Origin: an uncultured virus (IMG/VR IMGVR_UViG_3300034082_002096) | Taxonomy: Duplodnaviria > Heunggongvirae > Uroviricota > Caudoviricetes | Strand: one strand, 5' to 3' | DNA: 64,000 nt | IMG/VR virus record: IMGVR_UViG_3300034082_002096 | In this document: piece by piece, positions 1-64,000 of the stretch | How the letters are laid out: each line of letters starts with the position of its first letter | How positions within the stretch are numbered: the stretch's first letter is position 1 | Program-made: the position numbers and the translations under genes | The notes under the pieces: model-generated | Told to the model about the DNA's origin: nothing | The model's database searches: none | The model's input: the letters and a program-made list of their open reading frames with translations, nothing else

Positions 1-129
1 GAAGAACTAGATATTAAACCAGCATTGCTGAAAAAAGCAATCAGAATTGCTGCAAAAGCAAATCGCGAAAAACAGCGAGAAGAATTTGATGAGCTAGAAG
101 CGATACTAGAATCTGTATCATTGGGTTAA
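1..129 (+). CDS. C-terminal fragment of a T4 DsbA-like dsDNA-binding protein (partial)
   Basis: Frame 1 reads EELDIKPALLKKAIRIAAKANREKQREEFDELEAILESVSLG*; resembles DsbA-like proteins. Confidence 0.5.
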   Translation, partial: EELDIKPALLKKAIRIAAKANREKQREEFDELEAILESVSLG

Positions 130-150
130 TTAAAAACTCATAATAAATCA

Positions 151-177
151 AAACGGGCATACAAGTGCCCGTTTTTT
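151..177 (+). terminator. Rho-independent terminator
   Basis: ACGGGCAT-ACAA-GTGCCCGT followed by T tract. Confidence 0.8.
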
Positions 178-195
178 ATTCACAGGAGAAGATAT

Positions 196-2967
196 TTGAG
201 TTATACAGATGCGTTCTTAGATAGAGATAAAGATATTATTCATGTTGTTGAACGTAAAAACAGCAAAAGACATTTTTTGCAACATCCTGCAGTATATGTT
301 TTTTATTATCCAGATAATAAGGGTAAGTATAAAAGTATATTTGGAGAAAATCTTACAAAAGTAGTATGCAACGGGAAAAAGCAGTTTAACAAAGAGAAAA
401 GAATACATTCTAATAAGAAATTATATGAAAGCGACGTAAATCCAGTATTCAGATTTTTAGAAGAAAATTATCCAGAACGTATTGCTCCTGAATTAAATTT
501 AGGATTTTTCGACTTGGAAGTTGCCTTTAATAAAGAACTAGGCTTTGCACCACCAGATGATCCATTCAATCCTATAACAGCAGTCGCGTTACATCTAAGT
601 AACTTGGAAAAAACTATATGTTTGGTGGTAAAGCCAGATTCTTTTTCGAAGGAAATGGCTGAAAATATAGCAAATTCATTTCCTGATACATTTTTAATGG
701 ACAGCGAAGAACAGTTACTTCTTACGTTTTTAGATTTAATTGATGATGTTGATGTATTAAGCGGATGGAACAGCACAGGGTTCGACATTCCATATCTAGT
801 TAATCGTATTGCTAGAACTTTGGGAAAAGAATATACCCGTCAGTTATGCTTATGGAACCAGTTTCCTAAAAAAAGAGAATATGAAAAATATGGCAAAGTA
901 AATGAAACATACGATTTAGTAGGTAGACAGCATCTTGACTATTTGGAATTGTATAGAAAATATACATACCATGAAATGCACAGTTATAGCTTAGATGCTA
1001 TTTCTGAATATGAATTAGATGAGAAAAAGATTGCATACGAAGGAACGCTAGATCAATTATATAATCGTGATTTTCATACATTCATTGATTATAACAGACA
1101 AGACGTTGAACTATTAGTTAAATTAGATAAAAAACTACAATTTATTGATCTTGCTAACGTTATTGCTCATGATAACTGCGTAATATTGCCTACTACAATG
1201 GGTTCAGTTGCACAAATTGACCAAGCCATCATAAACGAAGCACATGCTCGTGGTATGATAGTTCCTGATCGTGTAAGAGAAAAGAAAAAAATACAAAAAG
1301 TCAAAGAAGTAGAAGAAGATTCATTTGAATATTACGACGACAGAAAATACTTTTCTGAGTTTAATGAAGATGATGAAACTGCGGAAGATTCTGATACAGT
1401 AGCTGGTGCATATGTTGCACAGCCAAAGATTGGAATTCATAAATGGATTGGTAGTATCGACTTGAACTCACTATATCCAAGCATTTTGCGTGCATTGAAT
1501 ATGAGCCAAGAAACACTTATTGGACAAATCAGACTAGAATTGACTTCGGAAATGTTATCGAAGTTTGAAACTGTTGTAAAAGCATGGGATGGAAAGTTTG
1601 CCACCCCAGAATACGAACTTGTTATGAGTAAAGATAAAGTAACTACTCTTCATTTAGATATGGAGAACGGAGAAAGTTATGACTTAACAGGGGCAGAGAT
1701 ATATGATTTGATCTATCATCGTGGATATCCATGGATGATAACTTCCAATGGAACTATTTTTACTACCGAAATTAAAGGGATAATACCCGGACTATTGGAG
1801 CGGTGGTATAAAGAACGTAAAGAATTGCAGAAGAAAGCAAAGTCATTTAAAGGCATAGATGATAAAGAATTTGTATTTTGGGATAAAAGGCAATTAGTTA
1901 AAAAGATTCTTTTAAACTCACTATATGGTGCGTTGCTAAACATAGGAAGTAGATTCTTTGATGCACGACTAGGACAAAGCACTACCTTAACTGGTAGATG
2001 TATTGATCGCCATATGGCTGCTACTGTGAACGAAATACTTACTGGATCGTATGATTATAAAGGTGATACTATCATATATTGTGATACCGATTCTAGTTAT
2101 TTTTCTGCATACACTGTTTATAAAGATAAAATTGATAGTGGAGAAATTGTCTGGAATAAAGATACTGTTATCGAATTCTATGACGCAGTATGTGAAGAAG
2201 TTAATAAAACTTTCCCAGAATATATGAAAAACTACCATAATAGTCCTGATTCTTTTAATTATACTATTGCGGCTGGTCGTGAAATAATAGCTAGCAATGG
2301 TCTTTTTATTAAAAAGAAAAGATATGCCATCATGGTATATGATACGGAAGGTTATCGCGAAGATGCAAATGGTCCCGGTAAATTAAAAGCCATGGGACTT
2401 GATTTAAAACGAAGTGACACTCCTTCATATATGCAACAATTTTTGAAAGAAATACTTTTAGATGTTCTAATGGGACAAACAGAAATTGAAATACTTTCAA
2501 AAATAAAAGATTTTAGAAAAACATTCAGAGCAATGAATCCATGGGATATGGGAACACCAAAACGTGTTAACAAACTAACCTATTATTATTCGACTGAATA
2601 TAAAATTGCAAAAGATGGATCAGAAGAATATAAAGGAAAATCACGTATACCGGGGCATGTAAGGGCAGCAATAAATTATAATAGATTGTTGAAATTACAT
2701 AATGATAACTTTAGTATAAAGATTTCAGATGGAATGAAAACTATAGTTTGTAAGCTAAAAGACAATCCGCTTAACATAACAAGTGTTGGAATACCAACTG
2801 ATGAATCTAGAATTCCAGAATGGTTTAAAGAACTGCCATTTAATACAGTAGAAATGGAAAATGCAATAATTACTAAAAAAATACAAAACCTATTAGGTGT
2901 ATTGAAATGGGACTTGAAAAGTAGCTTAGAAAATACTACTTTTAATTCATTGTTTTCATTCGAATGA
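196..2967 (+). CDS. Family B DNA polymerase (T4 gp43-like)
   Basis: ExoI DLEV, ExoII NSTGFDIPY, DLNSLYPS, KILLNSLYG, YCDTDS, KKRY; TTG start after AGGAG. Confidence 0.97.
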   Translation: MSYTDAFLDRDKDIIHVVERKNSKRHFLQHPAVYVFYYPDNKGKYKSIFGENLTKVVCNGKKQFNKEKRIHSNKKLYESDVNPVFRFLEENYPERIAPELNLGFFDLEVAFNKELGFAPPDDPFNPITAVALHLSNLEKTICLVVKPDSFSKEMAENIANSFPDTFLMDSEEQLLLTFLDLIDDVDVLSGWNSTGFDIPYLVNRIARTLGKEYTRQLCLWNQFPKKREYEKYGKVNETYDLVGRQHLDYLELYRKYTYHEMHSYSLDAISEYELDEKKIAYEGTLDQLYNRDFHTFIDYNRQDVELLVKLDKKLQFIDLANVIAHDNCVILPTTMGSVAQIDQAIINEAHARGMIVPDRVREKKKIQKVKEVEEDSFEYYDDRKYFSEFNEDDETAEDSDTVAGAYVAQPKIGIHKWIGSIDLNSLYPSILRALNMSQETLIGQIRLELTSEMLSKFETVVKAWDGKFATPEYELVMSKDKVTTLHLDMENGESYDLTGAEIYDLIYHRGYPWMITSNGTIFTTEIKGIIPGLLERWYKERKELQKKAKSFKGIDDKEFVFWDKRQLVKKILLNSLYGALLNIGSRFFDARLGQSTTLTGRCIDRHMAATVNEILTGSYDYKGDTIIYCDTDSSYFSAYTVYKDKIDSGEIVWNKDTVIEFYDAVCEEVNKTFPEYMKNYHNSPDSFNYTIAAGREIIASNGLFIKKKRYAIMVYDTEGYREDANGPGKLKAMGLDLKRSDTPSYMQQFLKEILLDVLMGQTEIEILSKIKDFRKTFRAMNPWDMGTPKRVNKLTYYYSTEYKIAKDGSEEYKGKSRIPGHVRAAINYNRLLKLHNDNFSIKISDGMKTIVCKLKDNPLNITSVGIPTDESRIPEWFKELPFNTVEMENAIITKKIQNLLGVLKWDLKSSLENTTFNSLFSFE

Positions 2968-2973
2968 TTTTTC

Positions 2974-3002
2974 TTGACAAACGACACAAAGTAGTATAAT
3001 AT
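2974..3002 (+). promoter_or_regulatory. Sigma70-type promoter
   Basis: TTGACA-N17-TAATAT. Confidence 0.7.
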
Positions 3003-3031
3003 AAACATAACATAAAATTGGAGAACACTGT

Positions 3032-3781
3032 ATGTTAGAAATCAAAGATGTTATAAGCGACATCGTTAAACACACAGCCGTTGGGTTTATAGAACATGTT
3101 AAAATAACTGGTTCTGCCAACGAAACACTTATAGATGCAATGGATACCGATAGGACTGTAATTTTAAAAGCAAGGTTACATCAACCAATAACAGAATTTA
3201 ATGGCGAAATTGGATTTGGCAACTTAGGTTTCCTAAAAGGTCTGTTGAATTTATCAAATTATAAACAAGAAGGAACTACATTATCTGTAGTTTCTCGTGA
3301 AAAAAATGGAATTACTATACCTGATCATCTTGTATTTAAAGACGAAACAGGAAATTCTGACAGATATCGCTTTATGAATAAAGAAACAATTGATCAAGTA
3401 TTGCAAACTGTAAAGTTCAAAGGTGCAAAATGGGACGTGGTTATAGAACCAACTAAACAAAAAGTATCCGAATTACAAAGTGCTGCATCTATATATGGTG
3501 GCATAGAACCAAACTTCACTATTAAATTGGATAGTGGAGATATGATTGTTAATATTGGTGCAAATACTGGAAACTTTACTGCACGACGTGTGTTTGCAAA
3601 AGATGTTAAAGGTGATTATAAAGAAAATCATCCATGGCCCTTGTCTAAAGTATTAACTATATTAAACCTTGGGATGAGTGCAAAATGCACTATGTCGTTT
3701 TCTAAAATCGGAGCATTGCAAATTTCAGTTGATAGTGGAATTGGGCAATACGATTACATACTACCAGCATTAACTATATAA
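3032..3781 (+). CDS. Putative sliding clamp (gp45-like)
   Basis: 249 aa, alternating beta/alpha pattern, next to PolB; clamp loader elsewhere in window. Confidence 0.55.
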   Translation: MLEIKDVISDIVKHTAVGFIEHVKITGSANETLIDAMDTDRTVILKARLHQPITEFNGEIGFGNLGFLKGLLNLSNYKQEGTTLSVVSREKNGITIPDHLVFKDETGNSDRYRFMNKETIDQVLQTVKFKGAKWDVVIEPTKQKVSELQSAASIYGGIEPNFTIKLDSGDMIVNIGANTGNFTARRVFAKDVKGDYKENHPWPLSKVLTILNLGMSAKCTMSFSKIGALQISVDSGIGQYDYILPALTI

Positions 3782-3799
3782 TTTAAAAAAGGAAATATA

Positions 3800-4099
3800 A
3801 TGTCTAACACAATTAGTATTAATGATATAAAGTTTGATTTACTAAAGATGATTGAATCATGGGATGGTATCCTAATGCAAAATCAATGGAAACCTATCTT
3901 TAATTTATTCGACGCATACCTGCGTGACCTTAAAGACGCCGGAACTATACGCGAATATAATGTCATTTATTCAGTTAGAGAAAATAGCATAACATATGAT
4001 GTTAATGTTAAAATCAGCAATGAACGAAGCCCAAAAAAATTAAAAATACACGTTGGAACATTTCAGCATCCTTGGATTTCAAAAACTGAGAATGCATAA
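3800..4099 (+). CDS. Hypothetical protein
   Basis: ORF with AAGGA SD, followed by terminator. Confidence 0.75.
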   Translation: MSNTISINDIKFDLLKMIESWDGILMQNQWKPIFNLFDAYLRDLKDAGTIREYNVIYSVRENSITYDVNVKISNERSPKKLKIHVGTFQHPWISKTENA

Positions 4100-4101
4100 C
4101 T

Positions 4102-4131
4102 AATGCGAGGGCTAATTGCCCTCACATTTTT
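4102..4131 (+). terminator. Rho-independent terminator
   Basis: GAGGGC-TAATT-GCCCTC core stem plus T tract. Confidence 0.65.
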
Positions 4132-4146
4132 ATATAAGGATATAAC

Positions 4147-4530
4147 ATGGCTACTATTGATTATAAAGATTTAACTGTCCCGTCAACTTCGTCAATTTAT
4201 AGTATAATAGATGATAGTTCTGTATATAATAACAATATTTTATGGGGTAATTCTGGGAGTAATCCTACTTGGCAAAATAATGGAACCATTCCAACTTATT
4301 CACAACCAATAACTTCTATGACTGTAGATGGAGAAATAACGCTTAAAGGGGAAAAGCTATCAGAGATTATACAAGAAATACGTGATGCATTGTATCTATT
4401 AAAAAGAGACAAAATGCGTGAAGAAAAATATAAAGAATTAAAATTAGCAGCAGAAGAATATATTAAAATTCTAAATCGTATACAAGCAATGGAAGTTGTC
4501 GTTGGAGAAGATAGTATAAATGATTCATAA
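4147..4530 (+). CDS. Hypothetical protein
   Basis: ORF with SD, coupled to next gene. Confidence 0.75.
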   Translation: MATIDYKDLTVPSTSSIYSIIDDSSVYNNNILWGNSGSNPTWQNNGTIPTYSQPITSMTVDGEITLKGEKLSEIIQEIRDALYLLKRDKMREEKYKELKLAAEEYIKILNRIQAMEVVVGEDSINDS

Positions 4531-4882
4531 ACTAGAGACTAATTCAAGTTTTTTTACAATTTATAATTATTCTAATATAGATAATAACCAATATTTTAAA
4601 CAAAATGTAGAAAGTGGATCAGTAAAATACGAAGGCGATACTTTGTATATTCACAATGGCATAGATTATATACCATTGTTTGAAAATTCTTCAATTGATT
4701 TTGCTCCACAATGGAAGTTAGTTTTAGAATGGGCCAGAGATAAAATGTATGAAGAATGGGAAACTAAAAAAATGATGGAAAAATATCCAGAAGCAAAGCA
4801 GTCTTTTGAAATGCATTCTCAAATATTAAAAACATTAAAAGCAATGGAAGCATTAGTTAATGGAGAAAAAAATCTTGATTAA
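4520..4882 (+). CDS. Hypothetical protein
   Basis: ORF in operon; C-terminus (..KYPE..LKAMEAL) resembles that of 4147-4530. Confidence 0.7.
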   Translation: MIHKLETNSSFFTIYNYSNIDNNQYFKQNVESGSVKYEGDTLYIHNGIDYIPLFENSSIDFAPQWKLVLEWARDKMYEEWETKKMMEKYPEAKQSFEMHSQILKTLKAMEALVNGEKNLD

Positions 4883-5450
4883 TGGAAAAATCGAATCAAT
4901 ATTTGGACCAATGTATGCTGGAAAAACAAGTGAATTGTTAAAGAGAATTCTATGGTTGAAACATCAAAATTTAGAAATTTTAGTAATAAAGCCTAAAATA
5001 GATAATAGATATTCAGATGATGAAATAGTAACACATACTGGACACCGATTTCCATGTATTTATACCAATAAACTTATGGATTTGTTGGAAGTAAATCCTA
5101 TCTTAAATCGACAAATTCCAAAAATAATGCTAAATCACACAATATTCATTGATGAAGTTCAATTCTTCGAAATTGAGGATTTGAAAGAATTTGTAAAAAT
5201 TTTACAAAATAATGGAATTTGTATAGTATCTGCTGGATTAGACCAAGATAGTTCTGGTGTTCCATTTGACAGTTCTGCTTATATGCTAGCTATAAGTGAT
5301 GAAGTAACTAAAATTAAAAGCTTTTGTAGTGTATGTGGGCAACCTGCTACTAAAACTTATAAAATATCCAATAGTGGAAATAGAGTAGAAGTCGCAAGTG
5401 TGGGAGTATATGAGCCAAGATGCTTAGAACATTGGAAACCAGTAAGATGA
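4860..5450 (+). CDS. tdk: Thymidine kinase
   Basis: GPMYAGKTSEL, IDEVQF, GLD, CSVC...YEPRC zinc site. Confidence 0.95.
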   Translation: MEKKILINGKIESIFGPMYAGKTSELLKRILWLKHQNLEILVIKPKIDNRYSDDEIVTHTGHRFPCIYTNKLMDLLEVNPILNRQIPKIMLNHTIFIDEVQFFEIEDLKEFVKILQNNGICIVSAGLDQDSSGVPFDSSAYMLAISDEVTKIKSFCSVCGQPATKTYKISNSGNRVEVASVGVYEPRCLEHWKPVR

Positions 5451-5857
5451 CAGTTGGTATAACATTTTCTGCATTTGATTTATGCCATAGTGGGCATATA
5501 CAAATGCTTAGAGAAGCAAAATCTCAATGCGATTATTTGATATGCGGTTTGCAAGTTGATCCTAATATGGAAAGACCTGATAAAAACAAACCTATTCAAA
5601 CTTTGATAGAAAGATATACACAATTAAAAGCGGTAAAATATGTAGACGAAATAATACCATATATAACAGAACAAGATATTTGTGATATATTAGAAATGTA
5701 TCCAATAAACATTCGAATTATTGGTGAAGAATATCGTGACAAAGAATTTACTGGCAAAAATATATGTGAAAAACTAGGTATTTCGGTCTATTTTAACAGA
5801 AGAAATCATAGATTTTCCAGTAGAGAATTAAGAAATAGAATAAAGGATTTAAAATGA
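5447..5857 (+). CDS. TagD-like cytidylyltransferase
   Basis: FDLCHSGH (HxGH) motif, RNHRFSSRELR; start moved to ATG 5447. Confidence 0.85.
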   Translation: MTVGITFSAFDLCHSGHIQMLREAKSQCDYLICGLQVDPNMERPDKNKPIQTLIERYTQLKAVKYVDEIIPYITEQDICDILEMYPINIRIIGEEYRDKEFTGKNICEKLGISVYFNRRNHRFSSRELRNRIKDLK

Positions 5858-6126
5858 ATTGGCTAACTAAACTTTTTAATAAAGAAACTCCTGAAGTAGA
5901 GAAAAAGATTGATTACACCCTATCTCCTGATCCGCATGTAGAAGTTGTAAAAATTACAATACCCAATCCAAAAGACCCTACCGTTGGATATTTTGAATTG
6001 GATTGGAATGATGCATTTGTCAAACAACTTCGTGAAGCAGGATATAGTGGACGTAAAGACGAAGACGTAGTAGATCAGTGGTTTAATGATTTGTGTAGGG
6101 GTGTTGTATCTGGCGATGAGTTCTGA
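5854..6126 (+). CDS. Hypothetical phage protein
   Basis: Coupled ORF, FELDWNDAF...VDQWF. Confidence 0.75.
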   Translation: MNWLTKLFNKETPEVEKKIDYTLSPDPHVEVVKITIPNPKDPTVGYFELDWNDAFVKQLREAGYSGRKDEDVVDQWFNDLCRGVVSGDEF

Positions 6127-6283
6127 TATAATCATACCGAATCATATCAGAAGTCCTTGTACACGTGTTTGTAAAATTGTTGATACGATTTGTATTGGGT
6201 GTAACCGATCAATCGAAGAAATAAGAAAATGGACCAAATATACTGATCAAGAACGAGAAACCATAATTAAAAGAGTAACATAA
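6116..6283 (+). CDS. DUF1289-like small Cys-rich protein
   Basis: SPCTRVC...CIGCNRSIEEIRKW. Confidence 0.75.
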   Translation: MSSDIIIPNHIRSPCTRVCKIVDTICIGCNRSIEEIRKWTKYTDQERETIIKRVT

Positions 6284-7269
6284 TGACTTATATTCTAATT
6301 GATACTGCTAATCTATTTTTTAAATCCAAATATGTAGTCCGATCAAATGATCCAGAACTAAAAGTAGGTATGGCATTTCATATTATTTTTAGCAGTATTG
6401 CAAAATCCTTTCGTGATTTTGGTGGCAAACATGTTGTATTTGCTTTAGAAGGCAGAAGCTGGCGTAAAGACTTTTACGAACCATATAAACGCAATAGAGC
6501 AGAATTACGGGCACAACTATCTGCGGCAGAACTAGAAGAAGAAAAGATGTTCAATGAGGCGTTTTCAAGTCTTATTGAATATTTAAAAACAGAAACTAAT
6601 TGCACCGTTGTTCGACATCCTCGTTGTGAGGCAGATGATTTTATCGCAAGATGGATTCAAACTCATCCAAACGACAAGCATGTAATAATTAGTAGTGATA
6701 GTGATTTCTATCAGTTAATCAATGAAAATGTAAGTCAGTATAATGGAATTTCTAATCAGCATATCACAATTGATGGGGTTTTTGATGATAGAGGAAAGCC
6801 AGTAAAAGATGCCAAAACCAAAATGCAAAAAACAATTGGTGATCCTAAATGGGTATTGTTTGAAAAATGTATTCGTGGCGATGTAAGCGACAATGTGTTT
6901 TCTGCATATCCCGGTGCAAGGATAAAAGGATCAAAAAATAAAGTTGGATTATTAGAAGCATATGAAGATATGAGTATGAAAGGATTTAACTGGAATAACT
7001 TTATGCTACAACGATGGACAGATCATGATGGGGTAGAACATAAAGTATTAGACGACTATTCCAGAAATAAAACACTAATTGATCTTACCCAACAACCACA
7101 ACATATTATTGAAGAGTTAGATAAAGTTATAGCTGAATCAATATTGCCAAAAGAAGTAACACAAGTTGGTGTTAGATTTATGCGTTTTTGTGGAAAGTAT
7201 AATTTGCAAAAAATAAGTGACCGAGCAAGTGATCATACTACATATCTAAACTCAAGATATAATATTTAA
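6283..7269 (+). CDS. rnh: T4 RNase H-like 5'-3' exonuclease / flap nuclease
   Basis: LIDTAN, WRK..YK.NR, EADD, SSDSDF, GDVSDN. Confidence 0.92.
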   Translation: MTYILIDTANLFFKSKYVVRSNDPELKVGMAFHIIFSSIAKSFRDFGGKHVVFALEGRSWRKDFYEPYKRNRAELRAQLSAAELEEEKMFNEAFSSLIEYLKTETNCTVVRHPRCEADDFIARWIQTHPNDKHVIISSDSDFYQLINENVSQYNGISNQHITIDGVFDDRGKPVKDAKTKMQKTIGDPKWVLFEKCIRGDVSDNVFSAYPGARIKGSKNKVGLLEAYEDMSMKGFNWNNFMLQRWTDHDGVEHKVLDDYSRNKTLIDLTQQPQHIIEELDKVIAESILPKEVTQVGVRFMRFCGKYNLQKISDRASDHTTYLNSRYNI

Positions 7270-7284
7270 AATCTAAAAAATGGA

Positions 7285-7290
7285 TAAATA
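7285..7290 (+). promoter_or_regulatory. T4-like late promoter core TAAATA
   Basis: Intergenic TAAATA; same motif at 10652, 28973, 42391, 48517 (+) and 15188, 20525, 21104, 22960, 23397, 24583, 28956 (-) upstream of genes. Confidence 0.6.
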
Positions 7291-7302
7291 CTTTTATAAA
7301 AA

Positions 7303-7617
7303 ATGAGTATTTACCCAATGGCAAGACCTAAACCAAAAGTATTATTACGTTTATGTAATGAATACACACATAAAATAGAAGAAGTATTAGCAGTAGATGG
7401 AATCTTTGCAGTATTCTATGATAATGTTCCAATTAGTTTAAAGTGGGCAAGTGAATTTGCTGATGAAGCCCAACCAAAATACAGAAAAACTTTTTTTCCT
7501 AGTTATGCTCATGCAAAAAATTTAGCCACCAGATTAAATAAACAGTTTAATACTACTAATTTTACTGTTGTTAAACTAAATACTGGAACACCGTGTAATG
7601 AAGCAGAGAAGAAATAA
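7303..7617 (+). CDS. Hypothetical phage protein (start may be 7318)
   Basis: MARPKPKVLL...PKYRKTFF. Confidence 0.75.
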   Translation: MSIYPMARPKPKVLLRLCNEYTHKIEEVLAVDGIFAVFYDNVPISLKWASEFADEAQPKYRKTFFPSYAHAKNLATRLNKQFNTTNFTVVKLNTGTPCNEAEKK

Positions 7618-7921
7618 ACTAGTAAAATTATTATCAGATAATAATCCGAATTTAGAAATAACCGAGTTCATTATATTTGGTAATTATCAAGGAATGAGAT
7701 TAAGTATGGAAGGTTATACTCTTATGAAAAAAGAATATAACTTTTACAAATTTCCTATCTCTTATAGAATCACTCCAATTCGCAAGGTAAAATTAAATAA
7801 AAATATGGATATTCCATATTATATTACTGACAGTAATATATTTCTATTTTCCGAAATAGACGCATTTTCTTTGCAAGTGATTGGTGATATTGCCATATGG
7901 ATAGATTCAATTTCTATCTGA
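7598..7921 (+). CDS. Hypothetical protein
   Basis: Coupled ORF. Confidence 0.7.
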   Translation: MKQRRNKLVKLLSDNNPNLEITEFIIFGNYQGMRLSMEGYTLMKKEYNFYKFPISYRITPIRKVKLNKNMDIPYYITDSNIFLFSEIDAFSLQVIGDIAIWIDSISI

Positions 7922-7933
7922 ATTTCTTTCCTA

Positions 7934-7962
7934 TTGACACTCTTTCTAAATCCATATATACT
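7934..7962 (+). promoter_or_regulatory. Sigma70-type promoter
   Basis: TTGACA-N17-TATACT. Confidence 0.75.
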
Positions 7963-7987
7963 ATACATGGAATAAAGGAGATTTGTC

Positions 7988-8185
7988 ATGCGGTCAAAAG
8001 TTGATATAGAAATAGAAAAATATATACAAGAAGTTATAAAAGAACTTCATGGTTCTAAACTCGATCCTAATATAGTTGTACTTTCCAAAGAATGGTATAA
8101 AAAATTTACTGGAACTGAATATTCAGAAAAAAACAACATAAAAGAATTAGTAGAAATGTATATGACTATTCATCAAAACACTTGA
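7988..8185 (+). CDS. Hypothetical protein
   Basis: AAGGAG SD, promoter upstream. Confidence 0.75.
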   Translation: MRSKVDIEIEKYIQEVIKELHGSKLDPNIVVLSKEWYKKFTGTEYSEKNNIKELVEMYMTIHQNT

Positions 8186-8210
8186 CAACCGACAACGAAT
8201 CAAGTAAGAT
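8182..8210 (+). promoter_or_regulatory. Sigma70-type promoter with CGAATCA (GANTC) spacer box
   Basis: TTGACA-ACCGACAA-CGAATCA-AG-TAAGAT. Confidence 0.75.
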
Positions 8211-8250
8211 ACCTTATACAAACCGAAATGCCTAATTGGAGAAAACACAA

Positions 8251-9354
8251 ATGGCTGACAATCAAACTCGCACAGTTAAACTAAGCGAAGCAAAAAAATA
8301 CGCAAAACATCACTTTAAACATAAACGCCCATTTTTCCTATGGGGTGCCCCCGGTATTGGAAAAAGTGATCTAATCGCTGGCATTGTCAAGGAAATGAAA
8401 AATTCTTGTCTAATTGATGTGCGGCTCCCATTATGGGAACCAACTGATATTAAAGGTATTCCATATTACAATTCTGTTAATAATACTATGACTTGGGCTG
8501 CTCCAAGCGAACTACCAAGCAAAGAATTTGCTGCACAATATGACACGGTTGTATTGTTTCTTGATGAATTGAATGGTGCTGCACCAGCGGTTCAAGCTGC
8601 TGCATATCAGCTAATTCTAAACCGTCGCGTTGGTACGTATGAACTTCCCAGCAATGTTGTTATTGCTGCTGCTGGCAATCGTGAAAGCGATAAAGGTGTT
8701 TCTTATCGTATGCCAAAGCCACTAGCTAACCGTTTTCTACACTATGAAATTCGCGTAGATTTTCAAGATTGGCAAAATTGGGCAATCGGTAATGGCATTC
8801 ATCCAGACGTAGTAGGCTACCTAACGTTCTCAAAAGGTGATCTGCATAAGTTTGACCCATCTTCTACTGATCGCAGTTTTGCAACCCCACGGTCATGGTC
8901 TTTTGTTAGTGAATTGCTTGATGATTGTGCAAGTTTCAATCCAGAAGAAATTACCGATATGGTTTCTGGTGCAGTTGGCGAAGGTGTTGCATTGAAATTT
9001 AATGCTCACCGTGCAGTATCAAGCTTGCTACCTGATCCTACTCTTATTCTTAAAGGTAAGATTACTGATCTAAAAACTCGCGAAATTTCAGCTATGTATT
9101 CTCTTGCAACCTCATTGTCATATGAGTTGAAAACACAATATGATGTTATTGGTAGAGAAATTCAGCAAGAAGACTTCAACGAAATGCTCGACAATATGCT
9201 TGGATTTTGTATGAAACACTTTGACCCAGAAATGAGTATTATGAGTATTCGTGTTCTTGCTACACAATACAATATGAAACTTCCACTTCGCAAACTTAAA
9301 AATGGTATGGCATTTTTTGAAAAATACGGTGATCTTGTTCTCGCCGCTGCCTAA
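8251..9354 (+). CDS. MoxR-like AAA+ ATPase
   Basis: GAPGIGKS, LFLDE, AAGN, NRF, TPRSW; ATG after GGAG. Confidence 0.9.
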   Translation: MADNQTRTVKLSEAKKYAKHHFKHKRPFFLWGAPGIGKSDLIAGIVKEMKNSCLIDVRLPLWEPTDIKGIPYYNSVNNTMTWAAPSELPSKEFAAQYDTVVLFLDELNGAAPAVQAAAYQLILNRRVGTYELPSNVVIAAAGNRESDKGVSYRMPKPLANRFLHYEIRVDFQDWQNWAIGNGIHPDVVGYLTFSKGDLHKFDPSSTDRSFATPRSWSFVSELLDDCASFNPEEITDMVSGAVGEGVALKFNAHRAVSSLLPDPTLILKGKITDLKTREISAMYSLATSLSYELKTQYDVIGREIQQEDFNEMLDNMLGFCMKHFDPEMSIMSIRVLATQYNMKLPLRKLKNGMAFFEKYGDLVLAAA

Positions 9355-9355
9355 T

Positions 9356-9381
9356 AAAAGCGGGGGAAACCCCGCTTTTTT
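9356..9381 (+). terminator. Rho-independent terminator
   Basis: GCGGGG-GAAA-CCCCGC plus T6. Confidence 0.85.
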
Positions 9382-9382
9382 C

Positions 9383-9411
9383 TTGACACATACACAAATC
9401 TATGATATTAT
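9383..9411 (+). promoter_or_regulatory. Sigma70-type promoter
   Basis: TTGACA-N17-TATTAT. Confidence 0.7.
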
Positions 9412-9440
9412 AAATCATAACATATAGTGAAGGAATCACC

Positions 9441-10634
9441 ATGTCTGAACTGGCTGAAAAAAAACTTGTTAAAGCACGTTTGAAATTATTGTTTAAACAC
9501 CCATTTTTTGGGCAAATGGCTTTGCGAATGAAATTGGTTGATGTCACAGATGAAGGATGGTGCAATACTGCAGCTACCGACTATCGTAACTTTTACTACA
9601 ATTCAAAATTCATTGAAAAAATTGATGATGATGAAGCAGTTTTTCTAGTTGGTCACGAATTGGGTCATTGCATTTTTGAACATTTTCTTCGTCGTGACAA
9701 ACGAGAAAAAGATATTTGGAATATGGCAGGAGATTATGTAATTAATCTTATGCTAAAACGTGAACATATTGGTAGGGTTATTACTACTGTTCCTATCCTA
9801 ATAGATGATAAATATAAAGATAAAACTGCTGAAGAAGTTTATGATGACCTTATCAAAAACAAAGCTGCAAAAAAACAAACATTGGACGTTCACCTTGAAT
9901 TTTCAAATGGCGAAGAAGATGGCGATGGTAAAGCCAAAGGCGACAGCGAAGGAAAAAATGGAAAAATTCCTACATTGAAAGAATCTGACAAAAAAGCACT
10001 ATCTGATGAAATTCGTCAAGCTGTTTTGCAAGCAGCAGTTGCTGCAGGAAATGTTCCCGGCGAAATTAAACGACTTGTTTCTCAGTTGACCGAATCAAAA
10101 ATGAATTGGCGGGAACATTTGCGAGCTACTATTGAAAGCACATTAAAAACAGATTTTTCATGGATGCGACCAAACCGCAAAGGATGGCATATTGGGGCCA
10201 TACTTCCCGGTATGACTCCCGGTGAAGATATTGAAGTTAGTGTAGGAATTGATACTAGTGGAAGTATTTCTAATATTATGCTGCGAGACTTTTTGAGTGA
10301 AGTCAAAGGCATTATGGATCAATACGAATCATATACTATTCGTGTATGGCAGTTTGACACTCGTGTATACGGGTATGAAACATTTACTCACGATGATGGT
10401 AAAGATATTTCATCATATAATATCAAGGGTGGTGGTGGTACTGATTTTATGGCAAATTGGGAATTCATGAAATTGAATGGTATTGAACCTAAACAGTTTG
10501 TCATGTTTACCGATATGTGCCCATATGGCAGTTGGGGTGATCAACATTATTGTGACACTCTATTTGTGGCTCATGGTACAAAAACAATAAAAGCACCATT
10601 CGGAACTACCGTATATTACGACGATAAAAAATAA
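9441..10634 (+). CDS. Metallopeptidase-like plus VWA domain protein (DUF2201-like)
   Basis: HELGH zinc motif, DTSGS MIDAS, GGGGTDF. Confidence 0.88.
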   Translation: MSELAEKKLVKARLKLLFKHPFFGQMALRMKLVDVTDEGWCNTAATDYRNFYYNSKFIEKIDDDEAVFLVGHELGHCIFEHFLRRDKREKDIWNMAGDYVINLMLKREHIGRVITTVPILIDDKYKDKTAEEVYDDLIKNKAAKKQTLDVHLEFSNGEEDGDGKAKGDSEGKNGKIPTLKESDKKALSDEIRQAVLQAAVAAGNVPGEIKRLVSQLTESKMNWREHLRATIESTLKTDFSWMRPNRKGWHIGAILPGMTPGEDIEVSVGIDTSGSISNIMLRDFLSEVKGIMDQYESYTIRVWQFDTRVYGYETFTHDDGKDISSYNIKGGGGTDFMANWEFMKLNGIEPKQFVMFTDMCPYGSWGDQHYCDTLFVAHGTKTIKAPFGTTVYYDDKK

Positions 10635-10685
10635 TTAGGCAGGTAACTGCCTAAATAACTATACAGATAACAGGAGATAACCAAC

Positions 10686-10895
10686 ATGCAAGATGATAAC
10701 GAAGAAGTTATTGACAATTCGCCAAAAATAAGTATTTCTGAATTAGCAGTTGCTGCAAACTTAATTGATGTAGCAGTTCAGCGTGGAGCATATACTATAA
10801 AAGAAATAAAACAAGTTGGCGAGACTTATGAAAAGCTTGCTTCATTTGTAAAATATGTTGCCGAGCAACAAGAAAAAGAAAGAGCAGCACAATAA
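10686..10895 (+). CDS. Hypothetical protein
   Basis: AGGAG SD, IIDVAVQRGA-like motif. Confidence 0.8.
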   Translation: MQDDNEEVIDNSPKISISELAVAANLIDVAVQRGAYTIKEIKQVGETYEKLASFVKYVAEQQEKERAAQ

Positions 10896-11560
10896 TGAAA
10901 CATGTAGGAATGGTAGCTAATACTGGTCGTAGATGTATTGTTGTTTTTAGACAAGTCTACGATAATAGTGGAAAAGTAATTGAGCCAGATAAGTGTTTGG
11001 TAGTAGAAACTGATACTTTGCCGGATCATGCTCATCAGGATATTATAAGTATTGTAGAAGGTGAACCAGCACAAAGAACTGGAAATCTTTATGAAGTTTT
11101 AGCTAGAAGCCGTATGACAGAAGGAAGTCTTGCATTAGTATGGCTACATAATAATAATAGATTAACAAAATATGATACTTCTAATGTATTCCTTTTGCCA
11201 GATTCAAGTACAAAAGTAAGACTTGATAAAATTAACAAAATTGTTGATTTACAAAAAAACGGAGCATCACAATATGAAATTGAAAATCTAATGCGTGATG
11301 ATACTGATTCTCCACCACGGGAAATCAAGACTGCTATCACTGATCAAATTACCGATTCTGTAACACAATCAGAAAAAGTAGTAGAACCTGTAATTAGTAG
11401 AGAACTAATGGCAGAAAATCTATTAAAGTCATCACAAAAATTAATTGAGCAAGCAACTGCAATGCAACTGCAAGCACAAGAATTGTTGAAGGAACAACCA
11501 CAAAAAAAAGAACCATCAAAGACAAGGGCGAAAAAACCAATAAAAAACGAAATGGTGTAA
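10895..11560 (+). CDS. Hypothetical phage protein
   Basis: Coupled ORF, MKHVG start. Confidence 0.8.
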   Translation: MKHVGMVANTGRRCIVVFRQVYDNSGKVIEPDKCLVVETDTLPDHAHQDIISIVEGEPAQRTGNLYEVLARSRMTEGSLALVWLHNNNRLTKYDTSNVFLLPDSSTKVRLDKINKIVDLQKNGASQYEIENLMRDDTDSPPREIKTAITDQITDSVTQSEKVVEPVISRELMAENLLKSSQKLIEQATAMQLQAQELLKEQPQKKEPSKTRAKKPIKNEMV

Positions 11561-11564
11561 AGTT

Positions 11565-11855
11565 ATGGCAATCCGTAGGAAAAATCGTGAGTTTTCTAAA
11601 ATAATGAACGATGTAGAACTAGTGACTATACCAATTATGTTTATAAAAAAGCTTTATATTTTTTTGGATGATGGAAAAGAAATATACTTTGAAGGTGACG
11701 ATATTCGTGAACTAGATAGTATAGAACAATTAATATATGGTGCATCTTTTTCAGATCAGATTAATGATATTAGAGTAGAACTTGACTTTACTGCAATAGA
11801 AAAAACAATAACCCAACAAGTAAAAGCCTTACTGGATAAAGACGATAATGATTAA
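11565..11855 (+). CDS. Hypothetical protein
   Basis: ORF in operon. Confidence 0.75.
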   Translation: MAIRRKNREFSKIMNDVELVTIPIMFIKKLYIFLDDGKEIYFEGDDIRELDSIEQLIYGASFSDQINDIRVELDFTAIEKTITQQVKALLDKDDND

Positions 11856-12315
11856 TGCAATATTTGCATGTGACGAAGAATGGGGCATTGGTAGGAATAA
11901 CACCCTACCATGGCCCCATAATTCATCTGATTTAAAATGGTTTAAACAAATGACAAATGGTCAAGCTGTTGTTATGGGACGCAAGACATGGCAAAGTTTA
12001 CCAATACAGCCTTTACCAAATAGAAGAAACATAGTAGTTTCTTCTATCCAGTTAGAAAATGTACAAACAATATCAATTGATAGTGTAAGATCATTTTGTA
12101 TGTTTACAAGTGAACCAATATGGATAATTGGTGGTTCTCAATTATTGGAGTTCTGCTTGGGATTTGTTGATAAAATATATATTTCAAACATAATTGGAAA
12201 ATATAATTGTGATATTTTTCTACCAAAAAATAAAATCTTAGAAAAATTTTATATAGATAGAAATGAAAAAATAAACGACTTAAATATTACACGATGGGTA
12301 AATAAATTTAAATGA
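11848..12315 (+). CDS. frd: Dihydrofolate reductase
   Basis: GIG..LPW..DLKWFK, MGRKTW, PLPNRRN, IIGG. Confidence 0.95.
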   Translation: MINAIFACDEEWGIGRNNTLPWPHNSSDLKWFKQMTNGQAVVMGRKTWQSLPIQPLPNRRNIVVSSIQLENVQTISIDSVRSFCMFTSEPIWIIGGSQLLEFCLGFVDKIYISNIIGKYNCDIFLPKNKILEKFYIDRNEKINDLNITRWVNKFK

Positions 12316-13181
12316 AAGAATACTTAGACGCATTAAAATATGTAATGGATAATGGGTTTGATAAAAATGATAGAACTGGGGTGGGAACTAGAAGTGTATT
12401 TGGATACCAAATGAGGTTTGATTTATCTAAAGGATTTCCCGCTGTCACTACTAAAAAATTAGCTTTTAAAAGTGTAGTTAGTGAACTATTGTGGTTCTTA
12501 GAAGGAAGCACAGATGAGCGTCGTCTTGCTGAAATTCATTTTGGAAAACCAAGTGAAGAATTGATTGGAAAATCAACAATATGGACTGCAAATGCAGATG
12601 CCCAAGGAAAAGCACTGGGGTATGAAAATACTGATACAGTAAAAGAACTTGGTCCTGTATACGGATCACAATGGAGAAATTTTGACTATTTCATTGGATC
12701 GACCAGTGGAATTGACCAGATACAATTATTGGTAAATGAAATAAAAACAAACCCAAATTCAAGACGACTTATTGTATCTGCATGGAATCCAATGCTAGTC
12801 AATGATGCTGCACTACCTCCTTGCCATACCATGTTTCAACTAAATGTAACAGATAATAAACTTAACTGCCAATTGTATCAGCGTAGTGCTGATTTTGTAT
12901 TGGGAAGTCCTTTTAACATCGCATCGTATGCATTGCTTACGCACATGATTGCACAAGTTTGTAATTTGAGTGTAGGTGATTTTGTATACACTATAGGTGA
13001 TATGCACATATATCATAACCATTTTGATGGAGTATCGGAGCAATTAAGTAGACAACCAATGGCTATGCCAACGTTGTGGTTGAACCCAGAAATAAAAAAT
13101 ATTTTTGATTTTACTATGAATGATATAAAACTTGTAGATTATAATAGTTATGATAAAATAAATTTTAAAATGGCAGTTTAA
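12312..13181 (+). CDS. thyA: Thymidylate synthase ThyA
   Basis: DRTGVGT, ELLWFL, LPPCH, YQRSAD, PFNIASY. Confidence 0.97.
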   Translation: MKEYLDALKYVMDNGFDKNDRTGVGTRSVFGYQMRFDLSKGFPAVTTKKLAFKSVVSELLWFLEGSTDERRLAEIHFGKPSEELIGKSTIWTANADAQGKALGYENTDTVKELGPVYGSQWRNFDYFIGSTSGIDQIQLLVNEIKTNPNSRRLIVSAWNPMLVNDAALPPCHTMFQLNVTDNKLNCQLYQRSADFVLGSPFNIASYALLTHMIAQVCNLSVGDFVYTIGDMHIYHNHFDGVSEQLSRQPMAMPTLWLNPEIKNIFDFTMNDIKLVDYNSYDKINFKMAV

Positions 13182-13831
13182 CGATAATAAAATCCTAATC
13201 TCGTTTCAGGTAAATTGCCGCTACTATCATCAATATCAGATTTAAAATTCCAGCCATCTTTTAATAGATACTGGAATTTTTCTTTTTCTATTAAACTCCA
13301 AATTGGTATTAGTTCTGAAGAATTTGGGGGGAAATCTTGACTTTTTCTAAGATGAACTTCTATTAATTTATCATTTATATATTCTGTATTAATATATTTT
13401 ATATCATTTATATTTCTTATAAAATCTGGTAATTGCATATTAGGAAAATTGCATATTTCCCATTTATTAAATTTATATAAAGGATCATTTGTGTTTCTTT
13501 TTCCTATACTACTGAATATAGGATTCCAACTATTAGTGTATTCCCAATCAATACTGTAATGTAATCCATCGAACATTTCGCACCAAAAATATCCCGGTGA
13601 AATATAGTTATCACATCGTTCTAATAATTCTTGAATGTATGATCCAGCACCCATTCCATTTAAATTATAAATTGGACGAATACAATACATTCCACTTTTT
13701 GGAACATCAACTCCTGCTGGTCCGCATGTGTATCCCAATCGTAGACTCAACTCAAGCTTATTGAATAGATTTCTATGATTGGGATACATGTCCCATGCGT
13801 CTTTATCCTGTATTACTTCTTTGGTACACAA
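13178..13831 (-). CDS. Hypothetical protein, possible ATP-grasp-like fold
   Basis: YCIRPIYNL.GMG, FWCE.F.G.HYSID, IEVHLR. Confidence 0.55.
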   Translation of the reverse strand: MCTKEVIQDKDAWDMYPNHRNLFNKLELSLRLGYTCGPAGVDVPKSGMYCIRPIYNLNGMGAGSYIQELLERCDNYISPGYFWCEMFDGLHYSIDWEYTNSWNPIFSSIGKRNTNDPLYKFNKWEICNFPNMQLPDFIRNINDIKYINTEYINDKLIEVHLRKSQDFPPNSSELIPIWSLIEKEKFQYLLKDGWNFKSDIDDSSGNLPETRLGFYYR

Positions 13832-13894
13832 TTGGGCACAGTTTTACCTTTTATTTTTTTTGTTCCTATTGGTTCGTATCCATCCCAACAGGGA

Positions 13895-15103
13895 TTATCT
13901 TTTGGGTTCTTCAAACTTTTTTTTTTTAGCTTCAGTTACTGGTCGCAGAACATCATCAATTGATATGTTTGTTTTACTAGGTGATACCATTGGCATTTGA
14001 TTTTCTGGTTCAACTTCAATTTCTGCTCCGTTTGTTACTAGATATTCCATATAGTGCTTGACAGAAGAAATATCTTCGGTAGCTGTAGTGATTTTTGCTT
14101 GCACCCATGGTTCCAAGTCATCACTGTCATTTATCATTTTATGTAATTCGGCAGCATATTTTGCAAGTTGATATAGTTGACTTTTTGCCATCCAACCATC
14201 ATCATCGGTAGAATCTAATACACCTTCTGTAACTTTCTCTTTATTTTTATTTTTGTCTGCAAATGCCTTTTCCATTGATTCATCTTCGTTGCCGTCACCG
14301 TCTACATCTGGATAATCTGGTCTTGCAGCTTCATTTGTATTATTTTTATTTCTGCCAGGATGCTCTTTAAAGAAGTTCATAATTGTTGGAATTGCTTTTG
14401 GTATTACATTTTTCGACGCGAATGGAATTTTTGATGCTCTGTTAAAAAAGTCAATAATTTCATTTAAATCATCAATATCACCAGTCCAAGGTTTAGATGC
14501 CATCCATTTTGCATTTGCTTGTTCAAATGATGCAAGCATTGCTGGGTTCATAAATGTAGGCTGTGTCATGGATGATTGTGATTGTTGGGAAATGGTATTA
14601 CTGTCTTGTGCTTGTGCTGCACCTCCCATAGCTGATGTTGCCATAGCTGCACCCATCGCACCAGATTTAAGCCAGTTAGGTGCCTCATCTACTTTTTTTC
14701 TGGTGTTTGTTTCTACTTTTTTAGCTTCCATCATACCTTTATTTTCAAGTTCGGTTGCAACCAATGCCGTAAGGTGGGTAACATCAGTAGATGATTTACC
14801 TACCATCGTCAGATACTTAGTGACGTACTGTTTTATTTTAGATATGTTAAGATCAGGAGTACCAGCAATTTTGTTGGCTATTTTTTTAGCAGCCAATTCG
14901 TCACTTATACCTGCTTGCATCGAATTAGTAGCTTCACTCATTGCTTGCTTTGTGGCGGTGGCATACATAACATCTTCCCAACGATCTCCGTATTGTTTCT
15001 TCATATCTGCTTGATTGGATTTCATTGATTTTACGATTTCTTCACGCTTTTTTGTCTGATTGGGTGTCATTTTTGCTTCTAGCATTTTTATATATTTGTT
15101 CAT
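13895..15103 (-). CDS. Modular late (probable head/internal) protein
   Basis: Modules separated by [LMV]-x-E-[AG] sites; DVDGDG motif; TAAATA upstream. Confidence 0.65.
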   Translation of the reverse strand: MNKYIKMLEAKMTPNQTKKREEIVKSMKSNQADMKKQYGDRWEDVMYATATKQAMSEATNSMQAGISDELAAKKIANKIAGTPDLNISKIKQYVTKYLTMVGKSSTDVTHLTALVATELENKGMMEAKKVETNTRKKVDEAPNWLKSGAMGAAMATSAMGGAAQAQDSNTISQQSQSSMTQPTFMNPAMLASFEQANAKWMASKPWTGDIDDLNEIIDFFNRASKIPFASKNVIPKAIPTIMNFFKEHPGRNKNNTNEAARPDYPDVDGDGNEDESMEKAFADKNKNKEKVTEGVLDSTDDDGWMAKSQLYQLAKYAAELHKMINDSDDLEPWVQAKITTATEDISSVKHYMEYLVTNGAEIEVEPENQMPMVSPSKTNISIDDVLRPVTEAKKKKFEEPKR

Positions 15104-15116
15104 TGTAAATCATCCT

Positions 15117-15317
15117 TTAATTGCAGCATGGGCATCCATCTGTGCCTTTTTGCTGTGGCCTAGTTTCTGGTGCTTGCTTCTTAGCAGTATTTATGGAAAT
15201 AGTGTGTATTATTTGTTTCCAATTTTTTCCATATCTTTTTTCCATTGCATTTGCTTGCGACAACATATTTCGATACGATTGATCATATACCATTTGTTGG
15301 GAAGAAGTTAATATCAT
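15117..15317 (-). CDS. Small hypothetical protein
   Basis: MEKRYGKNW motif paralogous to N-terminal module of 13895-15103. Confidence 0.6.
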   Translation of the reverse strand: MILTSSQQMVYDQSYRNMLSQANAMEKRYGKNWKQIIHTISINTAKKQAPETRPQQKGTDGCPCCN

Positions 15318-15487
15318 TTTTTCTTTCTCTTTTTTTGCTTGTTTTTACCAAATATATTAATATCTTGGTCTAATGCATTTATTGCAGTTCCATTTGGATT
15401 TCTTCGTTGCATCCCACCAACTGAAGAATTTACTGTTGCTATACTGCCAGATGTGGTATCTTCTTTAATTATATCATATATTTTCAT
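15314..15487 (-). CDS. Small 57-aa protein missing from ORF track
   Basis: MKIYDIIKEDTTSGSIATVNSSVGGMQRRNPNGTAINALDQDINIFGKNKQKKRKKK*; fills gap, ATGA overlap with next gene. Confidence 0.75.
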   Translation of the reverse strand: MKIYDIIKEDTTSGSIATVNSSVGGMQRRNPNGTAINALDQDINIFGKNKQKKRKKK

Positions 15488-15497
15488 AACTATCTCT

Positions 15498-16109
15498 TTA
15501 TTGTGTTGCTACTGGGTCAGTTATAACAATCGTGTCATCCCTTAGCATTATATTTCCACCATGTAAATCCTGCGACATTAATGGAAAATTAGCTGTAACA
15601 TAATGTATTATATCATATAAATCTGGGAAATTTTCTTTTAAAAATTTTAAATTTGAATATAGTGACAATTTATCTATATCGTCATAATTTGATATATCAA
15701 GTCTGGATTTAGACTGTAACTCAGGATCAATATATTGTTTTAAAACACTATTAAAACTTGATAATGGTTCTAATTTTTCCATTCTAACTGCATACGTTTT
15801 ATTATTAATTTTAATATATTTTCCTTTAATTTTAGGAACATGTGGATTATTTTGACGTTGCCTAGCCCAATTAAAATATTTAAAATAATCGGGATCATCG
15901 TAAAATATTTTAAAAATGTATGGAAACGAAGGATGCTCATATACTAATCCATAAGAACCCTTTCCTAATCTTTTCCAACCTTGATTTATAAGTTCAAGTT
16001 CTAATTTATTAAATCTATCATTTAACCTATCATAACCATGTTGTTTCATATTTTTTGCGGTTTTATATATTGGGTTGCTCTTGAAAGGAGCAATTTCATT
16101 AATTTTCAT
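15498..16109 (-). CDS. Protein kinase-like protein
   Basis: LGKGSYGLVY, IFK, MEKL, DLHGGNIM, ITDP. Confidence 0.8.
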   Translation of the reverse strand: MKINEIAPFKSNPIYKTAKNMKQHGYDRLNDRFNKLELELINQGWKRLGKGSYGLVYEHPSFPYIFKIFYDDPDYFKYFNWARQRQNNPHVPKIKGKYIKINNKTYAVRMEKLEPLSSFNSVLKQYIDPELQSKSRLDISNYDDIDKLSLYSNLKFLKENFPDLYDIIHYVTANFPLMSQDLHGGNIMLRDDTIVITDPVATQ

Positions 16110-16335
16110 TTGAGTTTATCCAATTAATTTTTTTTGCATATTTAGAAATTGCACGTTGATGCTTGAGGTCACTTCTTACCATTTTTTTCTTTTTTGCTAA
16201 TACGCTATCATATTCTTCAATACTCATATTTGCATGTCCTTCCAATCCAGTATAAACTAATGCATCATAAATTGATGTTTTGTTCATTGGACCTTCGGTT
16301 TCTTCGAAGTCATATTCACTAACTTTTTTTTTCAT
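16099..16335 (-). CDS. Hypothetical protein
   Basis: Start after GGAGG. Confidence 0.65.
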   Translation of the reverse strand: MKKKVSEYDFEETEGPMNKTSIYDALVYTGLEGHANMSIEEYDSVLAKKKKMVRSDLKHQRAISKYAKKINWINSNEN

Positions 16336-16364
16336 CTTAGTGCCCTCCATGGTTAAAAATAAAA

Positions 16365-19300
16365 TCATGATGGTTTTACTCCCATTCCGCGTGGTTTGTA
16401 CTTTTTGTTTCTTTGGTCTATCATATACGGTAAGCTAAACCAATGTTCGAACCACTCGTCTGTTCCTGGTTGTAAACCTTTTTTCTTTGCTATACGTGCT
16501 GTTTCTGTTCCAGTAATGCTCATATTTTCATATAATCCACTTATAATTTTTATTTTAGACGGATCAAATACCATTCTTACGGTTGACTTTGTTTTTCCAA
16601 CATTATAGCTATCTAATACTCCAACTACATCTACTATATCAAAATCAAATAATTGTGCAATAACTGCAAGAGAATCTGTTGATAGTTTACCATTGCGAAT
16701 ATGTCGTGTAAACATTTGCAATGCTTTTTGAATCTTGTCATCTGGAATTCCATTTTCTTTTAGACCATTTATTACAGCATTTACAGAAATTCCTCTAAAA
16801 TCCGTTCCAGTTGAATTTATTGTTAATACTTTTCCTACTTCTACTGATACTTTTAATACTTTAGAAACTGCTGTTTGATAATCAAATGCACGTCTTTCAT
16901 CTGTATAGGTATTTGCCACAGCTAAAATATTTGTTAAAAATATAGGATTTTTAACTATCATATATTTTTCTAATTTTCCAGCATCGTCTAACAATTTAAA
17001 ATAATTATCATCTGATGGGGTTAAAGTTTCTATTTCTTTATGTAATCTATTCCATTCTTCTGGATCACTTATATAAGAAACATTAATAGTTCTATTTTTA
17101 AAACCACCTTCTGCTCGTAATTTATTAACCTCTGGGGTTCCATGATACCATTCATTTGATTCAGTAATATTAGTGTTAATATTCTCGTATCCTACTATTC
17201 TGGCATTAGATACCGTGAATTCACTTTCAGAATCGGTATCATTACCTGATATAATGTCATCTGGTTTATATTCAAATTTTATAAGAATTTCATCATTATT
17301 GGTAAGTCCACTATAATATGTTTTAACAAAATTTTCACTATTACTTAAATATATTCCTTTTCCGCCAACTTTTATTTCTTTATTTTTAACTAATGGAAAT
17401 TTTACTTTTTCATCTGCAAGAGAATATGCAGTTTTAGTTTTTGGATCATATGCCATTATTTTATAACCAATTGACGAAACAGTTGAATTTTCTCCAACCA
17501 ATCTTCCCATATATGGATGCTTTTGAAACCCAGTATTAGAAGGTTTTCTTTTTGCAGGAATTGGTTCTGAGCCTCTTACTTGGTCTGGTTTATTTCTTTC
17601 TGTCATTTTTTTTGGACCAGTGAATTTTTTATAACGTTTTTCACCAGTACTAAAATTAACTAATTTATCTAAATCAAAACCACTAGTGCTGCCCGCCATT
17701 TCGCCAGCTACCTCTTCAGTATATATAATAGGTTGATAATAATTCCCATTATATTCTATCATTTTTGCTGGACCCATATTAAATTTATGTCGGAATTCTA
17801 ATTCATGGCGGGGAAGCTGATCTGTTTTTCTAGTTTTCATACTATGACTTAAAACTTTATAAGACGACCCTTTTGGTAAAGTAAATCTAGTTCCAACAGG
17901 CAAATCATCAAATAACCCTTGTTCATTTGCTATATTATATGCTTCTCTTTTATCATTTACTCTATCAGATATATCTCCCATAAACCCTTTATGGAATTTT
18001 TTTAGCTTTTCATCTTCACGTTTTTGATCAAGATCAACTATTTCTGCTTCTTTTAATTTTTTTACAGCTTCTTCTATTTTCTTATTGCTGCTTTCTTTCA
18101 ATGCAAAACTTATATTTTTAACATCATCTGTAGTTATATTAACCAAATTGGTAGCACCTTTTGATAGCTTTCTAAAATAACCTTGCATATGCATATATTG
18201 CATTAGATAAAATAGGTATTCTGGCATTAGTAAATCTTTTCTAATTACTTTTATACCAATATGTTGTGGATTGTATTCTCTAGTAGGAGAACCAACTTTC
18301 TCTATTGAATTTCTACGCCATATCCAAAAATCTGCATCTTCGAATTTGGTTTTGATTTCCGCCAAATCTCCTAATCTTTTTCCGATAGATTCTTTTAAAT
18401 TTTCTTCGGTCTTTCGAGAATCCCCCATTAATTCTATATATTTTTCAAAATTTTCTTTACGTTGCTCTAATCCCTTATCACCCCCATTTACTTGATAAGT
18501 AACTTCTGCTACATCATTAAAATCAGATACATCTGGTCTAACTCTGTTTATCCAATACCAAATTGAAGTTAATGCTGCTACTTTTGGAGTAGAAACCAAA
18601 TCAGGATTTCCAACTAAATCTAATCCTAATTTTTTTCCTGCTTTTTCATAATTTTCTTTACCAGTTAAATGTAAAAATCCTCTACCACGATACTTGTAGC
18701 CATCACCAGCATCAGTGTTTCCATTTCTGCCTTCATATGCATCAAAATCTTCTTCATCGCCATATTCAACTAAGGTTCCAAAATAATCAGTTTCGTGAGC
18801 CGCTTGTGCAAGAAGTGCAGCCAATTCATCATTATTAATTCCATATTTTTTAGCAAAGTTTTTAAAATATGATTCGTATCTTGAATCTGTTAGCGTATCT
18901 CTTGCTCTTGGGCGTATGCTAGTTTTTGGTGCAAGTTCGCTTTTCTGTACTGGTTTTGCTTGTGGACGTATGCTAGTTTTTGGTGCAAGTTCGCTTTTCT
19001 GTACTGAACCTTGCGTTGACGGTGTTTTTGATATGGGTCTTTCAGGCTGCGAAAATTTTTGTGATACAGAGGCTGGATTGGTTGTTTGTAGTTTGTCGTA
19101 TGCATTTTTAGTTCCCACCGCCCCCATACCCAATACACCCATTGCCCCAACTAATGCAGCTTTTTTGAGTTTATCTTTCAAACCTTCGTCTAATATACTA
19201 TGCATATTATCCAGTTCTATCATAATACCTTCCATATGCAATTCGGGTTGTTCTCTGGTTGAACCAATATCTTTATATACAATATTTAATCTATCAAGCA

Positions 19301-20498
19301 TTGCTTTTAATTTTGCTAATTCACTTTCATTAGCAGGAACAATTACCATGTCGCTATCGCCTTGCCCATATTCGTCTGGGTCTTCTGTTCCTAAACTGGT
19401 ATAATGCTGTCCTATTTTATACCAATCCATATCACTAGGAGTATTGACAACTAATGCATACTTTGGCATAGTTAGCAAATCGTCTGAATAACCTTCTGGA
19501 TGTGGTTCTATTGCATGACCACCTTCCATAATGGCTAATTCCAATGATGAATATTGCTCACTTAATCCCAAATTAGACAATTTATTAATTGATGTATTTT
19601 TTACTGCTTTTTTGTTTAAAATTGGTGGATAGCCATCTTTAGTGACTTTATTTCCAAATTTAGCAGCTTGTTTACTTATTTCATTTGGTCCAACATCAAC
19701 AGTAGTATTGACGTTTTTAACTATTCTACCAACGCCTTCTTCAGTTACTTTTACAGTTGGTGCATTTTGTAATCCAAGATCGCCGCCGAAGTTTAATTTT
19801 CTTTTTATATAAGCCAATATGCTTACGAATATTTTCCCAATCTCAGCCATATCTGCAAAGAAACTCATAAATCCAGACATAGTTGTTCCTGAAATATTGA
19901 TTATCATATCAGATAAATCATTTAGCTTATTGTCAAACAGTTCAGAAGCACCAGTAGTAAAAAAAGTTAATAAACTACTTGCAGAATCACGATATTCTAT
20001 AAATTTTGTTAATATGAACTTAGAAAAACTGTATACTCCTAATGAATATAAGAAGCCTTTCCATCCAGGAATTCGTAAAGATTGTGTTATTTTTGTGGTC
20101 AAGTTATTGATTAATTCTTTCAAACCATTAGATACATTAGCTAGAGCATTATTTTGTGATGTTTTGCTAAGTATTTCAGTAGAAACTGCTCTTATTGACT
20201 TCATAAGATTTCTGGTTTGTTTGTTTAATTGTTCTACTACTGTTTCCATATAATTAGGATTTGTTATTATGTTTTTTATTAATACTCCTGCATCCTTAGT
20301 ATTGACTAAGTTTTGACTTAAATCTTCAATAGTATCGTCATATCGTGATTGTAAATATTGCTTCATAGAAGTTAAGAAATTTTCATATAATATGATTTCT
20401 TCTAAAATAATTTTAGCATTATTAGCTGAATTTATACTTTCGGATAATATTAAATTTGGTTGAATTATTTTAAATAAAACATCACTTGACTTTTGCAT
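16365..20498 (-). CDS. Large modular virion polyprotein-like protein (GH19 hydrolase, HsdS TRD-like and ART-like modules)
   Basis: AHET..F..LVE, YRGRGFLHLTGKENY, VNGG (GH19); KRLGDLAEI...ITTDDVKNISF; WYHGT...VFDPSKIKI; many x-x-E junctions. Confidence 0.8.
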   Translation of the reverse strand: MQKSSDVLFKIIQPNLILSESINSANNAKIILEEIILYENFLTSMKQYLQSRYDDTIEDLSQNLVNTKDAGVLIKNIITNPNYMETVVEQLNKQTRNLMKSIRAVSTEILSKTSQNNALANVSNGLKELINNLTTKITQSLRIPGWKGFLYSLGVYSFSKFILTKFIEYRDSASSLLTFFTTGASELFDNKLNDLSDMIINISGTTMSGFMSFFADMAEIGKIFVSILAYIKRKLNFGGDLGLQNAPTVKVTEEGVGRIVKNVNTTVDVGPNEISKQAAKFGNKVTKDGYPPILNKKAVKNTSINKLSNLGLSEQYSSLELAIMEGGHAIEPHPEGYSDDLLTMPKYALVVNTPSDMDWYKIGQHYTSLGTEDPDEYGQGDSDMVIVPANESELAKLKAMLDRLNIVYKDIGSTREQPELHMEGIMIELDNMHSILDEGLKDKLKKAALVGAMGVLGMGAVGTKNAYDKLQTTNPASVSQKFSQPERPISKTPSTQGSVQKSELAPKTSIRPQAKPVQKSELAPKTSIRPRARDTLTDSRYESYFKNFAKKYGINNDELAALLAQAAHETDYFGTLVEYGDEEDFDAYEGRNGNTDAGDGYKYRGRGFLHLTGKENYEKAGKKLGLDLVGNPDLVSTPKVAALTSIWYWINRVRPDVSDFNDVAEVTYQVNGGDKGLEQRKENFEKYIELMGDSRKTEENLKESIGKRLGDLAEIKTKFEDADFWIWRRNSIEKVGSPTREYNPQHIGIKVIRKDLLMPEYLFYLMQYMHMQGYFRKLSKGATNLVNITTDDVKNISFALKESSNKKIEEAVKKLKEAEIVDLDQKREDEKLKKFHKGFMGDISDRVNDKREAYNIANEQGLFDDLPVGTRFTLPKGSSYKVLSHSMKTRKTDQLPRHELEFRHKFNMGPAKMIEYNGNYYQPIIYTEEVAGEMAGSTSGFDLDKLVNFSTGEKRYKKFTGPKKMTERNKPDQVRGSEPIPAKRKPSNTGFQKHPYMGRLVGENSTVSSIGYKIMAYDPKTKTAYSLADEKVKFPLVKNKEIKVGGKGIYLSNSENFVKTYYSGLTNNDEILIKFEYKPDDIISGNDTDSESEFTVSNARIVGYENINTNITESNEWYHGTPEVNKLRAEGGFKNRTINVSYISDPEEWNRLHKEIETLTPSDDNYFKLLDDAGKLEKYMIVKNPIFLTNILAVANTYTDERRAFDYQTAVSKVLKVSVEVGKVLTINSTGTDFRGISVNAVINGLKENGIPDDKIQKALQMFTRHIRNGKLSTDSLAVIAQLFDFDIVDVVGVLDSYNVGKTKSTVRMVFDPSKIKIISGLYENMSITGTETARIAKKKGLQPGTDEWFEHWFSLPYMIDQRNKKYKPRGMGVKPS
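18913..19006 (-). repeat. Tandem 40-nt direct repeat, 54-nt period, encoding VQKSELAPKTSIR twice
   Basis: Identical copies at 18913-18952 and 18967-19006. Confidence 0.95.
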
Positions 20499-20532
20499 AA
20501 TTTTAATACCTTTGCATTTTATAATATTTATG

Positions 20533-20563
20533 AAAAAAGCCCGCCATAATTAAATGACGGGCT
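20533..20563 (-). terminator. Rho-independent terminator
   Basis: GCCCGTCAT..ATGGCGGGC plus T6 on minus strand. Confidence 0.8.
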
Positions 20564-20586
20564 AGTAACATTAAATTTTAAATTAA

Positions 20587-21012
20587 TTATGGAGCGGGGT
20601 CATCTGCTTCAAAATCATCTTCATCTGTTGAAGTAGAAGTTATAACAGTATCATTTCCTGCTTCTTCCATTTCTACTTTTCCATCAGTAGTTGAATTACT
20701 CCAATTCCATGCAATGACTGTTCCATTTTCTAATGTAACTTTCTTTGCAGATATCTTGGTAACTTGTAATACTGTGGTTGCATCTGTTTTAACAGTAATA
20801 CTCATTTCACCAGCTAAAAGTAAACTAGAAGCTTTAGTAGAAAGCTTGCATAATCTAGATACTGTTCCGTTAGTGCAAAGGAATCTTTTGCTTCCTTTTT
20901 GTTTTACAATCCAACCGTTTACACTTGCTGTTCCATTGTGGAATTGAACTTTAATTTCATTTCCGCCAGCACTTGGTGGTCCGAAATATCTTTTATTTAA
21001 TGGTCTACCCAT
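20587..21012 (-). CDS. Probable virion structural protein
   Basis: MGRPLNKRYFG start, WIVKQKGSKRF; late promoter upstream. Confidence 0.65.
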   Translation of the reverse strand: MGRPLNKRYFGPPSAGGNEIKVQFHNGTASVNGWIVKQKGSKRFLCTNGTVSRLCKLSTKASSLLLAGEMSITVKTDATTVLQVTKISAKKVTLENGTVIAWNWSNSTTDGKVEMEEAGNDTVITSTSTDEDDFEADDPAP

Positions 21013-21040
21013 ATTACTTCTCCTTTTTGATTGTCTCTTA

Positions 21041-21090
21041 TAGGTTCTAACCTACTACGAGGAAGGAAACCCCGTAAAACCCGTATGGGT
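21041..21090 (-). promoter_or_regulatory. Candidate structured 5' leader (three hairpins)
   Basis: ACCC/GGGT, TACGGGG/CCTCGTA, TAGGT/ACCTA between TAAATA (21104) and the SD. Confidence 0.45.
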
Positions 21091-22118
21091 CAATTGACAT
21101 TATTATTTAGTAAAAATTGCTGATATAGCTGTTTACTTGCAAGATTCTTGCATTTTGCTTCCACCATAATATCAAAATCATTCCAGAATGACAATGCCCA
21201 ATTGTTACATGCAGAATTATTAAGCATGTCGCTGTGTGCACGTAATGACTGTGGTTTATGGCCTTCGGTCAACAACATTTGCATGTCTGGCAATGTCATA
21301 TTATCACGTGCATATTCTTCTCTACTGACACTGTAATGCATAACTGGACGAATGCCACGCCAGCTATCTAATATCTGTTTAATACGAGTGTCAGATGATT
21401 GAATATATTCTCCACCAGTTCTGATATAATGATGGTGAATATCTAGCACAATCGGAATGATGTCAGCAAGTTCTAGACATGAATCTAGACCCCAACCAAA
21501 CTCGTCATTTTCGATAGTGATAGTATTACGTGCTTCTGTGCTAAGTAGTGGATATACTGCACGAATCCCATCAGGACCAAGCCGCCCGCCAATATGCACA
21601 TTGCATTTAAAATCCTTCCATTCTTTTCCATAACCCATCCATCGAATCATATCGCAATGATATTCGAACTCTTGGATACTATTGGTTACTACATCTGGAT
21701 TATCGGAAGCCAAAACACAGAATTGCCCAGGATGGAATGATAACCTGATGTTATTTAATCTGGCAAGTTCTCCATTTCGTTTCCATAGTCGTTCTAATTC
21801 ATCAGATACCGATTTCTGTTTATAAAAATATTTCCATTGATGATGGGTGTATGCGGGACACTGATCACTACTTAACCGTAAAAATCGAAGTGCATCTGGG
21901 AGGTTGCTGACATAATTTATTAGCTTATATGCTTTTTCAGCATTTCCAAATGCTATAGACAATAATTTTTCTTCCGCTACTTTCGTAGATTGTCGATTCA
22001 ACCATGCAATTGTCGTGGTATTTGTATTATATTGAGATTCAATTTGTTTTAAGGTAGATGCGGTATGATTTCGTTTATCATGATAATACATACACGCAAA
22101 ACCGATTCGATTAGTCAT
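21090..22118 (-). CDS. uvsE: UV damage endonuclease UvsE
   Basis: RIGFAC, RLSFHPGQF, IENDE, LDIHHH, AHSD, DIMVEAKCK. Confidence 0.93.
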   Translation of the reverse strand: MTNRIGFACMYYHDKRNHTASTLKQIESQYNTNTTTIAWLNRQSTKVAEEKLLSIAFGNAEKAYKLINYVSNLPDALRFLRLSSDQCPAYTHHQWKYFYKQKSVSDELERLWKRNGELARLNNIRLSFHPGQFCVLASDNPDVVTNSIQEFEYHCDMIRWMGYGKEWKDFKCNVHIGGRLGPDGIRAVYPLLSTEARNTITIENDEFGWGLDSCLELADIIPIVLDIHHHYIRTGGEYIQSSDTRIKQILDSWRGIRPVMHYSVSREEYARDNMTLPDMQMLLTEGHKPQSLRAHSDMLNNSACNNWALSFWNDFDIMVEAKCKNLASKQLYQQFLLNNNVN

Positions 22119-22151
22119 GGGTATAACCTTTATGGATAATGATACTTCCTA

Positions 22152-22180
22152 ATAGTAACACTACTGAAGGGCTATGTCAA
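22152..22180 (-). promoter_or_regulatory. Sigma70-type promoter
   Basis: TTGACA-N17-TACTAT. Confidence 0.7.
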
Positions 22181-22188
22181 CCACAACT

Positions 22189-22677
22189 TTAAAGATATTT
22201 CTTAGAAAAATCTACTGCTTTTTTCGCATCAAGTTCTAGTATTTTTCTAAAATCTTCTGGGAGTGAATCCCAATTTCTAAGATACGGACTTGTTTTTTGA
22301 TTGCTATTATTATTGATTCCGTATCTCCATCCTTCTGACATTTTTTCATCAACCCATTTATTGTGAATATATCTAGAAATCTTTTCTTTTAATTTTTTTA
22401 ATTCTTCTTCTTCTAAACTATAGTGGTCACTTACTAATATTTCAAAGTTTCCATCATATACTGATTCCCATGCATAGCTTATAAACATGATATCTTCTTG
22501 TGTGATATGTGTATTGAGGTCTATTTTATATGAATATTCGTCATTGTTTTTAGATATTTTTATTTTTTTATTTGAAATAGTATCTGCTTGAATAAATTGA
22601 TTAACAATATTAAACCAATTGTGTAATTGTGGTTTACTAAGTTGTTCATTGGTTTTTAATATTATAAAGTAATGCAT
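22189..22677 (-). CDS. RyR-domain-containing protein
   Basis: IHNKWVDEKMSEGWRYG...SPYLRNWDSLPE. Confidence 0.75.
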   Translation of the reverse strand: MHYFIILKTNEQLSKPQLHNWFNIVNQFIQADTISNKKIKISKNNDEYSYKIDLNTHITQEDIMFISYAWESVYDGNFEILVSDHYSLEEEELKKLKEKISRYIHNKWVDEKMSEGWRYGINNNSNQKTSPYLRNWDSLPEDFRKILELDAKKAVDFSKKYL

Positions 22678-22679
22678 GA

Positions 22680-22937
22680 TTATTGCGACTCTTCTTTTTC
22701 GTTATCTAAATTTTTTGCAGGTTCTCTAGTATAAATTCCAAACCATGCAGTTCCTGCACCTACAATAACACTGACTAATCCAGCTTGTTCCATATTTGGA
22801 GAAGGTAAACTCATAAACCAAAATACTACTTCTACTAATAGATATAGATATATTCCGATGAATAATCTTGGAAACATTCTCCATCTATCAAAGTATGCAG
22901 GAGCATTCCACCATAATGTATTTTTAAAATTTTTCAT
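22680..22937 (-). CDS. Small two-TM membrane protein
   Basis: WRMFPRLF, two hydrophobic segments. Confidence 0.7.
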   Translation of the reverse strand: MKNFKNTLWWNAPAYFDRWRMFPRLFIGIYLYLLVEVVFWFMSLPSPNMEQAGLVSVIVGAGTAWFGIYTREPAKNLDNEKEESQ

Positions 22938-22966
22938 ATAATGACTCCGTAATATCATATATTTAT

Positions 22967-22995
22967 AAAAAAAGGGGGCATAAAAGCCCCCTTTT
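22967..22995. terminator. Terminator hairpin (possibly bidirectional)
   Basis: A7-GGGGGC-ATAAAA-GCCCCC-T4. Confidence 0.8.
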
Positions 22996-23015
22996 CTCAC
23001 ATATAATTTTAGAAA

Positions 23016-23345
23016 TTAGTATGCGAATACAGCAACAGTAGCTGAACTGCAGCTATAGTTGTTAGTGCCGACAGTAGCACCTAATGCAACGATTGCAGCT
23101 TGTAGATCGGTAGCAGTCCAGTCACTGTTTTCGATTGCTACACGGAAAATACCATCAGTAGCAGTTGCACCGATTGCGATGATTGTTCCTTTTAGAGCAA
23201 TAACGCGAACGATAAAATCCATAGCTTCGCCTGGATTTGTTTCGTTAGTTAAGTCGCCGCCTGCGTCAATAGTGTAGTGAGTGACAGGGGCACCATAGTT
23301 GCCTTTTCCGAATGCTACTAGGTTGTTTGGATTACGAGTAACCAT
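23016..23345 (-). CDS. Probable small virion structural protein
   Basis: TAAATA, AAGGAG SD, Ala/Thr/Gly-rich, own terminator. Confidence 0.7.
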   Translation of the reverse strand: MVTRNPNNLVAFGKGNYGAPVTHYTIDAGGDLTNETNPGEAMDFIVRVIALKGTIIAIGATATDGIFRVAIENSDWTATDLQAAIVALGATVGTNNYSCSSATVAVFAY

Positions 23346-23423
23346 TTTAATTCTCCTTGATATGTTTTATGTGTTCTTTATCTTAACACTTACATTTATT
23401 TATGTTTTTTTAAAAAAAACTAG

Positions 23424-24107
23424 CTATTGAGCCACAAATTCTACTATTATTTTTGCGGCACCTGTTGTTGCATTTTCGATATTATAATATAATTGTATAG
23501 GATTTGCATAGAATGAATCAATTGCATAGACATATTGTCCTACTTTAGACAAATCAATGTCAGTAGAATTAATTATTTCACTATCTGCAACATCTGTTCC
23601 AATTGACATAGTTGCTTCTATGTTATATGGAATGGTTACTAAAATAGTAATTTTAATTAATTGTGTATTTTCTGGAGTTAATACACCTATATTTCCTGAT
23701 TCGGTAGATACTGATGCTGTGCGAGTTATTACAATATTTTTTATATTTGATGCACTAGTCCATGATGGTAATCCATCAACTGTAGTTAATACATTATCAT
23801 AACTGCCAGTTCCTATTGGCAGTTTATCTAATACTATTTCTCCACCTACCTCATTGGCATATAACATATCACCTTTGTTGTATTCAGATAATCCAGTTCC
23901 ACCATTTGCAATGGGTAATACGCCAGTTATATTTGTACCACCAATATCTATATTATAGAAGTTTGGGAAATCTGGTATTTTTGCAATAAATGCACCAACT
24001 GTTGCATCCCAAACTAGTAGATAATCTTGTGTAATAGTTGCAGGATCAACTATAATAAGTGGGACAGTTTGTGTTGTAATCGTAGAAGTGCTTGCGAAAA
24101 TTGCCAT
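23424..24107 (-). CDS. Probable virion structural protein
   Basis: GVLPIANGGTG...KGDMLYA fibre-type motif. Confidence 0.65.
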   Translation of the reverse strand: MAIFASTSTITTQTVPLIIVDPATITQDYLLVWDATVGAFIAKIPDFPNFYNIDIGGTNITGVLPIANGGTGLSEYNKGDMLYANEVGGEIVLDKLPIGTGSYDNVLTTVDGLPSWTSASNIKNIVITRTASVSTESGNIGVLTPENTQLIKITILVTIPYNIEATMSIGTDVADSEIINSTDIDLSKVGQYVYAIDSFYANPIQLYYNIENATTGAAKIIVEFVAQ

Positions 24108-24120
24108 AATCTAAATCCTT

Positions 24121-24528
24121 TTAAGTATTTAGTAATATAGAGTTTATTGAACCATGTATGGTTTGATCATAGCTGGTTGCATTTAAATGTGAACGGTCAA
24201 TTCTTGCACGAATATACAATAAATTTGCTCTAAATGTAAATCCTTCGGTCCTTGTATCACCTTGGTTAGTTCCAGTTGGTATTGTTGAATTTACGGGATA
24301 TTGTCTATAAGAAGTCCCACTAGTTAAATATATTGGAAACCAGTCATTTTCGGTGGGACTTGTTGCTATAGTTCCTTCTATATAAATTCTTCCAATAAAA
24401 TTGTTAACAGAAGCACTAACGGTGTGTAAATTTTGTGTATTTCCACCAAATACATCAACCCGCACGGGATTGCCGCTATATGATAATACTGGTGAATGTA
24501 TTAATAACGTATAACTTATCTGTGACAT
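24121..24528 (-). CDS. Probable virion structural protein
   Basis: FIGRIYIEGT...DWF, beta-rich, TAAATA upstream. Confidence 0.6.
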   Translation of the reverse strand: MSQISYTLLIHSPVLSYSGNPVRVDVFGGNTQNLHTVSASVNNFIGRIYIEGTIATSPTENDWFPIYLTSGTSYRQYPVNSTIPTGTNQGDTRTEGFTFRANLLYIRARIDRSHLNATSYDQTIHGSINSILLNT

Positions 24529-24574
24529 TGTATATTCCTAAATAATGAACCCAGAACTGTCTGGGTTCAAGTTC

Positions 24575-26821
24575 TCACTCTATATTTATGGAATTTTCAG
24601 TTAATTTAATAACAATTTTCTTAACTGGTTCGCCAAATAGCATCTTGCGAGAAAGTGGTTTTTTGATATATTCATTAACCACACGGGCCATAGGTCTTGC
24701 TCCCATCAACGGATCAAATCCTTTTTCACTTACCCATTCAACCACATTTTTATCCCATTCTAGTTTTACATTACGCTCTTTGGCTAAATCTTGTAATTCT
24801 TTTAGGAATTTCTCTGCAATCTTATGAATATATGTTTTGTCTAGTTTTTTGAATTTTACTACTGCATCCAGTCTATTTCTAAATTCTGGAGAGAAAAAGC
24901 GTTTTACTGCGGTATCTTGTTCTTCGTCGTGTTTACCACCACTGAAACCAATTACATTTTTTTCACTGTCAGCAGCACCTAAATTGCTGGTCATAATAAT
25001 TACTGAATTTCTTGCACTAACTTTTTTGCCATTGCTTCCAGTAATCATGCCATTATCCATTATCTGGAGCAAAACATTTAGAACATCTGGGTGTGCTTTT
25101 TCAACTTCATCTAAAAGTAAAATACAATTTGGATTTTGTTCTAATTCATTGATTAATGCACCACTACCTTGATTTCCATCGCTATATCCAACATAACCGG
25201 GGGGAGAACCAATTAATTTAGCAACAGTATGCTTTTCTTGGTATTCACTCATATCGAATCTTACCAATGTGAGTTTCATAGTTTCTGCTAATGCTTTTGT
25301 CAATTCTGTTTTACCAACACCAGTTGGACCAGTGAATAGATATGATCCAATAGGTTTGTTTTTGCTTTTTAATCCAGCTTGGCTAATATAAATTGAGTCT
25401 GCAAGAGTTGATATTGCAATATCTTGACCAAATACTAATTCTTTTAATTTACTTTCGACATCAATAGTTTCTTTTTTTGATGCATTAGTAGTAACCATAT
25501 TAACTGGAATTTTACAAATTTTTGCAATTTCTATTTTAATGTCTTCTCCAGTTAGTTTTAATTTAGTCCGTCTATTTCTCTTTTGAATTCTTTTTTGGGC
25601 ACATGCACTATCAATCAAATCAAACGCTTTATCTGGAAGTTTTTTATTATATAGAAACTGAATACTTAGATCAACTACTAAATCTATGGTATCTTTTTCT
25701 ATTTTAATATCATGATATTTTTCATAGGAAGCGATACTTTGTGCAATTATTTGCTTTGCTTCTTCTGCGGTTGGTTCACTAACATCAATTTTATGAAAAC
25801 GTCGAACAAGTGCACTATCTTTTTCAAAACGCTCTCTATATTCGCTATACGTGGTAGAGCCAATACATTTTATACTTCCATTCTGAAGTGCAGGTTTTAG
25901 CATATTTGCTAAGTCAAGACCACCACTGTTTCCTGTTCCGGCACCCATAATTGTATGAATTTCATCAATGAATAATATACAATTTTCTTCTTTTTCTAAT
26001 TCTTCTATTATTTCTTGTAGTCGTTCTTCAAAATCGCCACGATATTTTGTTCCCGCCATTAATGCTCCAACATTAAGACTATAGATTATATAATCTTGAA
26101 TTGTTTCTGGAACTTCGCCTTTTTCTATTTTTAGAGCAAGTCCTTCTACGATTGCTGTTTTGCCAGTTCCTGCTTCTCCTACTAAGATGGCATTATTTTT
26201 CTTTTTTCTGGTAAGAGTTTGTGCCAGTTGCTCTAATTCTAATTCTCTGCCTATAAGATTATCTATCTTACCTTCTTCTGCCAGTTTATTCAGATTTGTT
26301 GTATATTTTTCTAAAACTGACTTTCTTTTTTGTTTATTAAATCCTGAATTTTGCGATGATTGTTTTGTTTGACTATTACCAGAATTTGCAATACTTGCTT
26401 CTTCATTTAGAATAAATTGAACTAGACTTTCACGATCCAATCCATACTTACTACAAATGTAAACTGATGGTGATTCTGTCTCTGCTAAAACTGAAAGTAA
26501 TAGATCAACAGTATGGATTGCTCTTTTGCCTGAGAAAAATGCTTGTGCCAATGCACGATTAAATACTCTTTCTAACGTAACTGTCTTTTTTGGTTTTACC
26601 GCAGGTTCAGTTACTATATCAGTAAGGCTAAAATCAATATAATTATTTAATTCGATACTGATTTCTTTAGCATCGCAAGAAATATTCTCACATAATTCTT
26701 TAATTTCTGGATCATCCAATAATGCCGCCGAAAGATGTTCTAATGTTACATATTGATGATTGTGACTTCCGGCAAGTTGAAACGCTTGATTTACGATATT
26801 TTCTACACGTGGATTATTCAT
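24575..26821 (-). CDS. clpA: ATP-dependent Clp protease ATP-binding subunit ClpA
   Basis: Clp N domain, GEAGTGKT, GTKYRGDFEER, GPTGVGKTEL, RFDMSEY, IGF loop, GARP. Confidence 0.95.
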   Translation of the reverse strand: MNNPRVENIVNQAFQLAGSHNHQYVTLEHLSAALLDDPEIKELCENISCDAKEISIELNNYIDFSLTDIVTEPAVKPKKTVTLERVFNRALAQAFFSGKRAIHTVDLLLSVLAETESPSVYICSKYGLDRESLVQFILNEEASIANSGNSQTKQSSQNSGFNKQKRKSVLEKYTTNLNKLAEEGKIDNLIGRELELEQLAQTLTRKKKNNAILVGEAGTGKTAIVEGLALKIEKGEVPETIQDYIIYSLNVGALMAGTKYRGDFEERLQEIIEELEKEENCILFIDEIHTIMGAGTGNSGGLDLANMLKPALQNGSIKCIGSTTYSEYRERFEKDSALVRRFHKIDVSEPTAEEAKQIIAQSIASYEKYHDIKIEKDTIDLVVDLSIQFLYNKKLPDKAFDLIDSACAQKRIQKRNRRTKLKLTGEDIKIEIAKICKIPVNMVTTNASKKETIDVESKLKELVFGQDIAISTLADSIYISQAGLKSKNKPIGSYLFTGPTGVGKTELTKALAETMKLTLVRFDMSEYQEKHTVAKLIGSPPGYVGYSDGNQGSGALINELEQNPNCILLLDEVEKAHPDVLNVLLQIMDNGMITGSNGKKVSARNSVIIMTSNLGAADSEKNVIGFSGGKHDEEQDTAVKRFFSPEFRNRLDAVVKFKKLDKTYIHKIAEKFLKELQDLAKERNVKLEWDKNVVEWVSEKGFDPLMGARPMARVVNEYIKKPLSRKMLFGEPVKKIVIKLTENSINIE

Positions 26822-26848
26822 GTTATCCCTTTTTTATTGTTATACCAC

Positions 26849-26877
26849 ATATTACTATATGTTAGGGTAGTTGTCAA
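26849..26877 (-). promoter_or_regulatory. Sigma70-type promoter
   Basis: TTGACA-N17-TAATAT. Confidence 0.7.
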
Positions 26878-26878
26878 G

Positions 26879-27295
26879 CTAATTTTGAGTTTGTAAATTA
26901 TTTTGTATGATTGCTTGATCTGTTTTTTCATAATAATTTTTATATGCAACTATAATTGCGTCTTTTTCTACTAATAATCGCATTATTTCTGCCATATTTA
27001 AACTTATATTTTCATAACCAGTAGTAGTTAATGCAATTAATACCATTTCTTGATTTGAATTTTTCATATCTTCAAATATTTTATTTACATTTTCTGGGGT
27101 TACAATTTTCCAATCTACCTGTCTTGGATTAATTGGAGTGATTTGTGGTAAAATTAAATTTTGACGATCTATTGGAATTGTTCTTATTTCAGTTATATTT
27201 TCTTTTTTCGGTGTTCCACATGCACTAATTAGGATTATAATTAGGATTAGCAATGTTAGAACACGAAGTATTGATATCGCTTTTTTTCGTTGCAT
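26879..27295 (-). CDS. Putative o-spanin lipoprotein
   Basis: Signal peptide with ISAC lipobox; overlaps i-spanin-like gene. Confidence 0.7.
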   Translation of the reverse strand: MQRKKAISILRVLTLLILIIILISACGTPKKENITEIRTIPIDRQNLILPQITPINPRQVDWKIVTPENVNKIFEDMKNSNQEMVLIALTTTGYENISLNMAEIMRLLVEKDAIIVAYKNYYEKTDQAIIQNNLQTQN

Positions 27296-27698
27296 CTATT
27301 TCCTCCAATGTTAATGGACTTCCGCTTAGTATTTCGAAACAACGATTTACATCGTTTGTTGCACCATTAATAATATTTTCTACTAATTGCGGTTTTTTAC
27401 TTGCCAAATATTCTAAATCATGTTTTGATAATTTGTTTTTCAACAATTCTACTTGGGCTTGTGCCAATCTAAACTGATTATCTAACATATTTCTCTCAGT
27501 TCTAATTGCTTCAACATCAGTCAATAGTGTGTCTATTGTTTTTTCATTTTCCTGCACTGCAGTTTCTAATTGTGTATTTTCAATAGTTAATGTTTGTATT
27601 TTTATCTGTGTTGAATTATAGTAATAATATACAAATCCTATAGAACTTCCTATAAATATTGCAATAGCTATTCCAAAATAAAATCTAATCATTATCAT
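27225..27698 (-). CDS. Putative i-spanin
   Basis: N-terminal TM helix plus coiled coil. Confidence 0.7.
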   Translation of the reverse strand: MIMIRFYFGIAIAIFIGSSIGFVYYYYNSTQIKIQTLTIENTQLETAVQENEKTIDTLLTDVEAIRTERNMLDNQFRLAQAQVELLKNKLSKHDLEYLASKKPQLVENIINGATNDVNRCFEILSGSPLTLEEIDATKKSDINTSCSNIANPNYNPN

Positions 27699-27916
27699 TA
27701 ACTCTTATGTCTAAATGTTATCCGACCTTTACTAAGGTCATATGGTGATATTTCAACATCAACAGTATCTCCAAGTAATATATTGATGTTAAATTTTCTT
27801 ATTTTACCACTTATAATTCCAAAAACTTGGTGCTTATTTTCTAATTCTACTTTAAATGTTGCGTTCGGCAGGCATTCAATGACTTTTCCGATAAATGTTA
27901 TTGTTTCTTTACTCAT
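27698..27916 (-). CDS. infA: Translation initiation factor IF-1
   Basis: [16 protein letters not shown]...SGKIR...[13 protein letters not shown]. Confidence 0.95.
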
Positions 27917-28408
27917 TTAATATTTTAATAAAAACTCTATACGTTCTCTAACGCTGTCTTCAGCGGATTTCTTTTTATATTTTAAATCATATTCTTGTGA
28001 AGTAAAAATAATATCTTGTTCAAGATTTGATTTAGTAAAGGATTTTGGACTTGTCATTTTATATGACTCATATTTCCATTCTCCACCAGAATTACTGGTA
28101 ATGTTATTTATGTCATGTAACAGTTGTGATATTTTTTTGTACAAGTTTGGTGTTCTATCGAATTCTACGAATACTTTATAATCACCTTCTTCATTTGGAA
28201 CAGTTGATGCTTCTACGTCTAATAATTCTATATAACTGGTTTGAATAAAGTTTGCTAAATCTGTAGCAGGTTCCTCATACTTTACTGTAAAAGCTACTAC
28301 CACAGTTTCTCCATCTGTGCCTATTTTTGGTTTATATTGGTCTATGCTTATGGTGTTATAAACTAATCCTTTAAGTTCTTCACCCTCTAAACCCTCAATT
28401 ATCTTCAT
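27917..28408 (-). CDS. Hypothetical late protein
   Basis: MKIIEGL start after AGGAG. Confidence 0.75.
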   Translation of the reverse strand: MKIIEGLEGEELKGLVYNTISIDQYKPKIGTDGETVVVAFTVKYEEPATDLANFIQTSYIELLDVEASTVPNEEGDYKVFVEFDRTPNLYKKISQLLHDINNITSNSGGEWKYESYKMTSPKSFTKSNLEQDIIFTSQEYDLKYKKKSAEDSVRERIEFLLKY

Positions 28409-28931
28409 TTTCTTCTCCTGAATTTTTCTTGGAATCAAGTCCCTTGTCAAATGCATCGGTTACTGCACTCATATCAATTTCAGCACCATTTATTTTTACT
28501 TTTTCACTATCAAATTCATCAACAAAATGTCTTGGCATCGAAATTTTAATTAACCATACTTGTATAATTTCTTTTTTTGGTTTTCTTTTAGATGTAGATG
28601 ATCCTGTAACAGTTAATTCAAGATCATCAGGCGTTTCGATTTCTTTGCTTACACGGTATTTATATTTGCCATAGTAAACATAACACCCATGCTTGATCAA
28701 TCGTAATGCACCATCTGGATCAGGCATTTGTTTGTATGGATACATTAGCGTAACTTCTACCCAATATCTACTAATTTCTGGACCACCCGCTACTTCCCCA
28801 ATGATCCAATTTTTATATGCATAAATGTGCAGGGTGTCTAATACTTCTTCAAATTCTAACAACATATCAAGAGAGGTATCTGTGTCATATATTTTTTTAA
28901 GTGTTTTTGCGATTTCATTATCATCAATCAT
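28395..28931 (-). CDS. Hypothetical late protein
   Basis: YAYKNW..GE, MPDPDGA; TAAATA at 28956. Confidence 0.75.
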   Translation of the reverse strand: MIDDNEIAKTLKKIYDTDTSLDMLLEFEEVLDTLHIYAYKNWIIGEVAGGPEISRYWVEVTLMYPYKQMPDPDGALRLIKHGCYVYYGKYKYRVSKEIETPDDLELTVTGSSTSKRKPKKEIIQVWLIKISMPRHFVDEFDSEKVKINGAEIDMSAVTDAFDKGLDSKKNSGEENEDN

Positions 28932-29025
28932 TATTTTATACCCTTTATATACCATTATTTATGGTTTGCTCCTAAATACTTGTGCGACTTGGACTCGACA
29001 CTTGCAAATACAAGGAGATCACATT

Positions 29026-29784
29026 GTGACAAAAAGAGCAAGAAAAACTAAATCGTTCGGAAACGAACAAACCACGACCCCAAGAATTTCCGCAAGAACC
29101 CAACCACAAGTTGTTGACTTTACAAAATATAAAAAACGCAACAATACGGTTATTATGTTACCAAAAAACTTAGCACAAGAAGATTATATCGAATTGTTAG
29201 ATAATGACAAGATTGATATAGTTTTTGCCATTGGTCCAGCAGGAACTGGAAAAACAATGCTTGCGGTCCTTGCTGCGATAAAAGCATTTAAAAATGGCGA
29301 TTGTGAAAAAATAGTAATAACACGACCAGCAGTTAGCGTTGATGAGCAACATGGTTTCTTACCCGGCACATTGTTGGAAAAAATGGCTCCGTGGACACGT
29401 CCTATTTTTGATGTTATCGAAGAATACTATTCTCCTACTGATATTACTGGTATGGTTGAAGAAGGTATTATTGAAGTAGCACCATTAGCATACATGAGGG
29501 GCAGAACTTTTAAAAATTCATATATTTTATTTGACGAATCTCAAAACTCTACTCCAAACCAAATGAAGATGTTACTTACACGTCTTGGTGAGAATAGCAG
29601 AATTATTGTCACGGGTGACATTACTCAACATGACCGCACATTTGAAGAAAATGGGCTAAAAGACTTTTTAGACAAATTACAACAAAGAAACTCAAGTCGC
29701 ATTGGTTTCGTACAATTTGCCCAAAAAGATGTAGAACGTCATCCAACTGTTGCAGAGGTTCTTAAAATATACGGCGACGAATAA
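29026..29784 (+). CDS. phoH: PhoH-family ATPase
   Basis: GPAGTGKT, GFLPG, YMRGRTF, DESQN, LTRLGE; GTG start after AAGGAG. Confidence 0.95.
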   Translation: MTKRARKTKSFGNEQTTTPRISARTQPQVVDFTKYKKRNNTVIMLPKNLAQEDYIELLDNDKIDIVFAIGPAGTGKTMLAVLAAIKAFKNGDCEKIVITRPAVSVDEQHGFLPGTLLEKMAPWTRPIFDVIEEYYSPTDITGMVEEGIIEVAPLAYMRGRTFKNSYILFDESQNSTPNQMKMLLTRLGENSRIIVTGDITQHDRTFEENGLKDFLDKLQQRNSSRIGFVQFAQKDVERHPTVAEVLKIYGDE

Positions 29785-29815
29785 TAATATCTATTAGTGA
29801 ATACGCTTATTGAGT

Positions 29816-30397
29816 CTAAGTCGCAACACTACTAAGAATATTATTACAAATCTCTGCCCAGCTTTTTACACGAATGATTCGTTCATGTGAACAATCTTGA
29901 TTATAAGGATGATCAAGTAAAAATGTGTTAAGACCCATGTTTGCACCAAGCAAAGCATTTTTACCCAAATCCTCAATCCAATACATACCACTTCCACGAT
30001 ATGGTTCAAGATAAGGTTGTTTATTTCCTTCTATACAGTGAACTTCGGTAAATGTATTTTTTCCAAAATGATCTTCTAGATTAATTTTTCTCAATCTTTC
30101 AGTATTATAATCACCGCCAACACTAGTAATTGCAATAAATCTATATCCATTTTCTTTCAATTTACCAATACCACTTATTGCATCCCTAAATGCAGGAACA
30201 TCAATCATGTAGGAACTAGTATTGAATTCGTACACTAGCTGTTCAGCACGATCTTTGTTGCAATTATACGATTCATGAATGGCATAAGTGTTAGCATTGA
30301 TTACATTGTATCCACGTCTATTCATCCAATTGTGGAAATGATTTTCCCAATATAGACATACGCCATCAATGTCAGTTAAAATTATCTTTTTGTTCAT
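29816..30397 (-). CDS. HAD-family nucleotidase (T4 30.2-like)
   Basis: LTDIDGV, WIED, HPYN. Confidence 0.8.
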   Translation of the reverse strand: MNKKIILTDIDGVCLYWENHFHNWMNRRGYNVINANTYAIHESYNCNKDRAEQLVYEFNTSSYMIDVPAFRDAISGIGKLKENGYRFIAITSVGGDYNTERLRKINLEDHFGKNTFTEVHCIEGNKQPYLEPYRGSGMYWIEDLGKNALLGANMGLNTFLLDHPYNQDCSHERIIRVKSWAEICNNILSSVAT

Positions 30398-30864
30398 ACG
30401 ATAGACTTTCCAATTTTTCTTCCAGCATTATAGCTAGATTTTACGACAAATGCGAAACCAAATAATTTAAGCCAAAATGGAATCTGTATTCCGTTTTCGT
30501 TGTTTTCTCTGGCTTCTCGTGTTTGTTCACATGCGTAGTAGAATTGCTCTGAATTTTTATTAATATAATAAATTGTTGCAGCAATTATTAATCCAAGAGC
30601 GATAAGGTAATATGTAGTTCCGACAAATACAAAACTTTTTGCGGTTGTAGCAACCATAAAATTATAATAGTAAAATACTCCTGCATATGACAAATTTACT
30701 GCCACCCAAGTAAGAGAAAGCCATGCCTTTTGTGTAAAATTCCAAATAAGAACTGCACCTTTAATAGTAAACGCTATAAAAAGAGCAATTACTGCAACTA
30801 CTAACACAAATAAATAAAATAGTAGTACAAATCCACCTGCATTATTATCACTGCTATCTGACAT
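30394..30864 (-). CDS. Membrane protein
   Basis: Several hydrophobic segments. Confidence 0.7.
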   Translation of the reverse strand: MSDSSDNNAGGFVLLFYLFVLVVAVIALFIAFTIKGAVLIWNFTQKAWLSLTWVAVNLSYAGVFYYYNFMVATTAKSFVFVGTTYYLIALGLIIAATIYYINKNSEQFYYACEQTREARENNENGIQIPFWLKLFGFAFVVKSSYNAGRKIGKSIV

Positions 30865-30881
30865 GGCTTTCTCCTTTTTAA

Positions 30882-31067
30882 TCACTCAGCCATAGCATAG
30901 CTTTCTTCGTTAATGTTGTCAAGCTCAATAAAGTTCTTTTCCATCACTGTAAGAAAAGAATTAATTTCTCCTATTGGAGTATCTTCTATAGGAGTTGGCA
31001 ATACAAATTCAAGATAATCATACGTAAACGAATCAATCTCTAGTAGACTACGATAAGTATATGGCAT
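30882..31067 (-). CDS. Hypothetical protein
   Basis: SD plus ORF. Confidence 0.6.
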   Translation of the reverse strand: MPYTYRSLLEIDSFTYDYLEFVLPTPIEDTPIGEINSFLTVMEKNFIELDNINEESYAMAE

Positions 31068-31089
31068 TTTAGACTTCCTTTTATTGGGG

Positions 31090-31773
31090 TTAAATTTCAG
31101 GGAAAAGACATACTTCTATAAATTCTTTAACTTCATCGGGATTAAGACCTAATGCAGTCATTGTTCTTGGCGTATGTGGATTTTGCTTTTGATAGTGAGC
31201 ATACCTATTTTGTGCAGCTTTTATAATATTTTCGTCTGCTATATTATTGTAGTCAGCAATCCACCACATATAATTAAAGATACTTTCATAACTGTAGTTT
31301 AGTAATTGTTTTAATTCTTCTGGACTTTGAATATTTCCAGCAGAAATCATATCTTTATTAAAGATTTGTTTTGCCCAGTCTGGTAACTCTCTTTTTTTAT
31401 TCCATTCTAATCTTTCAGTGGAATTAATAAAATCGTCTATCATGGGATGATCCAAGCTTTCGGTAGGGGAATAGTCATGAAAGAAACCTGTTATTTTACG
31501 GGAACCAGCAACTACATCTAGACCAAATATTGGGGCATTGCTATGCAAATGTGGAAATATACAACAATGCATCATCCACAACCCTTTTGATTCCCTAGCA
31601 TCTACCACGTCAATATGTGCACGTCTATACTTGTTACTAGTCCAAACTCTATTAATCCAATTTGGTTTATTGAACTTATCCATACCATTTTCGTATATTT
31701 CAGTTCCACTACTGTCGAATGCAGTGATAAGATCATTTTGTAATTTTATTAGAGTATCCCAAACTTCACTCAT
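31090..31773 (-). CDS. pcyX: Ferredoxin-dependent bilin reductase (PcyX/PcyA family)
   Basis: RRAHIDV, MHCCIFPH, PIFGLD, FHDYSP, LPDWA, QKQNPHT; next to heme oxygenase. Confidence 0.85.
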   Translation of the reverse strand: MSEVWDTLIKLQNDLITAFDSSGTEIYENGMDKFNKPNWINRVWTSNKYRRAHIDVVDARESKGLWMMHCCIFPHLHSNAPIFGLDVVAGSRKITGFFHDYSPTESLDHPMIDDFINSTERLEWNKKRELPDWAKQIFNKDMISAGNIQSPEELKQLLNYSYESIFNYMWWIADYNNIADENIIKAAQNRYAHYQKQNPHTPRTMTALGLNPDEVKEFIEVCLFPEI

Positions 31774-32299
31774 TTTGCATTAACTCTTCAAATAACCGTA
31801 TAGCAAAGGTAAAACATATTTTTGCTTCTTCTGCCATATCATCTGTTAATTTCTCACGGACTATTAATTTTAAATTATCAACATCAACAAAATTATACAT
31901 ACTTCCATTTCCCGGAACACGACCTTTTATAATGTTACCGCCATACATATCTCCAAAGTGGCGAACATACATATGAGAAACTAACCGATCTTGGTCATCT
32001 ATTGACTGAACATATCTAACATATTCTTTTGTAGATTCGCAAATTGGCGTTGTATTTGTAATATCATATAATATTTCTAACTCGTTTATATCATCACGAA
32101 TTTTTTCATAACGTATAATACTTTCAATTCCAGTAAAGTCAATTTTTGATTCTAATGCTTGATAGGCATGAAATTGATTATAAAGATACCGATGATACAA
32201 TTCTGGAGTGATTTTTCCACTTAGTAGTATTTTAGCAAATGCTTTTCTTTCAGCAGAGTGGTGTAATTCTTTAGTTAATTCTTTTAAATTGTTAGCCAT
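31766..32299 (-). CDS. hemO: Heme oxygenase
   Basis: LKELTKELHHSAE, HMYVRHFGDMYGG. Confidence 0.9.
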   Translation of the reverse strand: MANNLKELTKELHHSAERKAFAKILLSGKITPELYHRYLYNQFHAYQALESKIDFTGIESIIRYEKIRDDINELEILYDITNTTPICESTKEYVRYVQSIDDQDRLVSHMYVRHFGDMYGGNIIKGRVPGNGSMYNFVDVDNLKLIVREKLTDDMAEEAKICFTFAIRLFEELMQNE

Positions 32300-32564
32300 C
32301 TATAACCTCTATAATTTTATCCCAACGCATACTTCTCCATGCATTTTTATTTAAATCCCATACTGCTAGAATTTCTGGCGATGCTTGTCTAATTTTCTTT
32401 TGACTAGTCAAATCATCTTTGCTTACCGAAGGTAAACTATTTTCCATAAGAGTGCAAGTCATATTACGTGTTTCATTGTTTATTTTTATAAAAGTTATAG
32501 TTACTTTTTCACTTTTCAATTTTTTGAGAAGTGTTTCTTTAAAGGCTTCGTTAATTTCGATCAT
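32292..32564 (-). CDS. WYL/SH3-like small protein (DUF2693-like)
   Basis: VTITFIK...RNMTCTL...VWDLNKNAWRS. Confidence 0.7.
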   Translation of the reverse strand: MIEINEAFKETLLKKLKSEKVTITFIKINNETRNMTCTLMENSLPSVSKDDLTSQKKIRQASPEILAVWDLNKNAWRSMRWDKIIEVIDG

Positions 32565-32566
32565 GA

Positions 32567-33498
32567 TTACTCCGTTAATTTTTTATAAAATAGAATTTCT
32601 TTGTATTCTTTGTCTTGTTCGTCAGTTAATGTCATATAATAATTATAGATATGTTGCCTAGTGTTTTGATCATGCAGCATTTCGCTTTGGATTAACTTTA
32701 TATTATTTTCTTTTGCCCATTGTCCGATATCACCAGTATACCAATTATCATATCGACTACGCAATAAACGATCAATATCGACTGTTTTATAGGCATATTC
32801 TCCAAATTTTACAGAAAATATACGATATTTTATCATGTATATTACCCAAATTTTTTATATAAGATCATTTCGGTTATTTCTTCCTTTGATACATATCGTG
32901 GAAGCTTTAATTTATATCTTCCTTTTTTGACATAATACATATCACTATTTGGCATTTTGATCAATACCAGTATTGTAGATGCCTTTACTTCTTCTGGCAA
33001 CGATTTGTATTCAAGTGCAGTTTCTGTAATAAGCATTTTCATAATAATATCCTTGGTAAGAGCATAATGCTCTTACCATTGTAATTTAAAGTTATTTTGA
33101 TTTTGTTGCTTTTTCCCAAGCATTAAGCATAGATTCACGGGCACTGTCCCATGCATCTGCTACTTCTTGTGAAGTCTTTGTATATCGTTCTGCAAATGGG
33201 TTATTTTTATTAGCAGCTTCAATCATCTGCAAAATAAATTCATTTTGCTTTTCGCCGGGAACCATAAGTTCTTTAAACTCACTTGGTGAGCAATCAATTT
33301 CTACATTTATTTTCATATTTTTTCTCCTAATTTGATTTGTTGTAGCAGTATTTCTTTAATAAACGAAATAGGGTCTATTTCGTTTATATCTTTGATACAT
33401 TCAATAAATTCATTATCGAATGTATACCTACTTATTTTACATTTATGCAAAACATACAAAGTAGTTTTATCAGTATTATATGTTACATAAAATTTCAT
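32567..33498 (-). CDS. Four small hypothetical ORFs (32567-32836, 32842-33042, 33092-33316, 33313-33498)
   Basis: Tightly packed co-oriented ORFs. Confidence 0.65.
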
Positions 33499-33505
33499 TA
33501 TCTAT

Positions 33506-33931
33506 CTACTCTTCTGTTTTTACTTTGAGTTTTCCATCTTCGACATAAAGTTGAACATATTTTTCTGGCAAATATGCTCCACTTCTAACGTAATCTCGCC
33601 CACCATCAATCCATACTGTTTCATCTGGTGAATGCCTATAATCATGGCGTGACCGACTGTAGATAATGTCATTGTTGTCTGCTATTACGCCAGTAATTTC
33701 TAAATCTTCAACAGATGACCCATCGCATATATAAAGTGTATTAGTTAGAGGGTGACGATATAAACCAAAATATCTACTGTTACTATCGGGATGCGGTGTT
33801 TTTCCATAAAATACAGAACAATCTGCCCCATTTTTTAGAGTAGTGTCGCATACATAAACTGCTTCTTTTATTTCACAAATCTTTTTAATATTTTCTTCTG
33901 AAAAGAAATAGGGTTCATTCAAAATATTCAT
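33506..33931 (-). CDS. Hypothetical phage protein
   Basis: YSRSRHDY...IDGGRDY motif. Confidence 0.75.
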   Translation of the reverse strand: MNILNEPYFFSEENIKKICEIKEAVYVCDTTLKNGADCSVFYGKTPHPDSNSRYFGLYRHPLTNTLYICDGSSVEDLEITGVIADNNDIIYSRSRHDYRHSPDETVWIDGGRDYVRSGAYLPEKYVQLYVEDGKLKVKTEE

Positions 33932-33954
33932 GGTTAATCCTCTGATGTTCAACT

Positions 33955-33983
33955 ATCATACACTAATGTAATACCAGAGTCAA
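33955..33983 (-). promoter_or_regulatory. Sigma70-type promoter
   Basis: TTGACT-N17-TATGAT. Confidence 0.65.
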
Positions 33984-33986
33984 GCG

Positions 33987-35498
33987 TTATTCAAACAACG
34001 CAGATGGCAATATTGGAGTAGATTTTGGTTTCTTTTCTTTTTTTATTTTTGGTTCTTCTACTTTTGGTAACATAGCATGATTAATTCTAGCTTCTGCAAT
34101 ATCATAATATTCTTTTTGCATTTCTATACCAACAAAATTAAAACCTTCGCTGACCGCAGCTTTCCCAGTTGAACCGCTTCCCATAAATGGGTCTAATACT
34201 GTTCCACCAACTGGTGTTACCATTTTAACCAAATATTTCATAAGTTCTGTAGGTTTTACTGTTGGATGAATATTTTTTTTGTTAGCAGGATTTACCCAAT
34301 TTTTTTCGGAACATTTACAAAGATGCGACTCTAAACTAGATGCTCCGCATGTTTCACAAACTCTACGAATTCCATTTCCTTTTGCACCAATAGATGCTTC
34401 TTCAAAATCATCAAGTCCAAAATTTCTGTCACTTTTGGAAGCTTTGGCACAATAAAAGAACCTTGCTGCACTGCCAGAATCACCACGTTTTTGCGATTCT
34501 ACTCTGCCATATTCATTATAAATCCCATTTTGTCCAGTATGTGATTTTTCTGTTCCTTTAACATCGCCTTGTTGACCTTTACTTTGTGGAAATAATTCTA
34601 CTACTTCCTCACTACCATCATGCATAAAATTACTAGGAAATCTACCCAATGCACTAGAACCATTCTCTATACCAGCATACCCACCCGCATAGACGTTCTT
34701 TGCCATACCATCAGTTTTCCAAGTTCCTTTCCCTCCAAGTCTAGGATCATCTATTTCTGGATTTATTGGTATTCTAGTATCATTTATGTTGATACCACCA
34801 ACCCCATGTTTTAAAACATTTTCTGCTACGGTTCCGATAAGAGGTTTGCGGGCCAACACAATTGGTTCAAATGCTGGCTTTAGTGCAGTTCCCCAACCAA
34901 CCCATTTTTTTGCATCCTCTGTAGCAGGCTCAAAATCATAGTGATAATCATTTGCGTCATCTGCTTCCATCCATGGTCGTGCCCACCCTTCGTTTTTATT
35001 TTCACCAGAAAGATGTCCTTTAGTTGTTCTATTTGCAAATTCTTCATGTCCTTGCTTTACGCCTTTTTTAATAGTTCGTTCAGCTTTAAAATGTTTGTCA
35101 ATTGCTTTATCTACTGCCATAGATTTTGGGAATCCACTTCCATAAACCCATGCCAATTGATCACGAATTTCAAATCCAGCAATTCGAATTGATAAAACAC
35201 CCATATCATATGTTCTTGTTCCAAAAAAAGAAACCATATACCCACCGGGTTTTAAAACACGTAAACATTCTTTCCATATACTAGGACTAGGAACAAAACT
35301 GTCCCAAGTTTTTCCCATGAAACCTTTGGAAGAATGTGTATAATCATCACCAGCAAGCCAATGTGTCAACACTTCTATCATATCGGGTTCTTTACTTAAA
35401 CCATAAGGTGGGTCAACTACTATGGAATCAATAGAATTGTCTGCTAATTCTTTTAGTTTTTCTTTGCAATCACCATTTAGTAATTTTACAGTAACCAT
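33987..35498 (-). CDS. Beta-class amino (m6A/m4C) DNA methyltransferase
   Basis: DPPY near N-terminus; HPTVKP and VLDPFMGSGSTG near C-terminus. Confidence 0.93.
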   Translation of the reverse strand: MVTVKLLNGDCKEKLKELADNSIDSIVVDPPYGLSKEPDMIEVLTHWLAGDDYTHSSKGFMGKTWDSFVPSPSIWKECLRVLKPGGYMVSFFGTRTYDMGVLSIRIAGFEIRDQLAWVYGSGFPKSMAVDKAIDKHFKAERTIKKGVKQGHEEFANRTTKGHLSGENKNEGWARPWMEADDANDYHYDFEPATEDAKKWVGWGTALKPAFEPIVLARKPLIGTVAENVLKHGVGGININDTRIPINPEIDDPRLGGKGTWKTDGMAKNVYAGGYAGIENGSSALGRFPSNFMHDGSEEVVELFPQSKGQQGDVKGTEKSHTGQNGIYNEYGRVESQKRGDSGSAARFFYCAKASKSDRNFGLDDFEEASIGAKGNGIRRVCETCGASSLESHLCKCSEKNWVNPANKKNIHPTVKPTELMKYLVKMVTPVGGTVLDPFMGSGSTGKAAVSEGFNFVGIEMQKEYYDIAEARINHAMLPKVEEPKIKKEKKPKSTPILPSALFE

Positions 35499-35500
35499 TA

Positions 35501-36421
35501 TTATTTCCCCAGATTTGCTAATTCTATTAATGTTGCACTTAAATTTATTTCTGGGTCAGCAACTTGACCATGCTTAACTAATCCATTGCGAATAATCAAT
35601 ACAGCTTCGTCTTGTTGATCTTCTGTTTTACCAAAGAAATCTAAGTTGCGATACAAAAACTGAAATGTTTCGATATATTCGTCTGATCTAATATTCTTAC
35701 ATATGTGCTTTCGTGCATCACTGATTTTTCCATTGCTAAACAATTCAACCATTTTTAATTTCCATTCGCTAGTATCACTAGATTCAGTTGGAGCGGTCAA
35801 TGTGTTGTTTATTACGTTTAATTCTAAATTGTTAATTGTCTTACGCATATCTGGATAAGTAGCACGAATGTAGGTATCTAATGTTCCTAAATCAAATTCT
35901 ACGTTTTCAGTTACTAACATTTCCGCCAGCTTTACAGCAAATTCGGTTTCATCAAGACTTTTCAAATGAATGGTTTGAACGCGACTGTGAATAGCAGGTA
36001 TAATCATATTTGGATAGTTACAGGTAAGTATAAATCTTACAGTTCCTATATGTTGTTCCATAACACCACGTAATGCAGCTTGTCCTTCAGTGGTAAGGTG
36101 ATCAGCTTCATCCAAATGAATTATCTTGAAATCTCCCCAAGGCATAGTTTCACTAAATGAAGATATTTTTCTACGTATAGTATCTACACCATTTTCTTTA
36201 CTAGCGTTTATAGTAAGCAAATCTGCACCCTCAATGCCCAATTCACTAACTAATACCTTTGCTAAACTTGTTTTACCAGTTCCGGCAGGACCAGACAAAA
36301 GTATATGTGGTATACTTTTGTCATTGATCCAGCTTTTTACTTGGTTTTTTAAGTTATCGTCTTTGAATACGTATTCAGATAATTTTGTCGGGCGATACTT
36401 TTCAAACCATATATTTTTCAT
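35501..36421 (-). CDS. Clamp loader AAA+ subunit (gp44/RFC-like)
   Basis: WFEKYRP, GPAGTGKT, DEAD, FILTCN, SR. Confidence 0.93.
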   Translation of the reverse strand: MKNIWFEKYRPTKLSEYVFKDDNLKNQVKSWINDKSIPHILLSGPAGTGKTSLAKVLVSELGIEGADLLTINASKENGVDTIRRKISSFSETMPWGDFKIIHLDEADHLTTEGQAALRGVMEQHIGTVRFILTCNYPNMIIPAIHSRVQTIHLKSLDETEFAVKLAEMLVTENVEFDLGTLDTYIRATYPDMRKTINNLELNVINNTLTAPTESSDTSEWKLKMVELFSNGKISDARKHICKNIRSDEYIETFQFLYRNLDFFGKTEDQQDEAVLIIRNGLVKHGQVADPEINLSATLIELANLGK

Positions 36422-36434
36422 TCTATTTCCTATT

Positions 36435-36752
36435 TTAGTGCGTAGTTGGATTAGTTTCAGTCATAATTAAAATTTCATCTTGGTCTAAGTGAAAATATTT
36501 TGTATTCTCACTTTCGTTAATAGTAAACCCTCTGCCCCATCTACCATGTGCTACCAACACATAATCACCAACTTTTACGTCTAGATTCAATGGGCCAACG
36601 TGGGTAACTTCAAACCAGCGTGGACGAATTGATTTTTCATTTCCATCTTTTTCATTTATTAAAAGACCCCCAGATGTTTTTCTTAATCCATAATCATCAA
36701 CGCTTTTTCCAATTACTTTGTTATGTAACGGAGTTAATGTTTTATATGTCAT
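36435..36752 (-). CDS. GroES-like co-chaperonin
   Basis: PLHNKV...TSGGL...VGP..DVKVGDYV. Confidence 0.8.
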   Translation of the reverse strand: MTYKTLTPLHNKVIGKSVDDYGLRKTSGGLLINEKDGNEKSIRPRWFEVTHVGPLNLDVKVGDYVLVAHGRWGRGFTINESENTKYFHLDQDEILIMTETNPTTH

Positions 36753-37138
36753 TAAAACGCACCATCTTGTTTAATCTCAATGCTACCATCTTCATATTCA
36801 ATTTCACTAAAAGTATTGCCAGCTTCATCTGTTTTAGAAACAATATTAACTACTTTGCTTTCTGCTTTTTTTGTCTTTTTTGTTGCAATCTTTTTTTCTT
36901 CTTCTGCCATTACCTTTGCAGGCATCGCTGCATTTTCAATAGAAGTTGAAATTATTGGAGACACTTCTGATTTCTGTTTTTTTGCAATCTGTTGAACAGG
37001 AACGATTACTTTTCCGTCTGATCCAAGCCTGTCACCACGTGCATTCATTTTTACATTACTAACTGCAAGCACTTCTTCATTTTCTCGCATAAGTGAAGTT
37101 ATATCCACCACTTTGCCCATTGCTGATTTTATCTTCAT
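36752..37138 (-). CDS. Hypothetical phage protein
   Basis: SAMGKVVD...NARGD.LG. Confidence 0.75.
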   Translation of the reverse strand: MKIKSAMGKVVDITSLMRENEEVLAVSNVKMNARGDRLGSDGKVIVPVQQIAKKQKSEVSPIISTSIENAAMPAKVMAEEEKKIATKKTKKAESKVVNIVSKTDEAGNTFSEIEYEDGSIEIKQDGAF

Positions 37139-37644
37139 TTTAAGAACTCTCCTATATTTAAATCGTATTTAATAGAGTCAATTCTGTGTATACCAATTAG
37201 ATATAGTATATAACTTGATACTGAACTTCCTCTACCTACACCCCACAGAATATTATGTTTTCGTAAAGTATCTACAAAATAGATCATAAACTTTAACAAT
37301 ATTATCAAATTTCTTTCTTTGTATAGGATCAATTCTTCATGAACTCGATCTTTTTGTGTTGTATTAACACACTTGCTATATAAAAAAGATTCAATATCTA
37401 TTTCTAGATATTTCTGCGGGATGCCCCATGTATTTACGCATTGTGTAATATACTCATCACTGTCTATAACAGGAAGACTATACTCTATTTTATCACCAAG
37501 ATCAAACATATTCGAATAGCGATTGAATTTGTCAATCCAATCGCCATTATTAGTTACTATATCATTTAGCTTTGCACCACATAATAATGCATTAACTACA
37601 TCATTTTCATCCACCACTAATTGATAAGAAACTAATTCACTCAT
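37135..37644 (-). CDS. DNA polymerase III alpha (DnaE) fragment-like protein
   Basis: RVHEEL...WGVGRGSSVSSYILYLIGIHRID...YDL. Confidence 0.8.
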   Translation of the reverse strand: MSELVSYQLVVDENDVVNALLCGAKLNDIVTNNGDWIDKFNRYSNMFDLGDKIEYSLPVIDSDEYITQCVNTWGIPQKYLEIDIESFLYSKCVNTTQKDRVHEELILYKERNLIILLKFMIYFVDTLRKHNILWGVGRGSSVSSYILYLIGIHRIDSIKYDLNIGEFLK

Positions 37645-37865
37645 ATGATTAAACCTTCATCATTCTCGTTAGGCTTTTTCGCATTTTCTTTTTTAATTTC
37701 GTTCATACTATAGATTTCTACATCTAGTTCGTCTAAGATACGACGAAATTGTTCATGAATATGATTTCCAAGCCCCATAGAAAAAGCAAGTAATTGCTTT
37801 TTCTTGAGTTCTTCTTTTCGAGAAATTAATTCTTCGAATTTTTTATCACTAAACTCTAAGGTCAT
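37641..37865 (-). CDS. Hypothetical protein
   Basis: Coupled ORF. Confidence 0.7.
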   Translation of the reverse strand: MTLEFSDKKFEELISRKEELKKKQLLAFSMGLGNHIHEQFRRILDELDVEIYSMNEIKKENAKKPNENDEGLII

Positions 37866-38266
37866 AGATCGGTTGGTGCCTTGTTTTCAGAGTTTGCAGC
37901 AGAAAATCCAACAGGATACCTTGCACTTAATTTTGTTTGGTTTCCTGCAATAACTTCATCTGGATTAAACCCTAGTGCTTTACATGCAGTTACCCAATAA
38001 AATGCAATATCTCCAAGTTCTTTGAACAAATGAATTTTTACATCATCAGTAACTGGTTTTCCTTGAAAGAACAGTTTTTTTGCAATATCACAAAATTCTC
38101 CGGTTTCGCCCGCAAGACCAGCTACAGCAGTATTAAGCAAAGGAGCATTAATACCAGAAGCGTGTATTGAACGAAGAACTGCAATAAATTCTTCTAGGTT
38201 TTTACTTTTATTACTCATTACTGAGTCAACAAACTCACTATAACGATTTAGATCAATTTCACTCAT
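37862..38266 (-). CDS. MazG-like NTP pyrophosphohydrolase
   Basis: GLAGETGEFCD..KK, ELGDI, N..KL..RYP.GF. Confidence 0.88.
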   Translation of the reverse strand: MSEIDLNRYSEFVDSVMSNKSKNLEEFIAVLRSIHASGINAPLLNTAVAGLAGETGEFCDIAKKLFFQGKPVTDDVKIHLFKELGDIAFYWVTACKALGFNPDEVIAGNQTKLSARYPVGFSAANSENKAPTDL

Positions 38267-38274
38267 TTTTTCTC

Positions 38275-38571
38275 CTATGTGTTTTCTAATATAAATGCAG
38301 CAGCGTTGGTATTATCTCTAAAACCAACCATCAATGATGCCCCAAAATTATAAGGACCATTTTGTTTGGCAATCATCCAATCAGTTGTTTCATTTCCATA
38401 ACTTTCGTTAAGATATTTTACAAACATTTTTTTATACTTTTTAAAATATCTTACGTTATTTCCCTGTGGATTATCCTCTGAACTATATTCAAATTCTATA
38501 ATGAAACGATGTGGGAAAGCATTTTGTAATCTGGTCCAGCTAGACATTACTTTAAATTGTAGTTGATCCAT
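38275..38571 (-). CDS. Hypothetical protein
   Basis: ORF downstream of TTGACA-N17-TATATT (38592-38620). Confidence 0.7.
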   Translation of the reverse strand: MDQLQFKVMSSWTRLQNAFPHRFIIEFEYSSEDNPQGNNVRYFKKYKKMFVKYLNESYGNETTDWMIAKQNGPYNFGASLMVGFRDNTNAAAFILENT

Positions 38572-38631
38572 TATGCTTTCCCTTAGTCGCTAATATACCA
38601 CATTATAATGGTAGTGTCAATATAAAATATT

Positions 38632-39945
38632 TTATATTTCTTTTAAATCTAACAAAAACTGATCTTTAGAAGTAGTAGAACTCCAATAAATCGTTTTTTT
38701 AACACATTCTTCTATTTGGTTTTTAAGATCATCTACTTGCTCAAGTGTCAAGGATAGCATATTAATACGTAACAATCGGTCATAGTCAGTTTCGATTGCT
38801 GTTGTATTTTTTGCAATTTGGGAAACGACTACATCTTTTTTGTTATTTTTAAAAATAATCTTACCATTTAGTATTCCTAAAATGAATTCCATCTTCACTT
38901 TTAGCCAACGTGCTTCTTCTTTGACTAATTTCAAATTTAATTCAATTCGTTTTTGTAAAATGCCAATACGAAACTCACAAAAATCTTTAATTAGATCACG
39001 TTCATCAGAATATTCCCGTAACTTTCCATTTTGATCAATTACTGTTAAGTTTTCAGTATGAGGTTTGGATAATTTAAATTCTTTAATGATTTTATCATTG
39101 TCCCAATCACCTGCATGATTTTTTAACTTTACTTCAAACTCGAATCCATTGGAATTACACCGATCTTCATACGACACTATGTCGCCAGCATCTTCAATAC
39201 TATCTAGTATCTTGATGTATGATTCGCGATCATGTCCATAAGGAACATCAGTAATTATTAGTTTTGTTTTGCCTTGTCGAGTGAATACTCCAACACAACT
39301 ATACTTATTTGTTAATGCATCGTATTCGGTAGTTCCAGTAAATTGTGGGAATTTAACTGCCAATCTATTTTTTATTTTTCCAGTTTTTAGATATTCATTA
39401 CATGCTTTTTTTACATCATCAACTGATCTTGGGAGAATATTAGTAGCAAATGCAACTGCAACCCCTTTAACCCCATTAATTAATACTAATGGAATTACAG
39501 GAAGATAATATTGTGGTGGAATATGTTCTGGATCAGAATGAACTGGACACAAATCAATGTCTTGGATATATTTACTAAAGTTTTTATGAACTCGCGTATA
39601 TACATAACGTGGTGCACCTGCTTCTTGGATTAACCTAGAACCAAAACTTCCTCGCCCTTCAACCAGACATAGATTATTATACCATTCTGCCGCCATAAGT
39701 TGCCCAGTAGATGCAACGGCGGTTTCTGCGTGAGTATATCCATAATCACTTACAATACCTGCAATTGCACTTACTTTTTTAAATTCCTTTGCAGAATTCA
39801 CCAATGATGAATACAGATAAAACCTTTGCGATGGTTTAAGTCCATCTATCATGCTAGGAATAGCACGGCCTTCGATTGTATACATTGCAAATTCACGCCA
39901 TTCATTATTTGCAATATCGCTTAATGTGTAATCTTGTGTTTTCAT
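38632..39945 (-). CDS. DNA topoisomerase II medium subunit (T4 gp52-like)
   Basis: RAIPSMIDGLKPSQR, GSFGSR, APRY catalytic Tyr. Confidence 0.95.
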   Translation of the reverse strand: MKTQDYTLSDIANNEWREFAMYTIEGRAIPSMIDGLKPSQRFYLYSSLVNSAKEFKKVSAIAGIVSDYGYTHAETAVASTGQLMAAEWYNNLCLVEGRGSFGSRLIQEAGAPRYVYTRVHKNFSKYIQDIDLCPVHSDPEHIPPQYYLPVIPLVLINGVKGVAVAFATNILPRSVDDVKKACNEYLKTGKIKNRLAVKFPQFTGTTEYDALTNKYSCVGVFTRQGKTKLIITDVPYGHDRESYIKILDSIEDAGDIVSYEDRCNSNGFEFEVKLKNHAGDWDNDKIIKEFKLSKPHTENLTVIDQNGKLREYSDERDLIKDFCEFRIGILQKRIELNLKLVKEEARWLKVKMEFILGILNGKIIFKNNKKDVVVSQIAKNTTAIETDYDRLLRINMLSLTLEQVDDLKNQIEECVKKTIYWSSTTSKDQFLLDLKEI

Positions 39946-39954
39946 TGTATTACC

Positions 39955-41775
39955 TTATTTCAAAAATTCTTTACGAAGATCAGCTTCTTTACCAAACATA
40001 ATTTCAAAGCAATTAGGATCATCCGTTACTACAGTATCAAAGACTGGTTTGTTGATGATAATATCATACTCTTCTGTTGTCAATGATGCAAGTCCTTTGA
40101 TATAACGATGAGTATACCCGTTATTTTTATCTTTAAATTCAGATGATTCTACATAAGAATAAAACCATTTTACATCTTTTGCTTTAGTGCTAATCATAAT
40201 CGGCGTTCTAGTTATACATATTCTTTTCTCTAAAAATAGCTTAGGCCAATACTTATAGAAAAATGCAACTAATAAGGGAGCAATATGACCAATACCATCA
40301 TGATCTGCATCAGTAAGTGTTGCAATAGTTTTGTAATTCATATCCTTTACACTATTTGGATTATTAATATCTAATCCTAACACAGAAATTAATTCACTTA
40401 GTTCTTTATTTTTTAATACTTCATGTGGTTTCATATCCCATGTATTTAAAATAACGCCACGCAACGGAAAACCACCCGATGTAGCAGGATTACGAACTTT
40501 CAAGAATGATCCCAATGCAGAATCACCTTCGCACAAGAATAGTGTAGCATCATCTTTTGTTGCAGAAATATGTTTTGCAACCTTTACCTTTTTTAACTTT
40601 TTCTGTGCAGCATTCGCTTCTCGTTGCTCGGCTGCTAGTCGTTTTGCAAGTTGTGCTTCGATAATAGGATCAATAATTTCTGCACTCGCCAATACTTTCT
40701 TTGCGATTGCTACTAAATCAGGTCCACTACTTGCAGTATAATGTTCTTTTACTGATGAAATAGAACTAGTCAATCGTTCCTTAGTTTGTGAATCAAATTT
40801 TGGATCGGTAAAATTACGAGCAAACATTAAGAAGCTTAATCCATTTTTGATTACGCTTTTTGCAACTTCGATCTTATGCTTTTTCTTAATTTGTGTTACC
40901 AATTCATCAATAACACCATTGACTACATAATCTACATAAACCCCACCAAGTCTAGTATTAACTCCATTTATATATGAATTGCTTCTGAAACCGTCTTCAC
41001 TACCAATAAAGAACATTCCAATATTATCTGTTTGATAAATTACTGGATTTTCACTACCAAATAATGCTGCATATTTTTTCAGACTATTTTCACTTACTTT
41101 TTTTCCATTTAGAGAAAACTGAATTTCAGGAAAAGCAAGCTGCAAACTTGTAATACGATCTTCGACAAGATCAATAGTATTGGCTTCTACCAAGCTATTA
41201 ACACCAAACAGAGAAAAGTCTGGAACAAATGAAACCCTAGTTCCATTTCCTACTTTTTTCTTGAGTTGGGTCATGATTATATCTGCCCCATCTTTGCAGT
41301 CAACAATTACTAACTGCCCATCACGCCATGTTTCACCAAGGAAAGATACGCTTAGAAAGTTGGTAACAGCACTACCAACGCCGTTAGCCCCAATTGTAGT
41401 ACGATCATCAGTGAAACTAGTTCCTGCATTGGTTCGCGTCCATGCGGCTACTGGGCGTAATAGTGTTTCATTTGTAACCGTATCACGAATAGTATCTTGT
41501 GGAATACCACGACCATTATCAGATACAATTACTTTATTTTTATCTATAGTAACATCAATCTTATTTGCATACTCAAACTTTGTTCTAATTGATTCATCTA
41601 TTGCATTGTCGATAATTTCATCAATCATTTTGTTAAGAGCAGGAACGTAAGAAACAGATTTCCAAACTCCCAAAACAAACCGTTCTGTATTCTCTAATGA
41701 TGCTGACCCCATATACATACCAATTCTAGCACGAGCATGTTTTCTTGGTGATAAAATCTCAAACTTTTCTGTCAT
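39955..41775 (-). CDS. DNA topoisomerase II large subunit (fused gp39+gp60-like)
   Basis: EIIDNAIDE, DNGRGIP, EGDSA, PLRG, DADHDG, YIKGL. Confidence 0.95.
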   Translation of the reverse strand: MTEKFEILSPRKHARARIGMYMGSASLENTERFVLGVWKSVSYVPALNKMIDEIIDNAIDESIRTKFEYANKIDVTIDKNKVIVSDNGRGIPQDTIRDTVTNETLLRPVAAWTRTNAGTSFTDDRTTIGANGVGSAVTNFLSVSFLGETWRDGQLVIVDCKDGADIIMTQLKKKVGNGTRVSFVPDFSLFGVNSLVEANTIDLVEDRITSLQLAFPEIQFSLNGKKVSENSLKKYAALFGSENPVIYQTDNIGMFFIGSEDGFRSNSYINGVNTRLGGVYVDYVVNGVIDELVTQIKKKHKIEVAKSVIKNGLSFLMFARNFTDPKFDSQTKERLTSSISSVKEHYTASSGPDLVAIAKKVLASAEIIDPIIEAQLAKRLAAEQREANAAQKKLKKVKVAKHISATKDDATLFLCEGDSALGSFLKVRNPATSGGFPLRGVILNTWDMKPHEVLKNKELSELISVLGLDINNPNSVKDMNYKTIATLTDADHDGIGHIAPLLVAFFYKYWPKLFLEKRICITRTPIMISTKAKDVKWFYSYVESSEFKDKNNGYTHRYIKGLASLTTEEYDIIINKPVFDTVVTDDPNCFEIMFGKEADLRKEFLK

Positions 41776-41785
41776 AATGTATCTT

Positions 41786-42307
41786 TCATTTAATTCGCAA
41801 ATCTTCGATATTTACTGGTGTATAATTAGTTTTTTCAACACAAACATTTATATGGTATTCTTCATATGCGTCATTTTGATGTATATGTCCATGGACATTC
41901 GTTAAATATGATTGCGTATGATAATGGTATAATGTTTCTTTATGCTGTGGAACATGAGATAACAACAATCCAAATTCTGGAAGTTTTCTCCAAAACTGTA
42001 CTTTATTAAATGCCTTACTATTTACCATAAAATCTAAATCATCGTGATTTCCAATAATAAGATTTATTTTTCCGTGTAATCTTTTTCTAAGTTCTGGAAA
42101 CTTATTTATATCTCCAACAAAAAAATCTCCCAGATGATAAACCTTGTCATATGGTTTTACAACACTGTTCCATCGTTCTATCATAAATTCATCCATTTCT
42201 GTAACAGATGAAAATTGTGGACGAACAAGATTTCCACTATTATCTTTGAATTCTAAAATGCTTTCTTGAAACCAATGATGGTCGCTGGTAATCCATATTT
42301 CTTTCAT
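41786..42307 (-). CDS. Calcineurin-like metallophosphoesterase
   Basis: SDHH, HLGDF, GNHD, HGHIH. Confidence 0.88.
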   Translation of the reverse strand: MKEIWITSDHHWFQESILEFKDNSGNLVRPQFSSVTEMDEFMIERWNSVVKPYDKVYHLGDFFVGDINKFPELRKRLHGKINLIIGNHDDLDFMVNSKAFNKVQFWRKLPEFGLLLSHVPQHKETLYHYHTQSYLTNVHGHIHQNDAYEEYHINVCVEKTNYTPVNIEDLRIK

Positions 42308-42336
42308 GTTGAACCTTATTTAACTAATATAGGGCG

Positions 42337-42365
42337 AGTATAATGTGCTTTTCTCCACATGTCAA
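42337..42365 (-). promoter_or_regulatory. Sigma70-type promoter
   Basis: TTGACA-N17-TATACT. Confidence 0.75.
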
Positions 42366-42423
42366 GTGCTTATTTACTACTTGGTATTACTAAATAGTAA
42401 CATATTCAACAGGAGATACTAAA

Positions 42424-42657
42424 ATGAACCCCACTGACATTATTAAAGTTGATGTTCCTACATTTATTAGGTTTTTAGAACTAGCAAGAGAAGAAGTAAA
42501 AGATGATGCAGCATTGCATATAATTGCAGAAAAAATTGTTGAAATCAGTAAAGAAAAAGTTGTAACAATGAAAGATTATGAAGAAATCATATCTGATATA
42601 GACTATAAAAATAAAGAGAATCAACTAAGTGAAATTCGCAGATTAAGTGGAATATAA
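42424..42657 (+). CDS. Small late protein
   Basis: TAAATA, AGGAG; DVPTFIRFLELARE, ends IRRLSGI. Confidence 0.75.
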   Translation: MNPTDIIKVDVPTFIRFLELAREEVKDDAALHIIAEKIVEISKEKVVTMKDYEEIISDIDYKNKENQLSEIRRLSGI

Positions 42658-42658
42658 T

Positions 42659-43231
42659 ATGGCATTAAATGGCATTTCAACACTATCTACCAAACAAGCC
42701 CGCCAAGTTGCTAAACTTGATTTAGCTGCTATAAATAGGACTGCTGTTGGAAACTCAAGAGCCTCTTATATTATTACACAGTTGCCCACGCAGTATGATG
42801 GCAATGTAGTAGTTGACAATCCAAATATTGGCGGATTAGTATTAGGTCGTCCTTGGATTGCTATATTTATTGGTATGGATAATCCTGCCAATGCTGCAGA
42901 ACCTGATGCCACAGCATGGGTATTGATGGATGGCCCTCTTTATAATACTGAAGGTGTCGCAGGTTCTGGCTTTGTTGGCGGACAGAGTTGGCGTAAGATG
43001 ACTCCAATTGGATACTATCCATATGGAAAAGAAACATATATTTACGGAGACGAACAAGTAAGATGGAATGGTGTTTACTGGGCGTATGTTAATGATACGG
43101 CTCAAAGAACTTTTGCTATTTCATACGATAATGTCCAGTGGCCGTGGTTAGCAACATGGACTAATAATTTTACTGGAGCCAAGATTACAGCTACATATGT
43201 AAAGACAACCAACTATCCTGCGGTGCCTTAA
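42659..43231 (+). CDS. Probable virion protein
   Basis: MALNGISTL start, aromatic/Gly-rich C-terminus. Confidence 0.65.
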   Translation: MALNGISTLSTKQARQVAKLDLAAINRTAVGNSRASYIITQLPTQYDGNVVVDNPNIGGLVLGRPWIAIFIGMDNPANAAEPDATAWVLMDGPLYNTEGVAGSGFVGGQSWRKMTPIGYYPYGKETYIYGDEQVRWNGVYWAYVNDTAQRTFAISYDNVQWPWLATWTNNFTGAKITATYVKTTNYPAVP

Positions 43232-43276
43232 AAATGGATTAAATCTCGGTAGCTTAATTGTTAGACGACATTTAAT

Positions 43277-43975
43277 TTAATCTTTTTTAGACTTTCTAAA
43301 TGACGTTTTAAGATCAAATCCAGCTTTTACAATTTTGCTTTTATCTGACAAAATAACGGTTTCTTTATTTTGTGGCAAAACTCCACTAACCCACTGATCT
43401 ACTTCCATAAACATGGTAAAGCTATCTTTAATTTTAAAGAAATCCCAAGCTTTTAAATTAGATGGATTAATCCATACATTACTTTTCTTATGGATTGGCT
43501 CATTAGTTTGACGCCAATTCCATCCACCATGACTATATTCTTCTGGCATAATAAGAGCAAATGCAGCATTATGCTTGCACAAAAAATCTATTACTGCTTT
43601 TTCTTGGAATGCAGGTTGGTTACAAAACCAAAGATAATCTTCTTTATGTGATCCCCACCATACGCTATGATTATCCATATCTGGATATTTTTCAATAATG
43701 TCAGAAACGTCATACATTATTACATTTTGCCAATGCGTTCCATTCCAAATTTCTTCATAAACAAACGGAAATACTGCACCAACGCACATAATTGCACCAA
43801 TGTTCAAACGCTTGTCTCTTTTTTCTGTAGTAGCAACACGAATTTTAGGAAAAAAGAATTCGTTGGTGGAAAAATCTGATTTCTCAAAATTAGAATTACG
43901 GACCAATGTTACTGACTTATCAACTCCATAAGCCGCAGCAGAATCCCAATAGTCATGACCACCAACGATTTTCAT
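43277..43975 (-). CDS. Hypothetical phage protein
   Basis: MKIVGGHDYWD...GFDLKTSFRK. Confidence 0.75.
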   Translation of the reverse strand: MKIVGGHDYWDSAAAYGVDKSVTLVRNSNFEKSDFSTNEFFFPKIRVATTEKRDKRLNIGAIMCVGAVFPFVYEEIWNGTHWQNVIMYDVSDIIEKYPDMDNHSVWWGSHKEDYLWFCNQPAFQEKAVIDFLCKHNAAFALIMPEEYSHGGWNWRQTNEPIHKKSNVWINPSNLKAWDFFKIKDSFTMFMEVDQWVSGVLPQNKETVILSDKSKIVKAGFDLKTSFRKSKKD

Positions 43976-43976
43976 T

Positions 43977-44489
43977 TCAGTTATCCAATATAAAGTCAAA
44001 CAATGTTTTTACGTTTCTCAACAACGAATCATAGTCTTCGTTGTTGTCTATAACGTAATCTGACATATCTTTGGTCACAGTGCAAGAACTTTCGTCTTCT
44101 GGTGGAAGTCTTTTACTGGCATCGACCCAGATGATATAATCACACACGTCTTGTTCAGTTAGTGCTTCTAATTCTTCTTTTCTACGCAATCCGCAATATA
44201 TATCAAATTGCGAAAATAATTCTTTTCCAAGTCTTGCAGGATCATCTGAATTATGTTCAGCTATTAAATCATACCATTCTTTTCTGTGATTATGTCTATC
44301 ATTATAGCATTCTTCTAATGTAGTATACCCATATATTGGAGAAAGCACAGGAAATAACACTTTTTCATTGCAAAATTGACTACTACTCATAAACTTAAAA
44401 TTGTAGTCTCTTTGTAAAATATCACAAACAGTATCTTTTCCATGTCTGCCATGACCTATTATTATTAATTTTGGTAATTGTTTATTCAT
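43977..44489 (-). CDS. P-loop nucleotide monophosphate kinase-like protein
   Basis: IIGHGRHGKDTV, IWVDA, YVIDNN. Confidence 0.75.
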   Translation of the reverse strand: MNKQLPKLIIIGHGRHGKDTVCDILQRDYNFKFMSSSQFCNEKVLFPVLSPIYGYTTLEECYNDRHNHRKEWYDLIAEHNSDDPARLGKELFSQFDIYCGLRRKEELEALTEQDVCDYIIWVDASKRLPPEDESSCTVTKDMSDYVIDNNEDYDSLLRNVKTLFDFILDN

Positions 44490-44661
44490 TATAACCTTTA
44501 TGAAACTTATACATTTTAACATAAAATTCAAATGCAGCAGGATAATTCTCAGGATTTGGAACTTTATTTTCAAAATACTCAAGAAATTCAATTACTTCTT
44601 GATTTGCAGAATTATCTACTAAATTAGAACTATTTTCTTTTTCATCATTATTTATAGTCAT
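44482..44661 (-). CDS. Small 59-aa hypothetical protein missing from track
   Basis: MTINNDEKEN...VPNPENYPAAFEFYVKMYKF. Confidence 0.6.
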   Translation of the reverse strand: MTINNDEKENSSNLVDNSANQEVIEFLEYFENKVPNPENYPAAFEFYVKMYKFHKGYNE

Positions 44662-44676
44662 GATTTAGTTCCCATA

Positions 44677-44922
44677 TTATTTTATTAATACCTTATATGC
44701 GACTACATTTTTATCAAGTTTTATAGTATTGTGTGGAACGCGATATACTGTATTTGTCATTTTAAACGGTCCATCGGTTTCTATCCCAACAGAACTGGCA
44801 CCTGATTTAGTTGTAGATATTTTTATTATCTTTCCATATACTAGATTAGTTTGATCTTTTCTAGATATAGCAACATAGTCACCTATTGCTAAACTGTTTC
44901 CTACAAAATCTTCAATTGTCAT
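44677..44922 (-). CDS. Hypothetical protein
   Basis: GGAG SD; D..GN.LAIGDYVA. Confidence 0.7.
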   Translation of the reverse strand: MTIEDFVGNSLAIGDYVAISRKDQTNLVYGKIIKISTTKSGASSVGIETDGPFKMTNTVYRVPHNTIKLDKNVVAYKVLIK

Positions 44923-44938
44923 ATATTCTCCAATTGTA

Positions 44939-44973
44939 TTATAATATCATAGTGAATCACTATGATATTATAA
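44939..44973. repeat. Perfect 17-bp inverted repeat with 1-nt spacer
   Basis: TTATAATATCATAGTGA-A-TCACTATGATATTATAA. Confidence 0.9.
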
Positions 44974-44977
44974 ACTT

Positions 44978-45568
44978 TTATTTTTTTGTTACAATACTAT
45001 CAGCAAGCCCATAATTGATTGCTTCTGTGGCAGTCATATAATAATCTCGTGACATATCTTTTTCAAATTGTTCGTATGTCTTGCCAGCAGTATTATGTTT
45101 GACATATACTTCGATCAATTCTTTATTAATACGCAAAGTTTCATCCATTGCAATTTTCATATCCATTGCTGTTCCTCTAGTTCCAGAACTAACTTGATGG
45201 ATCATATGTCTTGCATGAGTCATGATGTAGCGATGGCCTTGTTCGCCTGCTTGTGCTAGTAGTGATCCCATGCTAGCTGCTTGCCCCATTACTACGGTAT
45301 GAACGGGACTTTTAATGAAATCCATTGTATCTAGTATACTGAAACCATCACTTACTGATCCACCGGGACTATTAATATAAAAATTAATAGGAAGGGAATT
45401 GTTATCACTCTCAAGAAATAACATTTGTGCAACTATTAGACTTGCACTATGACTATTAACATCAGTGTCTAGCATGATTATACGATCTTTTAAAAGACGA
45501 GAATATAAATCATATGCACGTTCACCGTGTGAGTTTTTTTCTATTACGCTTGGTATAAAATTTGGCAT
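44978..45568 (-). CDS. clpP: ClpP protease
   Basis: [31 protein letters not shown]. Confidence 0.96.
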
Positions 45569-45577
45569 TGTTTTTCC

Positions 45578-45985
45578 TTATTCAATAATTTCTTCGATTG
45601 TTGGATTTTCAAAATAATATTGCGATGATACATATTCCCATTCATTATTTTCTATATAGTCTTGGCGATTCCAATATTGTTCACTTTCTGGATCATATTC
45701 ATCCATCCATTTATAAATTTCTGAATGATCGCAATCATCAGAAGAAAACACATTAACATTAATAAATTCTTCATCGCCAGTTTCTTCGATATAAAATTGA
45801 TCTTCTCTAATGTAGTAGTCAGAATCAAATTCATCTATAGGAAAAATATCATCTTCATATATTTTGAGTCTTATATTACCATACTTACAACAGTTTGTCA
45901 ACTCAATATATATTTCGCCTTTTTTGTAGGTATGAACTTCATAAAATGTCCATCTATCCGTTGTTGTTATTAGATATTCTTTCAT
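45578..45985 (-). CDS. Acidic hypothetical protein
   Basis: ORF in operon. Confidence 0.7.
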   Translation of the reverse strand: MKEYLITTTDRWTFYEVHTYKKGEIYIELTNCCKYGNIRLKIYEDDIFPIDEFDSDYYIREDQFYIEETGDEEFINVNVFSSDDCDHSEIYKWMDEYDPESEQYWNRQDYIENNEWEYVSSQYYFENPTIEEIIE

Positions 45986-45986
45986 T

Positions 45987-46379
45987 TTACTCTTCTATTA
46001 CTTCTACAGGGACGCCAGCTTTTTTAGCAATGTCAATCATCATTTTTGTTCCTACCCCTCCACTAAATGCAATAACCATATCTGGTTTTCCTACTTTTAA
46101 CATTAATGAATTTCTTATAAATCCAGCCGATTTTCCATAGGTAGTCCAATCTGCTTCATATTCTTCTTGTTCGACATTTCTATCTTTTGCCCACATACTT
46201 GCTATACGGTCAGCACCTTTGGCACCGCCTTGTATTAAGACAATTTTGTTTTCTGATAAATTTATTGAATCATTTTTTGATTGCTGCGATACTTCATATA
46301 ATATATCTAATATTTCATATATTTTTGGTATGTTGCTATAATTTCTGCCGCCACATACTAATACTCTAAGTTCATCCAT
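45987..46379 (-). CDS. SLOG/YspA-like (DUF2493) protein
   Basis: VLVCGGRNY, GGAKGAD, AGFIRNSLM, GTKMMI. Confidence 0.85.
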   Translation of the reverse strand: MDELRVLVCGGRNYSNIPKIYEILDILYEVSQQSKNDSINLSENKIVLIQGGAKGADRIASMWAKDRNVEQEEYEADWTTYGKSAGFIRNSLMLKVGKPDMVIAFSGGVGTKMMIDIAKKAGVPVEVIEE

Positions 46380-46381
46380 AA

Positions 46382-47158
46382 TTAATCTAACTCTGATAAT
46401 GATCCATTTTTAATCAAATAGTCATAATCATATACTAATGGTAGTCTTTTTTCTATTTCCCATGTATACAATACACCAGATGGTATTTCAAATGTTTTAT
46501 AAAAATTGGTGCTTCCGTTATTAAATGAACTTAATGAAAACATTGTTTTTCCATTTGAATCATTTGCCGCATATCCAACAGCTTTGCCTGCTTTATTATA
46601 TACTGTATAGTAGTCAGTTACAAGTGGAATTTTGAATTTATCTATAGAAATAAAAACACTTCGTAATCCTTTATCTTCACCATATATGGTTATAAAGCTA
46701 TAAAGATTTTCAAAACCTGCTTTTTTTGTGGTTGACATTGCAAATGTATTATATTCGTTTATTTGTTCTGATATAATCTCTTTTGCATTTCCAGAATATG
46801 ATTTTATATCTACACTTGGTCTACGAACCATAGTGGTAACATATTTTGGTATTTTTACATATGCACTGTTATTTTTTAAATTACTTAATAAGTAATGATT
46901 GTCTATATAAAACTTTTCTTTTGGTATTCTAAACGAATGACTTAACTTACCAATTCCCTTAATATCAAATGCGTCGTTTTCTTTTCCAACATCAACAATA
47001 GTATCGGGTGCACCCATTTCTTTAGAATCAGGATACACGCTTCGTAGACCATCGGTTATTAACTTTTCGAGTGGTTTTCCTGTAGGAAGCGAATCAGTGT
47101 AATCCCAGTAGTGTTGAATGTGGCCTATTATTGAATATAATGAACTTTTAGATATCAT
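46382..47158 (-). CDS. Hypothetical protein, possible PD-(D/E)xK nuclease
   Basis: E...VDV...FDIK pattern. Confidence 0.45.
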   Translation of the reverse strand: MISKSSLYSIIGHIQHYWDYTDSLPTGKPLEKLITDGLRSVYPDSKEMGAPDTIVDVGKENDAFDIKGIGKLSHSFRIPKEKFYIDNHYLLSNLKNNSAYVKIPKYVTTMVRRPSVDIKSYSGNAKEIISEQINEYNTFAMSTTKKAGFENLYSFITIYGEDKGLRSVFISIDKFKIPLVTDYYTVYNKAGKAVGYAANDSNGKTMFSLSSFNNGSTNFYKTFEIPSGVLYTWEIEKRLPLVYDYDYLIKNGSLSELD

Positions 47159-48048
47159 GACTTATTATTGCACTCGTCACATAATGTTCTAACCCATGGG
47201 TTATCTGCTCTAGTGCTTCCTTTGTTTCCGCATACTTCACATGTACACATGCTCATGGAAGCTGCCATTGCAACAACACCATTAATATAATCATCGCTAG
47301 ATGTAGTATAAATTCGTAGACTTCCAAATTTTTCTTTTATCTGAACAATTTTGAAATTTGTATAGTTCATATTATAAACTCTACGATTAATATGCCAACA
47401 TGCATAATTGATAATATCTAACCAACCATTATTGCACTCTATAGAGCATGAAAGTATATTTTCATACTTTTTTGCTATTTCTTCATATTTTTCATTCATA
47501 TTAAAAATCTCTTTCTATGATACTTATTGTTGGACTTGTGAGGCTGGAATATTTGTTTAATATTTCTCTTGCTTTTTTTACATAGTCATCGCGTTGAAAT
47601 CCAGCTTTGTCTATACTCATTTCTATATAGCTATATGCAATTGATTGCAATGCACGTTTATAATCTCGTAATTCATTTTCACGATCAGATAATAAAAAAT
47701 CGGCTGCATCCATACCCCACTGTGCCCAATAGTTTTGTATAGATTGTTCTAGCGTTTTTCCACTAGAAACAATATCTGGGTCAGATGTTTGTATAATCCA
47801 ATTATTATCTTCAAAAAAATATTTACTATTTTCTGGTAATAAATTTTCTAATAAAATATTATTTGTCATTTTATATCACTATCATATTTGTTTACATTAT
47901 AGTCATCAATCAAAACTGGCCCTAGATCACGTTCTTGTTCCATATAATGACCATCATGAATAATCACATTTTTCATTTGACACGGACAACGTGGTTCGCC
48001 ATTTTGTGGCCCAATACATTCACACGTCCACATATCATTGTTTTTCAT
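47155..48048 (-). CDS. Three hypothetical ORFs (47155-47499 with QIKEKFG.LR and CxxC; 47501-47869; 47866-48048)
   Basis: Coupled co-oriented ORFs. Confidence 0.7.
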
Positions 48049-48434
48049 ATTTTACTTCCATCTATGAATTTATTAATACCATTTTTCATTGTAAGATAAT
48101 TGTCTAGATACATTTGAATATTTTTAGCACCAATTGGATTTTTACTATGAACATAAAATTGAAAATCTTGTGGAATATGCACAAGATTGTCCATGTCTCT
48201 AGATACCAATTCTTTTACAATATCATACCCAGTTGCTTCGCCTTTTCCCAAATCATGGTCAAAGCTTATATAAGAAGGAAACTGGTTACGCTTGGCGATT
48301 TCATAATAAACTTCAAATTCGTTACGAGCAATTGTCCATTCTTCACTCACATATTTATTATAGATGTAATATGGTGCCCATTTTACATCTTGCGGATTTC
48401 TCTCATCGTCAATAAAAAGATTCCAGTCCATCAT
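48045..48434 (-). CDS. Cyclic-phosphate-processing receiver-domain protein
   Basis: LFIDDERNP, ISFDHDLG, TGYD, VHSKNPIG. Confidence 0.8.
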   Translation of the reverse strand: MMDWNLFIDDERNPQDVKWAPYYIYNKYVSEEWTIARNEFEVYYEIAKRNQFPSYISFDHDLGKGEATGYDIVKELVSRDMDNLVHIPQDFQFYVHSKNPIGAKNIQMYLDNYLTMKNGINKFIDGSKI

Positions 48435-48460
48435 CCGTATCCATATATTATATTACTGAC

Positions 48461-48489
48461 ACTGTATCACATACATATGCCAATGTCAA
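48461..48489 (-). promoter_or_regulatory. Sigma70-type promoter
   Basis: TTGACA-N17-TACAGT. Confidence 0.6.
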
Positions 48490-48550
48490 GAACTTTAAAA
48501 TCTTAATAAAATGCAATAAATAGTAGTATACATTCAAATAGGACATCATT

Positions 48551-49726
48551 ATGACAATTAGAAAATTACGAGCAGGAAGAGTAGCAACCGCAAATGCGGC
48601 ATCTTGGATAGGTGATGCAGGAACAATATTTTATGATGAAGTTACTGGAACATTAAAAATAGCAGATGGCGAAACACCTGGTGGTAGAAGAATTGTATTA
48701 AACGCAGAAGATATAAATCTTGCATTTGGTGATTTTGTTGCTGAGAATAATAATTTATCTACTGTTCAGCCAAACCAAGATTTAAATCTTATATCTAATG
48801 GACTTGGAAGTGTTAATCTGGTAGGAGAATTTAATGTCCATACTACTGCTGGCGGATTAACCAGTAATCCAATATTTGTAGTTAAGTCTGATGGACAAAT
48901 AAAAATAATAGTTCCACAACCTGACAATTTAGAAGGTGCTGTTGGAATTATAGGAAATAATGCGGGCTTATTTCAAGCACCAGTTAATTCAGGAGTTATG
49001 CTTCACATTACTGGACAAGAAGGAATACCTAGTAGAAGTTATAATGATGCACTTGGAGATTATTCTGGATTTGTTGGTCGTAGAGCGAATGGAACACCAA
49101 GTGCACCTACCCAAATCTTAGCTAATCAAGAAGTGTCAAGATATGCAGCTAATGCATTTACTGATCAAGGTTATCAATTGACTGGCCTTGGACAATTACG
49201 TTGGTATGCTAACGAAAATCAAACAATAAGTGCACGGGGTGGTAGAGCAGAGTTTTGGGTTACACCAAATGGACAAATTACCGCACAAATTGTAGCCAGA
49301 ATTGATCCACAAAACGGAATCACTGCAACACAATTTACTGGTCCACTATTGGGAAATGTTGTGGGCAACACAACTGGAATACATACTGGAATACATACTG
49401 GATTATATAATAGAGGTATTAGAAATGCAGGAGTTATATCTGATGGTGGAACACTTACTATTAATTTTGAAACCGATGATATAGTAACATGCACTTGGGC
49501 CAATGGCATGACCCTTGCATATACTAATTATACTGCGGGAAGAGTTGTAAAACTAATAGCAACTAAGATAGCAGGTAGTGGAAATGATTCATTGAACTTA
49601 GATGGTGTTACTGCCTCGCAAGTATCGACAGGCTCTACTACATTTACTTCCTCTGCGAATATTACAACATTTGTCGAATTGATTTCTACAAATACTTCTA
49701 TTACTGGATTGTTTATCAAACTATAA
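48551..49726 (+). CDS. Tail-fibre-like virion protein
   Basis: TAAATA; G..GTIFYD..TGTLKIADG.TPGG; Gly/Thr/Asn-rich. Confidence 0.7.
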   Translation: MTIRKLRAGRVATANAASWIGDAGTIFYDEVTGTLKIADGETPGGRRIVLNAEDINLAFGDFVAENNNLSTVQPNQDLNLISNGLGSVNLVGEFNVHTTAGGLTSNPIFVVKSDGQIKIIVPQPDNLEGAVGIIGNNAGLFQAPVNSGVMLHITGQEGIPSRSYNDALGDYSGFVGRRANGTPSAPTQILANQEVSRYAANAFTDQGYQLTGLGQLRWYANENQTISARGGRAEFWVTPNGQITAQIVARIDPQNGITATQFTGPLLGNVVGNTTGIHTGIHTGLYNRGIRNAGVISDGGTLTINFETDDIVTCTWANGMTLAYTNYTAGRVVKLIATKIAGSGNDSLNLDGVTASQVSTGSTTFTSSANITTFVELISTNTSITGLFIKL

Positions 49727-49727
49727 C

Positions 49728-49752
49728 AAAAAAGCCCCAATGGGGCTTTTTT
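49728..49752. terminator. Bidirectional Rho-independent terminator
   Basis: A6-GCCCC-AAT-GGGGC-T6 between convergent units. Confidence 0.85.
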
Positions 49753-49755
49753 AAC

Positions 49756-49986
49756 TGGATCATTTTTTTGCTACTGTCGCGTCTACCATTCCGCCACTCT
49801 CTCATCAAAGATACTAGATGTATTGTTTACACAAACTTATCCAGCATATATGAACCAATAATCTACCGTTCATACCACGGGGGTTCCATAAACTATCTAG
49901 TATCCATGGCGAGAGAGGTAGGACTTGAACCTACAATTTTGTTTCCAAAACAGTTCTTATCGCTTTAATTTTGCTGAACTGATCCA
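49756..49986 (-). ncRNA. Circularly permuted tRNA-like RNA (Y-RNA/YrlA-like topology)
   Basis: tRNA 3' half with T arm and CCA (49954-49907) precedes the 5' half with acceptor strand and D arm (49803-49773); stems pair across the halves; ends pair as TGGATCA/TGATCCA. Confidence 0.8.
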
Positions 49987-49995
49987 TAATAGGGT

Positions 49996-50252
49996 GGTAA
50001 GAAGAATAAGACTGATAATCAATGACAATATACAATACACAAATTACAATCTACAATTCTGGCAATGGTTCATATATTTCTGGTTAGCATATGCACAAAT
50101 TCGCGTATTTAATATACCAGAGAACACAAACAATTTCGATCATACGATCTTGCTATGAATATTTTCATCCCAGAGGATAGTGATTAACAATTCATTATTC
50201 TTCTTACCTTATGGTATACCTAACACTGAGTGGACAATATCAGGTATCCCAT
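49996..50252 (-). ncRNA. Structured RNA: hairpin plus 14-bp IR-closed domain with tandem WTTG repeats
   Basis: GGTAAGAAGAATAA/TTATTCTTCTTACC; 13-bp hairpin with three G-U pairs. Confidence 0.6.
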
Positions 50253-50259
50253 AAATTCA

Positions 50260-50826
50260 TTATAGTAATTGTTCTGTTTCCAGAATTTTTACTGTGTCTG
50301 CATCAAGACTAATTTCTGTTCGAACATTAAGTTCAAGAAGTTGATCTTGTAATACTTGTTTTTGTTTTTTCAATACTGCTGCATTAGTCTTAAATGCATC
50401 TAAATCTTGTTGCAGCATAAAAGATGTTTTTACTAAACTATCTTGCCCGTAATATACTTCACCACCACTTTTACTACGAATTTTATCAAGTTTACCAGCA
50501 ATGACTTTTTCATCAATCATTGGGCGTTGTTTAGCCACCGAAGAATATACTTGAATTTTCTTTTCAAGACGAGCAATATTAGTCAGTAGATCATCAATAC
50601 CAGAGGTATTATTTGCAGAACTTACACTTTTCCTAACGTCATACAATACATCAGTAAGAGCATCACGCCGAGAAATATTTTTTACAAATTCAATACGACG
50701 AGCATCAATTACTTCTGTTGGATTTTCAAACTCTGTAATTTCAATATCAGTATTAATACCAATGCCAGATAGTGCTTCGTTAATTGCAAGTTGTAGTGCG
50801 TTTGCCTTACGGAGAGAAATTTTCAT
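50260..50826 (-). CDS. DIP1984-like coiled-coil protein
   Basis: MKISLRKA start, helical heptads, C-terminal LQDQLLELNVRTEI. Confidence 0.6.
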   Translation of the reverse strand: MKISLRKANALQLAINEALSGIGINTDIEITEFENPTEVIDARRIEFVKNISRRDALTDVLYDVRKSVSSANNTSGIDDLLTNIARLEKKIQVYSSVAKQRPMIDEKVIAGKLDKIRSKSGGEVYYGQDSLVKTSFMLQQDLDAFKTNAAVLKKQKQVLQDQLLELNVRTEISLDADTVKILETEQLL

Positions 50827-50853
50827 GTGCTTTTTCCTTTGTTTGTATGAGTA

Positions 50854-50882
50854 AATATACTATAGGCGGAACATAATGTCAA
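50854..50882 (-). promoter_or_regulatory. Sigma70-type promoter
   Basis: TTGACA-N17-TATATT. Confidence 0.7.
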
Positions 50883-50916
50883 GAACTATTTTACGTTCCG
50901 CCTACTTATTTTCAGA

Positions 50917-52050
50917 TTACATCATGTAATCCATCATTTTGCCATAATCGAACTGAACAGGCGGTGCATTTTTAGTAATAATCAGTTTTGCTTCATTAGG
51001 CATATCACCAATCTTATACACAAATGTATTAGTTTCTGGATCAAACTGATGAATGTTATTTGATTTGAAACTGATATCACCATCGCTGTCAAGTAGAGAT
51101 TTAATGCTTTTCTTGAGAACAGCATTTTTCTTAAACATATGTTCAATCAAGTCTTCGTCGTCTAGTGGATTAAATTCCAAATCAAAATCATTCGGAGTAA
51201 ATCCACGATAAGTCGGATAAAGCTTTACATTGATTCCGCCATATTCAAAGTTGATGCAATGGGTGTCATCACGCCGTGTTTCAGGATCAATATTAAGAAC
51301 ACCAAGAACTTCGATAAGAGTTTCGTTATACCGATTCATTTCTTCAACTGCTGCTGCCAACATATCAAAGTTAAAATAGTTAAAGACTTGCGTATAACGA
51401 ACAACATCATCAATGTGATTTTTGTTTATCAGATTATCTTCGCAATATTCGCGAACAAACTTATTTTCAAGAGTATCAAACGAGAAGTTATAATAGATTC
51501 GTCCTGGGCGATTTTTAAGATATTCGCTCACATTATTTCGTTGATTTGTGGTCAACAAGAATAGTTTTTTACTTGGATACACACCGTCAAACAGTGTCAA
51601 GATTTTTTCTTGATCACTATAGTCGTATACCTTTTCAAATTCATCAAAAAGAATAATACATGGGCCATTAATACTTTGAACAAACTGGTTAAAACCATCA
51701 CCACAATATGGCTTATTGATTACCAAAGTAGGAATACCTTGTGATGCTGCATTGCGTGACACTAGCTTTGCTAGCATAGTTTTACCACTGCCTTTTACTC
51801 CATTGAGCAATACACCAGTAGTCAATGGGCGGCTAATAAAAGTGTTGATAATGCGTTCTGCTTTACGAGTGCAATCACCATATAGCTTTTTTGGAAGTTC
51901 AAACCCATCAATTGGTTCTAGCCAATATTGTCCAGACATTTCATTATATTGAACAATATAATTTTGTGCTGGTAGTGTTTCACAGACTTCGATGTTTTTT
52001 TCGTCCATCATGTGATATTTGTTGCCCATGCGGACTACATAGTGTGGCAT
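50917..52050 (-). CDS. AAA+ ATPase
   Basis: GVKGSGKT, LFDEFEK, TTN, NRPGR. Confidence 0.88.
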   Translation of the reverse strand: MPHYVVRMGNKYHMMDEKNIEVCETLPAQNYIVQYNEMSGQYWLEPIDGFELPKKLYGDCTRKAERIINTFISRPLTTGVLLNGVKGSGKTMLAKLVSRNAASQGIPTLVINKPYCGDGFNQFVQSINGPCIILFDEFEKVYDYSDQEKILTLFDGVYPSKKLFLLTTNQRNNVSEYLKNRPGRIYYNFSFDTLENKFVREYCEDNLINKNHIDDVVRYTQVFNYFNFDMLAAAVEEMNRYNETLIEVLGVLNIDPETRRDDTHCINFEYGGINVKLYPTYRGFTPNDFDLEFNPLDDEDLIEHMFKKNAVLKKSIKSLLDSDGDISFKSNNIHQFDPETNTFVYKIGDMPNEAKLIITKNAPPVQFDYGKMMDYMM

Positions 52051-52069
52051 ATTATTTCCTTTCGGTGAA

Positions 52070-52516
52070 TTATTGCAGGGGAATTGCAGTTACAGAGTTA
52101 AATGGAGAACCATCAATCAACTTGGTAGACCATACCAAATAGATCAACACATTTTTTTCAGAATCCAACATACGGCTTACACGCATTTCTTTGAACAAAA
52201 TGCTAGTATTTCGAGAAAATACTTCTTCGAATTCCGCATCTACTGTTCCTGTAATTTTTACAGGTCCAGTTGCACGACATGCAATAGAGAATCGAGAAGG
52301 GTCTTCTGCAAGACCTACGTAACCACTTACTCCACCAGTTTGAGCATAACTGACATAGCAGCTTGCATTTTCAACTTCTGGATCATCAAACCGTTCTACC
52401 GATACTTTATCGTTAGAACCAAGCAGTCGCCATGTTGTTTCAACACTACCAATAACATCAGCCGATGCAATAGTAGCCGTAAGCATAAGAAAAGTAGAAG
52501 CAAGAAGATTTTTCAT
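52070..52516 (-). CDS. creA: CreA family protein
   Basis: Signal peptide, FDDPEV...CYVS, EDPSRFSIACRATGP, LIDGSP. Confidence 0.88.
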   Translation of the reverse strand: MKNLLASTFLMLTATIASADVIGSVETTWRLLGSNDKVSVERFDDPEVENASCYVSYAQTGGVSGYVGLAEDPSRFSIACRATGPVKITGTVDAEFEEVFSRNTSILFKEMRVSRMLDSEKNVLIYLVWSTKLIDGSPFNSVTAIPLQ

Positions 52517-52549
52517 TCTGTTACCTTATTTGTGTTTCGTTATGAGTGT

Positions 52550-52578
52550 ATTATAGGCGATTCGTGTATGTATGTCAA
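52550..52578 (-). promoter_or_regulatory. Sigma70-type promoter with CGAATCG box
   Basis: TTGACA-N8-CGAATCG-CC-TATAAT. Confidence 0.8.
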
Positions 52579-52590
52579 CAAGAATTTTTT

Positions 52591-52667
52591 TGGTCCTAGA
52601 AGAGAGATTCGAACTCTGCCCTACGTGATCCACAATCGCGTGTGCTAACCGCTAACACTATTCTAGG
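52591..52667 (-). tRNA. tRNA-His(GTG)
   Basis: CCTAGAA/TTCTAGG acceptor, TT-GTG-GA loop, TTCGAAT, ACCA. Confidence 0.85.
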
Positions 52668-52675
52668 AATATTAT

Positions 52676-53461
52676 TTATTGTTTTGGTTCAAGAACTTTA
52701 TTAATTACACCAACTAAGCTATCTTTTTGATCATCTGATAGAGAATCGGTTTTTATAGCGTCTATGATAATATCCATTGCATCTTCCAACGGCATATCTT
52801 CGTCGTCCTCATTTTCATCTTCATCAATAAAGACAATTTTCGCAGCAACAATCTGCCCATCATCATTTCGTTTAACATAACACTCATATCCACCATCGCC
52901 ATAGCCAGAATGACTTGCTACACCAAATCCAACATTTGAGATACCAAGATAGTTATATTCTTGATGTGTTCGAGTGCGTTCTTTCATATGTTGAACAATT
53001 TGTTGATGTTTTTCATCGAACCTATTTTCTTCTTTCAGAAGATTAACATATTCTTCAATGAATTCGTCGTCGTATGTTCTTACTGTGGTAGTGACAATTT
53101 GTCCTGCTGTGCCAGCACATACCTTTCCATAAAAAGTATTTAAATCGCCATATTCGCCTGTCTCTCCATCTGGATATTGACTATCATCAAAAAATCCAGC
53201 TTGACCACTATCAACACCTACATTTACTTCAGTAAGTTCGTTTATATTTTCAAAAGAATAATCTTTATGCCAAATAAAAATTTCAGCAATTCGATCACCC
53301 CATCCTGTTTTAGAATCAGGAAAAATAAGAGTGTCAGCAAACCAGTCTCCTACTAATACATTATCAACTATTCCAGAACACCAAATATCTTTAGTGTAGC
53401 ATGGGTCAGTAACACGAATAGTCGAAGAATTTATTGTAAATGAAGTAATATTTGCTGACAT
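52676..53461 (-). CDS. Hypothetical protein (DUF4241-like)
   Basis: VTDPCY, VGVDSGQAG, SGYGDGGY. Confidence 0.7.
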   Translation of the reverse strand: MSANITSFTINSSTIRVTDPCYTKDIWCSGIVDNVLVGDWFADTLIFPDSKTGWGDRIAEIFIWHKDYSFENINELTEVNVGVDSGQAGFFDDSQYPDGETGEYGDLNTFYGKVCAGTAGQIVTTTVRTYDDEFIEEYVNLLKEENRFDEKHQQIVQHMKERTRTHQEYNYLGISNVGFGVASHSGYGDGGYECYVKRNDDGQIVAAKIVFIDEDENEDDEDMPLEDAMDIIIDAIKTDSLSDDQKDSLVGVINKVLEPKQ

Positions 53462-53484
53462 TATATTTCCTTTATGTTGAGGTT

Positions 53485-53513
53485 ATATTAGCTGATTCGA
53501 ATACTGAAGTCAA
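53485..53513 (-). promoter_or_regulatory. Sigma70-type promoter with CGAATCA box
   Basis: TTGACT-N8-CGAATCA-GC-TAATAT. Confidence 0.75.
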
Positions 53514-53519
53514 GTAAAA

Positions 53520-53840
53520 TCATGGTTGATATGGCATACTTCCGCCAAATAATGCACTTTGATCACCATCAATAAACCAAGGCATATCATCAATCCATAC
53601 ATCAATTTTAATTTTATGATTTTCCCACATAAAATATTTTTTAGGTTGAATATTGGTCCCAAAACATTTATCAGGACCGATAATTTTTCCTATAGTGTTT
53701 TTTGGATCATCCATATGATGTTCCGCTCGTGCTGATACACAATAAACTGTATGACCTCTAGATATAGAATATCTAGCAAATTCATCCCAAAGATGAGGGT
53801 CTTTTGTATAGGTATCATCGTAATCTAATGCGATAATCAT
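53520..53840 (-). CDS. Small HAD-like phosphatase
   Basis: IALDYDDT, VSAR, WIDD. Confidence 0.75.
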   Translation of the reverse strand: MIIALDYDDTYTKDPHLWDEFARYSISRGHTVYCVSARAEHHMDDPKNTIGKIIGPDKCFGTNIQPKKYFMWENHKIKIDVWIDDMPWFIDGDQSALFGGSMPYQP

Positions 53841-53861
53841 ATATTTTCCAATGTAAAGAAA

Positions 53862-53941
53862 TGGCACTCCTGAGAGGATTCGAACCTCTATGTGTCCAGT
53901 TACCCTTTCTACACGTTCGTAGCGTGAGGGGATACAGAAGT
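53862..53941 (-). tRNA. Non-canonical tRNA-Arg(ACG)-like RNA lacking a 5' D arm
   Basis: ACTTCTG/CAGGAGT-G-CCA; CACG-CTACGAA-CGTG; AGAGG-TTCGAAT-CCTCT. Confidence 0.75.
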
Positions 53942-53950
53942 ATATTGTAT

Positions 53951-54310
53951 TTATAAAAGTTTTAGATTTCCAGTAATTTCCATCAATTCACTGTGCAATG
54001 CAGGTCCAACAGCAATACATGTATTGGTAGGAACATTATTAAATTCAGTTTTTCCTGAATCTGTAATCAATGCGGTAATGATATTAGCAGATTTTGCTTT
54101 CTCCATAATATCAAACAATTCTTGTTCACTATCTACACTTACAGCAATCTTAGTAAATTGACCCGAAAGCCATGATACCACAGAAGGATGATCTAAATTT
54201 TCAAGAGTTGCTTTTAAACTTGCGTGACAGCCTTGTGCGATAAGTTTACCTTTACGCATGTTAAGGTCTTTTCGCATTATTATAATTTGTTTGTAATAAT
54301 CGTTTTCCAT
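53951..54310 (-). CDS. pth2: Peptidyl-tRNA hydrolase Pth2
   Basis: RKDLNMRKGKLIAQGCHA, ITDSGKTE, TCIAVGP, TGNLKLL. Confidence 0.93.
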   Translation of the reverse strand: MENDYYKQIIIMRKDLNMRKGKLIAQGCHASLKATLENLDHPSVVSWLSGQFTKIAVSVDSEQELFDIMEKAKSANIITALITDSGKTEFNNVPTNTCIAVGPALHSELMEITGNLKLL

Positions 54311-55571
54311 TATTTCTTATACTTTTTTAAAATATTTTCTGCTTGCCCCATCATTAGAGTAGCAGCAAGTTGAATTTCATCAAACTTATCTGGATCATCT
54401 GGATTGCAGTCAGTTTCTTCTATAAGAACTAACAATGCACTCATCCAATTTATGCAGCCTTCTAGTGTTCCGGTTAATTCATCCATTACCATTCTCTTGC
54501 TTTTGAATCTGCTATATCTTTTAATGCAAGAATAGTCATACTAATATTTGTAATTTCAATTTGACTAGTTTTTGCATTCCCATCCCAATCTTCGTCTTCA
54601 TACACAAGGTGTGTTTTGCCTTGTGTATGAATTATTTTGGTATGTTCGTCTATACGACTTACATAATAATCTGACATTATTTCATACCGTTTTTACGAAT
54701 TTTACGAGCAGCATTTTTGCTTACTTGTTGGAATACTTCGCCAAGATTGTAGTAAACAAGTTCCCATAGCCAGATTGCAGGCTTATGTGATAGTTCCCAT
54801 AATAGGGCAAACGGCCACATTAATACCCATGATGCGAGACGATTTTTGTTTGAAGAAGCTGACATAGGATATGAAGTCGAATCTAGAAATTGTTCAAACT
54901 TTTCTTCTGATTTTAGCTTATCAACATATTCTTCTTTTGAACTAGATGGAAAATTTATTTTGATCCATGATTCAAATGCCAATTGAATGTTTAGCTTATT
55001 TTTATTTACAAAGTTTGGAAATTTCCAAAAACCTGTAAAAAGTGAACCACATACAATATAAACAATTGCAAACAAGACAATGATGAATGGATTGCTTACG
55101 ATAGCAGCCCATACTGGCACTCCGAATACCCATTGTAGCAGTGATAGTCCAGCAATTAGTGTAATGGTTCCCATAGCAAAGTTGTCATATTCTGATACCA
55201 CAATCCCTACTGCCAAAAAAGCAAGTAGAAAAATACCAAACCATATGCCACTAGATAGTCCAAGTAGTAATATTTCCATTTATATTTCCTTTTTATTTTT
55301 TAATTCCAAGAGTCCGCTGAATTATTTCAAGCTGATCTTTCATTCCTTCTTTGTATGCATCTTCTAGCAAACGAGTAATTTGACTACGATGTGTATTTTT
55401 TCCAACCATTTCATCAAAAAAAGCAAAAGTTCTTGATCGCCAAGCTTTATCGTTCCACTTGGCGACCATTAGTTCACCTTCTTCATCAATATACCATTTT
55501 GTATATCCGGGACCATATCCATCATATGGATCATGTCTTTCGTCATTATATGGCATTACCATATGCTCCAT
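54310..55571 (-). CDS. Four hypothetical ORFs (54310-54492, 54486-54677, membrane protein 54677-55279, 55293-55571)
   Basis: Coupled co-oriented ORFs. Confidence 0.7.
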
Positions 55572-56047
55572 GCTAGATGTTTTGCTAAGTAATAGTCTGG
55601 ATAAGATAGATGGTCATATTCGTCATCTTTTAAGATTTTACGTTCAAGACGTTTATTTGCAGTGCGAACAGTTTTTTTGGACCACTCTTTATACAAAGTA
55701 TTACGGCCAGATTCATTCCACCAACCGTCTCTGCTAAATTTAGCATAACGCTTGATATTATCTTTAATTTCTGCATCAATATCAACATCATCATATACGA
55801 CTTTTACAGTAGCATACTGCCGATATTCTGGTTTTCTTATAGACCAGAATCCACCTTCTACTGGGAATCCACTATAATCACGTTTACGTTTTTCTTCGTA
55901 AATTTCCAAATCACGTTCAAACTTTTTCTTATTTTCATCGGTCATGATATATTCATAATGCCAACGCTCATAAGAAATATTACGTTTAATAAAGTGTTCT
56001 CTGGATTGTTCTAGAATCCATCTTGGCTTTCTATAAGTTCTACTCAT
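55556..56047 (-). CDS. Basic hypothetical protein (MSRTYRK start)
   Basis: GGAG SD; Arg/Lys/aromatic-rich. Confidence 0.75.
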   Translation of the reverse strand: MSRTYRKPRWILEQSREHFIKRNISYERWHYEYIMTDENKKKFERDLEIYEEKRKRDYSGFPVEGGFWSIRKPEYRQYATVKVVYDDVDIDAEIKDNIKRYAKFSRDGWWNESGRNTLYKEWSKKTVRTANKRLERKILKDDEYDHLSYPDYYLAKHLAWSIW

Positions 56048-56058
56048 TTTGTTTCTCC

Positions 56059-56105
56059 ATTAGGTTAGTAACCTAATCAGAGTCGTAATTAATCCAAAAT
56101 TTCAT
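56059..56105 (-). promoter_or_regulatory. Leader peptide MKFWINYDSD* with stop codon inside a hairpin abutting the SD
   Basis: AGGA SD, ATG at 56105, TAG at 56075-56073, ATTAGGTT-ACT-AACCTAAT then GGAG. Confidence 0.6.
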
Positions 56106-56117
56106 TTTAATTATCCT

Positions 56118-56642
56118 TTATCTTTCGTGCCATTGGCCCATCAGTGATTGAGCCTGCGTCATATGTTTATATAGTAATCCATTTTCAGAATCAGTATGGA
56201 CCCACCGTCCTTTTCCCAAAACTTCTTTGAACCTATATCGAGTATCATCGAATAGTATATAGTCTACCACATCTTCCGCATAGTTGTCAAGGTAATCTTG
56301 TACTTCGTATGCACGATCTTTGGCTTCCAATTCTGGATTATTCAGTGGATTGGTTTTCCAAGGATCAGCAAACTTACCACGAAAACCACTATTTTTAAAT
56401 GTAGTCATAACCCAATGTTTGGTCATTTCATGCTTATAATCAAAACCATCTTTCCATGTAGTCATCAAAACAAATGCAACCGGATATCTGTCCCACATTT
56501 TGTTACAAAAATCAATCGCAACTGGGTCAAATTTACTCCATTTCTCATATTCATTATCACACGAATAGTGAACTCTCGAAGATGTAAAAACACCATCAAC
56601 GTCAAGAAATGCAAAATATTTAGTTTTTTCAGGTCGCTGCAT
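56118..56642 (-). CDS. HAD phosphatase (RNA-repair type)
   Basis: FLDVDGV, TTWK, R..EV..YL, YILFDD. Confidence 0.8.
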   Translation of the reverse strand: MQRPEKTKYFAFLDVDGVFTSSRVHYSCDNEYEKWSKFDPVAIDFCNKMWDRYPVAFVLMTTWKDGFDYKHEMTKHWVMTTFKNSGFRGKFADPWKTNPLNNPELEAKDRAYEVQDYLDNYAEDVVDYILFDDTRYRFKEVLGKGRWVHTDSENGLLYKHMTQAQSLMGQWHER

Positions 56643-56665
56643 AACAAAACTCCATTATGTATATT

Positions 56666-56694
56666 ACGTTACTATGATTCGCTGCTTGTGTCAA
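56666..56694 (-). promoter_or_regulatory. Sigma70-type promoter with CGAATCA box
   Basis: TTGACA-N7-CGAATCA-TAG-TAACGT. Confidence 0.6.
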
Positions 56695-57049
56695 CCCATA
56701 TGATACGTGCATCTAGTGGCGGATTGTAGATTTTTTCAAACTTGCGAATAGTTCCTTCAACGTTTCTTCCATCATTTCTATATACTACATTTTTCCTACA
56801 TTTGTCTGGTGCATTTTCAAAATATATAAATGAAAAAGAATGATCTGGGTATCGTTTTTGTAACATTTCTACTGATATGCGTAATACACGATTATCACAA
56901 AAATTAACATCAGAAATAATAATATCGTCATTTGTTTGAATAAGTTGCTCTATAGATTTAATATCATCAATCACATAACCAGTCATTGAATTCAAAAGAT
57001 GTGATTTTCCACTTCCTGGTAATCCAATGACTAGAGTGATTGATGGCAT
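56672..57049 (-). CDS. Small P-loop kinase (polynucleotide kinase-like)
   Basis: VIGLPGSGKS, C..N..YR. Confidence 0.65.
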   Translation of the reverse strand: MPSITLVIGLPGSGKSHLLNSMTGYVIDDIKSIEQLIQTNDDIIISDVNFCDNRVLRISVEMLQKRYPDHSFSFIYFENAPDKCRKNVVYRNDGRNVEGTIRKFEKIYNPPLDARIIWVDTSSES

Positions 57050-57616
57050 TATATTAATCCTTTTGATTTTAACTCGCTATACAATGTATCTACTGAAATT
57101 GATTTCGAAGAATAATTAGTAGAATTACCATAATATTCTGCTTCTGATCTGCTATTATAGACTATAGACCTACAAAGTGCTTTATATTCAATAAAGGAAA
57201 TTTTTGGACATACTTTTTCTAATATTTGGTCAAACACCGTAAAATCTGGTTCTGGATTATCACTGGAATAATATGTAGCCTCTGTATCATCCCAACAGTT
57301 ACCACCACTGTATCCACCAGTTGACCATTCTGTTTTCAAGGTCTTACGTGGACCTTTTTCATCTTGATAGCGTTTTTTAGTTGGAAAATATTCTTCACCA
57401 GCTATTTCGTGAACAATTGTTTGAAATTCATTTCTGTCCATTTTGAATTACTTCCTCGTTATATAATTTTCCTGATTTAACCATCGTATCGCATCCAACC
57501 ATTAATAATGCAAAGCCAAAGCATATTGCAGTGAATTGCCATTGATTTTTCATTGCAATAATGAATATAAAAGTAAACGAAATAACTACAAATACTTGAA
57601 CAATTGTTATAAGCAT
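57049..57616 (-). CDS. Two hypothetical ORFs (57049-57441; membrane protein 57428-57616)
   Basis: Coupled ORFs. Confidence 0.7.
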
Positions 57617-57625
57617 TATATATTC

Positions 57626-58165
57626 CTATTCTTTTCCATGATGATCAATTGGTTTCCATATTTTCTTTTTCATAATACGACCAACATCATCGAAGGATAA
57701 TGGCATATAATTATGACAATCTACACCAACATCAATAGATAGTGAATTTGGATCATCTGGCAACGATCCATGGCTATGACCATATAATTGTATTGAACCG
57801 TAGTGACAACGATTCCAAACACGCATAGCATAGTGACATAGTGTAATCCATTGACCATTTACTTTGATTTCTTTTAGATCATCAATTGTATCCCATCCGA
57901 TTATTTGGACACCAGTTTTGTCATGGTTTCCTTTAATTAGATGCTTGATACCATTTAATCTATTGAAATATTCTTGTCCTTTTTCTAGATTTGAAAAACA
58001 AAAATCACCAAGAAACCAAACATGATCGTATTGTTGAATTTTTGAATTCCAATTAGAAATAATAGTGTCGTCCATTTCTTGAACCCCAGAAAATGGACGA
58101 TTACTATATTTAATAATATTTGCATGTCCAAGATGCAAATCAGAGGTAAACCATGTATTAGTCAT
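57626..58165 (-). CDS. Calcineurin-like metallophosphoesterase
   Basis: SDLHLGH, LGDF, GNHD, YGHSH, DVGVD. Confidence 0.9.
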   Translation of the reverse strand: MTNTWFTSDLHLGHANIIKYSNRPFSGVQEMDDTIISNWNSKIQQYDHVWFLGDFCFSNLEKGQEYFNRLNGIKHLIKGNHDKTGVQIIGWDTIDDLKEIKVNGQWITLCHYAMRVWNRCHYGSIQLYGHSHGSLPDDPNSLSIDVGVDCHNYMPLSFDDVGRIMKKKIWKPIDHHGKE

Positions 58166-59036
58166 TCTTCTATTCCAAAATGTTTCATCATAAATTTATT
58201 TGTTATTGGGTCAACAAACTGACCGCATTCTTTAATAATAAGCGTTGCAAACATTTCTAAATCTGGGTGTGCAAATGGGATTTCAAATCCTAGTCTGTCA
58301 TATTTTTGAATAGATTGTTCCGCAAGTTGTTTAATTTTTTCATTCATAATACTATGCCCACCTTAAAAAGAATTCTATTTCTTGTTCTTTATTATCAAAA
58401 TAAACGAGATCAGATATTGCCCAAAAACCATTATCATGACACCATTCGAAAATTTCTATTAACTTATCATCATCATTGTCAGTTTCTTTAATAAACTGAA
58501 TTCCATTTATTTCTTCACGTAAATACATTTCCCATACGTCTTCTTCTATTTCGACGGGTTGCATACTTGAAGGATGATGGAATTTTTTATATTTCATTAC
58601 TATTACTCTATATCTTCATCTAGCGGAACTTCTTGCGGATCGGCTGGAATTCTTGATTTATATAACTGCCCATTATGGTCACAGGCATACCATATACCAT
58701 CTACTAGTTTTTCAACCCATGCAATATGGTATGACGAATCCCAACTCAAACTACTAGCATTGGCATCCCACAAGCTTTCTGTCTCTCCTAAAGAACGTTC
58801 GGTTCCTGCGACTGAAGTATACGTTCCGTCTCTGTTACGAATATATTCACTATATATTACACGATATGTCATTCTAAAAATACACCTACATGACCCCATG
58901 ATACTTCAGTTGCACGTTTTGCAACTGAAACATTAGAGACTTCTATCCAATTATCTTTAAAATCTCCACCTTCATAATAGACTTGGTAATCTTGTGGTAA
59001 TGTTTGTAATTGTTTAATTAATTCAGATACTGTCAT
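58162..59036 (-). CDS. Four small hypothetical ORFs (58162-58347, 58352-58597, 58603-58872, 58869-59036)
   Basis: Tightly packed co-oriented ORFs. Confidence 0.65.
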
Positions 59037-59037
59037 A

Positions 59038-59263
59038 TTACCAACCGTCACTTCCCCATTTGCGATTTACTTCTTCATCAGTGAATTGTCCACCCATACG
59101 ATCAAAATTATCTTGACAAGATTCTGCTGAAGTATTTTTAAGTTCTGAAAACTTATTTGCAATTTGCCGTGCTACCTGATGATGTCCGATTATTCCACCC
59201 CATTCTGCATCATGGCGAACTTTTGTTTCAATTAGTTGTAAAATTTCATCGTGATAGGATCAT
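59038..59263 (-). pseudogene. 73-codon open frame one base out of register with its ATG
   Basis: ATG-A-TCC TAT CAC...; frame is open to TAA at 59038. Confidence 0.4.
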
Positions 59264-59604
59264 TATTACAATCCTTCGACAACCATTAATACAGCCTCAT
59301 ATATAACCCAAATTATGGCTGCTGCTAGTAGTACAAGAACCAGACCCACTAATATAGCAGCTACAATATCGGATACGGCAGCTCCTACAAACATAACTAC
59401 TAGTAGTGCAGTAATTAGTGCAGCTTTGCGTTCGTTATTCATTTTCTTCCCATTCTAAAAGTTTTTCCATAAGACCATACACACCAAGATTCTGAACATG
59501 CTGTTTAAAGGCTTGCTCTGTTGTAGTGCCCCAATATAACGATGGGATAAGGGTATAGGCTACATTATCAATCCACCATTGTTTGTATAGTTTATATGTT
59601 TCCA

Positions 59605-60720
59605 TCATATCACCATTCCATTTACGTCATGATTGTTGCTTCCATAAAACCAGTGTTTTTGGCTGGCAACGTGATTCGCTCTAACATACTTTGCCACACT
59701 TTGTCTAAAATGTCTATAGTCAAATGCATCTGCTATACGAACAACATAACCTTCATGAATATCACGATCAGTTTTTTCATTATATAATGAACGAATTTTT
59801 ACTTCATCCCATATTCCATCGTATAATACGGGAACCATTGGAATATTAAGTAAGTTAAACCATTCAACAGTATCGTCCCATGATAAACAAATATTTTGTT
59901 CATTCCAGATAGAAAAACCTAACAGATAACTTGAAAGATTATCATATTTTATAGAATGAACTGCATATAGATTTTCTGCACAAACTCGCCATCCATCGGG
60001 TAATTCATATGAACGTTGCATCCAAAAGTTTTTTGCCCAATCACGAGTATAATGTGATCTACCATCTACGCTACGAGCATGACAATATGACTTATATCCA
60101 GAAAAATTCTCACCATCCATCTTGCGAGTAACAATAACACGTTTACCTAAGAATCCAGATAAATCACGCATAATGCGGTCATCGTCTGTAATGCCGGGAC
60201 TCCACGATAAATGATAAGTTCTTGGATATTTTACATATTCTACAAATAAATCATCAATATCTGGATGCCAGCCCAATATTTTTTGAACTGACTCATCTGC
60301 AAACAATGGTCCTTTTGTTCGCTTCCCACTGTCAAGTATAACATTGCCCCATTTATCATAAACGTGGTCATAATACATATCTTCTGGAAGAACGATTTTT
60401 TCAATCTTTGCAGAAATACGAATATCTTCTACGCTAATAGTAGTTATTTCTGCATCAGCATGACAGCCTATTGGTTTATACATTCCTTTGCCAAAATTTA
60501 TTATTCCTGCATCACAAAGTGTTGCACCATTTTCTAAATAATATCCACCATCTGACCATAAACGCCGCTCAATGATATGGTGTGCATCAAGTTTTATAGG
60601 ATCACCTATTTCTTTGCCCATTATTATACGGCGTTCACCTTCTTTGATGCCACATATCACGCAACGATATCCATCACGTTCAAAAACTTCTTTTCTAAAT
60701 TCATCACGTGTTAATAGCAT
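59605..60720 (-). CDS. HNH-like domain fused to ATP-dependent RNA ligase
   Basis: RDGYRCVIC...AHHI...NGATLC; YVKYPRTYHL, TRKMDGEN, EGYVVR, AKYVR. Confidence 0.85.
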   Translation of the reverse strand: MLLTRDEFRKEVFERDGYRCVICGIKEGERRIIMGKEIGDPIKLDAHHIIERRLWSDGGYYLENGATLCDAGIINFGKGMYKPIGCHADAEITTISVEDIRISAKIEKIVLPEDMYYDHVYDKWGNVILDSGKRTKGPLFADESVQKILGWHPDIDDLFVEYVKYPRTYHLSWSPGITDDDRIMRDLSGFLGKRVIVTRKMDGENFSGYKSYCHARSVDGRSHYTRDWAKNFWMQRSYELPDGWRVCAENLYAVHSIKYDNLSSYLLGFSIWNEQNICLSWDDTVEWFNLLNIPMVPVLYDGIWDEVKIRSLYNEKTDRDIHEGYVVRIADAFDYRHFRQSVAKYVRANHVASQKHWFYGSNNHDVNGMVI

Positions 60721-60744
60721 TTTATTTTCTCTATAATTGTAAAA

Positions 60745-61938
60745 TTAAAAAATTACAGTTATACTACTGTAATGTTCAAATTCAATTTTATTTTTATTAC
60801 CATTGTCATCTATTTCATAAAGTTGAACGGCATGGTCAGTTTCTAATAAATCTTCAATATGTCGTTTCACTTTGTTTTTATCCGATGATTCATATGGGTT
60901 TACTGATGCCCCACCACCACCGTATCCTTGTGCATGAACTCGATATTTCATTCTGCTAAGTGACCTCCATCTGGATTTTTCTTATATTCTGCATCGCCTA
61001 AGTTAATTAACTTTTCAATATGTTTAGGATCAAAGTTCCAAGCAGGTTCTACCATGTTTATCAAATTATACCCATGACGATGGTTACATCTGCCATAATA
61101 CAGAGCATATCCATCGCCATGTGGACCAATTGAATATTTCATTTCGCATTTACACTCTTCAAATAGAGCCTGAAAAGAGTTTACTTCTATCATAATCACA
61201 CACCTTGTTCAATTTAGTTTTCTAAAAATTTAGTCTTGTTGGATTTGATGGTCCGTGAGATATTTCTTAGCTTCATCTACAATCTGAGAAATTTCGTTAA
61301 ATTGCTCAAATGTCATTAGTGCAGGCCCATTCATACTCATTCGCACATTAAGTCCACGAGTGTCAGTATGAAACCAATCATCTACTCCACGCTGGAAAGG
61401 GCGGCGATGCTCATGCTTGGTTGCATAATCCCAACCATCTAGTGCTACAAAAATAGTAATATTTGTGCTTCCCTGTCCGTTGTTTATACCAGTAAATGTT
61501 TTACGTAGTTCAATACGGGCATTTTCCTTGCCCATATTAAAATGTTTAGATTTCCAACGTGTTGCATCAGCTTCGCTCATTTGTGGAACATATCCGCCTG
61601 TGGGGCCATCTTCGAATCCAGCCTCAATGATAACTTTTGCAGGTTTAGTAAAGTCAAGTAATGATTTTTCTTCTGTCATTTTAGTTTACCGGATGCAAAA
61701 CAAGACAACGGGGTTTTTTCAACATTGCTTCCCACAAGTCTTCATCCATGTCTGCATCGTCAGCAGACAATGTAGAATCATAAACTTCGCCATACCAAGT
61801 AGTTTCTGCAAGATAGATACCATCTGGATCGGCACCAGAAAGTGGACTATATCCATTTCCTTCGGCATCTTTTTGCACAATACATTCCATTTCTGGATCA
61901 AGTGTTGATAAAATCTCTAATAGTTCACGAACTTTCAT
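60745..61938 (-). CDS. Four hypothetical ORFs (60745-60951, 60948-61199, 61230-61679, 61681-61938)
   Basis: Co-oriented ORFs. Confidence 0.7.
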
Positions 61939-61986
61939 ATATTATCCTATCGTTTTCTTGTTAATTGTTTATTAATTAATCAGTAA

Positions 61987-62430
61987 TTACAAGTCCATAT
62001 TTTCCATTATACATAGCGAAAGAAAATGTTTTGCCATACTTTCATGTAGTGGAAATGCAAATTGTTCAGTATCGCCAGCATAAGATGATAATGCAAAAGC
62101 AGATACTTCTGAATTGATAACCAGTTTAAGAAAGTCGTCTTTGTTGAATTCACGAGTTATACAAAAAATTAAAACTTGATTATTTGGAGTAATTAAACTT
62201 TTCCATAATTGAAGTTCACTTTCGCTAATAAGCAGTCCAGTTTCTTCTTGCAATTCTCTACGAGCAGCAATTTCAATGCTTTCGCCTTCATCAACAAATC
62301 CACCGGGAAGGGCAAACATTCCTTTTTTTGGTTCAATATTACGTTTTACTAACAATAGTCGAGTTCCAAGTTCATCAACAAATGGAACTAATAGCACTGC
62401 TACTGGTGTGGGATTTTTATATTCAGTCAT
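61987..62430 (-). CDS. Nudix hydrolase
   Basis: GGFVDEGESIEIAARRELQEETGL Nudix box. Confidence 0.93.
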   Translation of the reverse strand: MTEYKNPTPVAVLLVPFVDELGTRLLLVKRNIEPKKGMFALPGGFVDEGESIEIAARRELQEETGLLISESELQLWKSLITPNNQVLIFCITREFNKDDFLKLVINSEVSAFALSSYAGDTEQFAFPLHESMAKHFLSLCIMENMDL

Positions 62431-62441
62431 TTTATATCCAA

Positions 62442-63128
62442 TTATTTTAATAAATTATTTACAAATTCTGGAACAATGACTGTTGCTAGACCTTCAATTT
62501 GTTCATCAAAATTCTTAGTATCATTTGTTGCATATAAATTTAGTTCCACTGTTTTTGCCTTTGCCATCTTTGCAGCACGTGCAAAACCAGCAGCGGGATA
62601 TACATTTCCAGATGTACCAATAGCAATGAATAAATCTGCGACTTCTATCTTGCTTTCGATATAATCCATCGAATATGGAATCTCACCAAACCATACAATG
62701 TCTGGTCTTACTTTTGCTGTATCACATTCAAGACATTTATCGTCAAGCCTCATGATTTCGTTTGCTGGATAAAATGCACCACAATTCGCACACAATGCAT
62801 TTGCCAAGCTGCCATGCATATGTATTACTTTTGGTGATCCGCCACGTTCATGCAAATCATCAACATTTTGCGTAATTAGTGTAACATCATGCCGCCCAGA
62901 ATTTTGCAATCTTGCAATAGCTTCATGTGCTGCATTTGGCATTGCATTTTTAACATCACTACGACGATTGTTATAAAAATCTAATACAAGTTGTGGATTT
63001 CGCTTATATCCAGCAGGAGTAGCAACATCTTCAACATTGAAGCCGCTCCATAGACCATCATCTGCACGAAATGTTGGAATACCACTTTCAGCAGAAATTC
63101 CTGCACCTGTTAAAATTACAATACGCAT
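62442..63128 (-). CDS. cobB: Sir2/CobB NAD-dependent deacylase
   Basis: GAGISAESGIPTFR, TQNVDDLHE, HG, two CxxC, GTSG.VYPAA. Confidence 0.95.
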   Translation of the reverse strand: MRIVILTGAGISAESGIPTFRADDGLWSGFNVEDVATPAGYKRNPQLVLDFYNNRRSDVKNAMPNAAHEAIARLQNSGRHDVTLITQNVDDLHERGGSPKVIHMHGSLANALCANCGAFYPANEIMRLDDKCLECDTAKVRPDIVWFGEIPYSMDYIESKIEVADLFIAIGTSGNVYPAAGFARAAKMAKAKTVELNLYATNDTKNFDEQIEGLATVIVPEFVNNLLK

Positions 63129-63149
63129 TTTATCTTTACCTCTTTATTT

Positions 63150-63225
63150 TGGTTGTCCCAACAAGACTCGAACTTGTATCTGACGATTATCAGTCGCCTG
63201 CACTAACCATTTGTGCTATAGGACA
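63150..63225 (-). tRNA. tRNA-Ile(GAT)
   Basis: Full cloverleaf, CT-GAT-AA loop, ACCA. Confidence 0.92.
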
Positions 63226-63237
63226 ATGATAGCATAA

Positions 63238-63640
63238 CTAAGTTCCACAGTCAATACGCCACGGACACTTACTTAGAAATTCTGTTGAGCAATCATCGTC
63301 GCCCCAACATGGCATTGGTGTATTGCCACGCAATTCTTTAATTTTATTATGAATGTGCGTAACATCTACTACTGTGTTAGTATAATATGCTTCATTTTGA
63401 AGTCTGGCAGATTCATCAAGTAATTTCTGAATTTCCATCATCATTTTCTTCCATATTTAAAAAATGTGCCATACCACAAGTGCAATCTTCACAATTATCT
63501 TTTGCATCAAAATCACAGTCACACATATCAATAATAAAATTACCTTTATCCAGAAGATATTTTAGAATTTCAATTGCAGAAGTTTGCTCACCATCTTCTA
63601 ATTCAGATAGTGCAATTTCTATTTCAGCTTTACTAATCAT
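63238..63640 (-). CDS. Two small Cys-containing hypothetical ORFs (63238-63444, 63416-63640)
   Basis: ORFs between tRNAs. Confidence 0.6.
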
Positions 63641-63678
63641 ATTATATTTTTCCTATTAATAATATATTTGTAGGTTTA

Positions 63679-63754
63679 TGGCCCCCAAGGACGGAATCGA
63701 ACCGCCGACACCATGCTCTTCAGGCATGTGCTCTACCAACTGAGCTACTTGGGG
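63679..63754 (-). tRNA. tRNA-Phe(GAA)
   Basis: Full cloverleaf, CT-GAA-GA loop, GCCA. Confidence 0.92.
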
Positions 63755-64000
63755 ATATTTAATGATCGTAATATGAGCAACTATCCGTATCTTCGCATTT
63801 CTGCCAAGGTTTCATCCATTGATTGCAAATGCCACATTTTACATATGAAGTTTTATTCGCATCCATTGTATTGGTGTGGTTTGTGTGATGAGTTATATAA
63901 GATTCAAAATCTTTTGCAGTTTGTTCAGCTTCAAAATAAAATGTATGCTCGTATATGTCTGTATATTGTGAAAAACTCCATCTGTGTCGATCAACATTTT

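Follow-up and report, generated by a model that had tools for sequence, protein, structure and literature searches.

A permuted tRNA-like element of an uncultured phage belongs to an RNA family linked to a Ro60-fold protein gene

Introduction

What kind of RNA is specified by phage DNA in which the parts of a tRNA stand in permuted order between two ends that pair with each other? Such an element lies at positions 49986–49756 (minus strand) of the window, the whole 64,000-nt stretch of DNA analyzed here, which comes from an uncultured virus of the Caudoviricetes (IMG/VR IMGVR_UViG_3300034082_002096). In permuted tRNA and two-piece tmRNA genes, the 3′ half, the CCA, an intervening segment and the 5′ half follow in this order, and tandem duplication is the accepted origin of permuted tRNA genes. 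A sequence-only reading of the locus had seen a tRNA-like RNA opened at the anticodon loop, with the arm order of bacterial YrlA RNAs, and had offered a Ro60-binding Y-like RNA or a decoy for anticodon nucleases among its functions. Ro60 and Y RNA form a conserved RNA-surveillance particle, and the study of its phage versions is just beginning.

Results

All segments that had been read on the minus strand were present, and the permuted tRNA-like anatomy with paired ends was confirmed. The 231-nt element (49986–49756, minus strand, to which all its parts belong) contains every stem described below, and its 3′ end is followed by an intrinsic terminator of 12 pairs and a T run (49727–49753, minus strand), also usable by a convergent 391-aa ORF. 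The 5′ strand of the closing stem P1 (UGGAUCA, 49980–49986) forms 7/7 pairs with 49756–49762. It is followed by the 5′ bulge GUUCAGCAA (49971–49979), a putative protein-binding site and the family signature, identical or nearly so in long and short relatives. The 3′ strand of an anticodon-stem-like helix (ACUGU, 49950–49954; 5/5 pairs with 49773–49777) precedes a variable-arm hairpin, UUUG-GAAA-CAAA (49938–49949, 4/4 pairs), which is a class II tRNA feature and is present in the free fold. The T arm GUAGG-UUCAAGU-CCUAC (49918–49934, 5/5 pairs, loop UUCAAGU) then leads into the 3′ strand of the acceptor stem (CUCUCUC, 49911–49917), which forms 7/7 pairs with 49797–49803.

Exactly 3′ of this acceptor strand, the sequence encodes a discriminator G and CCA (49907–49910), which lie in an unpaired internal loop. 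The following 103-nt insert (49804–49906) is not a plain spacer: it forms a long irregular hairpin, with an 11-pair extension helix and inner pairs, that prolongs the acceptor stem and is coaxial with it. The 5′ strand of the acceptor stem (GAGAGAG, 49797–49803, by sequence and pairing check; pairs G1-C72, A2-U71 and G3-C70) is followed by U8-G9 and by a D arm, GCG-GAAUGGUAGA-CGC (49779–49794, 3/3 pairs), which we take to be tRNA-Leu-like. Pairing checks also located the 5′ strand of the anticodon-stem-like helix (ACAGU, 49773–49777) and the 3′ strand of P1 (UGAUCCA, 49756–49762), after which GUU comes next, as in relatives. Between these two strands lies the A-rich 3′ joining strand AGCAAAAAAA (49763–49772); a conserved A-rich run precedes the closing stem throughout the family. 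Unpaired regions of 25 and 10 nt separate the terminal 7-bp stem from the tRNA-like part.

The free fold of 271 nt has −83.6 kcal/mol (z = −4.5), and 0/200 shuffles fold as well. It recovers all these stems except the 5-bp anticodon-like stem, which is in competition with a local hairpin; the enforced permuted cloverleaf lies 2.3 kcal/mol above the free fold. The 15-mer at the 5′ end of the element is the exact family consensus, for which the chance expectation is 1.2e-4 per 64 kb. The element exceeds chance expectation.

ARAGORN, and Rfam at gathering thresholds, returned nothing at the element; the Rfam tRNA model gave a partial match of 17 bits (49918–49970). With the YrlA model (RF02553) there was no match on window positions 49650–50100 at E ≤ 10, and a regex search of the 231 nt for the YrlA motif GNCGAAN0-1G and for CGAA gave 0 matches. 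When relatives of the element were scanned, RF02553 scored 33.1 and 29.0 bits against a gathering threshold of 69, over model positions 27–81 and 23–87 of 114. The T-acceptor-D order read from the sequence was upheld by these partial matches, which are sub-threshold and limited to the tRNA-like core. A full-length match to a described YrlA family, which would remove the novelty of the element, was not found in Rfam 15, nor was any other full match.

A covariance model built from the window (R1) found insert-free, full-length relatives in other phages. It matched 17/50 whole related viral records at E ≤ 1, most strongly G003 (54 bits), G026 (42.5 bits) and G010 (39 bits), and in 80 loci fetched with the 15-nt motif it gave 49 matches in 37 loci, the best with 80 bits (L178). 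The alignment of the window's element with the long members runs end to end. The family was defined by a 7-bp closing stem, a bulge (G/U)U(U/A)CAGCAA on the 5′ strand and an A-rich strand before the 3′ half. To this common core, with its GUUCAGCAA-type bulge, is added an apical part that takes one of two forms, a permuted tRNA body made of T arm, acceptor hairpin and D arm or a short anticodon-arm-like hairpin of 5 bp and 7 nt. The window has the scaffold (UGGAUCA, the bulge, an A run and UGAUCCA) and, as its apical domain, the tRNA body.

Two further models were built without the window: R2 represents the long form, and R3 the scaffold of 22 other members. R2 matched the window at 49851–49986 with 34.6 bits; it also scores T4 tRNA-tRNA junctions at 38.5 bits, above the window, so that the long-form model alone is not specific. 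The sole R3 match in the window (49934–49981, 21 bits, E = 0.015) lies on the bulge motif, and R3 found no match in the T4 or T5 tRNA regions.

Many members bear only a small hairpin; these short forms have 5-bp stems and 7-nt loops with U at loop position 2, as in anticodon arms. In the other long members that were parsed, the acceptor loop has 0–17 nt (in most, 2–17 nt without CCA) and the 103-nt insert is absent; two long members were found that lack the acceptor stem. An N-CCA is retained in the nearest relatives (L141 and both copies in L178). The window copy is peculiar in two ways, the encoded G-CCA that it has kept and the 103-nt hairpin in its acceptor loop.

Most family members are found in the tRNA arrays of phages, where their spacers are the same as those of the tRNAs. 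The scaffold occurs in unrelated phage groups, and cultured phages of Salmonella/E. coli, Enterococcus and Synechococcus have members. A Felixounavirus record carries a short and a long family RNA inside its tRNA array, ∼1 kb downstream of a DUF2828 gene.

Other searches were less productive. The element gave no blastn match in 50,697 phage records, and an exact 28-nt T-arm/acceptor pattern had 0 matches in viral contigs. A T-loop to D-arm pattern with a 100–130 nt gap returned 58 loci, which were dropped as tandem tRNAs because the D-arm matches in the 12 loci scanned with Rfam fall within tRNA genes that are either ordinary or of unusual length. In 80 loci syntenic with an AAA ATPase gene, blastn of the element yielded terminator-only matches, and blastn of short forms against named phages yielded mostly noise. 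In prokaryote genomes, a motif-plus-stem pattern returned 25 loci, of which 0 matched R1; the two inspected look protein-coding. No description of the RNA family turned up in the literature searched on permuted and tRNA-like RNAs, phage tRNA mimics and arrays, DUF2828, Ro60-like proteins and Y RNAs.

To follow the helices through the family, RNAalifold was run on 14 relatives, with the window left out. It predicts the closing stem, the T arm, the acceptor and the D arm, and both sides have changed in a compensatory manner in 16 of the 22 pairs; 93.2% of cells are paired, compared with 71.0% in shuffles (0/500 reach the observed value) and 38–46% in slid controls. The covariation that the sequence-only reading had proposed as a check was present. 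By helix, both sides have changed in 4/7 pairs of the closing stem (99% of cells paired), in 3/5 pairs of the T arm, in 6/6 modelled pairs of the acceptor helix and in 3/4 pairs of the D arm. The anticodon-like helix was not predicted by RNAalifold; on reading the sequences, most relatives, not all, have a counterpart. A DNA contig of a variant strain has 3 changes in the 231-nt element, whereas the 224 nt upstream of it show 14 events (p = 0.006); the 103-nt insert has only 1 substitution. Judged from these sequence comparisons, the element is under purifying selection.

The phage protein that tracks the RNA family consists of the Pfam domains DUF2828 and DUF7788, the latter a vWA-type domain. 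An AlphaFold2 model of this protein (pLDDT 82.5, pTM 0.82) was compared with the PDB by Foldseek. The top 13 matches are all Ro60/TROVE proteins (phage phiLo, Xenopus, Deinococcus and human), with E values of 1.9e-9 to 5.7e-6, a query-normalised TM score of 0.39–0.64 and ∼510–585 alignment columns; the closest in structure is the phiLo protein, and below the top 13 there are vWA domains only. The DUF2828+DUF7788 protein is thus predicted, from its model, to match the Ro60 fold over its full length. Sequence profiles did not recover this likeness: the TROVE profile matched 0/50 records, with a positive control that rang in Deinococcus and Bacteroides, and a profile of three DUF2828 proteins found none of the PDB sequences below E = 0.1. 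At least 7972 proteins match the DUF2828-type family at E ≤ 1e-5.

Among 55 records, DUF2828 was present in 20 and the scaffold RNA in 21 (19 by R3; W01 and W02 by R2). Both occurred in 18 records, the RNA only in 3, the protein only in 2 and neither in 32, and all five discordant records are fragments. In the records at least 90% complete (n = 8), 3 had both and 5 had neither. Restricted to the unbiased 50 records, the table reads 14 (both), 2 (RNA only), 2 (protein only) and 32 (neither), with a Fisher p of 1.4e-8 that, as in all these tables, refers to records of related phages and hence to samples that are not independent. G002 and G003, whose ATPase is the most similar among the records, carry both the RNA and the DUF2828 gene; in G003 a distance of 52 kb separates them.

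The reverse test started from the protein and covered ±2 kb around DUF2828 genes in 80 loci. R3 gave 35 matches in 28 loci, and R2 gave 17 matches that contributed 3 further loci. The RNA was found within 2 kb in 31/80 loci, always on the strand of the gene (35/35 for the R3 matches, binomial p = 6e-11); in 49/80 there was no RNA within 2 kb at the thresholds used. The matches sit just upstream or just downstream of the DUF2828 ORF. In one locus (L316), four tandem elements directly precede the ORF, and one of them is the closest relative of the window's element. Where a short form immediately precedes the ORF, it could instead be a leader that acts in cis.

These data indicate that (i) the family consists of widespread, unannotated phage RNAs beside a Ro60-like protein gene; and (ii) as far as sequence comparison can tell, conservation resides in the module of closing stem and bulge, which carries the tRNA body as a variable cargo. 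The opening at the anticodon loop had been taken for a special, one-off feature of the locus, and that view is not supported by the second point.

In the window itself the scaffold is present and the protein gene absent, with no TROVE or DUF2828 gene among the scanned ORFs of at least 100 aa in the 64 kb. The convergent 391-aa ORF belongs to no Pfam or PHROG family and does not resemble the DUF2828 protein, and no relatives were found for the 188-aa ORF upstream of the element. The element stands alone, outside any array, and the nearest tRNA is 2.6 kb away. The genes around it belong to RNA-repair and NAD-conflict types (cREC, SLOG, HAD_SAK_2, RNA ligase, PTH2, SIR2 and NUDIX). A weak candidate for a promoter lies at 50111–50139 (minus strand; 9/12 consensus matches and a TG extension); 5 such sites were found in the region and 4.1 are expected, so this candidate is no evidence by itself.

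The source, a giant phage, was detected in lake-water DNA runs. The contigs of a single RNA run cover 50044–50235, with an additional, unrelated T-arm match, and the element itself lies outside this coverage. A 100% identical fragment (G001) ends at window position 47672 and, because it stops there, adds nothing on the element.

Discussion

We propose that the element is the Y-RNA-like partner of a divergent phage Ro60, and we give this reading a probability of roughly 0.62. The Ro60-binding Y-like RNA put forward earlier thereby gains strong indirect support from the genomic tie of the family to a Ro60-fold protein; the part of that proposal that concerns this locus lacks its counterpart, a TROVE or DUF2828 gene in the 64 kb. 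On this reading, the element would encode a stable non-coding RNA of the Y-RNA type that is built of two modules. In the first, the scaffold, the paired ends, the bulge and the A-rich 3′ strand would form a stem-bulge-stem on which a divergent Ro60-like protein encoded by the phage (DUF2828 with the vWA-type DUF7788) would dock. Binding of the protein to the scaffold is inferred because the family is linked to its gene. In the second module, the cargo, a tRNA body with its arms in the T arm-acceptor-D arm order of bacterial YrlA would be displayed on the scaffold. Because its elbow nucleotides are retained, the cargo could be bound by a host factor that recognises tRNA; PNPase, RNase P, tRNA-modification enzymes and RtcB are candidates. 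The particle may target the RNA metabolism of the host or a defence system, and the source phage would carry its Ro60-like gene outside the 64-kb window.

If so, this modular design lets one docking scaffold present an anticodon-arm-like hairpin in some members and an entire tRNA body in others. The kind of RNA is known, the Y RNA; the family and its putative protein-binding module appear to be new. In phage tRNA arrays, the family accounts for gaps left without annotation and probably for some genes that were mis-called. Its protein belongs to a very large family with the Ro60 fold that the TROVE profile misses, one presumed member of which is reported to counter a bacterial defence system. 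As the RNA family offers candidate partner RNAs in cultured phages, binding, processing and the role of the cargo are directly testable.

A different emphasis falls on the encoded CCA. The element could be a two-piece, CCA-ended tRNA mimic, produced by RNase P cleavage before the 5′ acceptor strand and 3′ trimming to the CCA, with the 103-nt hairpin removed; its pieces would be about 80 and 48 nt long, the first ending in CCA. Its halves would be joined by the closing, anticodon-like and acceptor stems, and its free end might be charged by a synthetase of the Ser or Leu type that ignores the anticodon. Such processing is possible for the window copy, where the encoded G-CCA immediately follows the 3′ strand of the acceptor stem and is unpaired, where the variable arm and the 3-bp D stem are class II features and where the insert has only 1 change in the variant strain; the nearest relatives also retain N-CCA. 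The YrlA of M. smegmatis is cut by RNase P and gets CCA, but Salmonella YrlA and Deinococcus Yrn1 are reported without such cleavage, according to the accessible part of the source (PMC4201824). Most long relatives, however, have a short acceptor loop and no CCA, and two have no acceptor stem at all; where the acceptor is closed by a loop, a free CCA end is impossible unless the RNA is cut, and such an end is not a requirement of the family. We regard the mimic as unlikely, while noting that it can coexist with the Y-RNA reading. Their combination, a processed two-piece Y RNA in which the 103-nt hairpin is excised and the G-CCA exposed on a Ro60-docking scaffold, we hold to be slightly less likely still. 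If it were true, the particle would bear an end that can be aminoacylated, or recognised by the CCA enzyme or EF-Tu, and a phage Ro60 particle would be tied to host tRNA charging or surveillance as counter-defence.

The position of the family inside phage tRNA arrays, with tRNA-type spacers, and the likeness of the short forms to anticodon arms (5-bp stem, 7-nt loop, U at position 2) would also suit an RNA that works with no Ro60-like partner and, as a decoy or sponge, captures tRNA-targeting defence nucleases of the host or other factors that bind tRNA; the neighbours of RNA-repair and NAD-conflict types in the window agree with this. The tight, strand-specific linkage to a Ro60-fold gene would then be left unexplained, and it is in the scaffold that the family is conserved, rather than in its tRNA-like portion. 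The more specific idea of a decoy for anticodon nucleases is not supported for the window copy, which has no anticodon loop. We judge this explanation to be quite improbable.

A functionless, decaying relic of a tandem class II tRNA duplication, in which the first copy has left its 3′ half and the second, beyond a spacer, its 5′ half, would follow a known route to permuted tRNA genes. The word AGCAAAA is common to both unpaired regions flanking the anticodon-like stem, and tRNA-tRNA junctions score with permuted models, in T4 and likewise in the accessible part of PMC4201824. Decay is hard to reconcile with stems that are all perfect and that covary, with ends that carry a family scaffold conserved in unrelated phage groups, with conservation above that of the neighbouring spacer and with the element's own terminator, and we consider a relic very improbable. 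A true permuted tRNA gene or two-piece tmRNA, whose transcript would be circularised or assembled for decoding or ribosome rescue, agrees with the gene order but is scarcely credible: ARAGORN finds neither tRNA nor tmRNA at the element, Rfam has no tmRNA or permuted-tmRNA match at E ≤ 10, the joined ends yield no 7-nt anticodon loop, the G3:U70 pair is absent, and the frames from the conserved GCA, as read from the sequences, are not conserved across relatives.

Among known systems, red-algal permuted tRNA genes and two-piece tmRNA share with the element a 3′ half and CCA placed before the 5′ half; unlike them, the element has no anticodon loop and no tag frame and is undetected by ARAGORN and Rfam. 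A tmRNA-style tag was examined and rejected, as the frames that start at GCA are not kept across relatives. The small stable RNAs of T4 (rnaC and rnaD) and T5 (RNAI, RNAIII, RNA1 and RNA2) lie among phage tRNA genes, and some are tRNA-like, as in the family. They were rejected as members, with no R1 or R3 match; the only T4 match is a tRNA-tRNA junction.

According to the accessible part of Chen et al. (2014; PMC4201824), YrlA has the order T arm, acceptor stem, D arm, and its gene shares a strand with that of Ro60 and lies at most 4 kb away. The element likewise has the variable arm, T arm, acceptor stem-loop and D arm, in this order, within a 5′-3′ stem, and it keeps the elbow nucleotides. 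Some YrlA RNAs resemble it further in having long acceptor stems, and one in being cut by RNase P. The family, too, has a Ro60-fold gene close by on its own strand, and it includes a companion short RNA without a tRNA body, as YrlB is to YrlA. The family differs in having the bulge GUUCAGCAA in place of the GNCGAAN0-1G/CGAA motif, in having a DUF2828-type partner that is invisible to the TROVE model and in usually lying within phage tRNA arrays. The window copy differs in addition by its 103-nt insert after the encoded CCA and by a 64-kb window that contains no TROVE or DUF2828 gene, whereas YrlA lies within ∼4 kb of the Ro60 gene.

In the accessible part of PMC12135203, Ro60 of the Thermus phage phiLo binds two Y-like RNAs of stem-bulge-stem form encoded upstream of its gene. 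These RNAs, Yrl1 and Yrl2 (with phage Ro60, PDB 9KOP and 9L5Y), resemble the family in adjoining a phage Ro60 gene and in their stem-bulge-stem; as known here by description, they differ from it in having the CGAA motif and hairpins, and the term 'tRNA-like' never occurs in that paper. The Felixounavirus Bas63 encodes a Ro60-like protein, gp130, upstream of its tRNA genes, which counters the Ppl defence, and its authors guess that some of the 'tRNAs' are Y RNAs, with none named in the accessible text (10.1101/2024.10.10.617714). In the Felixounavirus record examined here, the DUF2828 gene lies directly upstream of the tRNA array, in the position of Bas63 gp130. The family stands beside a Ro60-like gene, rather as Y RNAs do in bacteria and animals.

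Results

A circularly permuted, CCA-bearing tRNA-like RNA had been proposed from the sequence alone, and this is confirmed: every segment lies in its place, letter for letter, on the minus strand from 49986 to 49756 (231 nt; RNA position 1 = window 49986). Within a closing stem (RNA 1–7 with 225–231, 7/7 pairs) stand an anticodon-like stem (33–37 with 210–214, 5/5 pairs), a 4-bp variable-arm hairpin (38–49), a T arm (53–69; 5 bp, loop UUCAAGU), an acceptor stem (70–76 with 184–190, 7/7 pairs) with G-CCA after its 3′ strand, and a 3-bp D arm (193–208), all on the minus strand. The 103 nt from CCA to the 5′ acceptor strand are no plain spacer, as a small internal loop is followed by an 11-pair helix and further pairs, which lengthen the acceptor stem. 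The free fold of 271 nt (−83.6 kcal/mol, z = −4.5; 0 of 200 shuffles as good) regained all stems of the element but one, the 5-bp anticodon-like stem, with which a local hairpin competes, and imposing the full permuted cloverleaf cost 2.3 kcal/mol relative to the free fold. A 12-pair terminator lies directly 3′ of the element. It is common to the RNA and a convergent 391-aa ORF (48551–49726, plus strand), for which no family was found in Pfam or PHROG.

ARAGORN and Rfam at gathering scores yielded three ordinary tRNAs only in the window, all outside the element. Rfam 15 searched with the element at E ≤ 10 returned only terminator look-alikes and a 17-bit partial tRNA match.

The window (G+C ∼33%) encodes a family B DNA polymerase, topoisomerase II, thymidylate synthase, DHFR, thymidine kinase, ClpP, a ClpB-like ATPase, PhoH (28825–29784), and, adjoining each other on the minus strand, heme oxygenase (31766–32299) and a ferredoxin-dependent bilin reductase (31090–31773). 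The last three are cyanophage-typical auxiliary genes, and the polymerase is closest to those of Rhizobiales and Rak2-like jumbo phages (Sinorhizobium phage Phosso, 49.5%; Atu_ph07, 46%; Rak2-like, ∼42%). Genes of RNA repair and NAD conflict are present (cREC, YAcAr SLOG domain, HAD_SAK_2, RNA ligase, PTH2, NUDIX and SIR2), and a dense run of this kind occupies 44978–63128 (minus strand) on both sides of the element, with ClpP, an AAA ATPase, CreA, DUF4241 and a metallophosphatase as other members and tRNA-His, tRNA-Ile and tRNA-Phe scattered through it. Among jumbo phages, a small subset is reported to have ROT/TROVE proteins, and the same study notes cREC and SAK repair genes (Iyer et al., 2021, PMC7824862). 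Near-identical DNA occurs in lake-water metagenome runs; the nearest record to the window is an identical fragment that stops short of the element.

Plain sequence searches with the element found no relatives. A covariance model of the element and its structure (R1) was run on 50 whole viral records with relatives of a neighbouring ATPase, and gave full-length matches of 115–129 nt, with the 103-nt insert skipped, in G003 (54 bits), G026 (42.5 bits) and G010 (39 bits), as well as 60-nt matches to the two ends only. Scanning viral contigs for the common 15-nt 5′ word (this exact 15-mer is expected 1.2e-4 times in 64 kb) found >121 loci, and in the 80 taken for study R1 made 49 matches at 37 loci.

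The family has two forms. Long forms (100–132 nt) consist of a closing stem, the bulge GUUCAGCAA (variants UUUCAGCAA and UUACAGCAA) and an A-rich strand, a scaffold around a T arm, an acceptor hairpin (closed by 0–17 nt) and a D arm; the anticodon-like stem is usual, and a variable hairpin is found in some. Short forms (45–63 nt) share this closing stem, bulge and A-rich strand; their apical hairpin is usually a 5-bp stem whose 7-nt loop carries U in its second position. Among loci L161–L240 these loops often resemble real anticodon loops (CU-UUU-AA, CU-GUU-AA, CU-GUA-AA, CU-UGU-AA, CU-UCA-AA). A second short helix 3′ of the bulge covaries (ACUU/AAGU, AUCUU/AAGAU), as read by eye from the sequences. 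The tRNA bodies vary between members, from class I-type D arms to Leu-like D arms with a variable hairpin, so that the family has a constant scaffold and, in the tRNA body, a variable cargo. The acceptor stem is missing from two members, and N-CCA after the acceptor strand is kept in L178 (both copies) and L141, the nearest relatives, as in the window. Unlike its relatives, the element stands alone (own terminator, nearest tRNA 2.6 kb off), has a class II body with G73-CCA, which we take to be tRNA-Leu-like, and holds a 103-nt hairpin within the acceptor loop.

Covariation among homologues had been put forward as a check on the permuted structure, and it was observed: in a MAFFT alignment of 14 long members, with the window left out, 16 of 22 pairs were changed on both sides. 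The RNAalifold consensus contained the closing stem, T arm, acceptor and D arm, and did not contain the anticodon-like stem. Paired cells made up 93.2% vs. 71.0% in shuffles and 38–46% in slid controls, the covariation score was 0.554 vs. 0.166 in shuffles, and 0 of 500 shuffles reached the observed value on all five measures. The reverse tests, with models built without the window, are weaker evidence. The long-form model (R2) matched window 49851–49986 at 34.6 bits, and is unspecific by itself, since it gave 38.5 bits to a T4 tRNA-tRNA junction. The scaffold model (R3, 22 short forms) had its sole window match at the bulge motif (49934–49981, 21 bits, E = 0.015) and no match on the T4 and T5 tRNA regions.

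Another lake sample yielded a variant DNA contig that covers the whole element, in which 3 of the 231 nt are substituted (RNA positions 183, 204 and 209; no stem position is touched), and the 224 nt upstream have 12 substitutions and 2 indels (p = 0.006 vs. the element). Within the insert, one of the 103 nt is changed (p = 0.04), and the end of the neighbouring ORF has 4 changes in 227 nt; conservation of the whole element, with the insert counted in, is thus on a par with that of coding sequence. RNA sequencing coverage near the element came from one run, over the upstream spacer only. We consider it very probable that the element belongs to this RNA family.

Family members lie within phage tRNA arrays, on the strand of the tRNAs and with equally short spacers (upstream typically ...CCA GUUUU, downstream GUU(A/G/U)). 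They occur without annotation in seven Felixounavirus-type records (Salmonella phage SapYZU01 was examined), six Enterococcus phages (VRE9_3 was examined) and Synechococcus phage BUCT-ZZ01. Among prokaryotes (185,579 species, one genome each) the motif-plus-stem pattern was found at 25 loci. R1 fits none of them, and the two that were inspected resemble coding sequence. T4 rnaC/rnaD and the T5 stable RNAs are distinct things. A 42-kb hydrocarbon-metagenome contig matches window 49754–49796 (D arm and 3′ scaffold only) with 3 differences and then diverges, which points to a relative whose 5′ part is different. The search for permuted forms also met tandem, unusually long tRNA-like genes (97–125 nt) in viral contigs L085, L091, L100, L104, L121 and L138, all with acceptor strand AGUCAGG and a Leu-like D arm, and with only 33–40 bits against the Rfam tRNA model.

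The TROVE profile had no match in 50 related records. In the Felixounavirus record examined, the RNA is preceded at a distance of 1 kb by a gene that bears the annotation 'vWFA protein' and belongs to Pfam DUF2828 + DUF7788. This family comprises at least 7972 proteins at E ≤ 1e-5 (of 8000 candidates scored), and all of the 120 matches listed have both domains, one with VWA_2 in addition. A sequence profile of DUF2828 proteins found no relative in the PDB. In an AlphaFold2 model (475 aa, 19-row alignment, pLDDT 82.5, pTM 0.82) the N-terminal ∼260 residues are helical and the C-terminal domain is of alpha/beta type. With Foldseek, the model's best 13 PDB matches were all Ro60/TROVE (phage phiLo 9KOP and 9L5Y; Xenopus 1YVR, 1YVP and 2I91; Deinococcus 2NVO; human Ro60), at E 1.9e-9 to 5.7e-6, query-normalised TM-scores of 0.39–0.64 and about 510–585 alignment columns; thereafter only vWA domains followed. 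By its predicted fold, the DUF2828 protein is Ro60-like. A different vWA gene pair, not related to this family, is encoded at window 8236–10634 (plus strand): a MoxR-like AAA ATPase, then a DUF2201 metallopeptidase/VWA-like protein.

DUF2828 was present in 20 of 55 records, and the scaffold RNA in 19 by R3 (E ≤ 0.01) and two more by R2. Both occurred in 18, RNA only in 3, protein only in 2 and neither in 32 (Fisher p = 1.5e-9); for the 50 records not picked for the RNA the counts were 14, 2, 2 and 32 (p = 1.4e-8), p-values that overstate independence because the records are related phages. The five discordant records are all fragments, and of the eight records ≥90% complete three had both and five neither. 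Starting from the protein (80 loci, ±2 kb around DUF2828 genes), R3 made 35 matches in 28 loci and R2 17 matches with three extra loci, in total 31 of 80, all on the strand of the gene and immediately up- or downstream of the ORF. At L316 (480–1060, plus strand) four tandem family RNAs directly precede the ATG of the putative Ro60-like ORF; one is the best relative of the window element, and the third (about 885–968) has another closing stem and a hairpin that resembles a T arm. Rfam 15 on four relatives' loci (E ≤ 0.1) gave tRNAs and one GOLLD RNA only. In L142, from a related phage, a full-length GOLLD RNA (2291–2719, minus strand, 196.6 bits) lies ∼0.7 kb from a long-form family RNA, and by coordinates the predicted Ro60-like gene is <2 kb from it on the same strand.

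Discussion

The best reading of the element is a Y-RNA-like gene, whose RNA joins a YrlA-type tRNA mimic to a scaffold on which a divergent phage Ro60 would dock. The ends and bulge would dock the protein, and the mimic would be carried as cargo. That the element works as partner of a DUF2828-type Ro60 has a probability of about 0.6, because binding is what we infer and the protein gene is not within the 64-kb window.

In phage phiLo, two Y-like RNAs with a stem-bulge-stem layout are encoded upstream of Ro60 and bound by it, and the protein assembles with PNPase of the host (PMC12135203). The Ro60-like Bas63 gp130 is encoded directly upstream of tRNA genes and counters Ppl defence, and the PhageMaP authors raise the possibility that Y RNAs are among the annotated tRNAs (preprint, 10.1101/2024.10.10.617714).

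YrlA is defined by T, AS and D arms with the GNCGAAN0-1G motif and lies ≤4 kb from Ro60 on the same strand, in a search described as covering TROVE-protein genomes only (Chen et al., 2014, PMC4201824). By the tests run, the element is not an Rfam YrlA member, and both the YrlA motif and CGAA are missing from it. No description of the RNA family was found in the literature searched; the supplementary alignments of Chen et al. could bear on the degree of difference between the terminal modules. In a small search space the YrlA model (RF02553) matched the T-acceptor-D core of two relatives (33.1 and 29.0 bits; gathering score 69) over model positions 27–81 and 23–87 of 114. Since these matches are restricted to the core, the core is YrlA-like and the terminal module is not.

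What the first reader, a model, noticed from the sequence alone, without database searches (positions are those of the whole stretch)
49996..50826. DIP1984-like coiled-coil gene followed by an IR-closed RNA carrying tandem (A/U)UUG repeats
Seen: right after the stop codon is a 13-bp hairpin with three G-U pairs (ATACCTGATATTG/CAGTGTTAGGTAT), which favours a minus-strand RNA. A perfect 14-bp inverted repeat (50208-50195 with 50009-49996) then encloses about 185 nt. Near its 3' arm lies ATTGCCAGA-ATTGTAG-ATTGTAA-TTTGTGT-ATTGTAT-ATTGTC-ATTG, seven WTTG units at roughly 7-nt spacing, with more upstream. The protein's C-terminus (LQDQLLELNVRTEI) recalls DIP1984-family proteins (from memory, unverified). 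Inference: periodic single-stranded repeats suit binding by an oligomeric ring, one repeat per subunit as in TRAP, suggesting a dedicated protein-ncRNA pair, possibly toxin/antitoxin-like or a nuclease sensor.
Basis: partly seen in the sequence, partly recalled or inferred. Interest (0 to 1): 0.82.

Follow-up and report, generated by a model that had tools for sequence, protein, structure and literature searches.

The report
Phage RNA-protein pair with UG heptads
Downstream of a small helical phage gene lies a folded non-coding RNA carrying UG motifs exactly seven bases apart; this gene-RNA pair recurs in hundreds of large-phage sequences, cultured Caulobacter phages included, and appears undescribed.

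Summary
The hairpin, the 14-bp inverted repeat and the 7-nt-spaced TTG units are all present.

They belong to a ~270-nt structured RNA family with five covarying helices: 93% of cells paired against 74% shuffled, and 31 of 31 pairs show double changes. Its only invariant columns are the U-G of about nine motifs spaced exactly 7 nt apart. Rfam 15 has no match.

The link between the RNA and the 188-aa gene holds in both directions:
- 144 of 160 gene-anchored loci carry the RNA on the gene's strand, and all 16 misses are cut contigs.
- 56 of 58 RNA-anchored loci carry the gene.

Cultured phages CcrColossus, CcrPW and three Brevundimonas phages show the same arrangement in unannotated gaps.

The protein is helical, is predicted to self-pair, and resembles the DIP1984/DUF6847 fold only at structure level.

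My best reading is a dedicated ribonucleoprotein. Its function is unknown and binding is untested. This scan had not noted it before.

The parts
50854..50882 (-). sigma-70-like promoter (TTGACA, 17 nt, TATATT) ahead of the gene
   Evidence: 11 of 12 consensus positions. This is a consensus match only. The region as a whole has no more promoter-like sites than shuffles.
50260..50826 (-). 188-aa helical protein gene, the partner of the RNA
   Evidence: ORF. Family size: 209 hits and 1744 clusters at 50% identity. AF2 model pLDDT 88.9. Self-pairing predicted, ipSAE 0.69 against 0.00 for the best control.
49992..50259 (-). core structured RNA, about 268 nt, a member of the family aligned in A2
   Evidence: nhmmer; alignment A2; covariation; helix coordinates in the window.
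50213..50250 (-).
   Evidence: Read. The family's P1 covaries (helices 1-2). The window's own row is misaligned at P1 in A2.
50182..50208 (-). 5' purine-rich strand of closing helix P2 (P2a 50196-50203, P2b 50182-50187).
   Evidence: I2; helices 3-4.
49996..50020 (-). 3' pyrimidine-rich strand of closing helix P2 (P2a 50001-50008, P2b 50015-50020). It contains the inverted-repeat arm 49996-50009.
   Evidence: (I2).
50068..50131 (-). P3 (50126-50131 with 50068-50073) enclosing P4 (50116-50120 with 50080-50084). The P4 loop holds two UG motifs (G at 50096 and 50088).
   Evidence: (helices 5-7).
50020..50066 (-). single-stranded run of seven (A/U)UUG units (G at 50063, 50054, 50047, 50040, 50033, 50026, 50020)
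   Evidence: No covarying partner was found.
49756..49986 (-). permuted tRNA-like module. In order: closing helix 49986-49977 with 49765-49756; anticodon-stem 3' strand, long variable arm, T arm, acceptor 3' strand and G-CCA (49954-49907); a 103-nt insert that extends the acceptor helix (49906-49804); acceptor 5' strand, D arm and anticodon-stem 5' strand (49803-49773).
   Evidence: coordinates, and ARAGORN calls a tRNA in 52 of 64 virtual joins; pairs I1 and I9. MFE -83.6, z -4.5. The homologous module in L081 is seen.
49727..49753 (-). intrinsic terminator ending the gene-RNA-tRNA-mimic transcript
   Evidence: 12-pair stem followed by a T run; I3.

Best explanation
The gene and the sequence after it form one transcription unit of a large lake phage. 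The order is: promoter, 188-aa helical protein, ~270-nt structured RNA, tRNA-shaped module, terminator.

The RNA and the protein are a dedicated pair, most likely a ribonucleoprotein. The RNA folds into a frame: P1 hairpin, long closing helix P2, and P3/P4. This frame displays about eight single-stranded UG motifs at exact 7-nt spacing. I infer that copies of the self-associating protein read these motifs, one motif per binding site.

In this lineage the RNA has gained a circularly permuted tRNA mimic with the same topology as the tRNA-like module of bacterial YrlA Y RNAs. This, and the frequent position of the RNA inside phage tRNA arrays and next to RNA-repair genes, suggest that the particle acts on or alongside tRNAs or tRNA-handling enzymes during infection.

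Shown: the RNA fold, the repeats, the strict two-way linkage, and the tRNA-like shape. Inferred: binding, stoichiometry and function.
For: RNA fold.
- On 69 distinct sequences, 31 pairs in 5 helices are 93.2% paired, against 73.8% in shuffles (0 of 500 shuffles reach it) and 36-51% when partners are slid by 1-3 columns. All 31 of 31 pairs carry double changes.
- G-U pairs are frequent, so the fold exists only on the gene's strand.
- RNAalifold on five cultured-phage copies that were not used to derive the structure again predicts P1 and the long closing helix, with compensatory changes.

Repeats.
- The only invariant columns of A2 are the T-G of the repeats.
- Spacing between neighbouring motifs is exactly 7 nt in 66-69 of 69 sequences. 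The base after G is never G.
- No covarying partner was found for them.

Linkage.
- 144 of 160 loci fetched by the protein hold the RNA, all on the gene's strand. The 16 misses all have a cut flank.
- Of 80 loci fetched by an RNA-only DNA pattern, 58 hold the RNA. Of those, 56 hold the gene, on the same strand in 56 of 56 and within 446 nt. The other 2 are cut 0 and 115 nt from the RNA.
- Other neighbours of the window gene are not conserved.
- The 202 RNA-bearing loci give 128 distinct sequences, falling into 41 clusters at 80% identity.

Cultured phages.
- The A1 profile finds CcrColossus gp272 at E 1.2e-19, and the UG heptads lie 200 nt downstream.
- CcrPW, Kikimora, Domovoi and Bambus have unannotated gaps of 286-314 nt after the homologue, each with chains of 5-6 UG at 7 nt.

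Protein.
- The self-pairing model scores ipSAE 0.69 against 0.00 for the best of 3 controls. That mark was reached by 20 of 30 proteins solved as pairs of one chain and 1 of 23 solved as single chains. The runs share at least 94% of contacts and the partner's pLDDT is at least 89.
- The conserved residues are rich in Arg and Lys.

Context.
- Among the 20 loci scanned, the RNA starts directly after a tRNA's CCA in 7: L016, L029, L033, L038, L052, L069, L101. It is followed at once by a tRNA in 3: L145, L102, L074.
- The window holds an RNA ligase, HAD_SAK_2, cREC, PTH2 and three tRNAs nearby.

Expression hint.
- A freshwater metatranscriptome holds an identical 192-nt contig, 50044-50235, at depth 19.7.
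Against: - No binding experiment or RNA-protein model was possible, so the protein-repeat contact is inferred from linkage alone.
- The protein has no recognised RNA-binding domain. It is predicted to be a dimer, which does not by itself explain eight sites.
- I chose the helices on the same alignment on which they were then counted. That inflates the shuffle control; the slide control and one search are the fairer tests.
- Loci overlap between the viral and metagenome collections, so the counts are not counts of independent lineages (one search gives the deduplicated numbers).
- The RNA-library contig does not prove transcription, because DNA can be present in such a library.
- The tRNA-like module is seen in only 2 of 141 distinct RNA 3' flanks, plus one near-identical DNA contig. 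It therefore cannot define the family's function.
- In the Caulobacter and Brevundimonas phages the pair is not flanked by tRNAs within the 3.6-8 kb shown.
Confidence: 0.55

Rival explanations
1. The RNA works without the neighbouring protein touching the repeats. Either it self-assembles into an RNA-only multimer, like GOLLD and ROOL of the same kind of phage, or its UG array soaks up a host RNA-binding factor. The gene would be linked for another reason, such as chaperoning, processing or regulating the RNA.
For: - Related loci carry GOLLD elsewhere, in 5 of 20 loci scanned.
- Like GOLLD and ROOL, this RNA sits among phage tRNAs.
- The paper reporting that GOLLD and ROOL form RNA-only cages was seen only as a search listing and abstract start (10.1101/2024.12.08.627333).
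- The protein lacks a known RNA-binding domain.
Against: - The near-obligate two-way linkage on one strand persists where sequence similarity is lost. That is what one expects of physical partners.
- Neither the GOLLD nor the ROOL model matches this RNA.
Confidence: 0.2
2. The RNA is a cis-acting untranslated region that controls translation or stability of the 188-aa gene's own mRNA, for example by autoregulation.
For: - It is adjacent to the gene (within 120 nt) in 104 of 144 loci, either just upstream or just downstream.
- The window has no terminator between the gene and the RNA.
Against: - The position is not fixed: 65 are adjacent downstream, 39 adjacent upstream, and 40 lie 140-1547 nt away.
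- Some copies start right at a tRNA's 3' end and are followed by another tRNA, so they would be cut out of the transcript.
- A 270-nt RNA with five helices is large for a leader.
Confidence: 0.1
3. The heptad repeats act as DNA, as iterons or centromere-like sites bound by the coiled-coil protein, and not as RNA.
For: Heptad repeats beside a small helical protein recall plasmid and phage partition or origin sites. This comparison is recalled, not tested.
Against: - The repeats are embedded in helices kept by compensatory and G-U changes that work on one strand only.
- They lie in tRNA operons and abut tRNA ends.
- An identical contig is present in an RNA library.
Confidence: 0.04
4. The 3' module is a true circularly permuted tRNA-Leu gene whose halves are processed and joined into a working tRNA.
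For: - The 3' half, carrying an encoded CCA, precedes the 5' half.
- ARAGORN calls a tRNA in 52 of 64 virtual joins, several of them as Leu.
- An RNA ligase gene lies in the window.
Against: - No join gives a canonical anticodon loop with U33 (read).
- In L081 the acceptor stem is capped by a 5-nt loop with no CCA.
- The ends of the module pair into a helix that covaries between the window and L081: GGATCA/TGATCC against GAATCA/TGATTC. That is what one expects of a mimic, not of a tRNA precursor.
Confidence: 0.03
5. A type III toxin-antitoxin-like pair (ToxIN-like).
For: A small protein gene sits next to a repeat-bearing RNA.
Against: - The repeats are 7-nt units inside one folded RNA, not tandem units of about 36 nt. 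The ToxIN features are recalled, not checked here.
- The order of gene and RNA varies.
- The protein is a helical bundle with no nuclease match.
- The PADLOC library was not searched.
Confidence: 0.03

Closest known systems
YrlA-type bacterial Y RNAs with Ro60/Rsr (Chen et al. 2014, PMC4201824; passages read)
   Same: The window's 3' module has the same circular order as the YrlA tRNA-like domain: variable arm, T arm, closed 'acceptor' stem-loop, D arm. Its two ends form a helix. Its 7-bp acceptor is like that of M. smegmatis YrlA, which RNase P cuts and which receives CCA. The overall logic also matches: a protein-binding module joined to a tRNA-like module.
   Different: - No Rfam Y RNA or YrlA match.
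- No TROVE/Ro60 gene in the 64-kb window or in G001.
- The module is an add-on found in 2 of 141 distinct flanks.
- The conserved partner is a helical 188-aa protein, not a Ro ring.
GOLLD RNA (Rfam RF02032) and ROOL: large ornate phage RNAs near tRNAs
   Same: Same habitat (lake phages), same neighbourhood (tRNA arrays), and a large multi-helix non-coding RNA of unknown function. GOLLD occurs in 5 of 20 related loci scanned.
   Different: - No model match.
- It lies apart from GOLLD, in variable order.
- It is shorter, about 270 nt.
- It has heptad UG repeats and an obligate protein-gene partner, which are not described for GOLLD or ROOL (recalled).
TRAP with the trp leader, and HutP with hut mRNA
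   Same: Short invariant triplet-like motifs at fixed spacing in single-stranded RNA, with free spacers. This is the signature of one site per subunit of an oligomeric protein. HutP sites also have a 7-nt period (recalled).
   Different: - The motif is UG or UUGY, not (G/U)AG or UAG.
- The RNA is a free-standing folded RNA, not a terminator or antiterminator leader.
- The protein is helical and predicted to be dimeric, not a beta-rich ring.
DIP1984 family / Pfam DUF6847 (PF20935); PDB 3kdq
   Same: 3kdq is the best structural match of the model. An Atlas cluster named 'DIP1984 family protein' aligns at TM 0.60/0.65. Size and all-helical build are similar.
   Different: - No sequence-model match for any of the 36 members tested or for the profile against PDB sequences.
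- The family has no known function. Searches for DIP1984, DUF6847, PF20935 and 3KDQ listed three papers: one names DIP1984 once in an Acinetobacter surveillance study, two hold the string 3KDQ, and by title or abstract none concerns this protein family.
Permuted tRNA genes of Cyanidioschyzon merolae and some archaea (recalled)
   Same: The 3' half lies upstream of the 5' half on one strand, and a helix links the acceptor ends.
   Different: No canonical anticodon loop can be formed. The relative L081 has a capped acceptor without CCA. No bulge-helix-bulge processing system is expected in bacteria (recalled).

Membership tests
DIP1984 / DUF6847 (PF20935) | match to the Pfam or NCBIfam model at or above its cut-off | tested here: not met
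   No PF20935 hit (E<=0.01) or (36 members, E<=1). One search (NCBIfam, E<=1) gave no DIP1984 model hit. That NCBIfam holds such a model is recalled.
DIP1984 / DUF6847 (PF20935) | shared fold with the solved member (3kdq) | tested here: inconclusive
   Foldseek E 2.2e-3, prob 1.0, TM 0.48/0.58. VIA Z 10.1, rmsd 6.2, 141 residues aligned, 21% identity. It is the top hit, but below the roughly 13 advised for helical folds. Atlas TM 0.60/0.65. That 3kdq is DIP1984 itself is recalled.
YrlA / bacterial Y RNA | tRNA-like domain in the order V arm, T arm, closed acceptor stem-loop, D arm, with T-loop and D-loop signature bases | tested here: met
   Read: T loop TTCAAGT, D loop with GG, U8 and A14 in place. 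Fold. ARAGORN on virtual joins. The relative L081 covaries in the acceptor, D and closing stems.
YrlA / bacterial Y RNA | Ro60/Rsr (TROVE) gene in the same genome, usually adjacent | tested here: inconclusive
   None among 77 window ORFs scanned and none in G001. The rest of the phage genome is not held.
YrlA / bacterial Y RNA | match to Rfam Y RNA-type models | tested here: not met
   (E<=10) gives only a partial tRNA hit, 49918-49970, 17.1 bits.
GOLLD (RF02032) | covariance-model match | tested here: not met
   No match in the window or in the L057 copy. GOLLD matches elsewhere in L101, L052, L029, L036 and L145.
Permuted tRNA gene | joining the halves gives a canonical 7-nt anticodon loop (U33, anticodon, purine 37) and a free CCA end | tested here: not met
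   None of the joins has U33. L081 lacks CCA and its acceptor is capped by the loop CACGG.
Type III toxin-antitoxin (ToxIN-like) | tandem array of about 34-36-nt RNA repeats directly upstream of an endoribonuclease toxin gene | tested here: not met
   The repeats are 7-nt units within one fold. The RNA lies up- or downstream of the gene. No nuclease fold was found. The defining features are recalled.
TRAP / HutP-type repeat-binding attenuation proteins | beta-rich ring protein of the TRAP or HutP fold | tested here: inconclusive
   The model is all-helical apart from two 3-residue strands. TRAP and HutP are absent from the fold-search lists, which does not exclude them.

The most novel reading that the evidence does not exclude
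A new class of viral ribonucleoprotein. A scaffold RNA displays a 'heptad code' of UG motifs that is read by an array of helical protein dimers. Large phages would use the particle to hold, protect or deliver tRNAs or tRNA-repair and tRNA-processing enzymes while the host attacks its own tRNAs. In this reading, the tRNA mimic fused to the RNA in this lineage is a built-in copy of the normal client.
Probability: 0.15. Interest if true: 0.9.

Novelty: categorically new. Interest (0 to 1): 0.82.

Why it matters
Large structured non-coding RNAs with a dedicated protein partner are rare, and each one found so far (RNase P, SRP, tmRNA, Ro-Y RNA, OLE) has opened a field.

This pair is abundant. The protein family has at least 1744 clusters at 50% identity, and the 202 RNA-bearing loci fall into 41 clusters at 80% identity. 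It is confined to large, tRNA-rich phages, and its invariant 7-nt UG periodicity asks for a structural explanation.

It also occurs in plaque-forming phages of Caulobacter crescentus and Brevundimonas. The question is therefore directly testable by genetics, RIP-seq and cryo-EM in a harmless model host.

It also gives a first functional lead for the DIP1984/DUF6847-like fold. And it shows a Y-RNA-like tRNA mimic outside a Ro system.

Tried and rejected
Searches that found nothing.
- 'phages' blastn with the region: no match.
- tblastn with the window protein and with P0030: no match. Only the CcrColossus protein found GenBank relatives.
- A single-protein scan of viral contigs found no relative. 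An exact 25-nt T-arm/acceptor pattern found none either.
- The window's own assembly is not held. The nearest record, G001, is a 30-kb fragment without the region.
- ARAGORN and Rfam at gathering score see nothing in the region.

Analyses that failed or were dropped.
- My first regex scan for permuted tRNAs in L001-L080 was too noisy to use.
- mafft-qinsi is not installed, so I used genafpair.
- I built no covariance model, because a ~280-position model exceeds the calibration limit. nhmmer profiles were used instead. They miss the Caulobacter and Brevundimonas copies (E 0.002 at best).
- TROVE in L081's contig could not be searched.
Conservation of the tRNA-like module therefore rests on the window, L081 and one DNA contig of run X16.

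Literature.
- Eight searches found no description of this RNA or protein. One search was badly framed and uninformative.
- The catalogue of 10,006 candidate viral RNAs (PMC10690425) may contain it unnamed. Six of its supplementary files were searched for six of my contig numbers without a hit, but files 1, 2 and 4 could not be searched.

Earlier findings of this scan.
- Nothing by place or by sequence.
- A word search returned two notes on heptad repeats in other genomes (e1-1103323, e1-2079519). I did not test them and they did not alter my reading.

RNA runs.
- Parts of the region without cover in the RNA runs are not used as evidence.

Readings considered and dropped.
- Group I intron in a tRNA-Leu, two-piece tmRNA and RNase P RNA. 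None has an Rfam hit, and the conserved cores do not fit by eye.
Full report
**What is in the window.**
On the minus strand the layout is:
- a strong sigma-70-like promoter at 50882-50854, 11 of 12 consensus positions;
- a 188-codon ORF at 50826-50260;
- about 500 nt without a convincing ORF;
- an intrinsic terminator at 49753-49727.

- The 13-bp hairpin with three G-U pairs lies directly after the stop codon.
- The perfect 14-bp inverted repeat encloses 185 nt (I2).
- The run of (A/T)TTG units has a 7-nt period. Four TTG at exact spacing are unique in the 64 kb, against 0.06 expected.

ARAGORN and Rfam, at gathering score and at E<=10, find nothing in this stretch.

**The window's phage.**
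Pfam shows a large phage. It has family B DNA polymerase, topoisomerase II, thymidylate synthase, ClpP, PhoH, MazG, heme oxygenase and a bilin reductase. Around the finding it has an RNA-repair flavoured set: cREC receiver domain, PTH2, HAD_SAK_2, an RNA ligase, NUDIX, SIR2 and a YAcAr SLOG domain. Three tRNAs lie nearby. The stretch is found in lake-water metagenomes. Its own assembly is not held.

**The protein.**
It belongs to a large uncharacterised family.
- 209 hits in the clustered protein collection.
- 1744 clusters at 50% identity at E<=1e-3, and 384 at E<=1e-30.
- No Pfam, NCBIfam or PDB sequence match, and only a weak PHROG of unknown function.

The AlphaFold2 model is confident (pLDDT 88.9) and helical, with one short strand at each end.

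Its best structural matches are:
- PDB 3kdq, an uncharacterised C. diphtheriae protein. Foldseek gives E 2.2e-3, prob 1.0. VIA gives Z 10.1, 141 residues aligned, 21% identity.
- An Atlas cluster named 'DIP1984 family protein' (PF20935), TM 0.60/0.65.
- In the viral library, proteins of cultured large phages, such as CcrColossus K4K6G4 at TM 0.78.

A two-copy model passes the self-pairing test. The ipSAE is 0.69 against 0.00 for the best of three controls. That mark was reached by 20 of 30 known homodimers and 1 of 23 monomers. The runs share at least 94% of contacts, and pLDDT is at least 89.

**The RNA is a family.**
The closest locus, L081 (61% protein identity), has a homologous downstream region. 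It keeps the same inverted-repeat arms, with one G-U wobble that pairs only on the gene's strand.

An nhmmer profile seeded with eight copies, then rebuilt from 69, finds the element in 144 of 160 protein-anchored loci, always on the gene's strand:
- 65 lie within 120 nt downstream;
- 39 lie within 120 nt upstream;
- 35 lie further downstream (140-1547 nt);
- 5 lie further upstream (203-219 nt).

All 16 loci without it have a flank cut short.

Alignment A2 (69 distinct sequences) supports five helices:
- P1, a hairpin;
- P3;
- P4.

On 31 pairs, 93.2% of cells pair, against 73.8% in shuffles and 36-51% when partners are slid. Every pair shows double changes. I chose these helices on the same alignment, so the slide control is the fairer one.

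As a test on sequences not used for that choice, RNAalifold on five cultured-phage copies predicts P1 and the closing helix again, with compensatory changes.

**The repeats.**
The only invariant columns of A2 are the T and G of nine motifs. Pooled over the motifs:
- the base before UG is U in 72%;
- the base after G is C or U in 87%, and never G;
- the spacers vary freely.

Neighbouring motifs are exactly 7 nt apart in 66-69 of 69 sequences. They come in sets of two (in the P4 loop), four and two. Most members carry a variable hairpin between the four and the last two. The window and 16 other sequences lack it, which gives one run of six or seven.

No covarying partner exists for these segments. 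This pattern is the signature of repeated recognition by a multi-site protein; that interpretation is an inference.

**The reverse test.**
I scanned viral contigs with an RNA-only pattern: part of the P4 3' strand plus four motifs. Of the 80 loci with full flanks:
- 58 hold the RNA by nhmmer;
- 56 of these also hold the gene, on the same strand in 56 of 56 and 446 nt away at most;
- the other two are cut 0 and 115 nt from the RNA;
- 22 are chance matches with neither RNA nor gene.

Other genes next to the window's gene are not conserved across loci. After removing duplicates, the 202 RNA-bearing loci give 128 distinct sequences in 41 clusters at 80% identity.

**Not a known RNA.**
- No Rfam 15 family matches the window copy (E<=10) or the more typical L057 copy (E<=5).
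- In 20 related loci, Rfam finds only tRNAs, GOLLD (5 loci) and one freshwater-2 motif. All of these lie outside the element.
- Eight literature searches found no description.
- A catalogue of candidate viral RNAs could be checked only in part.

**Cultured phages.**
The family profile finds CcrColossus gp272 at E 1.2e-19. A TG-heptad pattern hits 200 nt downstream of it, in an unannotated 284-nt gap.

tblastn with gp272 finds CcrPW and seven Brevundimonas jumbo phages. In each of the four I fetched, the homologue is followed by an unannotated gap of 286-314 nt. Each gap holds:
- a P1-like hairpin;
- purine-rich and pyrimidine-rich closing strands;
- chains of 5-6 UG at 7 nt, as CUGUG units in Kikimora.

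nhmmer barely sees these copies. Synteny, fold and repeats have therefore outlived sequence similarity.

**Context in tRNA arrays.**
Among the 20 loci scanned with Rfam, the RNA begins directly after a tRNA's CCA in seven: L016, L029, L033, L038, L052, L069 and L101. It is followed within 8 nt by a tRNA in three: L145, L102 and L074. Others have their own TTGACA/TATAAT promoter, seen by eye. So the RNA is probably released by tRNA-processing enzymes in many phages; this is inferred.

**The extra module in this window.**
Between the core RNA and the terminator lies what reads as a class II, Leu-like tRNA in circularly permuted order:
- anticodon-stem 3' strand, long variable arm, T arm, acceptor 3' strand and G-CCA (49954-49907);
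- a 103-nt insert that prolongs the acceptor helix;
- acceptor 5' strand, U8, D arm and anticodon-stem 5' strand (49803-49773).

ARAGORN calls a tRNA in 52 of 64 virtual joins. The stretch folds this way with z -4.5. Its outer ends pair, 49986-49977 with 49765-49756 (I9).

L081 has the same module with every stem changed but still paired:
- acceptor CTCTCTC/GAGAGAG against TGCTAAA/TTTAGTA;
- D stem GCG/CGC against GTG/CAC;
- closing helix GGATCA/TGATCC against GAATCA/TGATTC.

In L081 the acceptor is simply capped by a 5-nt loop, without CCA. No join gives a canonical anticodon loop. I therefore read it as a tRNA mimic, not a tRNA gene.

This V-T-acceptor-D order, with ends forming a stem, is that of YrlA Y RNAs. 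One of those, with a 7-bp acceptor, is cut by RNase P and receives CCA (PMC4201824, passages read). No Ro/TROVE gene is in the window.

The module is rare: 2 of 141 distinct 3' flanks. A DNA relative (run X16) keeps 49805-49995 without any change, while the core RNA and the gene diverge.

**Expression.**
One freshwater metatranscriptome holds an identical 192-nt contig, 50044-50235, inside the RNA at depth 19.7. Another holds a 151-nt contig inside the gene at depth 2.3. This is a hint only.

**Reading.**
Shown:
- a widespread structured RNA;
- invariant heptad UG motifs;
- obligate linkage to a helical protein predicted to self-pair;
- a tRNA mimic in this lineage.

Inferred:
- the protein binds the motifs (probability about 0.55);
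- the particle works in the phage's tRNA and RNA-repair programme (about 0.3).

The toxin-antitoxin, DNA-site and true-tRNA readings are unlikely, for the reasons given under the rival explanations.

Noticed in passing
window 49846-49857 and 50066-50077: There is a perfect 12-nt complementarity between the insert in the tRNA-like module's acceptor extension and the core RNA segment that forms the 3' strand of P3 (I4). A second, 11-nt match with one mismatch links the insert (49819-49829) to UUG repeats (50029-50039; I6). This could be an alternative pairing or switch within the transcript. L081 lacks the insert.
   Followed up: partly
L101 2077-2539, L052 555-1018, L029 397-858, L036 4902-5364, L145 1-326: GOLLD RNA (RF02032, 151-217 bits) occurs in the same phage contigs, each copy with an embedded tRNA-like hit. 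It is separate from the RNA described here.
   Followed up: partly
L003 3962-4029: A freshwater-2 RNA motif (RF02980, 54.3 bits) lies just downstream of the RNA's terminator.
   Followed up: no
window 46000-63200: This is an RNA-repair and NAD-related island interleaved with tRNA-His, tRNA-Ile and tRNA-Phe. It holds YAcAr SLOG, cREC receiver, PTH2, HAD_SAK_2, a metallophosphoesterase, an RNA ligase (59605-60720), NUDIX and SIR2.
   Followed up: partly
window 31090-32299: Heme oxygenase and ferredoxin-dependent bilin reductase genes lie side by side, with PhoH and MazG elsewhere in the window. This set is typical of cyanophages (recalled), which hints at a cyanobacterial host.
   Followed up: no
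window 52070-52516: A CreA-family protein (PF05981, E 8.6e-49) with a signal-peptide-like start is encoded in a phage, next to an AAA ATPase (PHROG 2376). Both are shared only with L081 and L082.
   Followed up: no
BFVD hits to Catovirus CTV1 and Yasminevirus: The protein's fold is also matched, at TM 0.61-0.63, by uncharacterised proteins of giant eukaryotic viruses. Whether these have a UG-heptad RNA nearby was not examined.
   Followed up: no
L016 about 4043: A T-arm-like hairpin not called by ARAGORN lies between the RNA and a regular tRNA. It may be a degenerate tRNA.
   Followed up: no

Follow-up and report, generated by a model that had tools for sequence, protein, structure and literature searches.

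The locus at 53862-53941 (minus strand) of an uncultured virus of the Caudoviricetes raises the question of what is encoded by an 80-nt tRNA-like gene that possesses an acceptor stem, a T arm, a CUACGAA anticodon loop and a CCA end and is devoid of a D hairpin. The stretch of DNA analysed here, 64,000 nt long and hereafter called the window, has a G+C content of 31-36% and carries replication genes of T4-like type, namely those for DNA polymerase, both subunits of topoisomerase II, RNA ligase and Sir2. Read on the reverse complement, the element begins with the 5' strand of a 7-bp acceptor stem in which seven of seven pairs are formed, followed by 8 nt, by a 4-bp stem closing the loop CTACGAA, and then by TAGAA, AGGG and TAACTGGACACAT, the 13 nt after AGGG containing CTGGA. 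The 3' part consists of a perfect 5-bp T arm with the loop TTCGAAT, the acceptor 3' strand, a discriminator G and CCA. These letters agree exactly with the stems, loops and CCA drawn in the initial annotation, which had proposed a tRNA-Arg(ACG) with its D-loop sequence relocated 3' of the anticodon arm.

Several features of a cloverleaf are thus present in the element (acceptor stem, T arm, and an anticodon loop of 7 nt that contains U33 and has a purine at 37) and two are absent, namely a D stem-loop between positions 9 and 26 and a score at or above the 29-bit threshold of the general tRNA model RF00005. ARAGORN calls a tRNA-His, a tRNA-Ile and a tRNA-Phe in the window and nothing at 53862-53941, and the same three tRNAs are the only ones reported there by Rfam at gathering thresholds. 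With permissive filters RF00005 aligns 53865-53941 at 26.7 bits (E 0.0016; cut-off 29), placing 4 nt where the 15-nt D arm should be and an 18-nt insertion after the anticodon arm. The expectation that standard scanners would miss the gene was hence borne out, and it extends to the family described below, for ARAGORN recognizes 0/105 of its members. Folding of the single sequence gives -19.6 kcal/mol with a z-score of -0.28, which amounts to no thermodynamic signal, and a promoter and terminator scan finds 8 promoter-like sites vs 7.7 in shuffled sequences and is thus uninformative.

The case for a genuine gene is comparative. Searched against the phage collection, a 1001-nt query around the element retrieves matches that cover the 80 nt alone (81-84% identity, E 6e-10) and that fall, on the tRNA strand, where the tRNA clusters of Streptomyces phages Mildred21, Braelyn and Navo have a gap in their annotation. 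Between the window and the Streptomyces sequences the acceptor and anticodon stems carry compensatory differences, and the resemblance of the element to these relatives goes far beyond chance. A pattern made of the shared motifs finds 24 loci in viral contigs, and an anticodon-free core pattern finds at least 120. Both pattern scans, the window and the three Streptomyces phage loci give, among the matches listed, 149 occurrences and 108 distinct sequences, of which the 105 with at least 6/7 acceptor pairs form alignment A1; one sequence that misses its 3' part (L068) and two chance matches (L074 and L096) were dropped beforehand. A third scan, leaving the core free and fixing GTAT, the ACG loop and the displaced D-loop motif, yields 52 loci with 45 distinct sequences of varied cores.

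A covariance model (R1) trained on the 105 rows has a single match in the window, which is the element at 89.3 bits (E 3e-24) over 53865-53941, a score that is partly so by construction because the window sequence is itself a training row; the ordinary tRNAs of the window reach 12-23 bits. The R1 search covered loci L004-L103 (112 matches) and, together with the window, L148-L235 (73 matches), L104-L147 lying outside its scope. The family so defined, whose members lie within tRNA clusters and hardly ever carry an annotation, comprises at least 151 distinct sequences from phage contigs and from cultured Streptomyces and Microbacterium phages, the comparison of these 151 having left out five rows: three ordinary tRNAs, the partial L068, and L205:451-526, which scores 35 bits with R1 and looks degenerate. 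In all members the acceptor 5' strand comes first and the acceptor 3' strand last. Second copies often adjoin the first, and such pairs are always Arg + Arg or Ile + Ile. When RF00005 was run on 23 family elements in 20 loci, 12 scored 29.1-40.7 bits, 6 scored 24.9-28.6 bits and 5 were not listed, while the ordinary tRNAs neighbouring family members score 41-72 bits.

The proposed secondary structure is 94.4% paired in A1, an alignment in which much of the core conservation is imposed by the search patterns, as compared with 64.1% in shuffled alignments; none of 500 shuffles reaches the observed value, and sliding the partners by 1-3 columns lowers pairing to 33-47%. The model-aligned set A2 gives the same picture (94.7%), and RNAalifold on its own predicts the same four helices. 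In the window, where all features of the gene lie on the minus strand, the 77-nt tRNA body runs from 53941 to 53865 and is followed by the encoded CCA at 53864-53862. The acceptor 5' strand (positions 1-7; 53935-53941) pairs with 53866-53872, next to the discriminator G at 53865, and all seven pairs covary, with 99.6% pairing in A1 and 98.2% in A2. The T arm (53873-53889), a 5-bp stem AGAGG/CCUCU with the loop UUCGAAU, is 98.5% paired with covariation in A1. The connector U8-A9-U10 (53932-53934) precedes the core; U8 and A9 are invariant in A1, in columns that the search patterns fix, and position 10 may stand for canonical position 22.

Within the core, the anticodon arm (53911-53927; anticodon ACG at 53918-53920) has four Watson-Crick pairs (16-19/27-30), all covarying, the 7-nt loop CUACGAA and a U.U apposition at 15:31. 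That the stem offers four Watson-Crick pairs and this apposition only counts against a fully functional tRNA. In A2, position 15:31 is C-G, A-U or U.G in 16/65 distinct rows and unpaired, mostly U.U, in 49, and since it pairs in those 16 rows the arm is best regarded as having five layers, as in ordinary tRNAs. A purine-rich bulge follows (AGAAA, positions 32-36; 53906-53910), 4-5 nt long across the family and reading NGAAA in most members and AGAA or AGUA in divergent subfamilies; it may take the place of variable-loop positions 44-46.

An additional helix, which we call stem 2, encloses the anticodon arm by pairing CCC (positions 11-13; 53929-53931) with GGG (positions 37-39; 53903-53905). 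The initial annotation had paired CCCT with AGGG; the extra helix itself is real and covaries, and what has to be amended is its register, off by one base, and its length, 3 bp and not 4. The register 11:39, 12:38, 13:37 is 98.9% paired in A2. The covariation behind it comes from the scan that left the core free, and its counts are not phylogenetically independent: 11:39 is AU in 30, CG in 15, GC in 13 and UA in 1; 12:38 is CG in 49, AU in 9, GC in 3 and UA in 3; and 13:37 is CG in 62 and GC in 1, with one further G-C in the UCG gene of Braelyn. The helix takes the forms ACC/GGU, GCC/GGC, CCC/GGG, AAC/GUU, CUC/GAG, CGC/GCG, CAC/GUG and CGG/CCG. Both registers can be drawn in the window because positions 11-14 are all C. 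The 4-bp alternative, 12:39 to 15:36, is the one drawn by the minimum-energy fold of the element and is unsupported by the family: with 66.0% pairing vs 68.5% in shuffles it does no better than chance, and it was rejected.

The stretch that follows stem 2 reads U-A-R-Y-U-G-G-(A/U)-N-A-C-A-Y across the family, which is the D-loop consensus A14, R15, Y16, U17, G18, G19, 20 ... A21 with a pyrimidine added at its end, directly ahead of the T stem. In the window this displaced segment is UAACUGGACACAU (positions 40-52; 53890-53902), in which A41 would be A14-like, A42 R15-like, A51 A21-like and U52 Y48-like, with G18 and G19 at positions 45-46 (53897-53896) and A20 at position 47 (53895). Its assignment draws on tertiary covariation, treated below, and on the statistics of position 20. 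GG is followed by A in 54/54 Arg-class rows having GG and by U in 41/42 Ile-class rows, and the discriminator is A in 42/42 Ile-class genes and G, A or U in 35, 17 and 10 of 62 Arg-class genes. As given in the accessible text of a published account (PMC9976931), the identity elements for ArgRS are A20, C35, G/U36 and A/G73, and those for IleRS the discriminator, the anticodon and D-loop G16, D20 and D21. The window element, with A after GG, the anticodon ACG and a discriminator G, has the complete ArgRS set. The U discriminator in 10/62 Arg-class genes lies outside the A/G73 rule and counts against a functional tRNA-Arg; overall, the statistics establish that position 20 and the discriminator follow the anticodon class in the manner that the identity rules of the two synthetases predict. 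Taken together, these comparisons establish a conserved and structured family of tRNA-like phage genes with a transposed D-loop block, in which the helices covary and three canonical tertiary contacts (R15:Y48, G19:C56 and position 20) are retained in the new order.

This arrangement can be described as a swap of two internal segments. If a canonical tRNA is divided into blocks A (1-9), B (10-21, the D-stem 5' strand and D loop), C (22-48, the D-stem 3' strand, anticodon arm and variable loop) and D (49-76), the gene order is A-C-B-D instead of A-B-C-D, and in that order the anticodon arm is flanked by both strands of the D stem, which form a 3-bp helix able to stack on it. The 5' strand of stem 2 would act as 23-25 and continue into 26 and 27-31, and its 3' strand would act as 12-10 (paired with 23-25) and continue into 13, A14 and the D loop, whose nucleotides A14, R15, G18, G19, position 20 and A21 would then run straight into Y48 and the T arm. 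The predicted polarity is the one required of a D stem that stacks on the anticodon stem, and G10:C25-like and U12:A23-like pairs and A9 appear to fit. In the tRNA core, position 9 packs against 12:23 next to 13:22, 45 packs against 10:25, and 21 lies in the layer beside 15:48. By this geometry each of the three new junctions (9 to 22, 44-46 to 10, and 21 to 48) would connect residues lying next to each other in the L shape, and hence a normal L fold should be possible. Compared with a class I elongator tRNA (RF00005; bacterial or phage tRNA-Arg(ACG)), the family shares the 7-bp acceptor stem, discriminator and CCA, the 5-bp T stem with UUCGAAU, the 7-nt anticodon loop with U33 and A37, U8 and the A14-, R15-, G18-, G19-, A20-, A21- and Y48-like residues, as well as the location in tRNA clusters. 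It differs in having the D-stem 5' strand and D loop 3' of the anticodon arm, an order in which a D hairpin cannot form and the anticodon arm lies between the strands of the D stem.

We put at roughly three in four the probability that a T4-like lake phage here encodes a genuine elongator tRNA that accepts arginine (anticodon ACG), belonging to a conserved, phage-restricted Arg/Ile family with a segment-swapped core. Its transcript would presumably be cut by RNase P and charged by the host ArgRS through A20, C35 and G36; A34 would probably be deaminated by TadA, and the product, used by EF-Tu and the ribosome, would read CGU, CGC and CGA. The swap itself may have originated through internal duplication of B-C (A-B-C-B-C-D), the first B and the last C having then been lost.

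The anticodons of the family are restricted. In A1 they are ACG (50), GAT (30), TAT (12), TCT (7), TCG (4), CCG (1) and CAT (1); that is, NCG, NCU and NAU only, corresponding to Arg and Ile, plus one CAU. A tRNA-Arg(ACG) type does exist, as first proposed, and the architecture is wider than that proposal, being common to Arg(UCU, UCG, CCG) and Ile(GAU, UAU). When the core pattern was given G or T at the middle of the anticodon there were 0 matches, and A or C in third place yielded one, a chance locus that is not a tRNA. UAU and UCU differ by a single base, which suggests how one class could have given rise to the other.

Among cultured phages, about 40 Streptomyces BE-cluster records hold an Ile-GAU gene near 74-75 kb, unannotated except in EGole, where precisely these 77 nt bear the label tRNA-Leu, codon UUA. 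The Arg-ACG type is present as well in Mildred21, Braelyn and Navo, and also in Microbacterium phage A3Wally, in which it was confirmed with R1; two other Microbacterium phage records, including Zooman, are known from a blastn match only, and an uncultured 462-kb phage record also matches. In 185,579 species genomes the core pattern has 36 matches, 13 of them real and all on contigs of metagenome-assembled genomes (MAGs) of 0.7-163 kb, with one copy each in five of these; none of the real members lies in an isolate genome. The other 23 matches have no acceptor stem and were discarded as chance, both isolate chromosomes being among them. Neither 72,556 plasmids nor 5,426 E. coli genomes contain a match to the pattern.

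In Braelyn, 38 ordinary tRNAs represent each of the 20 amino acids, Arg among them with UCU and CCU and Ile with UAU and GAU, and none of them reads CGN. The three swapped genes of this phage (Ile GAU, Arg UCG and Arg ACG) lie inside the tRNA cluster, on the tRNA strand, and judging from their anticodons the ACG and UCG genes would supply the CGN readers missing from the ordinary set. On the other hand, an ordinary tRNA with the same anticodon coexists with a swapped one in the case of Braelyn Ile GAU and in A3Wally, where an Arg tRNA is annotated 'cgt', and this counts against the reading as a decoding tRNA.

Such redundancy is one of the observations that would suit a tRNA mimic acting outside decoding, as a decoy or sponge that would offer a host tRNA-targeting nuclease, synthetase or modification enzyme a genuine Arg or Ile anticodon stem-loop together with the elbow and the acceptor end, and thereby protecting or manipulating the real tRNA pool. 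The loop CUACGAA is identical in 49/50 ACG-type genes of A1, the family is limited to two amino-acid classes, and the window encodes RNA-repair-type domains near the element (HAD_SAK_2, cREC_REC, RNA ligase and a metallophosphoesterase), the first three of which could be invoked in favour of a mimic. Nonetheless, a decoy has no need for a class-specific position 20 and discriminator, for a covarying 7-bp acceptor stem or for a CCA that is often encoded, and in Braelyn the swapped genes are the sole CGN readers of an otherwise complete set. We thus consider a mimic unlikely, and favour a decoding tRNA. For such a decoding tRNA, one might conjecture that the swap is kept because it shields the molecule from a nuclease, or some other factor, that recognizes the D arm, a speculation akin to the evasion of tRNA-targeting defences suggested in the initial annotation. 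A broader version of this idea, that these are the first natural non-cloverleaf tRNAs in bacterial cytoplasmic translation, a phage-only Arg/Ile class in which the transposed D loop preserves the L shape and synthetase identity and the swap removes the D hairpin as a target, so that the Arg and Ile decoders of the phage would withstand a tRNA-directed nuclease or surveillance factor, of host or phage make, by which ordinary tRNAs are disabled, is put forward very tentatively, as we hold it to be rather more doubtful than probable.

A second reading would place the element among D-armless tRNAs like mitochondrial tRNA-Ser(AGY), boomerang-like, with an extended anticodon helix and flexible connectors and without a true elbow, in which the GG segment is part of a long variable region. 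The family has no D hairpin, its extra helix prolongs the anticodon arm, and single-sequence folding draws such a shape. Tertiary covariation speaks against it. The R15:Y48-like combination (the Levitt pair) is AU in 82, GC in 15 and GU in 3 sequences of A1, with 5 others. Among the 151 distinct sequences GG accompanies C56 in 142 and U56 in none, and all six GA sequences have U56 (loop UUUGA), so that there is no mixed case; the remaining three lack GG, two of them being AG with a UGCAA T loop. The co-occurrence of GA and U56 is covariation of the elbow pair G19:C56. Since the T loop is in addition fully canonical, the elbow and the Levitt pair seem to be kept, as they are not in D-armless mitochondrial tRNAs, and that second reading is accordingly very improbable. 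Persistence of the extra helix and of the displaced GGA in homologues had been set beforehand as the test of a rewired, non-cloverleaf tRNA; homologues keep both, the GG covaries with T-loop position 56, and the core of that proposal, with the elbow GG and the arginine A20 placed 3' of the anticodon arm, stands.

D-armless mitochondrial tRNAs, such as animal mt-tRNA-Ser(AGY), remain an instructive parallel. According to the accessible parts of the literature (PMC4013460, PMC9427863, PMC7609411), they likewise are natural non-cloverleaf molecules with no D hairpin and a prolonged anticodon helix. They lose the elbow, whereas the phage family keeps the D-loop nucleotides in a new place, with GG in 142/151, and, given that the displaced D loop covaries with Y48 and with the T loop, one would expect it to adopt an L shape that has an elbow. 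Moreover, the phage genes have the normal length of 77 nt and belong to bacterial phages, not to organelles with co-evolved factors. An engineered D-armless tRNA, 'mini HisT', is accepted by bacterial aminoacyl-tRNA synthetase, EF-Tu and ribosomes in E. coli translation, as stated in the available portion of its description (PMC11551756). By that same description it is an artificial deletion without a D loop, as opposed to a natural and conserved family in which the D loop has been moved.

Segment order also departs from the cloverleaf in Cyanidioschyzon merolae and other algae, whose circularly permuted tRNA genes, as far as the accessible text tells (PMC3978253), have the 3' half ahead of the 5' half and yield a normal tRNA on processing by way of a circular intermediate. 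The acceptor halves of the phage genes are in the normal order and two internal blocks are transposed, and circularization therefore cannot undo the arrangement. The phage family is thus a tRNA with a new topology, distinct both from D-armless mitochondrial tRNAs and from circularly permuted tRNA genes.

The algal precedent nevertheless invites a further reading, in which the transcript is cut and religated, for instance by a phage RNA ligase, into the order A-B-C-D. Moving A1 columns 37-52 before columns 10-36 and running ARAGORN again changes detection from 0/105 in the native order to 105/105, 104 of them with the expected anticodon, and deleting the D-loop block instead gives 0/105. A control with cut points shifted by 4 columns is still called in 66/105, so that this un-swap test is permissive and speaks for cloverleaf compatibility without pinpointing the junctions. 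The perfect cloverleaf obtained in all 105 sequences would agree with rearrangement of the RNA, as would the RNA ligase genes near tRNA clusters in the window, Braelyn and A3Wally, and both segment orders give the same covariation. Such a rearrangement would, however, require three cuts and three ordered ligations, and we know of no pathway for a tRNA transposition of this kind. No bulge-helix-bulge or intron-like motif was seen and no Rfam intron family is found at the element, and the native order folds into covarying helices by itself. We regard this possibility as extremely remote, and take the tRNA to function in its segment-swapped order. Least credible of all is a decaying pseudogene or chance tRNA-like remnant without function, which the failure of scanners, the absence of the element from two close relatives and a few degenerate-looking members (the truncated L068 and L205:451-526 at 35 bits) might suggest, and which is refuted, as far as sequence evidence can do so, by at least 151 distinct sequences in unrelated phages that keep every helix through compensatory changes, a pattern incompatible with neutral decay.

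A full-text literature search, its scope lying outside subscription journals and supplements, found no description of a phage or bacterial tRNA of this arrangement, and the accessible portion of a 2020 review of non-canonical tRNAs (PMC7609411) describes none and contains neither the word phage nor the word virus. A large natural family in a bacterial-cell setting that breaks the cloverleaf, apparently while keeping every tertiary contact of the L shape, would constitute a natural experiment on which features of the tRNA fold are a matter of topology and which of geometry. It also implies that phage tRNA inventories are systematically incomplete, with about 40 Streptomyces phage records lacking the annotation and one gene mislabelled as tRNA-Leu, and it accounts for the CGN readers missing from the otherwise complete tRNA set of Braelyn. 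The swapped tRNAs may, in addition, provide a scaffold for orthogonal tRNAs in synthetic biology. Because cultured phage-host pairs carry swapped genes, the hypothesis is directly testable.

The genomic setting of the window element and its natural variation complete the picture. Its upstream neighbour is a PTH2 peptidyl-tRNA hydrolase gene (53951-54310, minus strand; Pfam PF01981, E 6.6e-33), on the same strand and with its stop codon 9 nt before the tRNA. The nearest virus record is a 30-kb fragment only, with no tRNA and no R1 match in it. The stretch was found in 24 runs, all of them DNA metagenomes and most from lake water or freshwater, with one biofilm and one wastewater sample. Contigs of two runs (X11 record 1 and X16 record 9), from close lake-phage relatives, bridge 53840 to 53988: the 147 nt at 53841-53987, which hold the tRNA and the end of the PTH2 gene, are replaced there by 45 other letters. 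These close relatives hence lack the gene, which is dispensable in nature. In one run a contig is identical to the window over 53750-54500. A lake relative from another run shows 31 differences over 653 nt, of which, among the differences listed, one falls inside the element: 53889 T>C on the plus strand, that is, A53 to G, which turns the first T-stem pair from A-U into G.U and keeps the pairing.

In contigs closely related to the window from two lake metagenome runs (X11 and X16), the 147 nt at window positions 53841-53987 are swapped for 45 other letters, while the flanks are otherwise about 96-99% identical to the window. The replaced stretch contains the rewired tRNA together with the final codons of the gene for a phage-encoded PTH2-type peptidyl-tRNA hydrolase (53951-54310, minus strand; Pfam PF01981, E 6.6e-33), the polymorphism being one of presence or absence of the tRNA cassette. 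The PTH2 gene is the immediate upstream neighbour of the rewired tRNA. Also on the minus strand of the window, domain matches identify a cluster of the RNA-repair type, made up of a cREC_REC domain (cyclic-phosphate processing receiver; 48045-48434), a HAD_SAK_2 domain ('Swiss Army Knife' RNA repair; 56118-56642), a metallophosphoesterase (57626-58165) and an RNA ligase (59605-60720), the N-terminal part of which weakly matches HNH endonuclease PHROGs. This cluster suggests a putative module for countering tRNA damage.

Across the family of phage Arg and Ile tRNAs that share the rewired order, CCA is encoded in 44 of the 62 Arg-class genes, as opposed to only 7 of the 42 Ile-class genes, and the first pair is C1-G72 or U1-A72 in many of the latter. 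In Streptomyces phages, the rewired Ile tRNA, which lacks an encoded CCA, is directly preceded by a gene annotated as 'nucleotidyltransferase' (L236 12370-12891 in phage Braelyn; L237 1-381 in phage EGole), the product of which may be a CCA-adding enzyme. The Ile(GAU)-type member of EGole (L237 395-471; record 75265-75341) carries the annotation 'tRNA-Leu, codon recognized UUA'. Its annotators seem to have taken UAA, an invariant triplet in the displaced D-loop segment, for the anticodon; the gene is without annotation in about 40 sister records. Braelyn contains a third rewired tRNA, an unannotated Arg(UCG) (L236 30045-30120; record about 92044-92119) in which stem 2, the extra 3-bp helix enclosing the anticodon arm, reads CCG/CGG. 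This gene lies directly after an HNH endonuclease gene.

Some members of the family are degenerate or divergent: a copy without the acceptor 3' strand (L068 399-464), a poorly paired CAU-type copy scoring 35 bits with the family covariance model (L205 451-526) and an Ile(UAU) copy in which the bulge is both longer and different (L042 274-352). The ordinary tRNA-Phe and tRNA-His of the window, both on the minus strand, are themselves slightly unusual for phage tRNAs, the former (63679-63754) starting with C1 (acceptor CCCCAAG) and the latter (52591-52667) reaching just 40.1 bits with the Rfam model. Elsewhere on the minus strand, the window encodes a phage ATP-dependent protease (24575-26821; phrog_4871, E 9e-260), a ClpP protease (44978-45568) and a protein of 1377 aa that contains an endolysin-like domain (16365-20498). 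A perfect-looking 15-bp hairpin followed by a T-rich tail is found at 54597-54631 on the plus strand, opposite to the genes.
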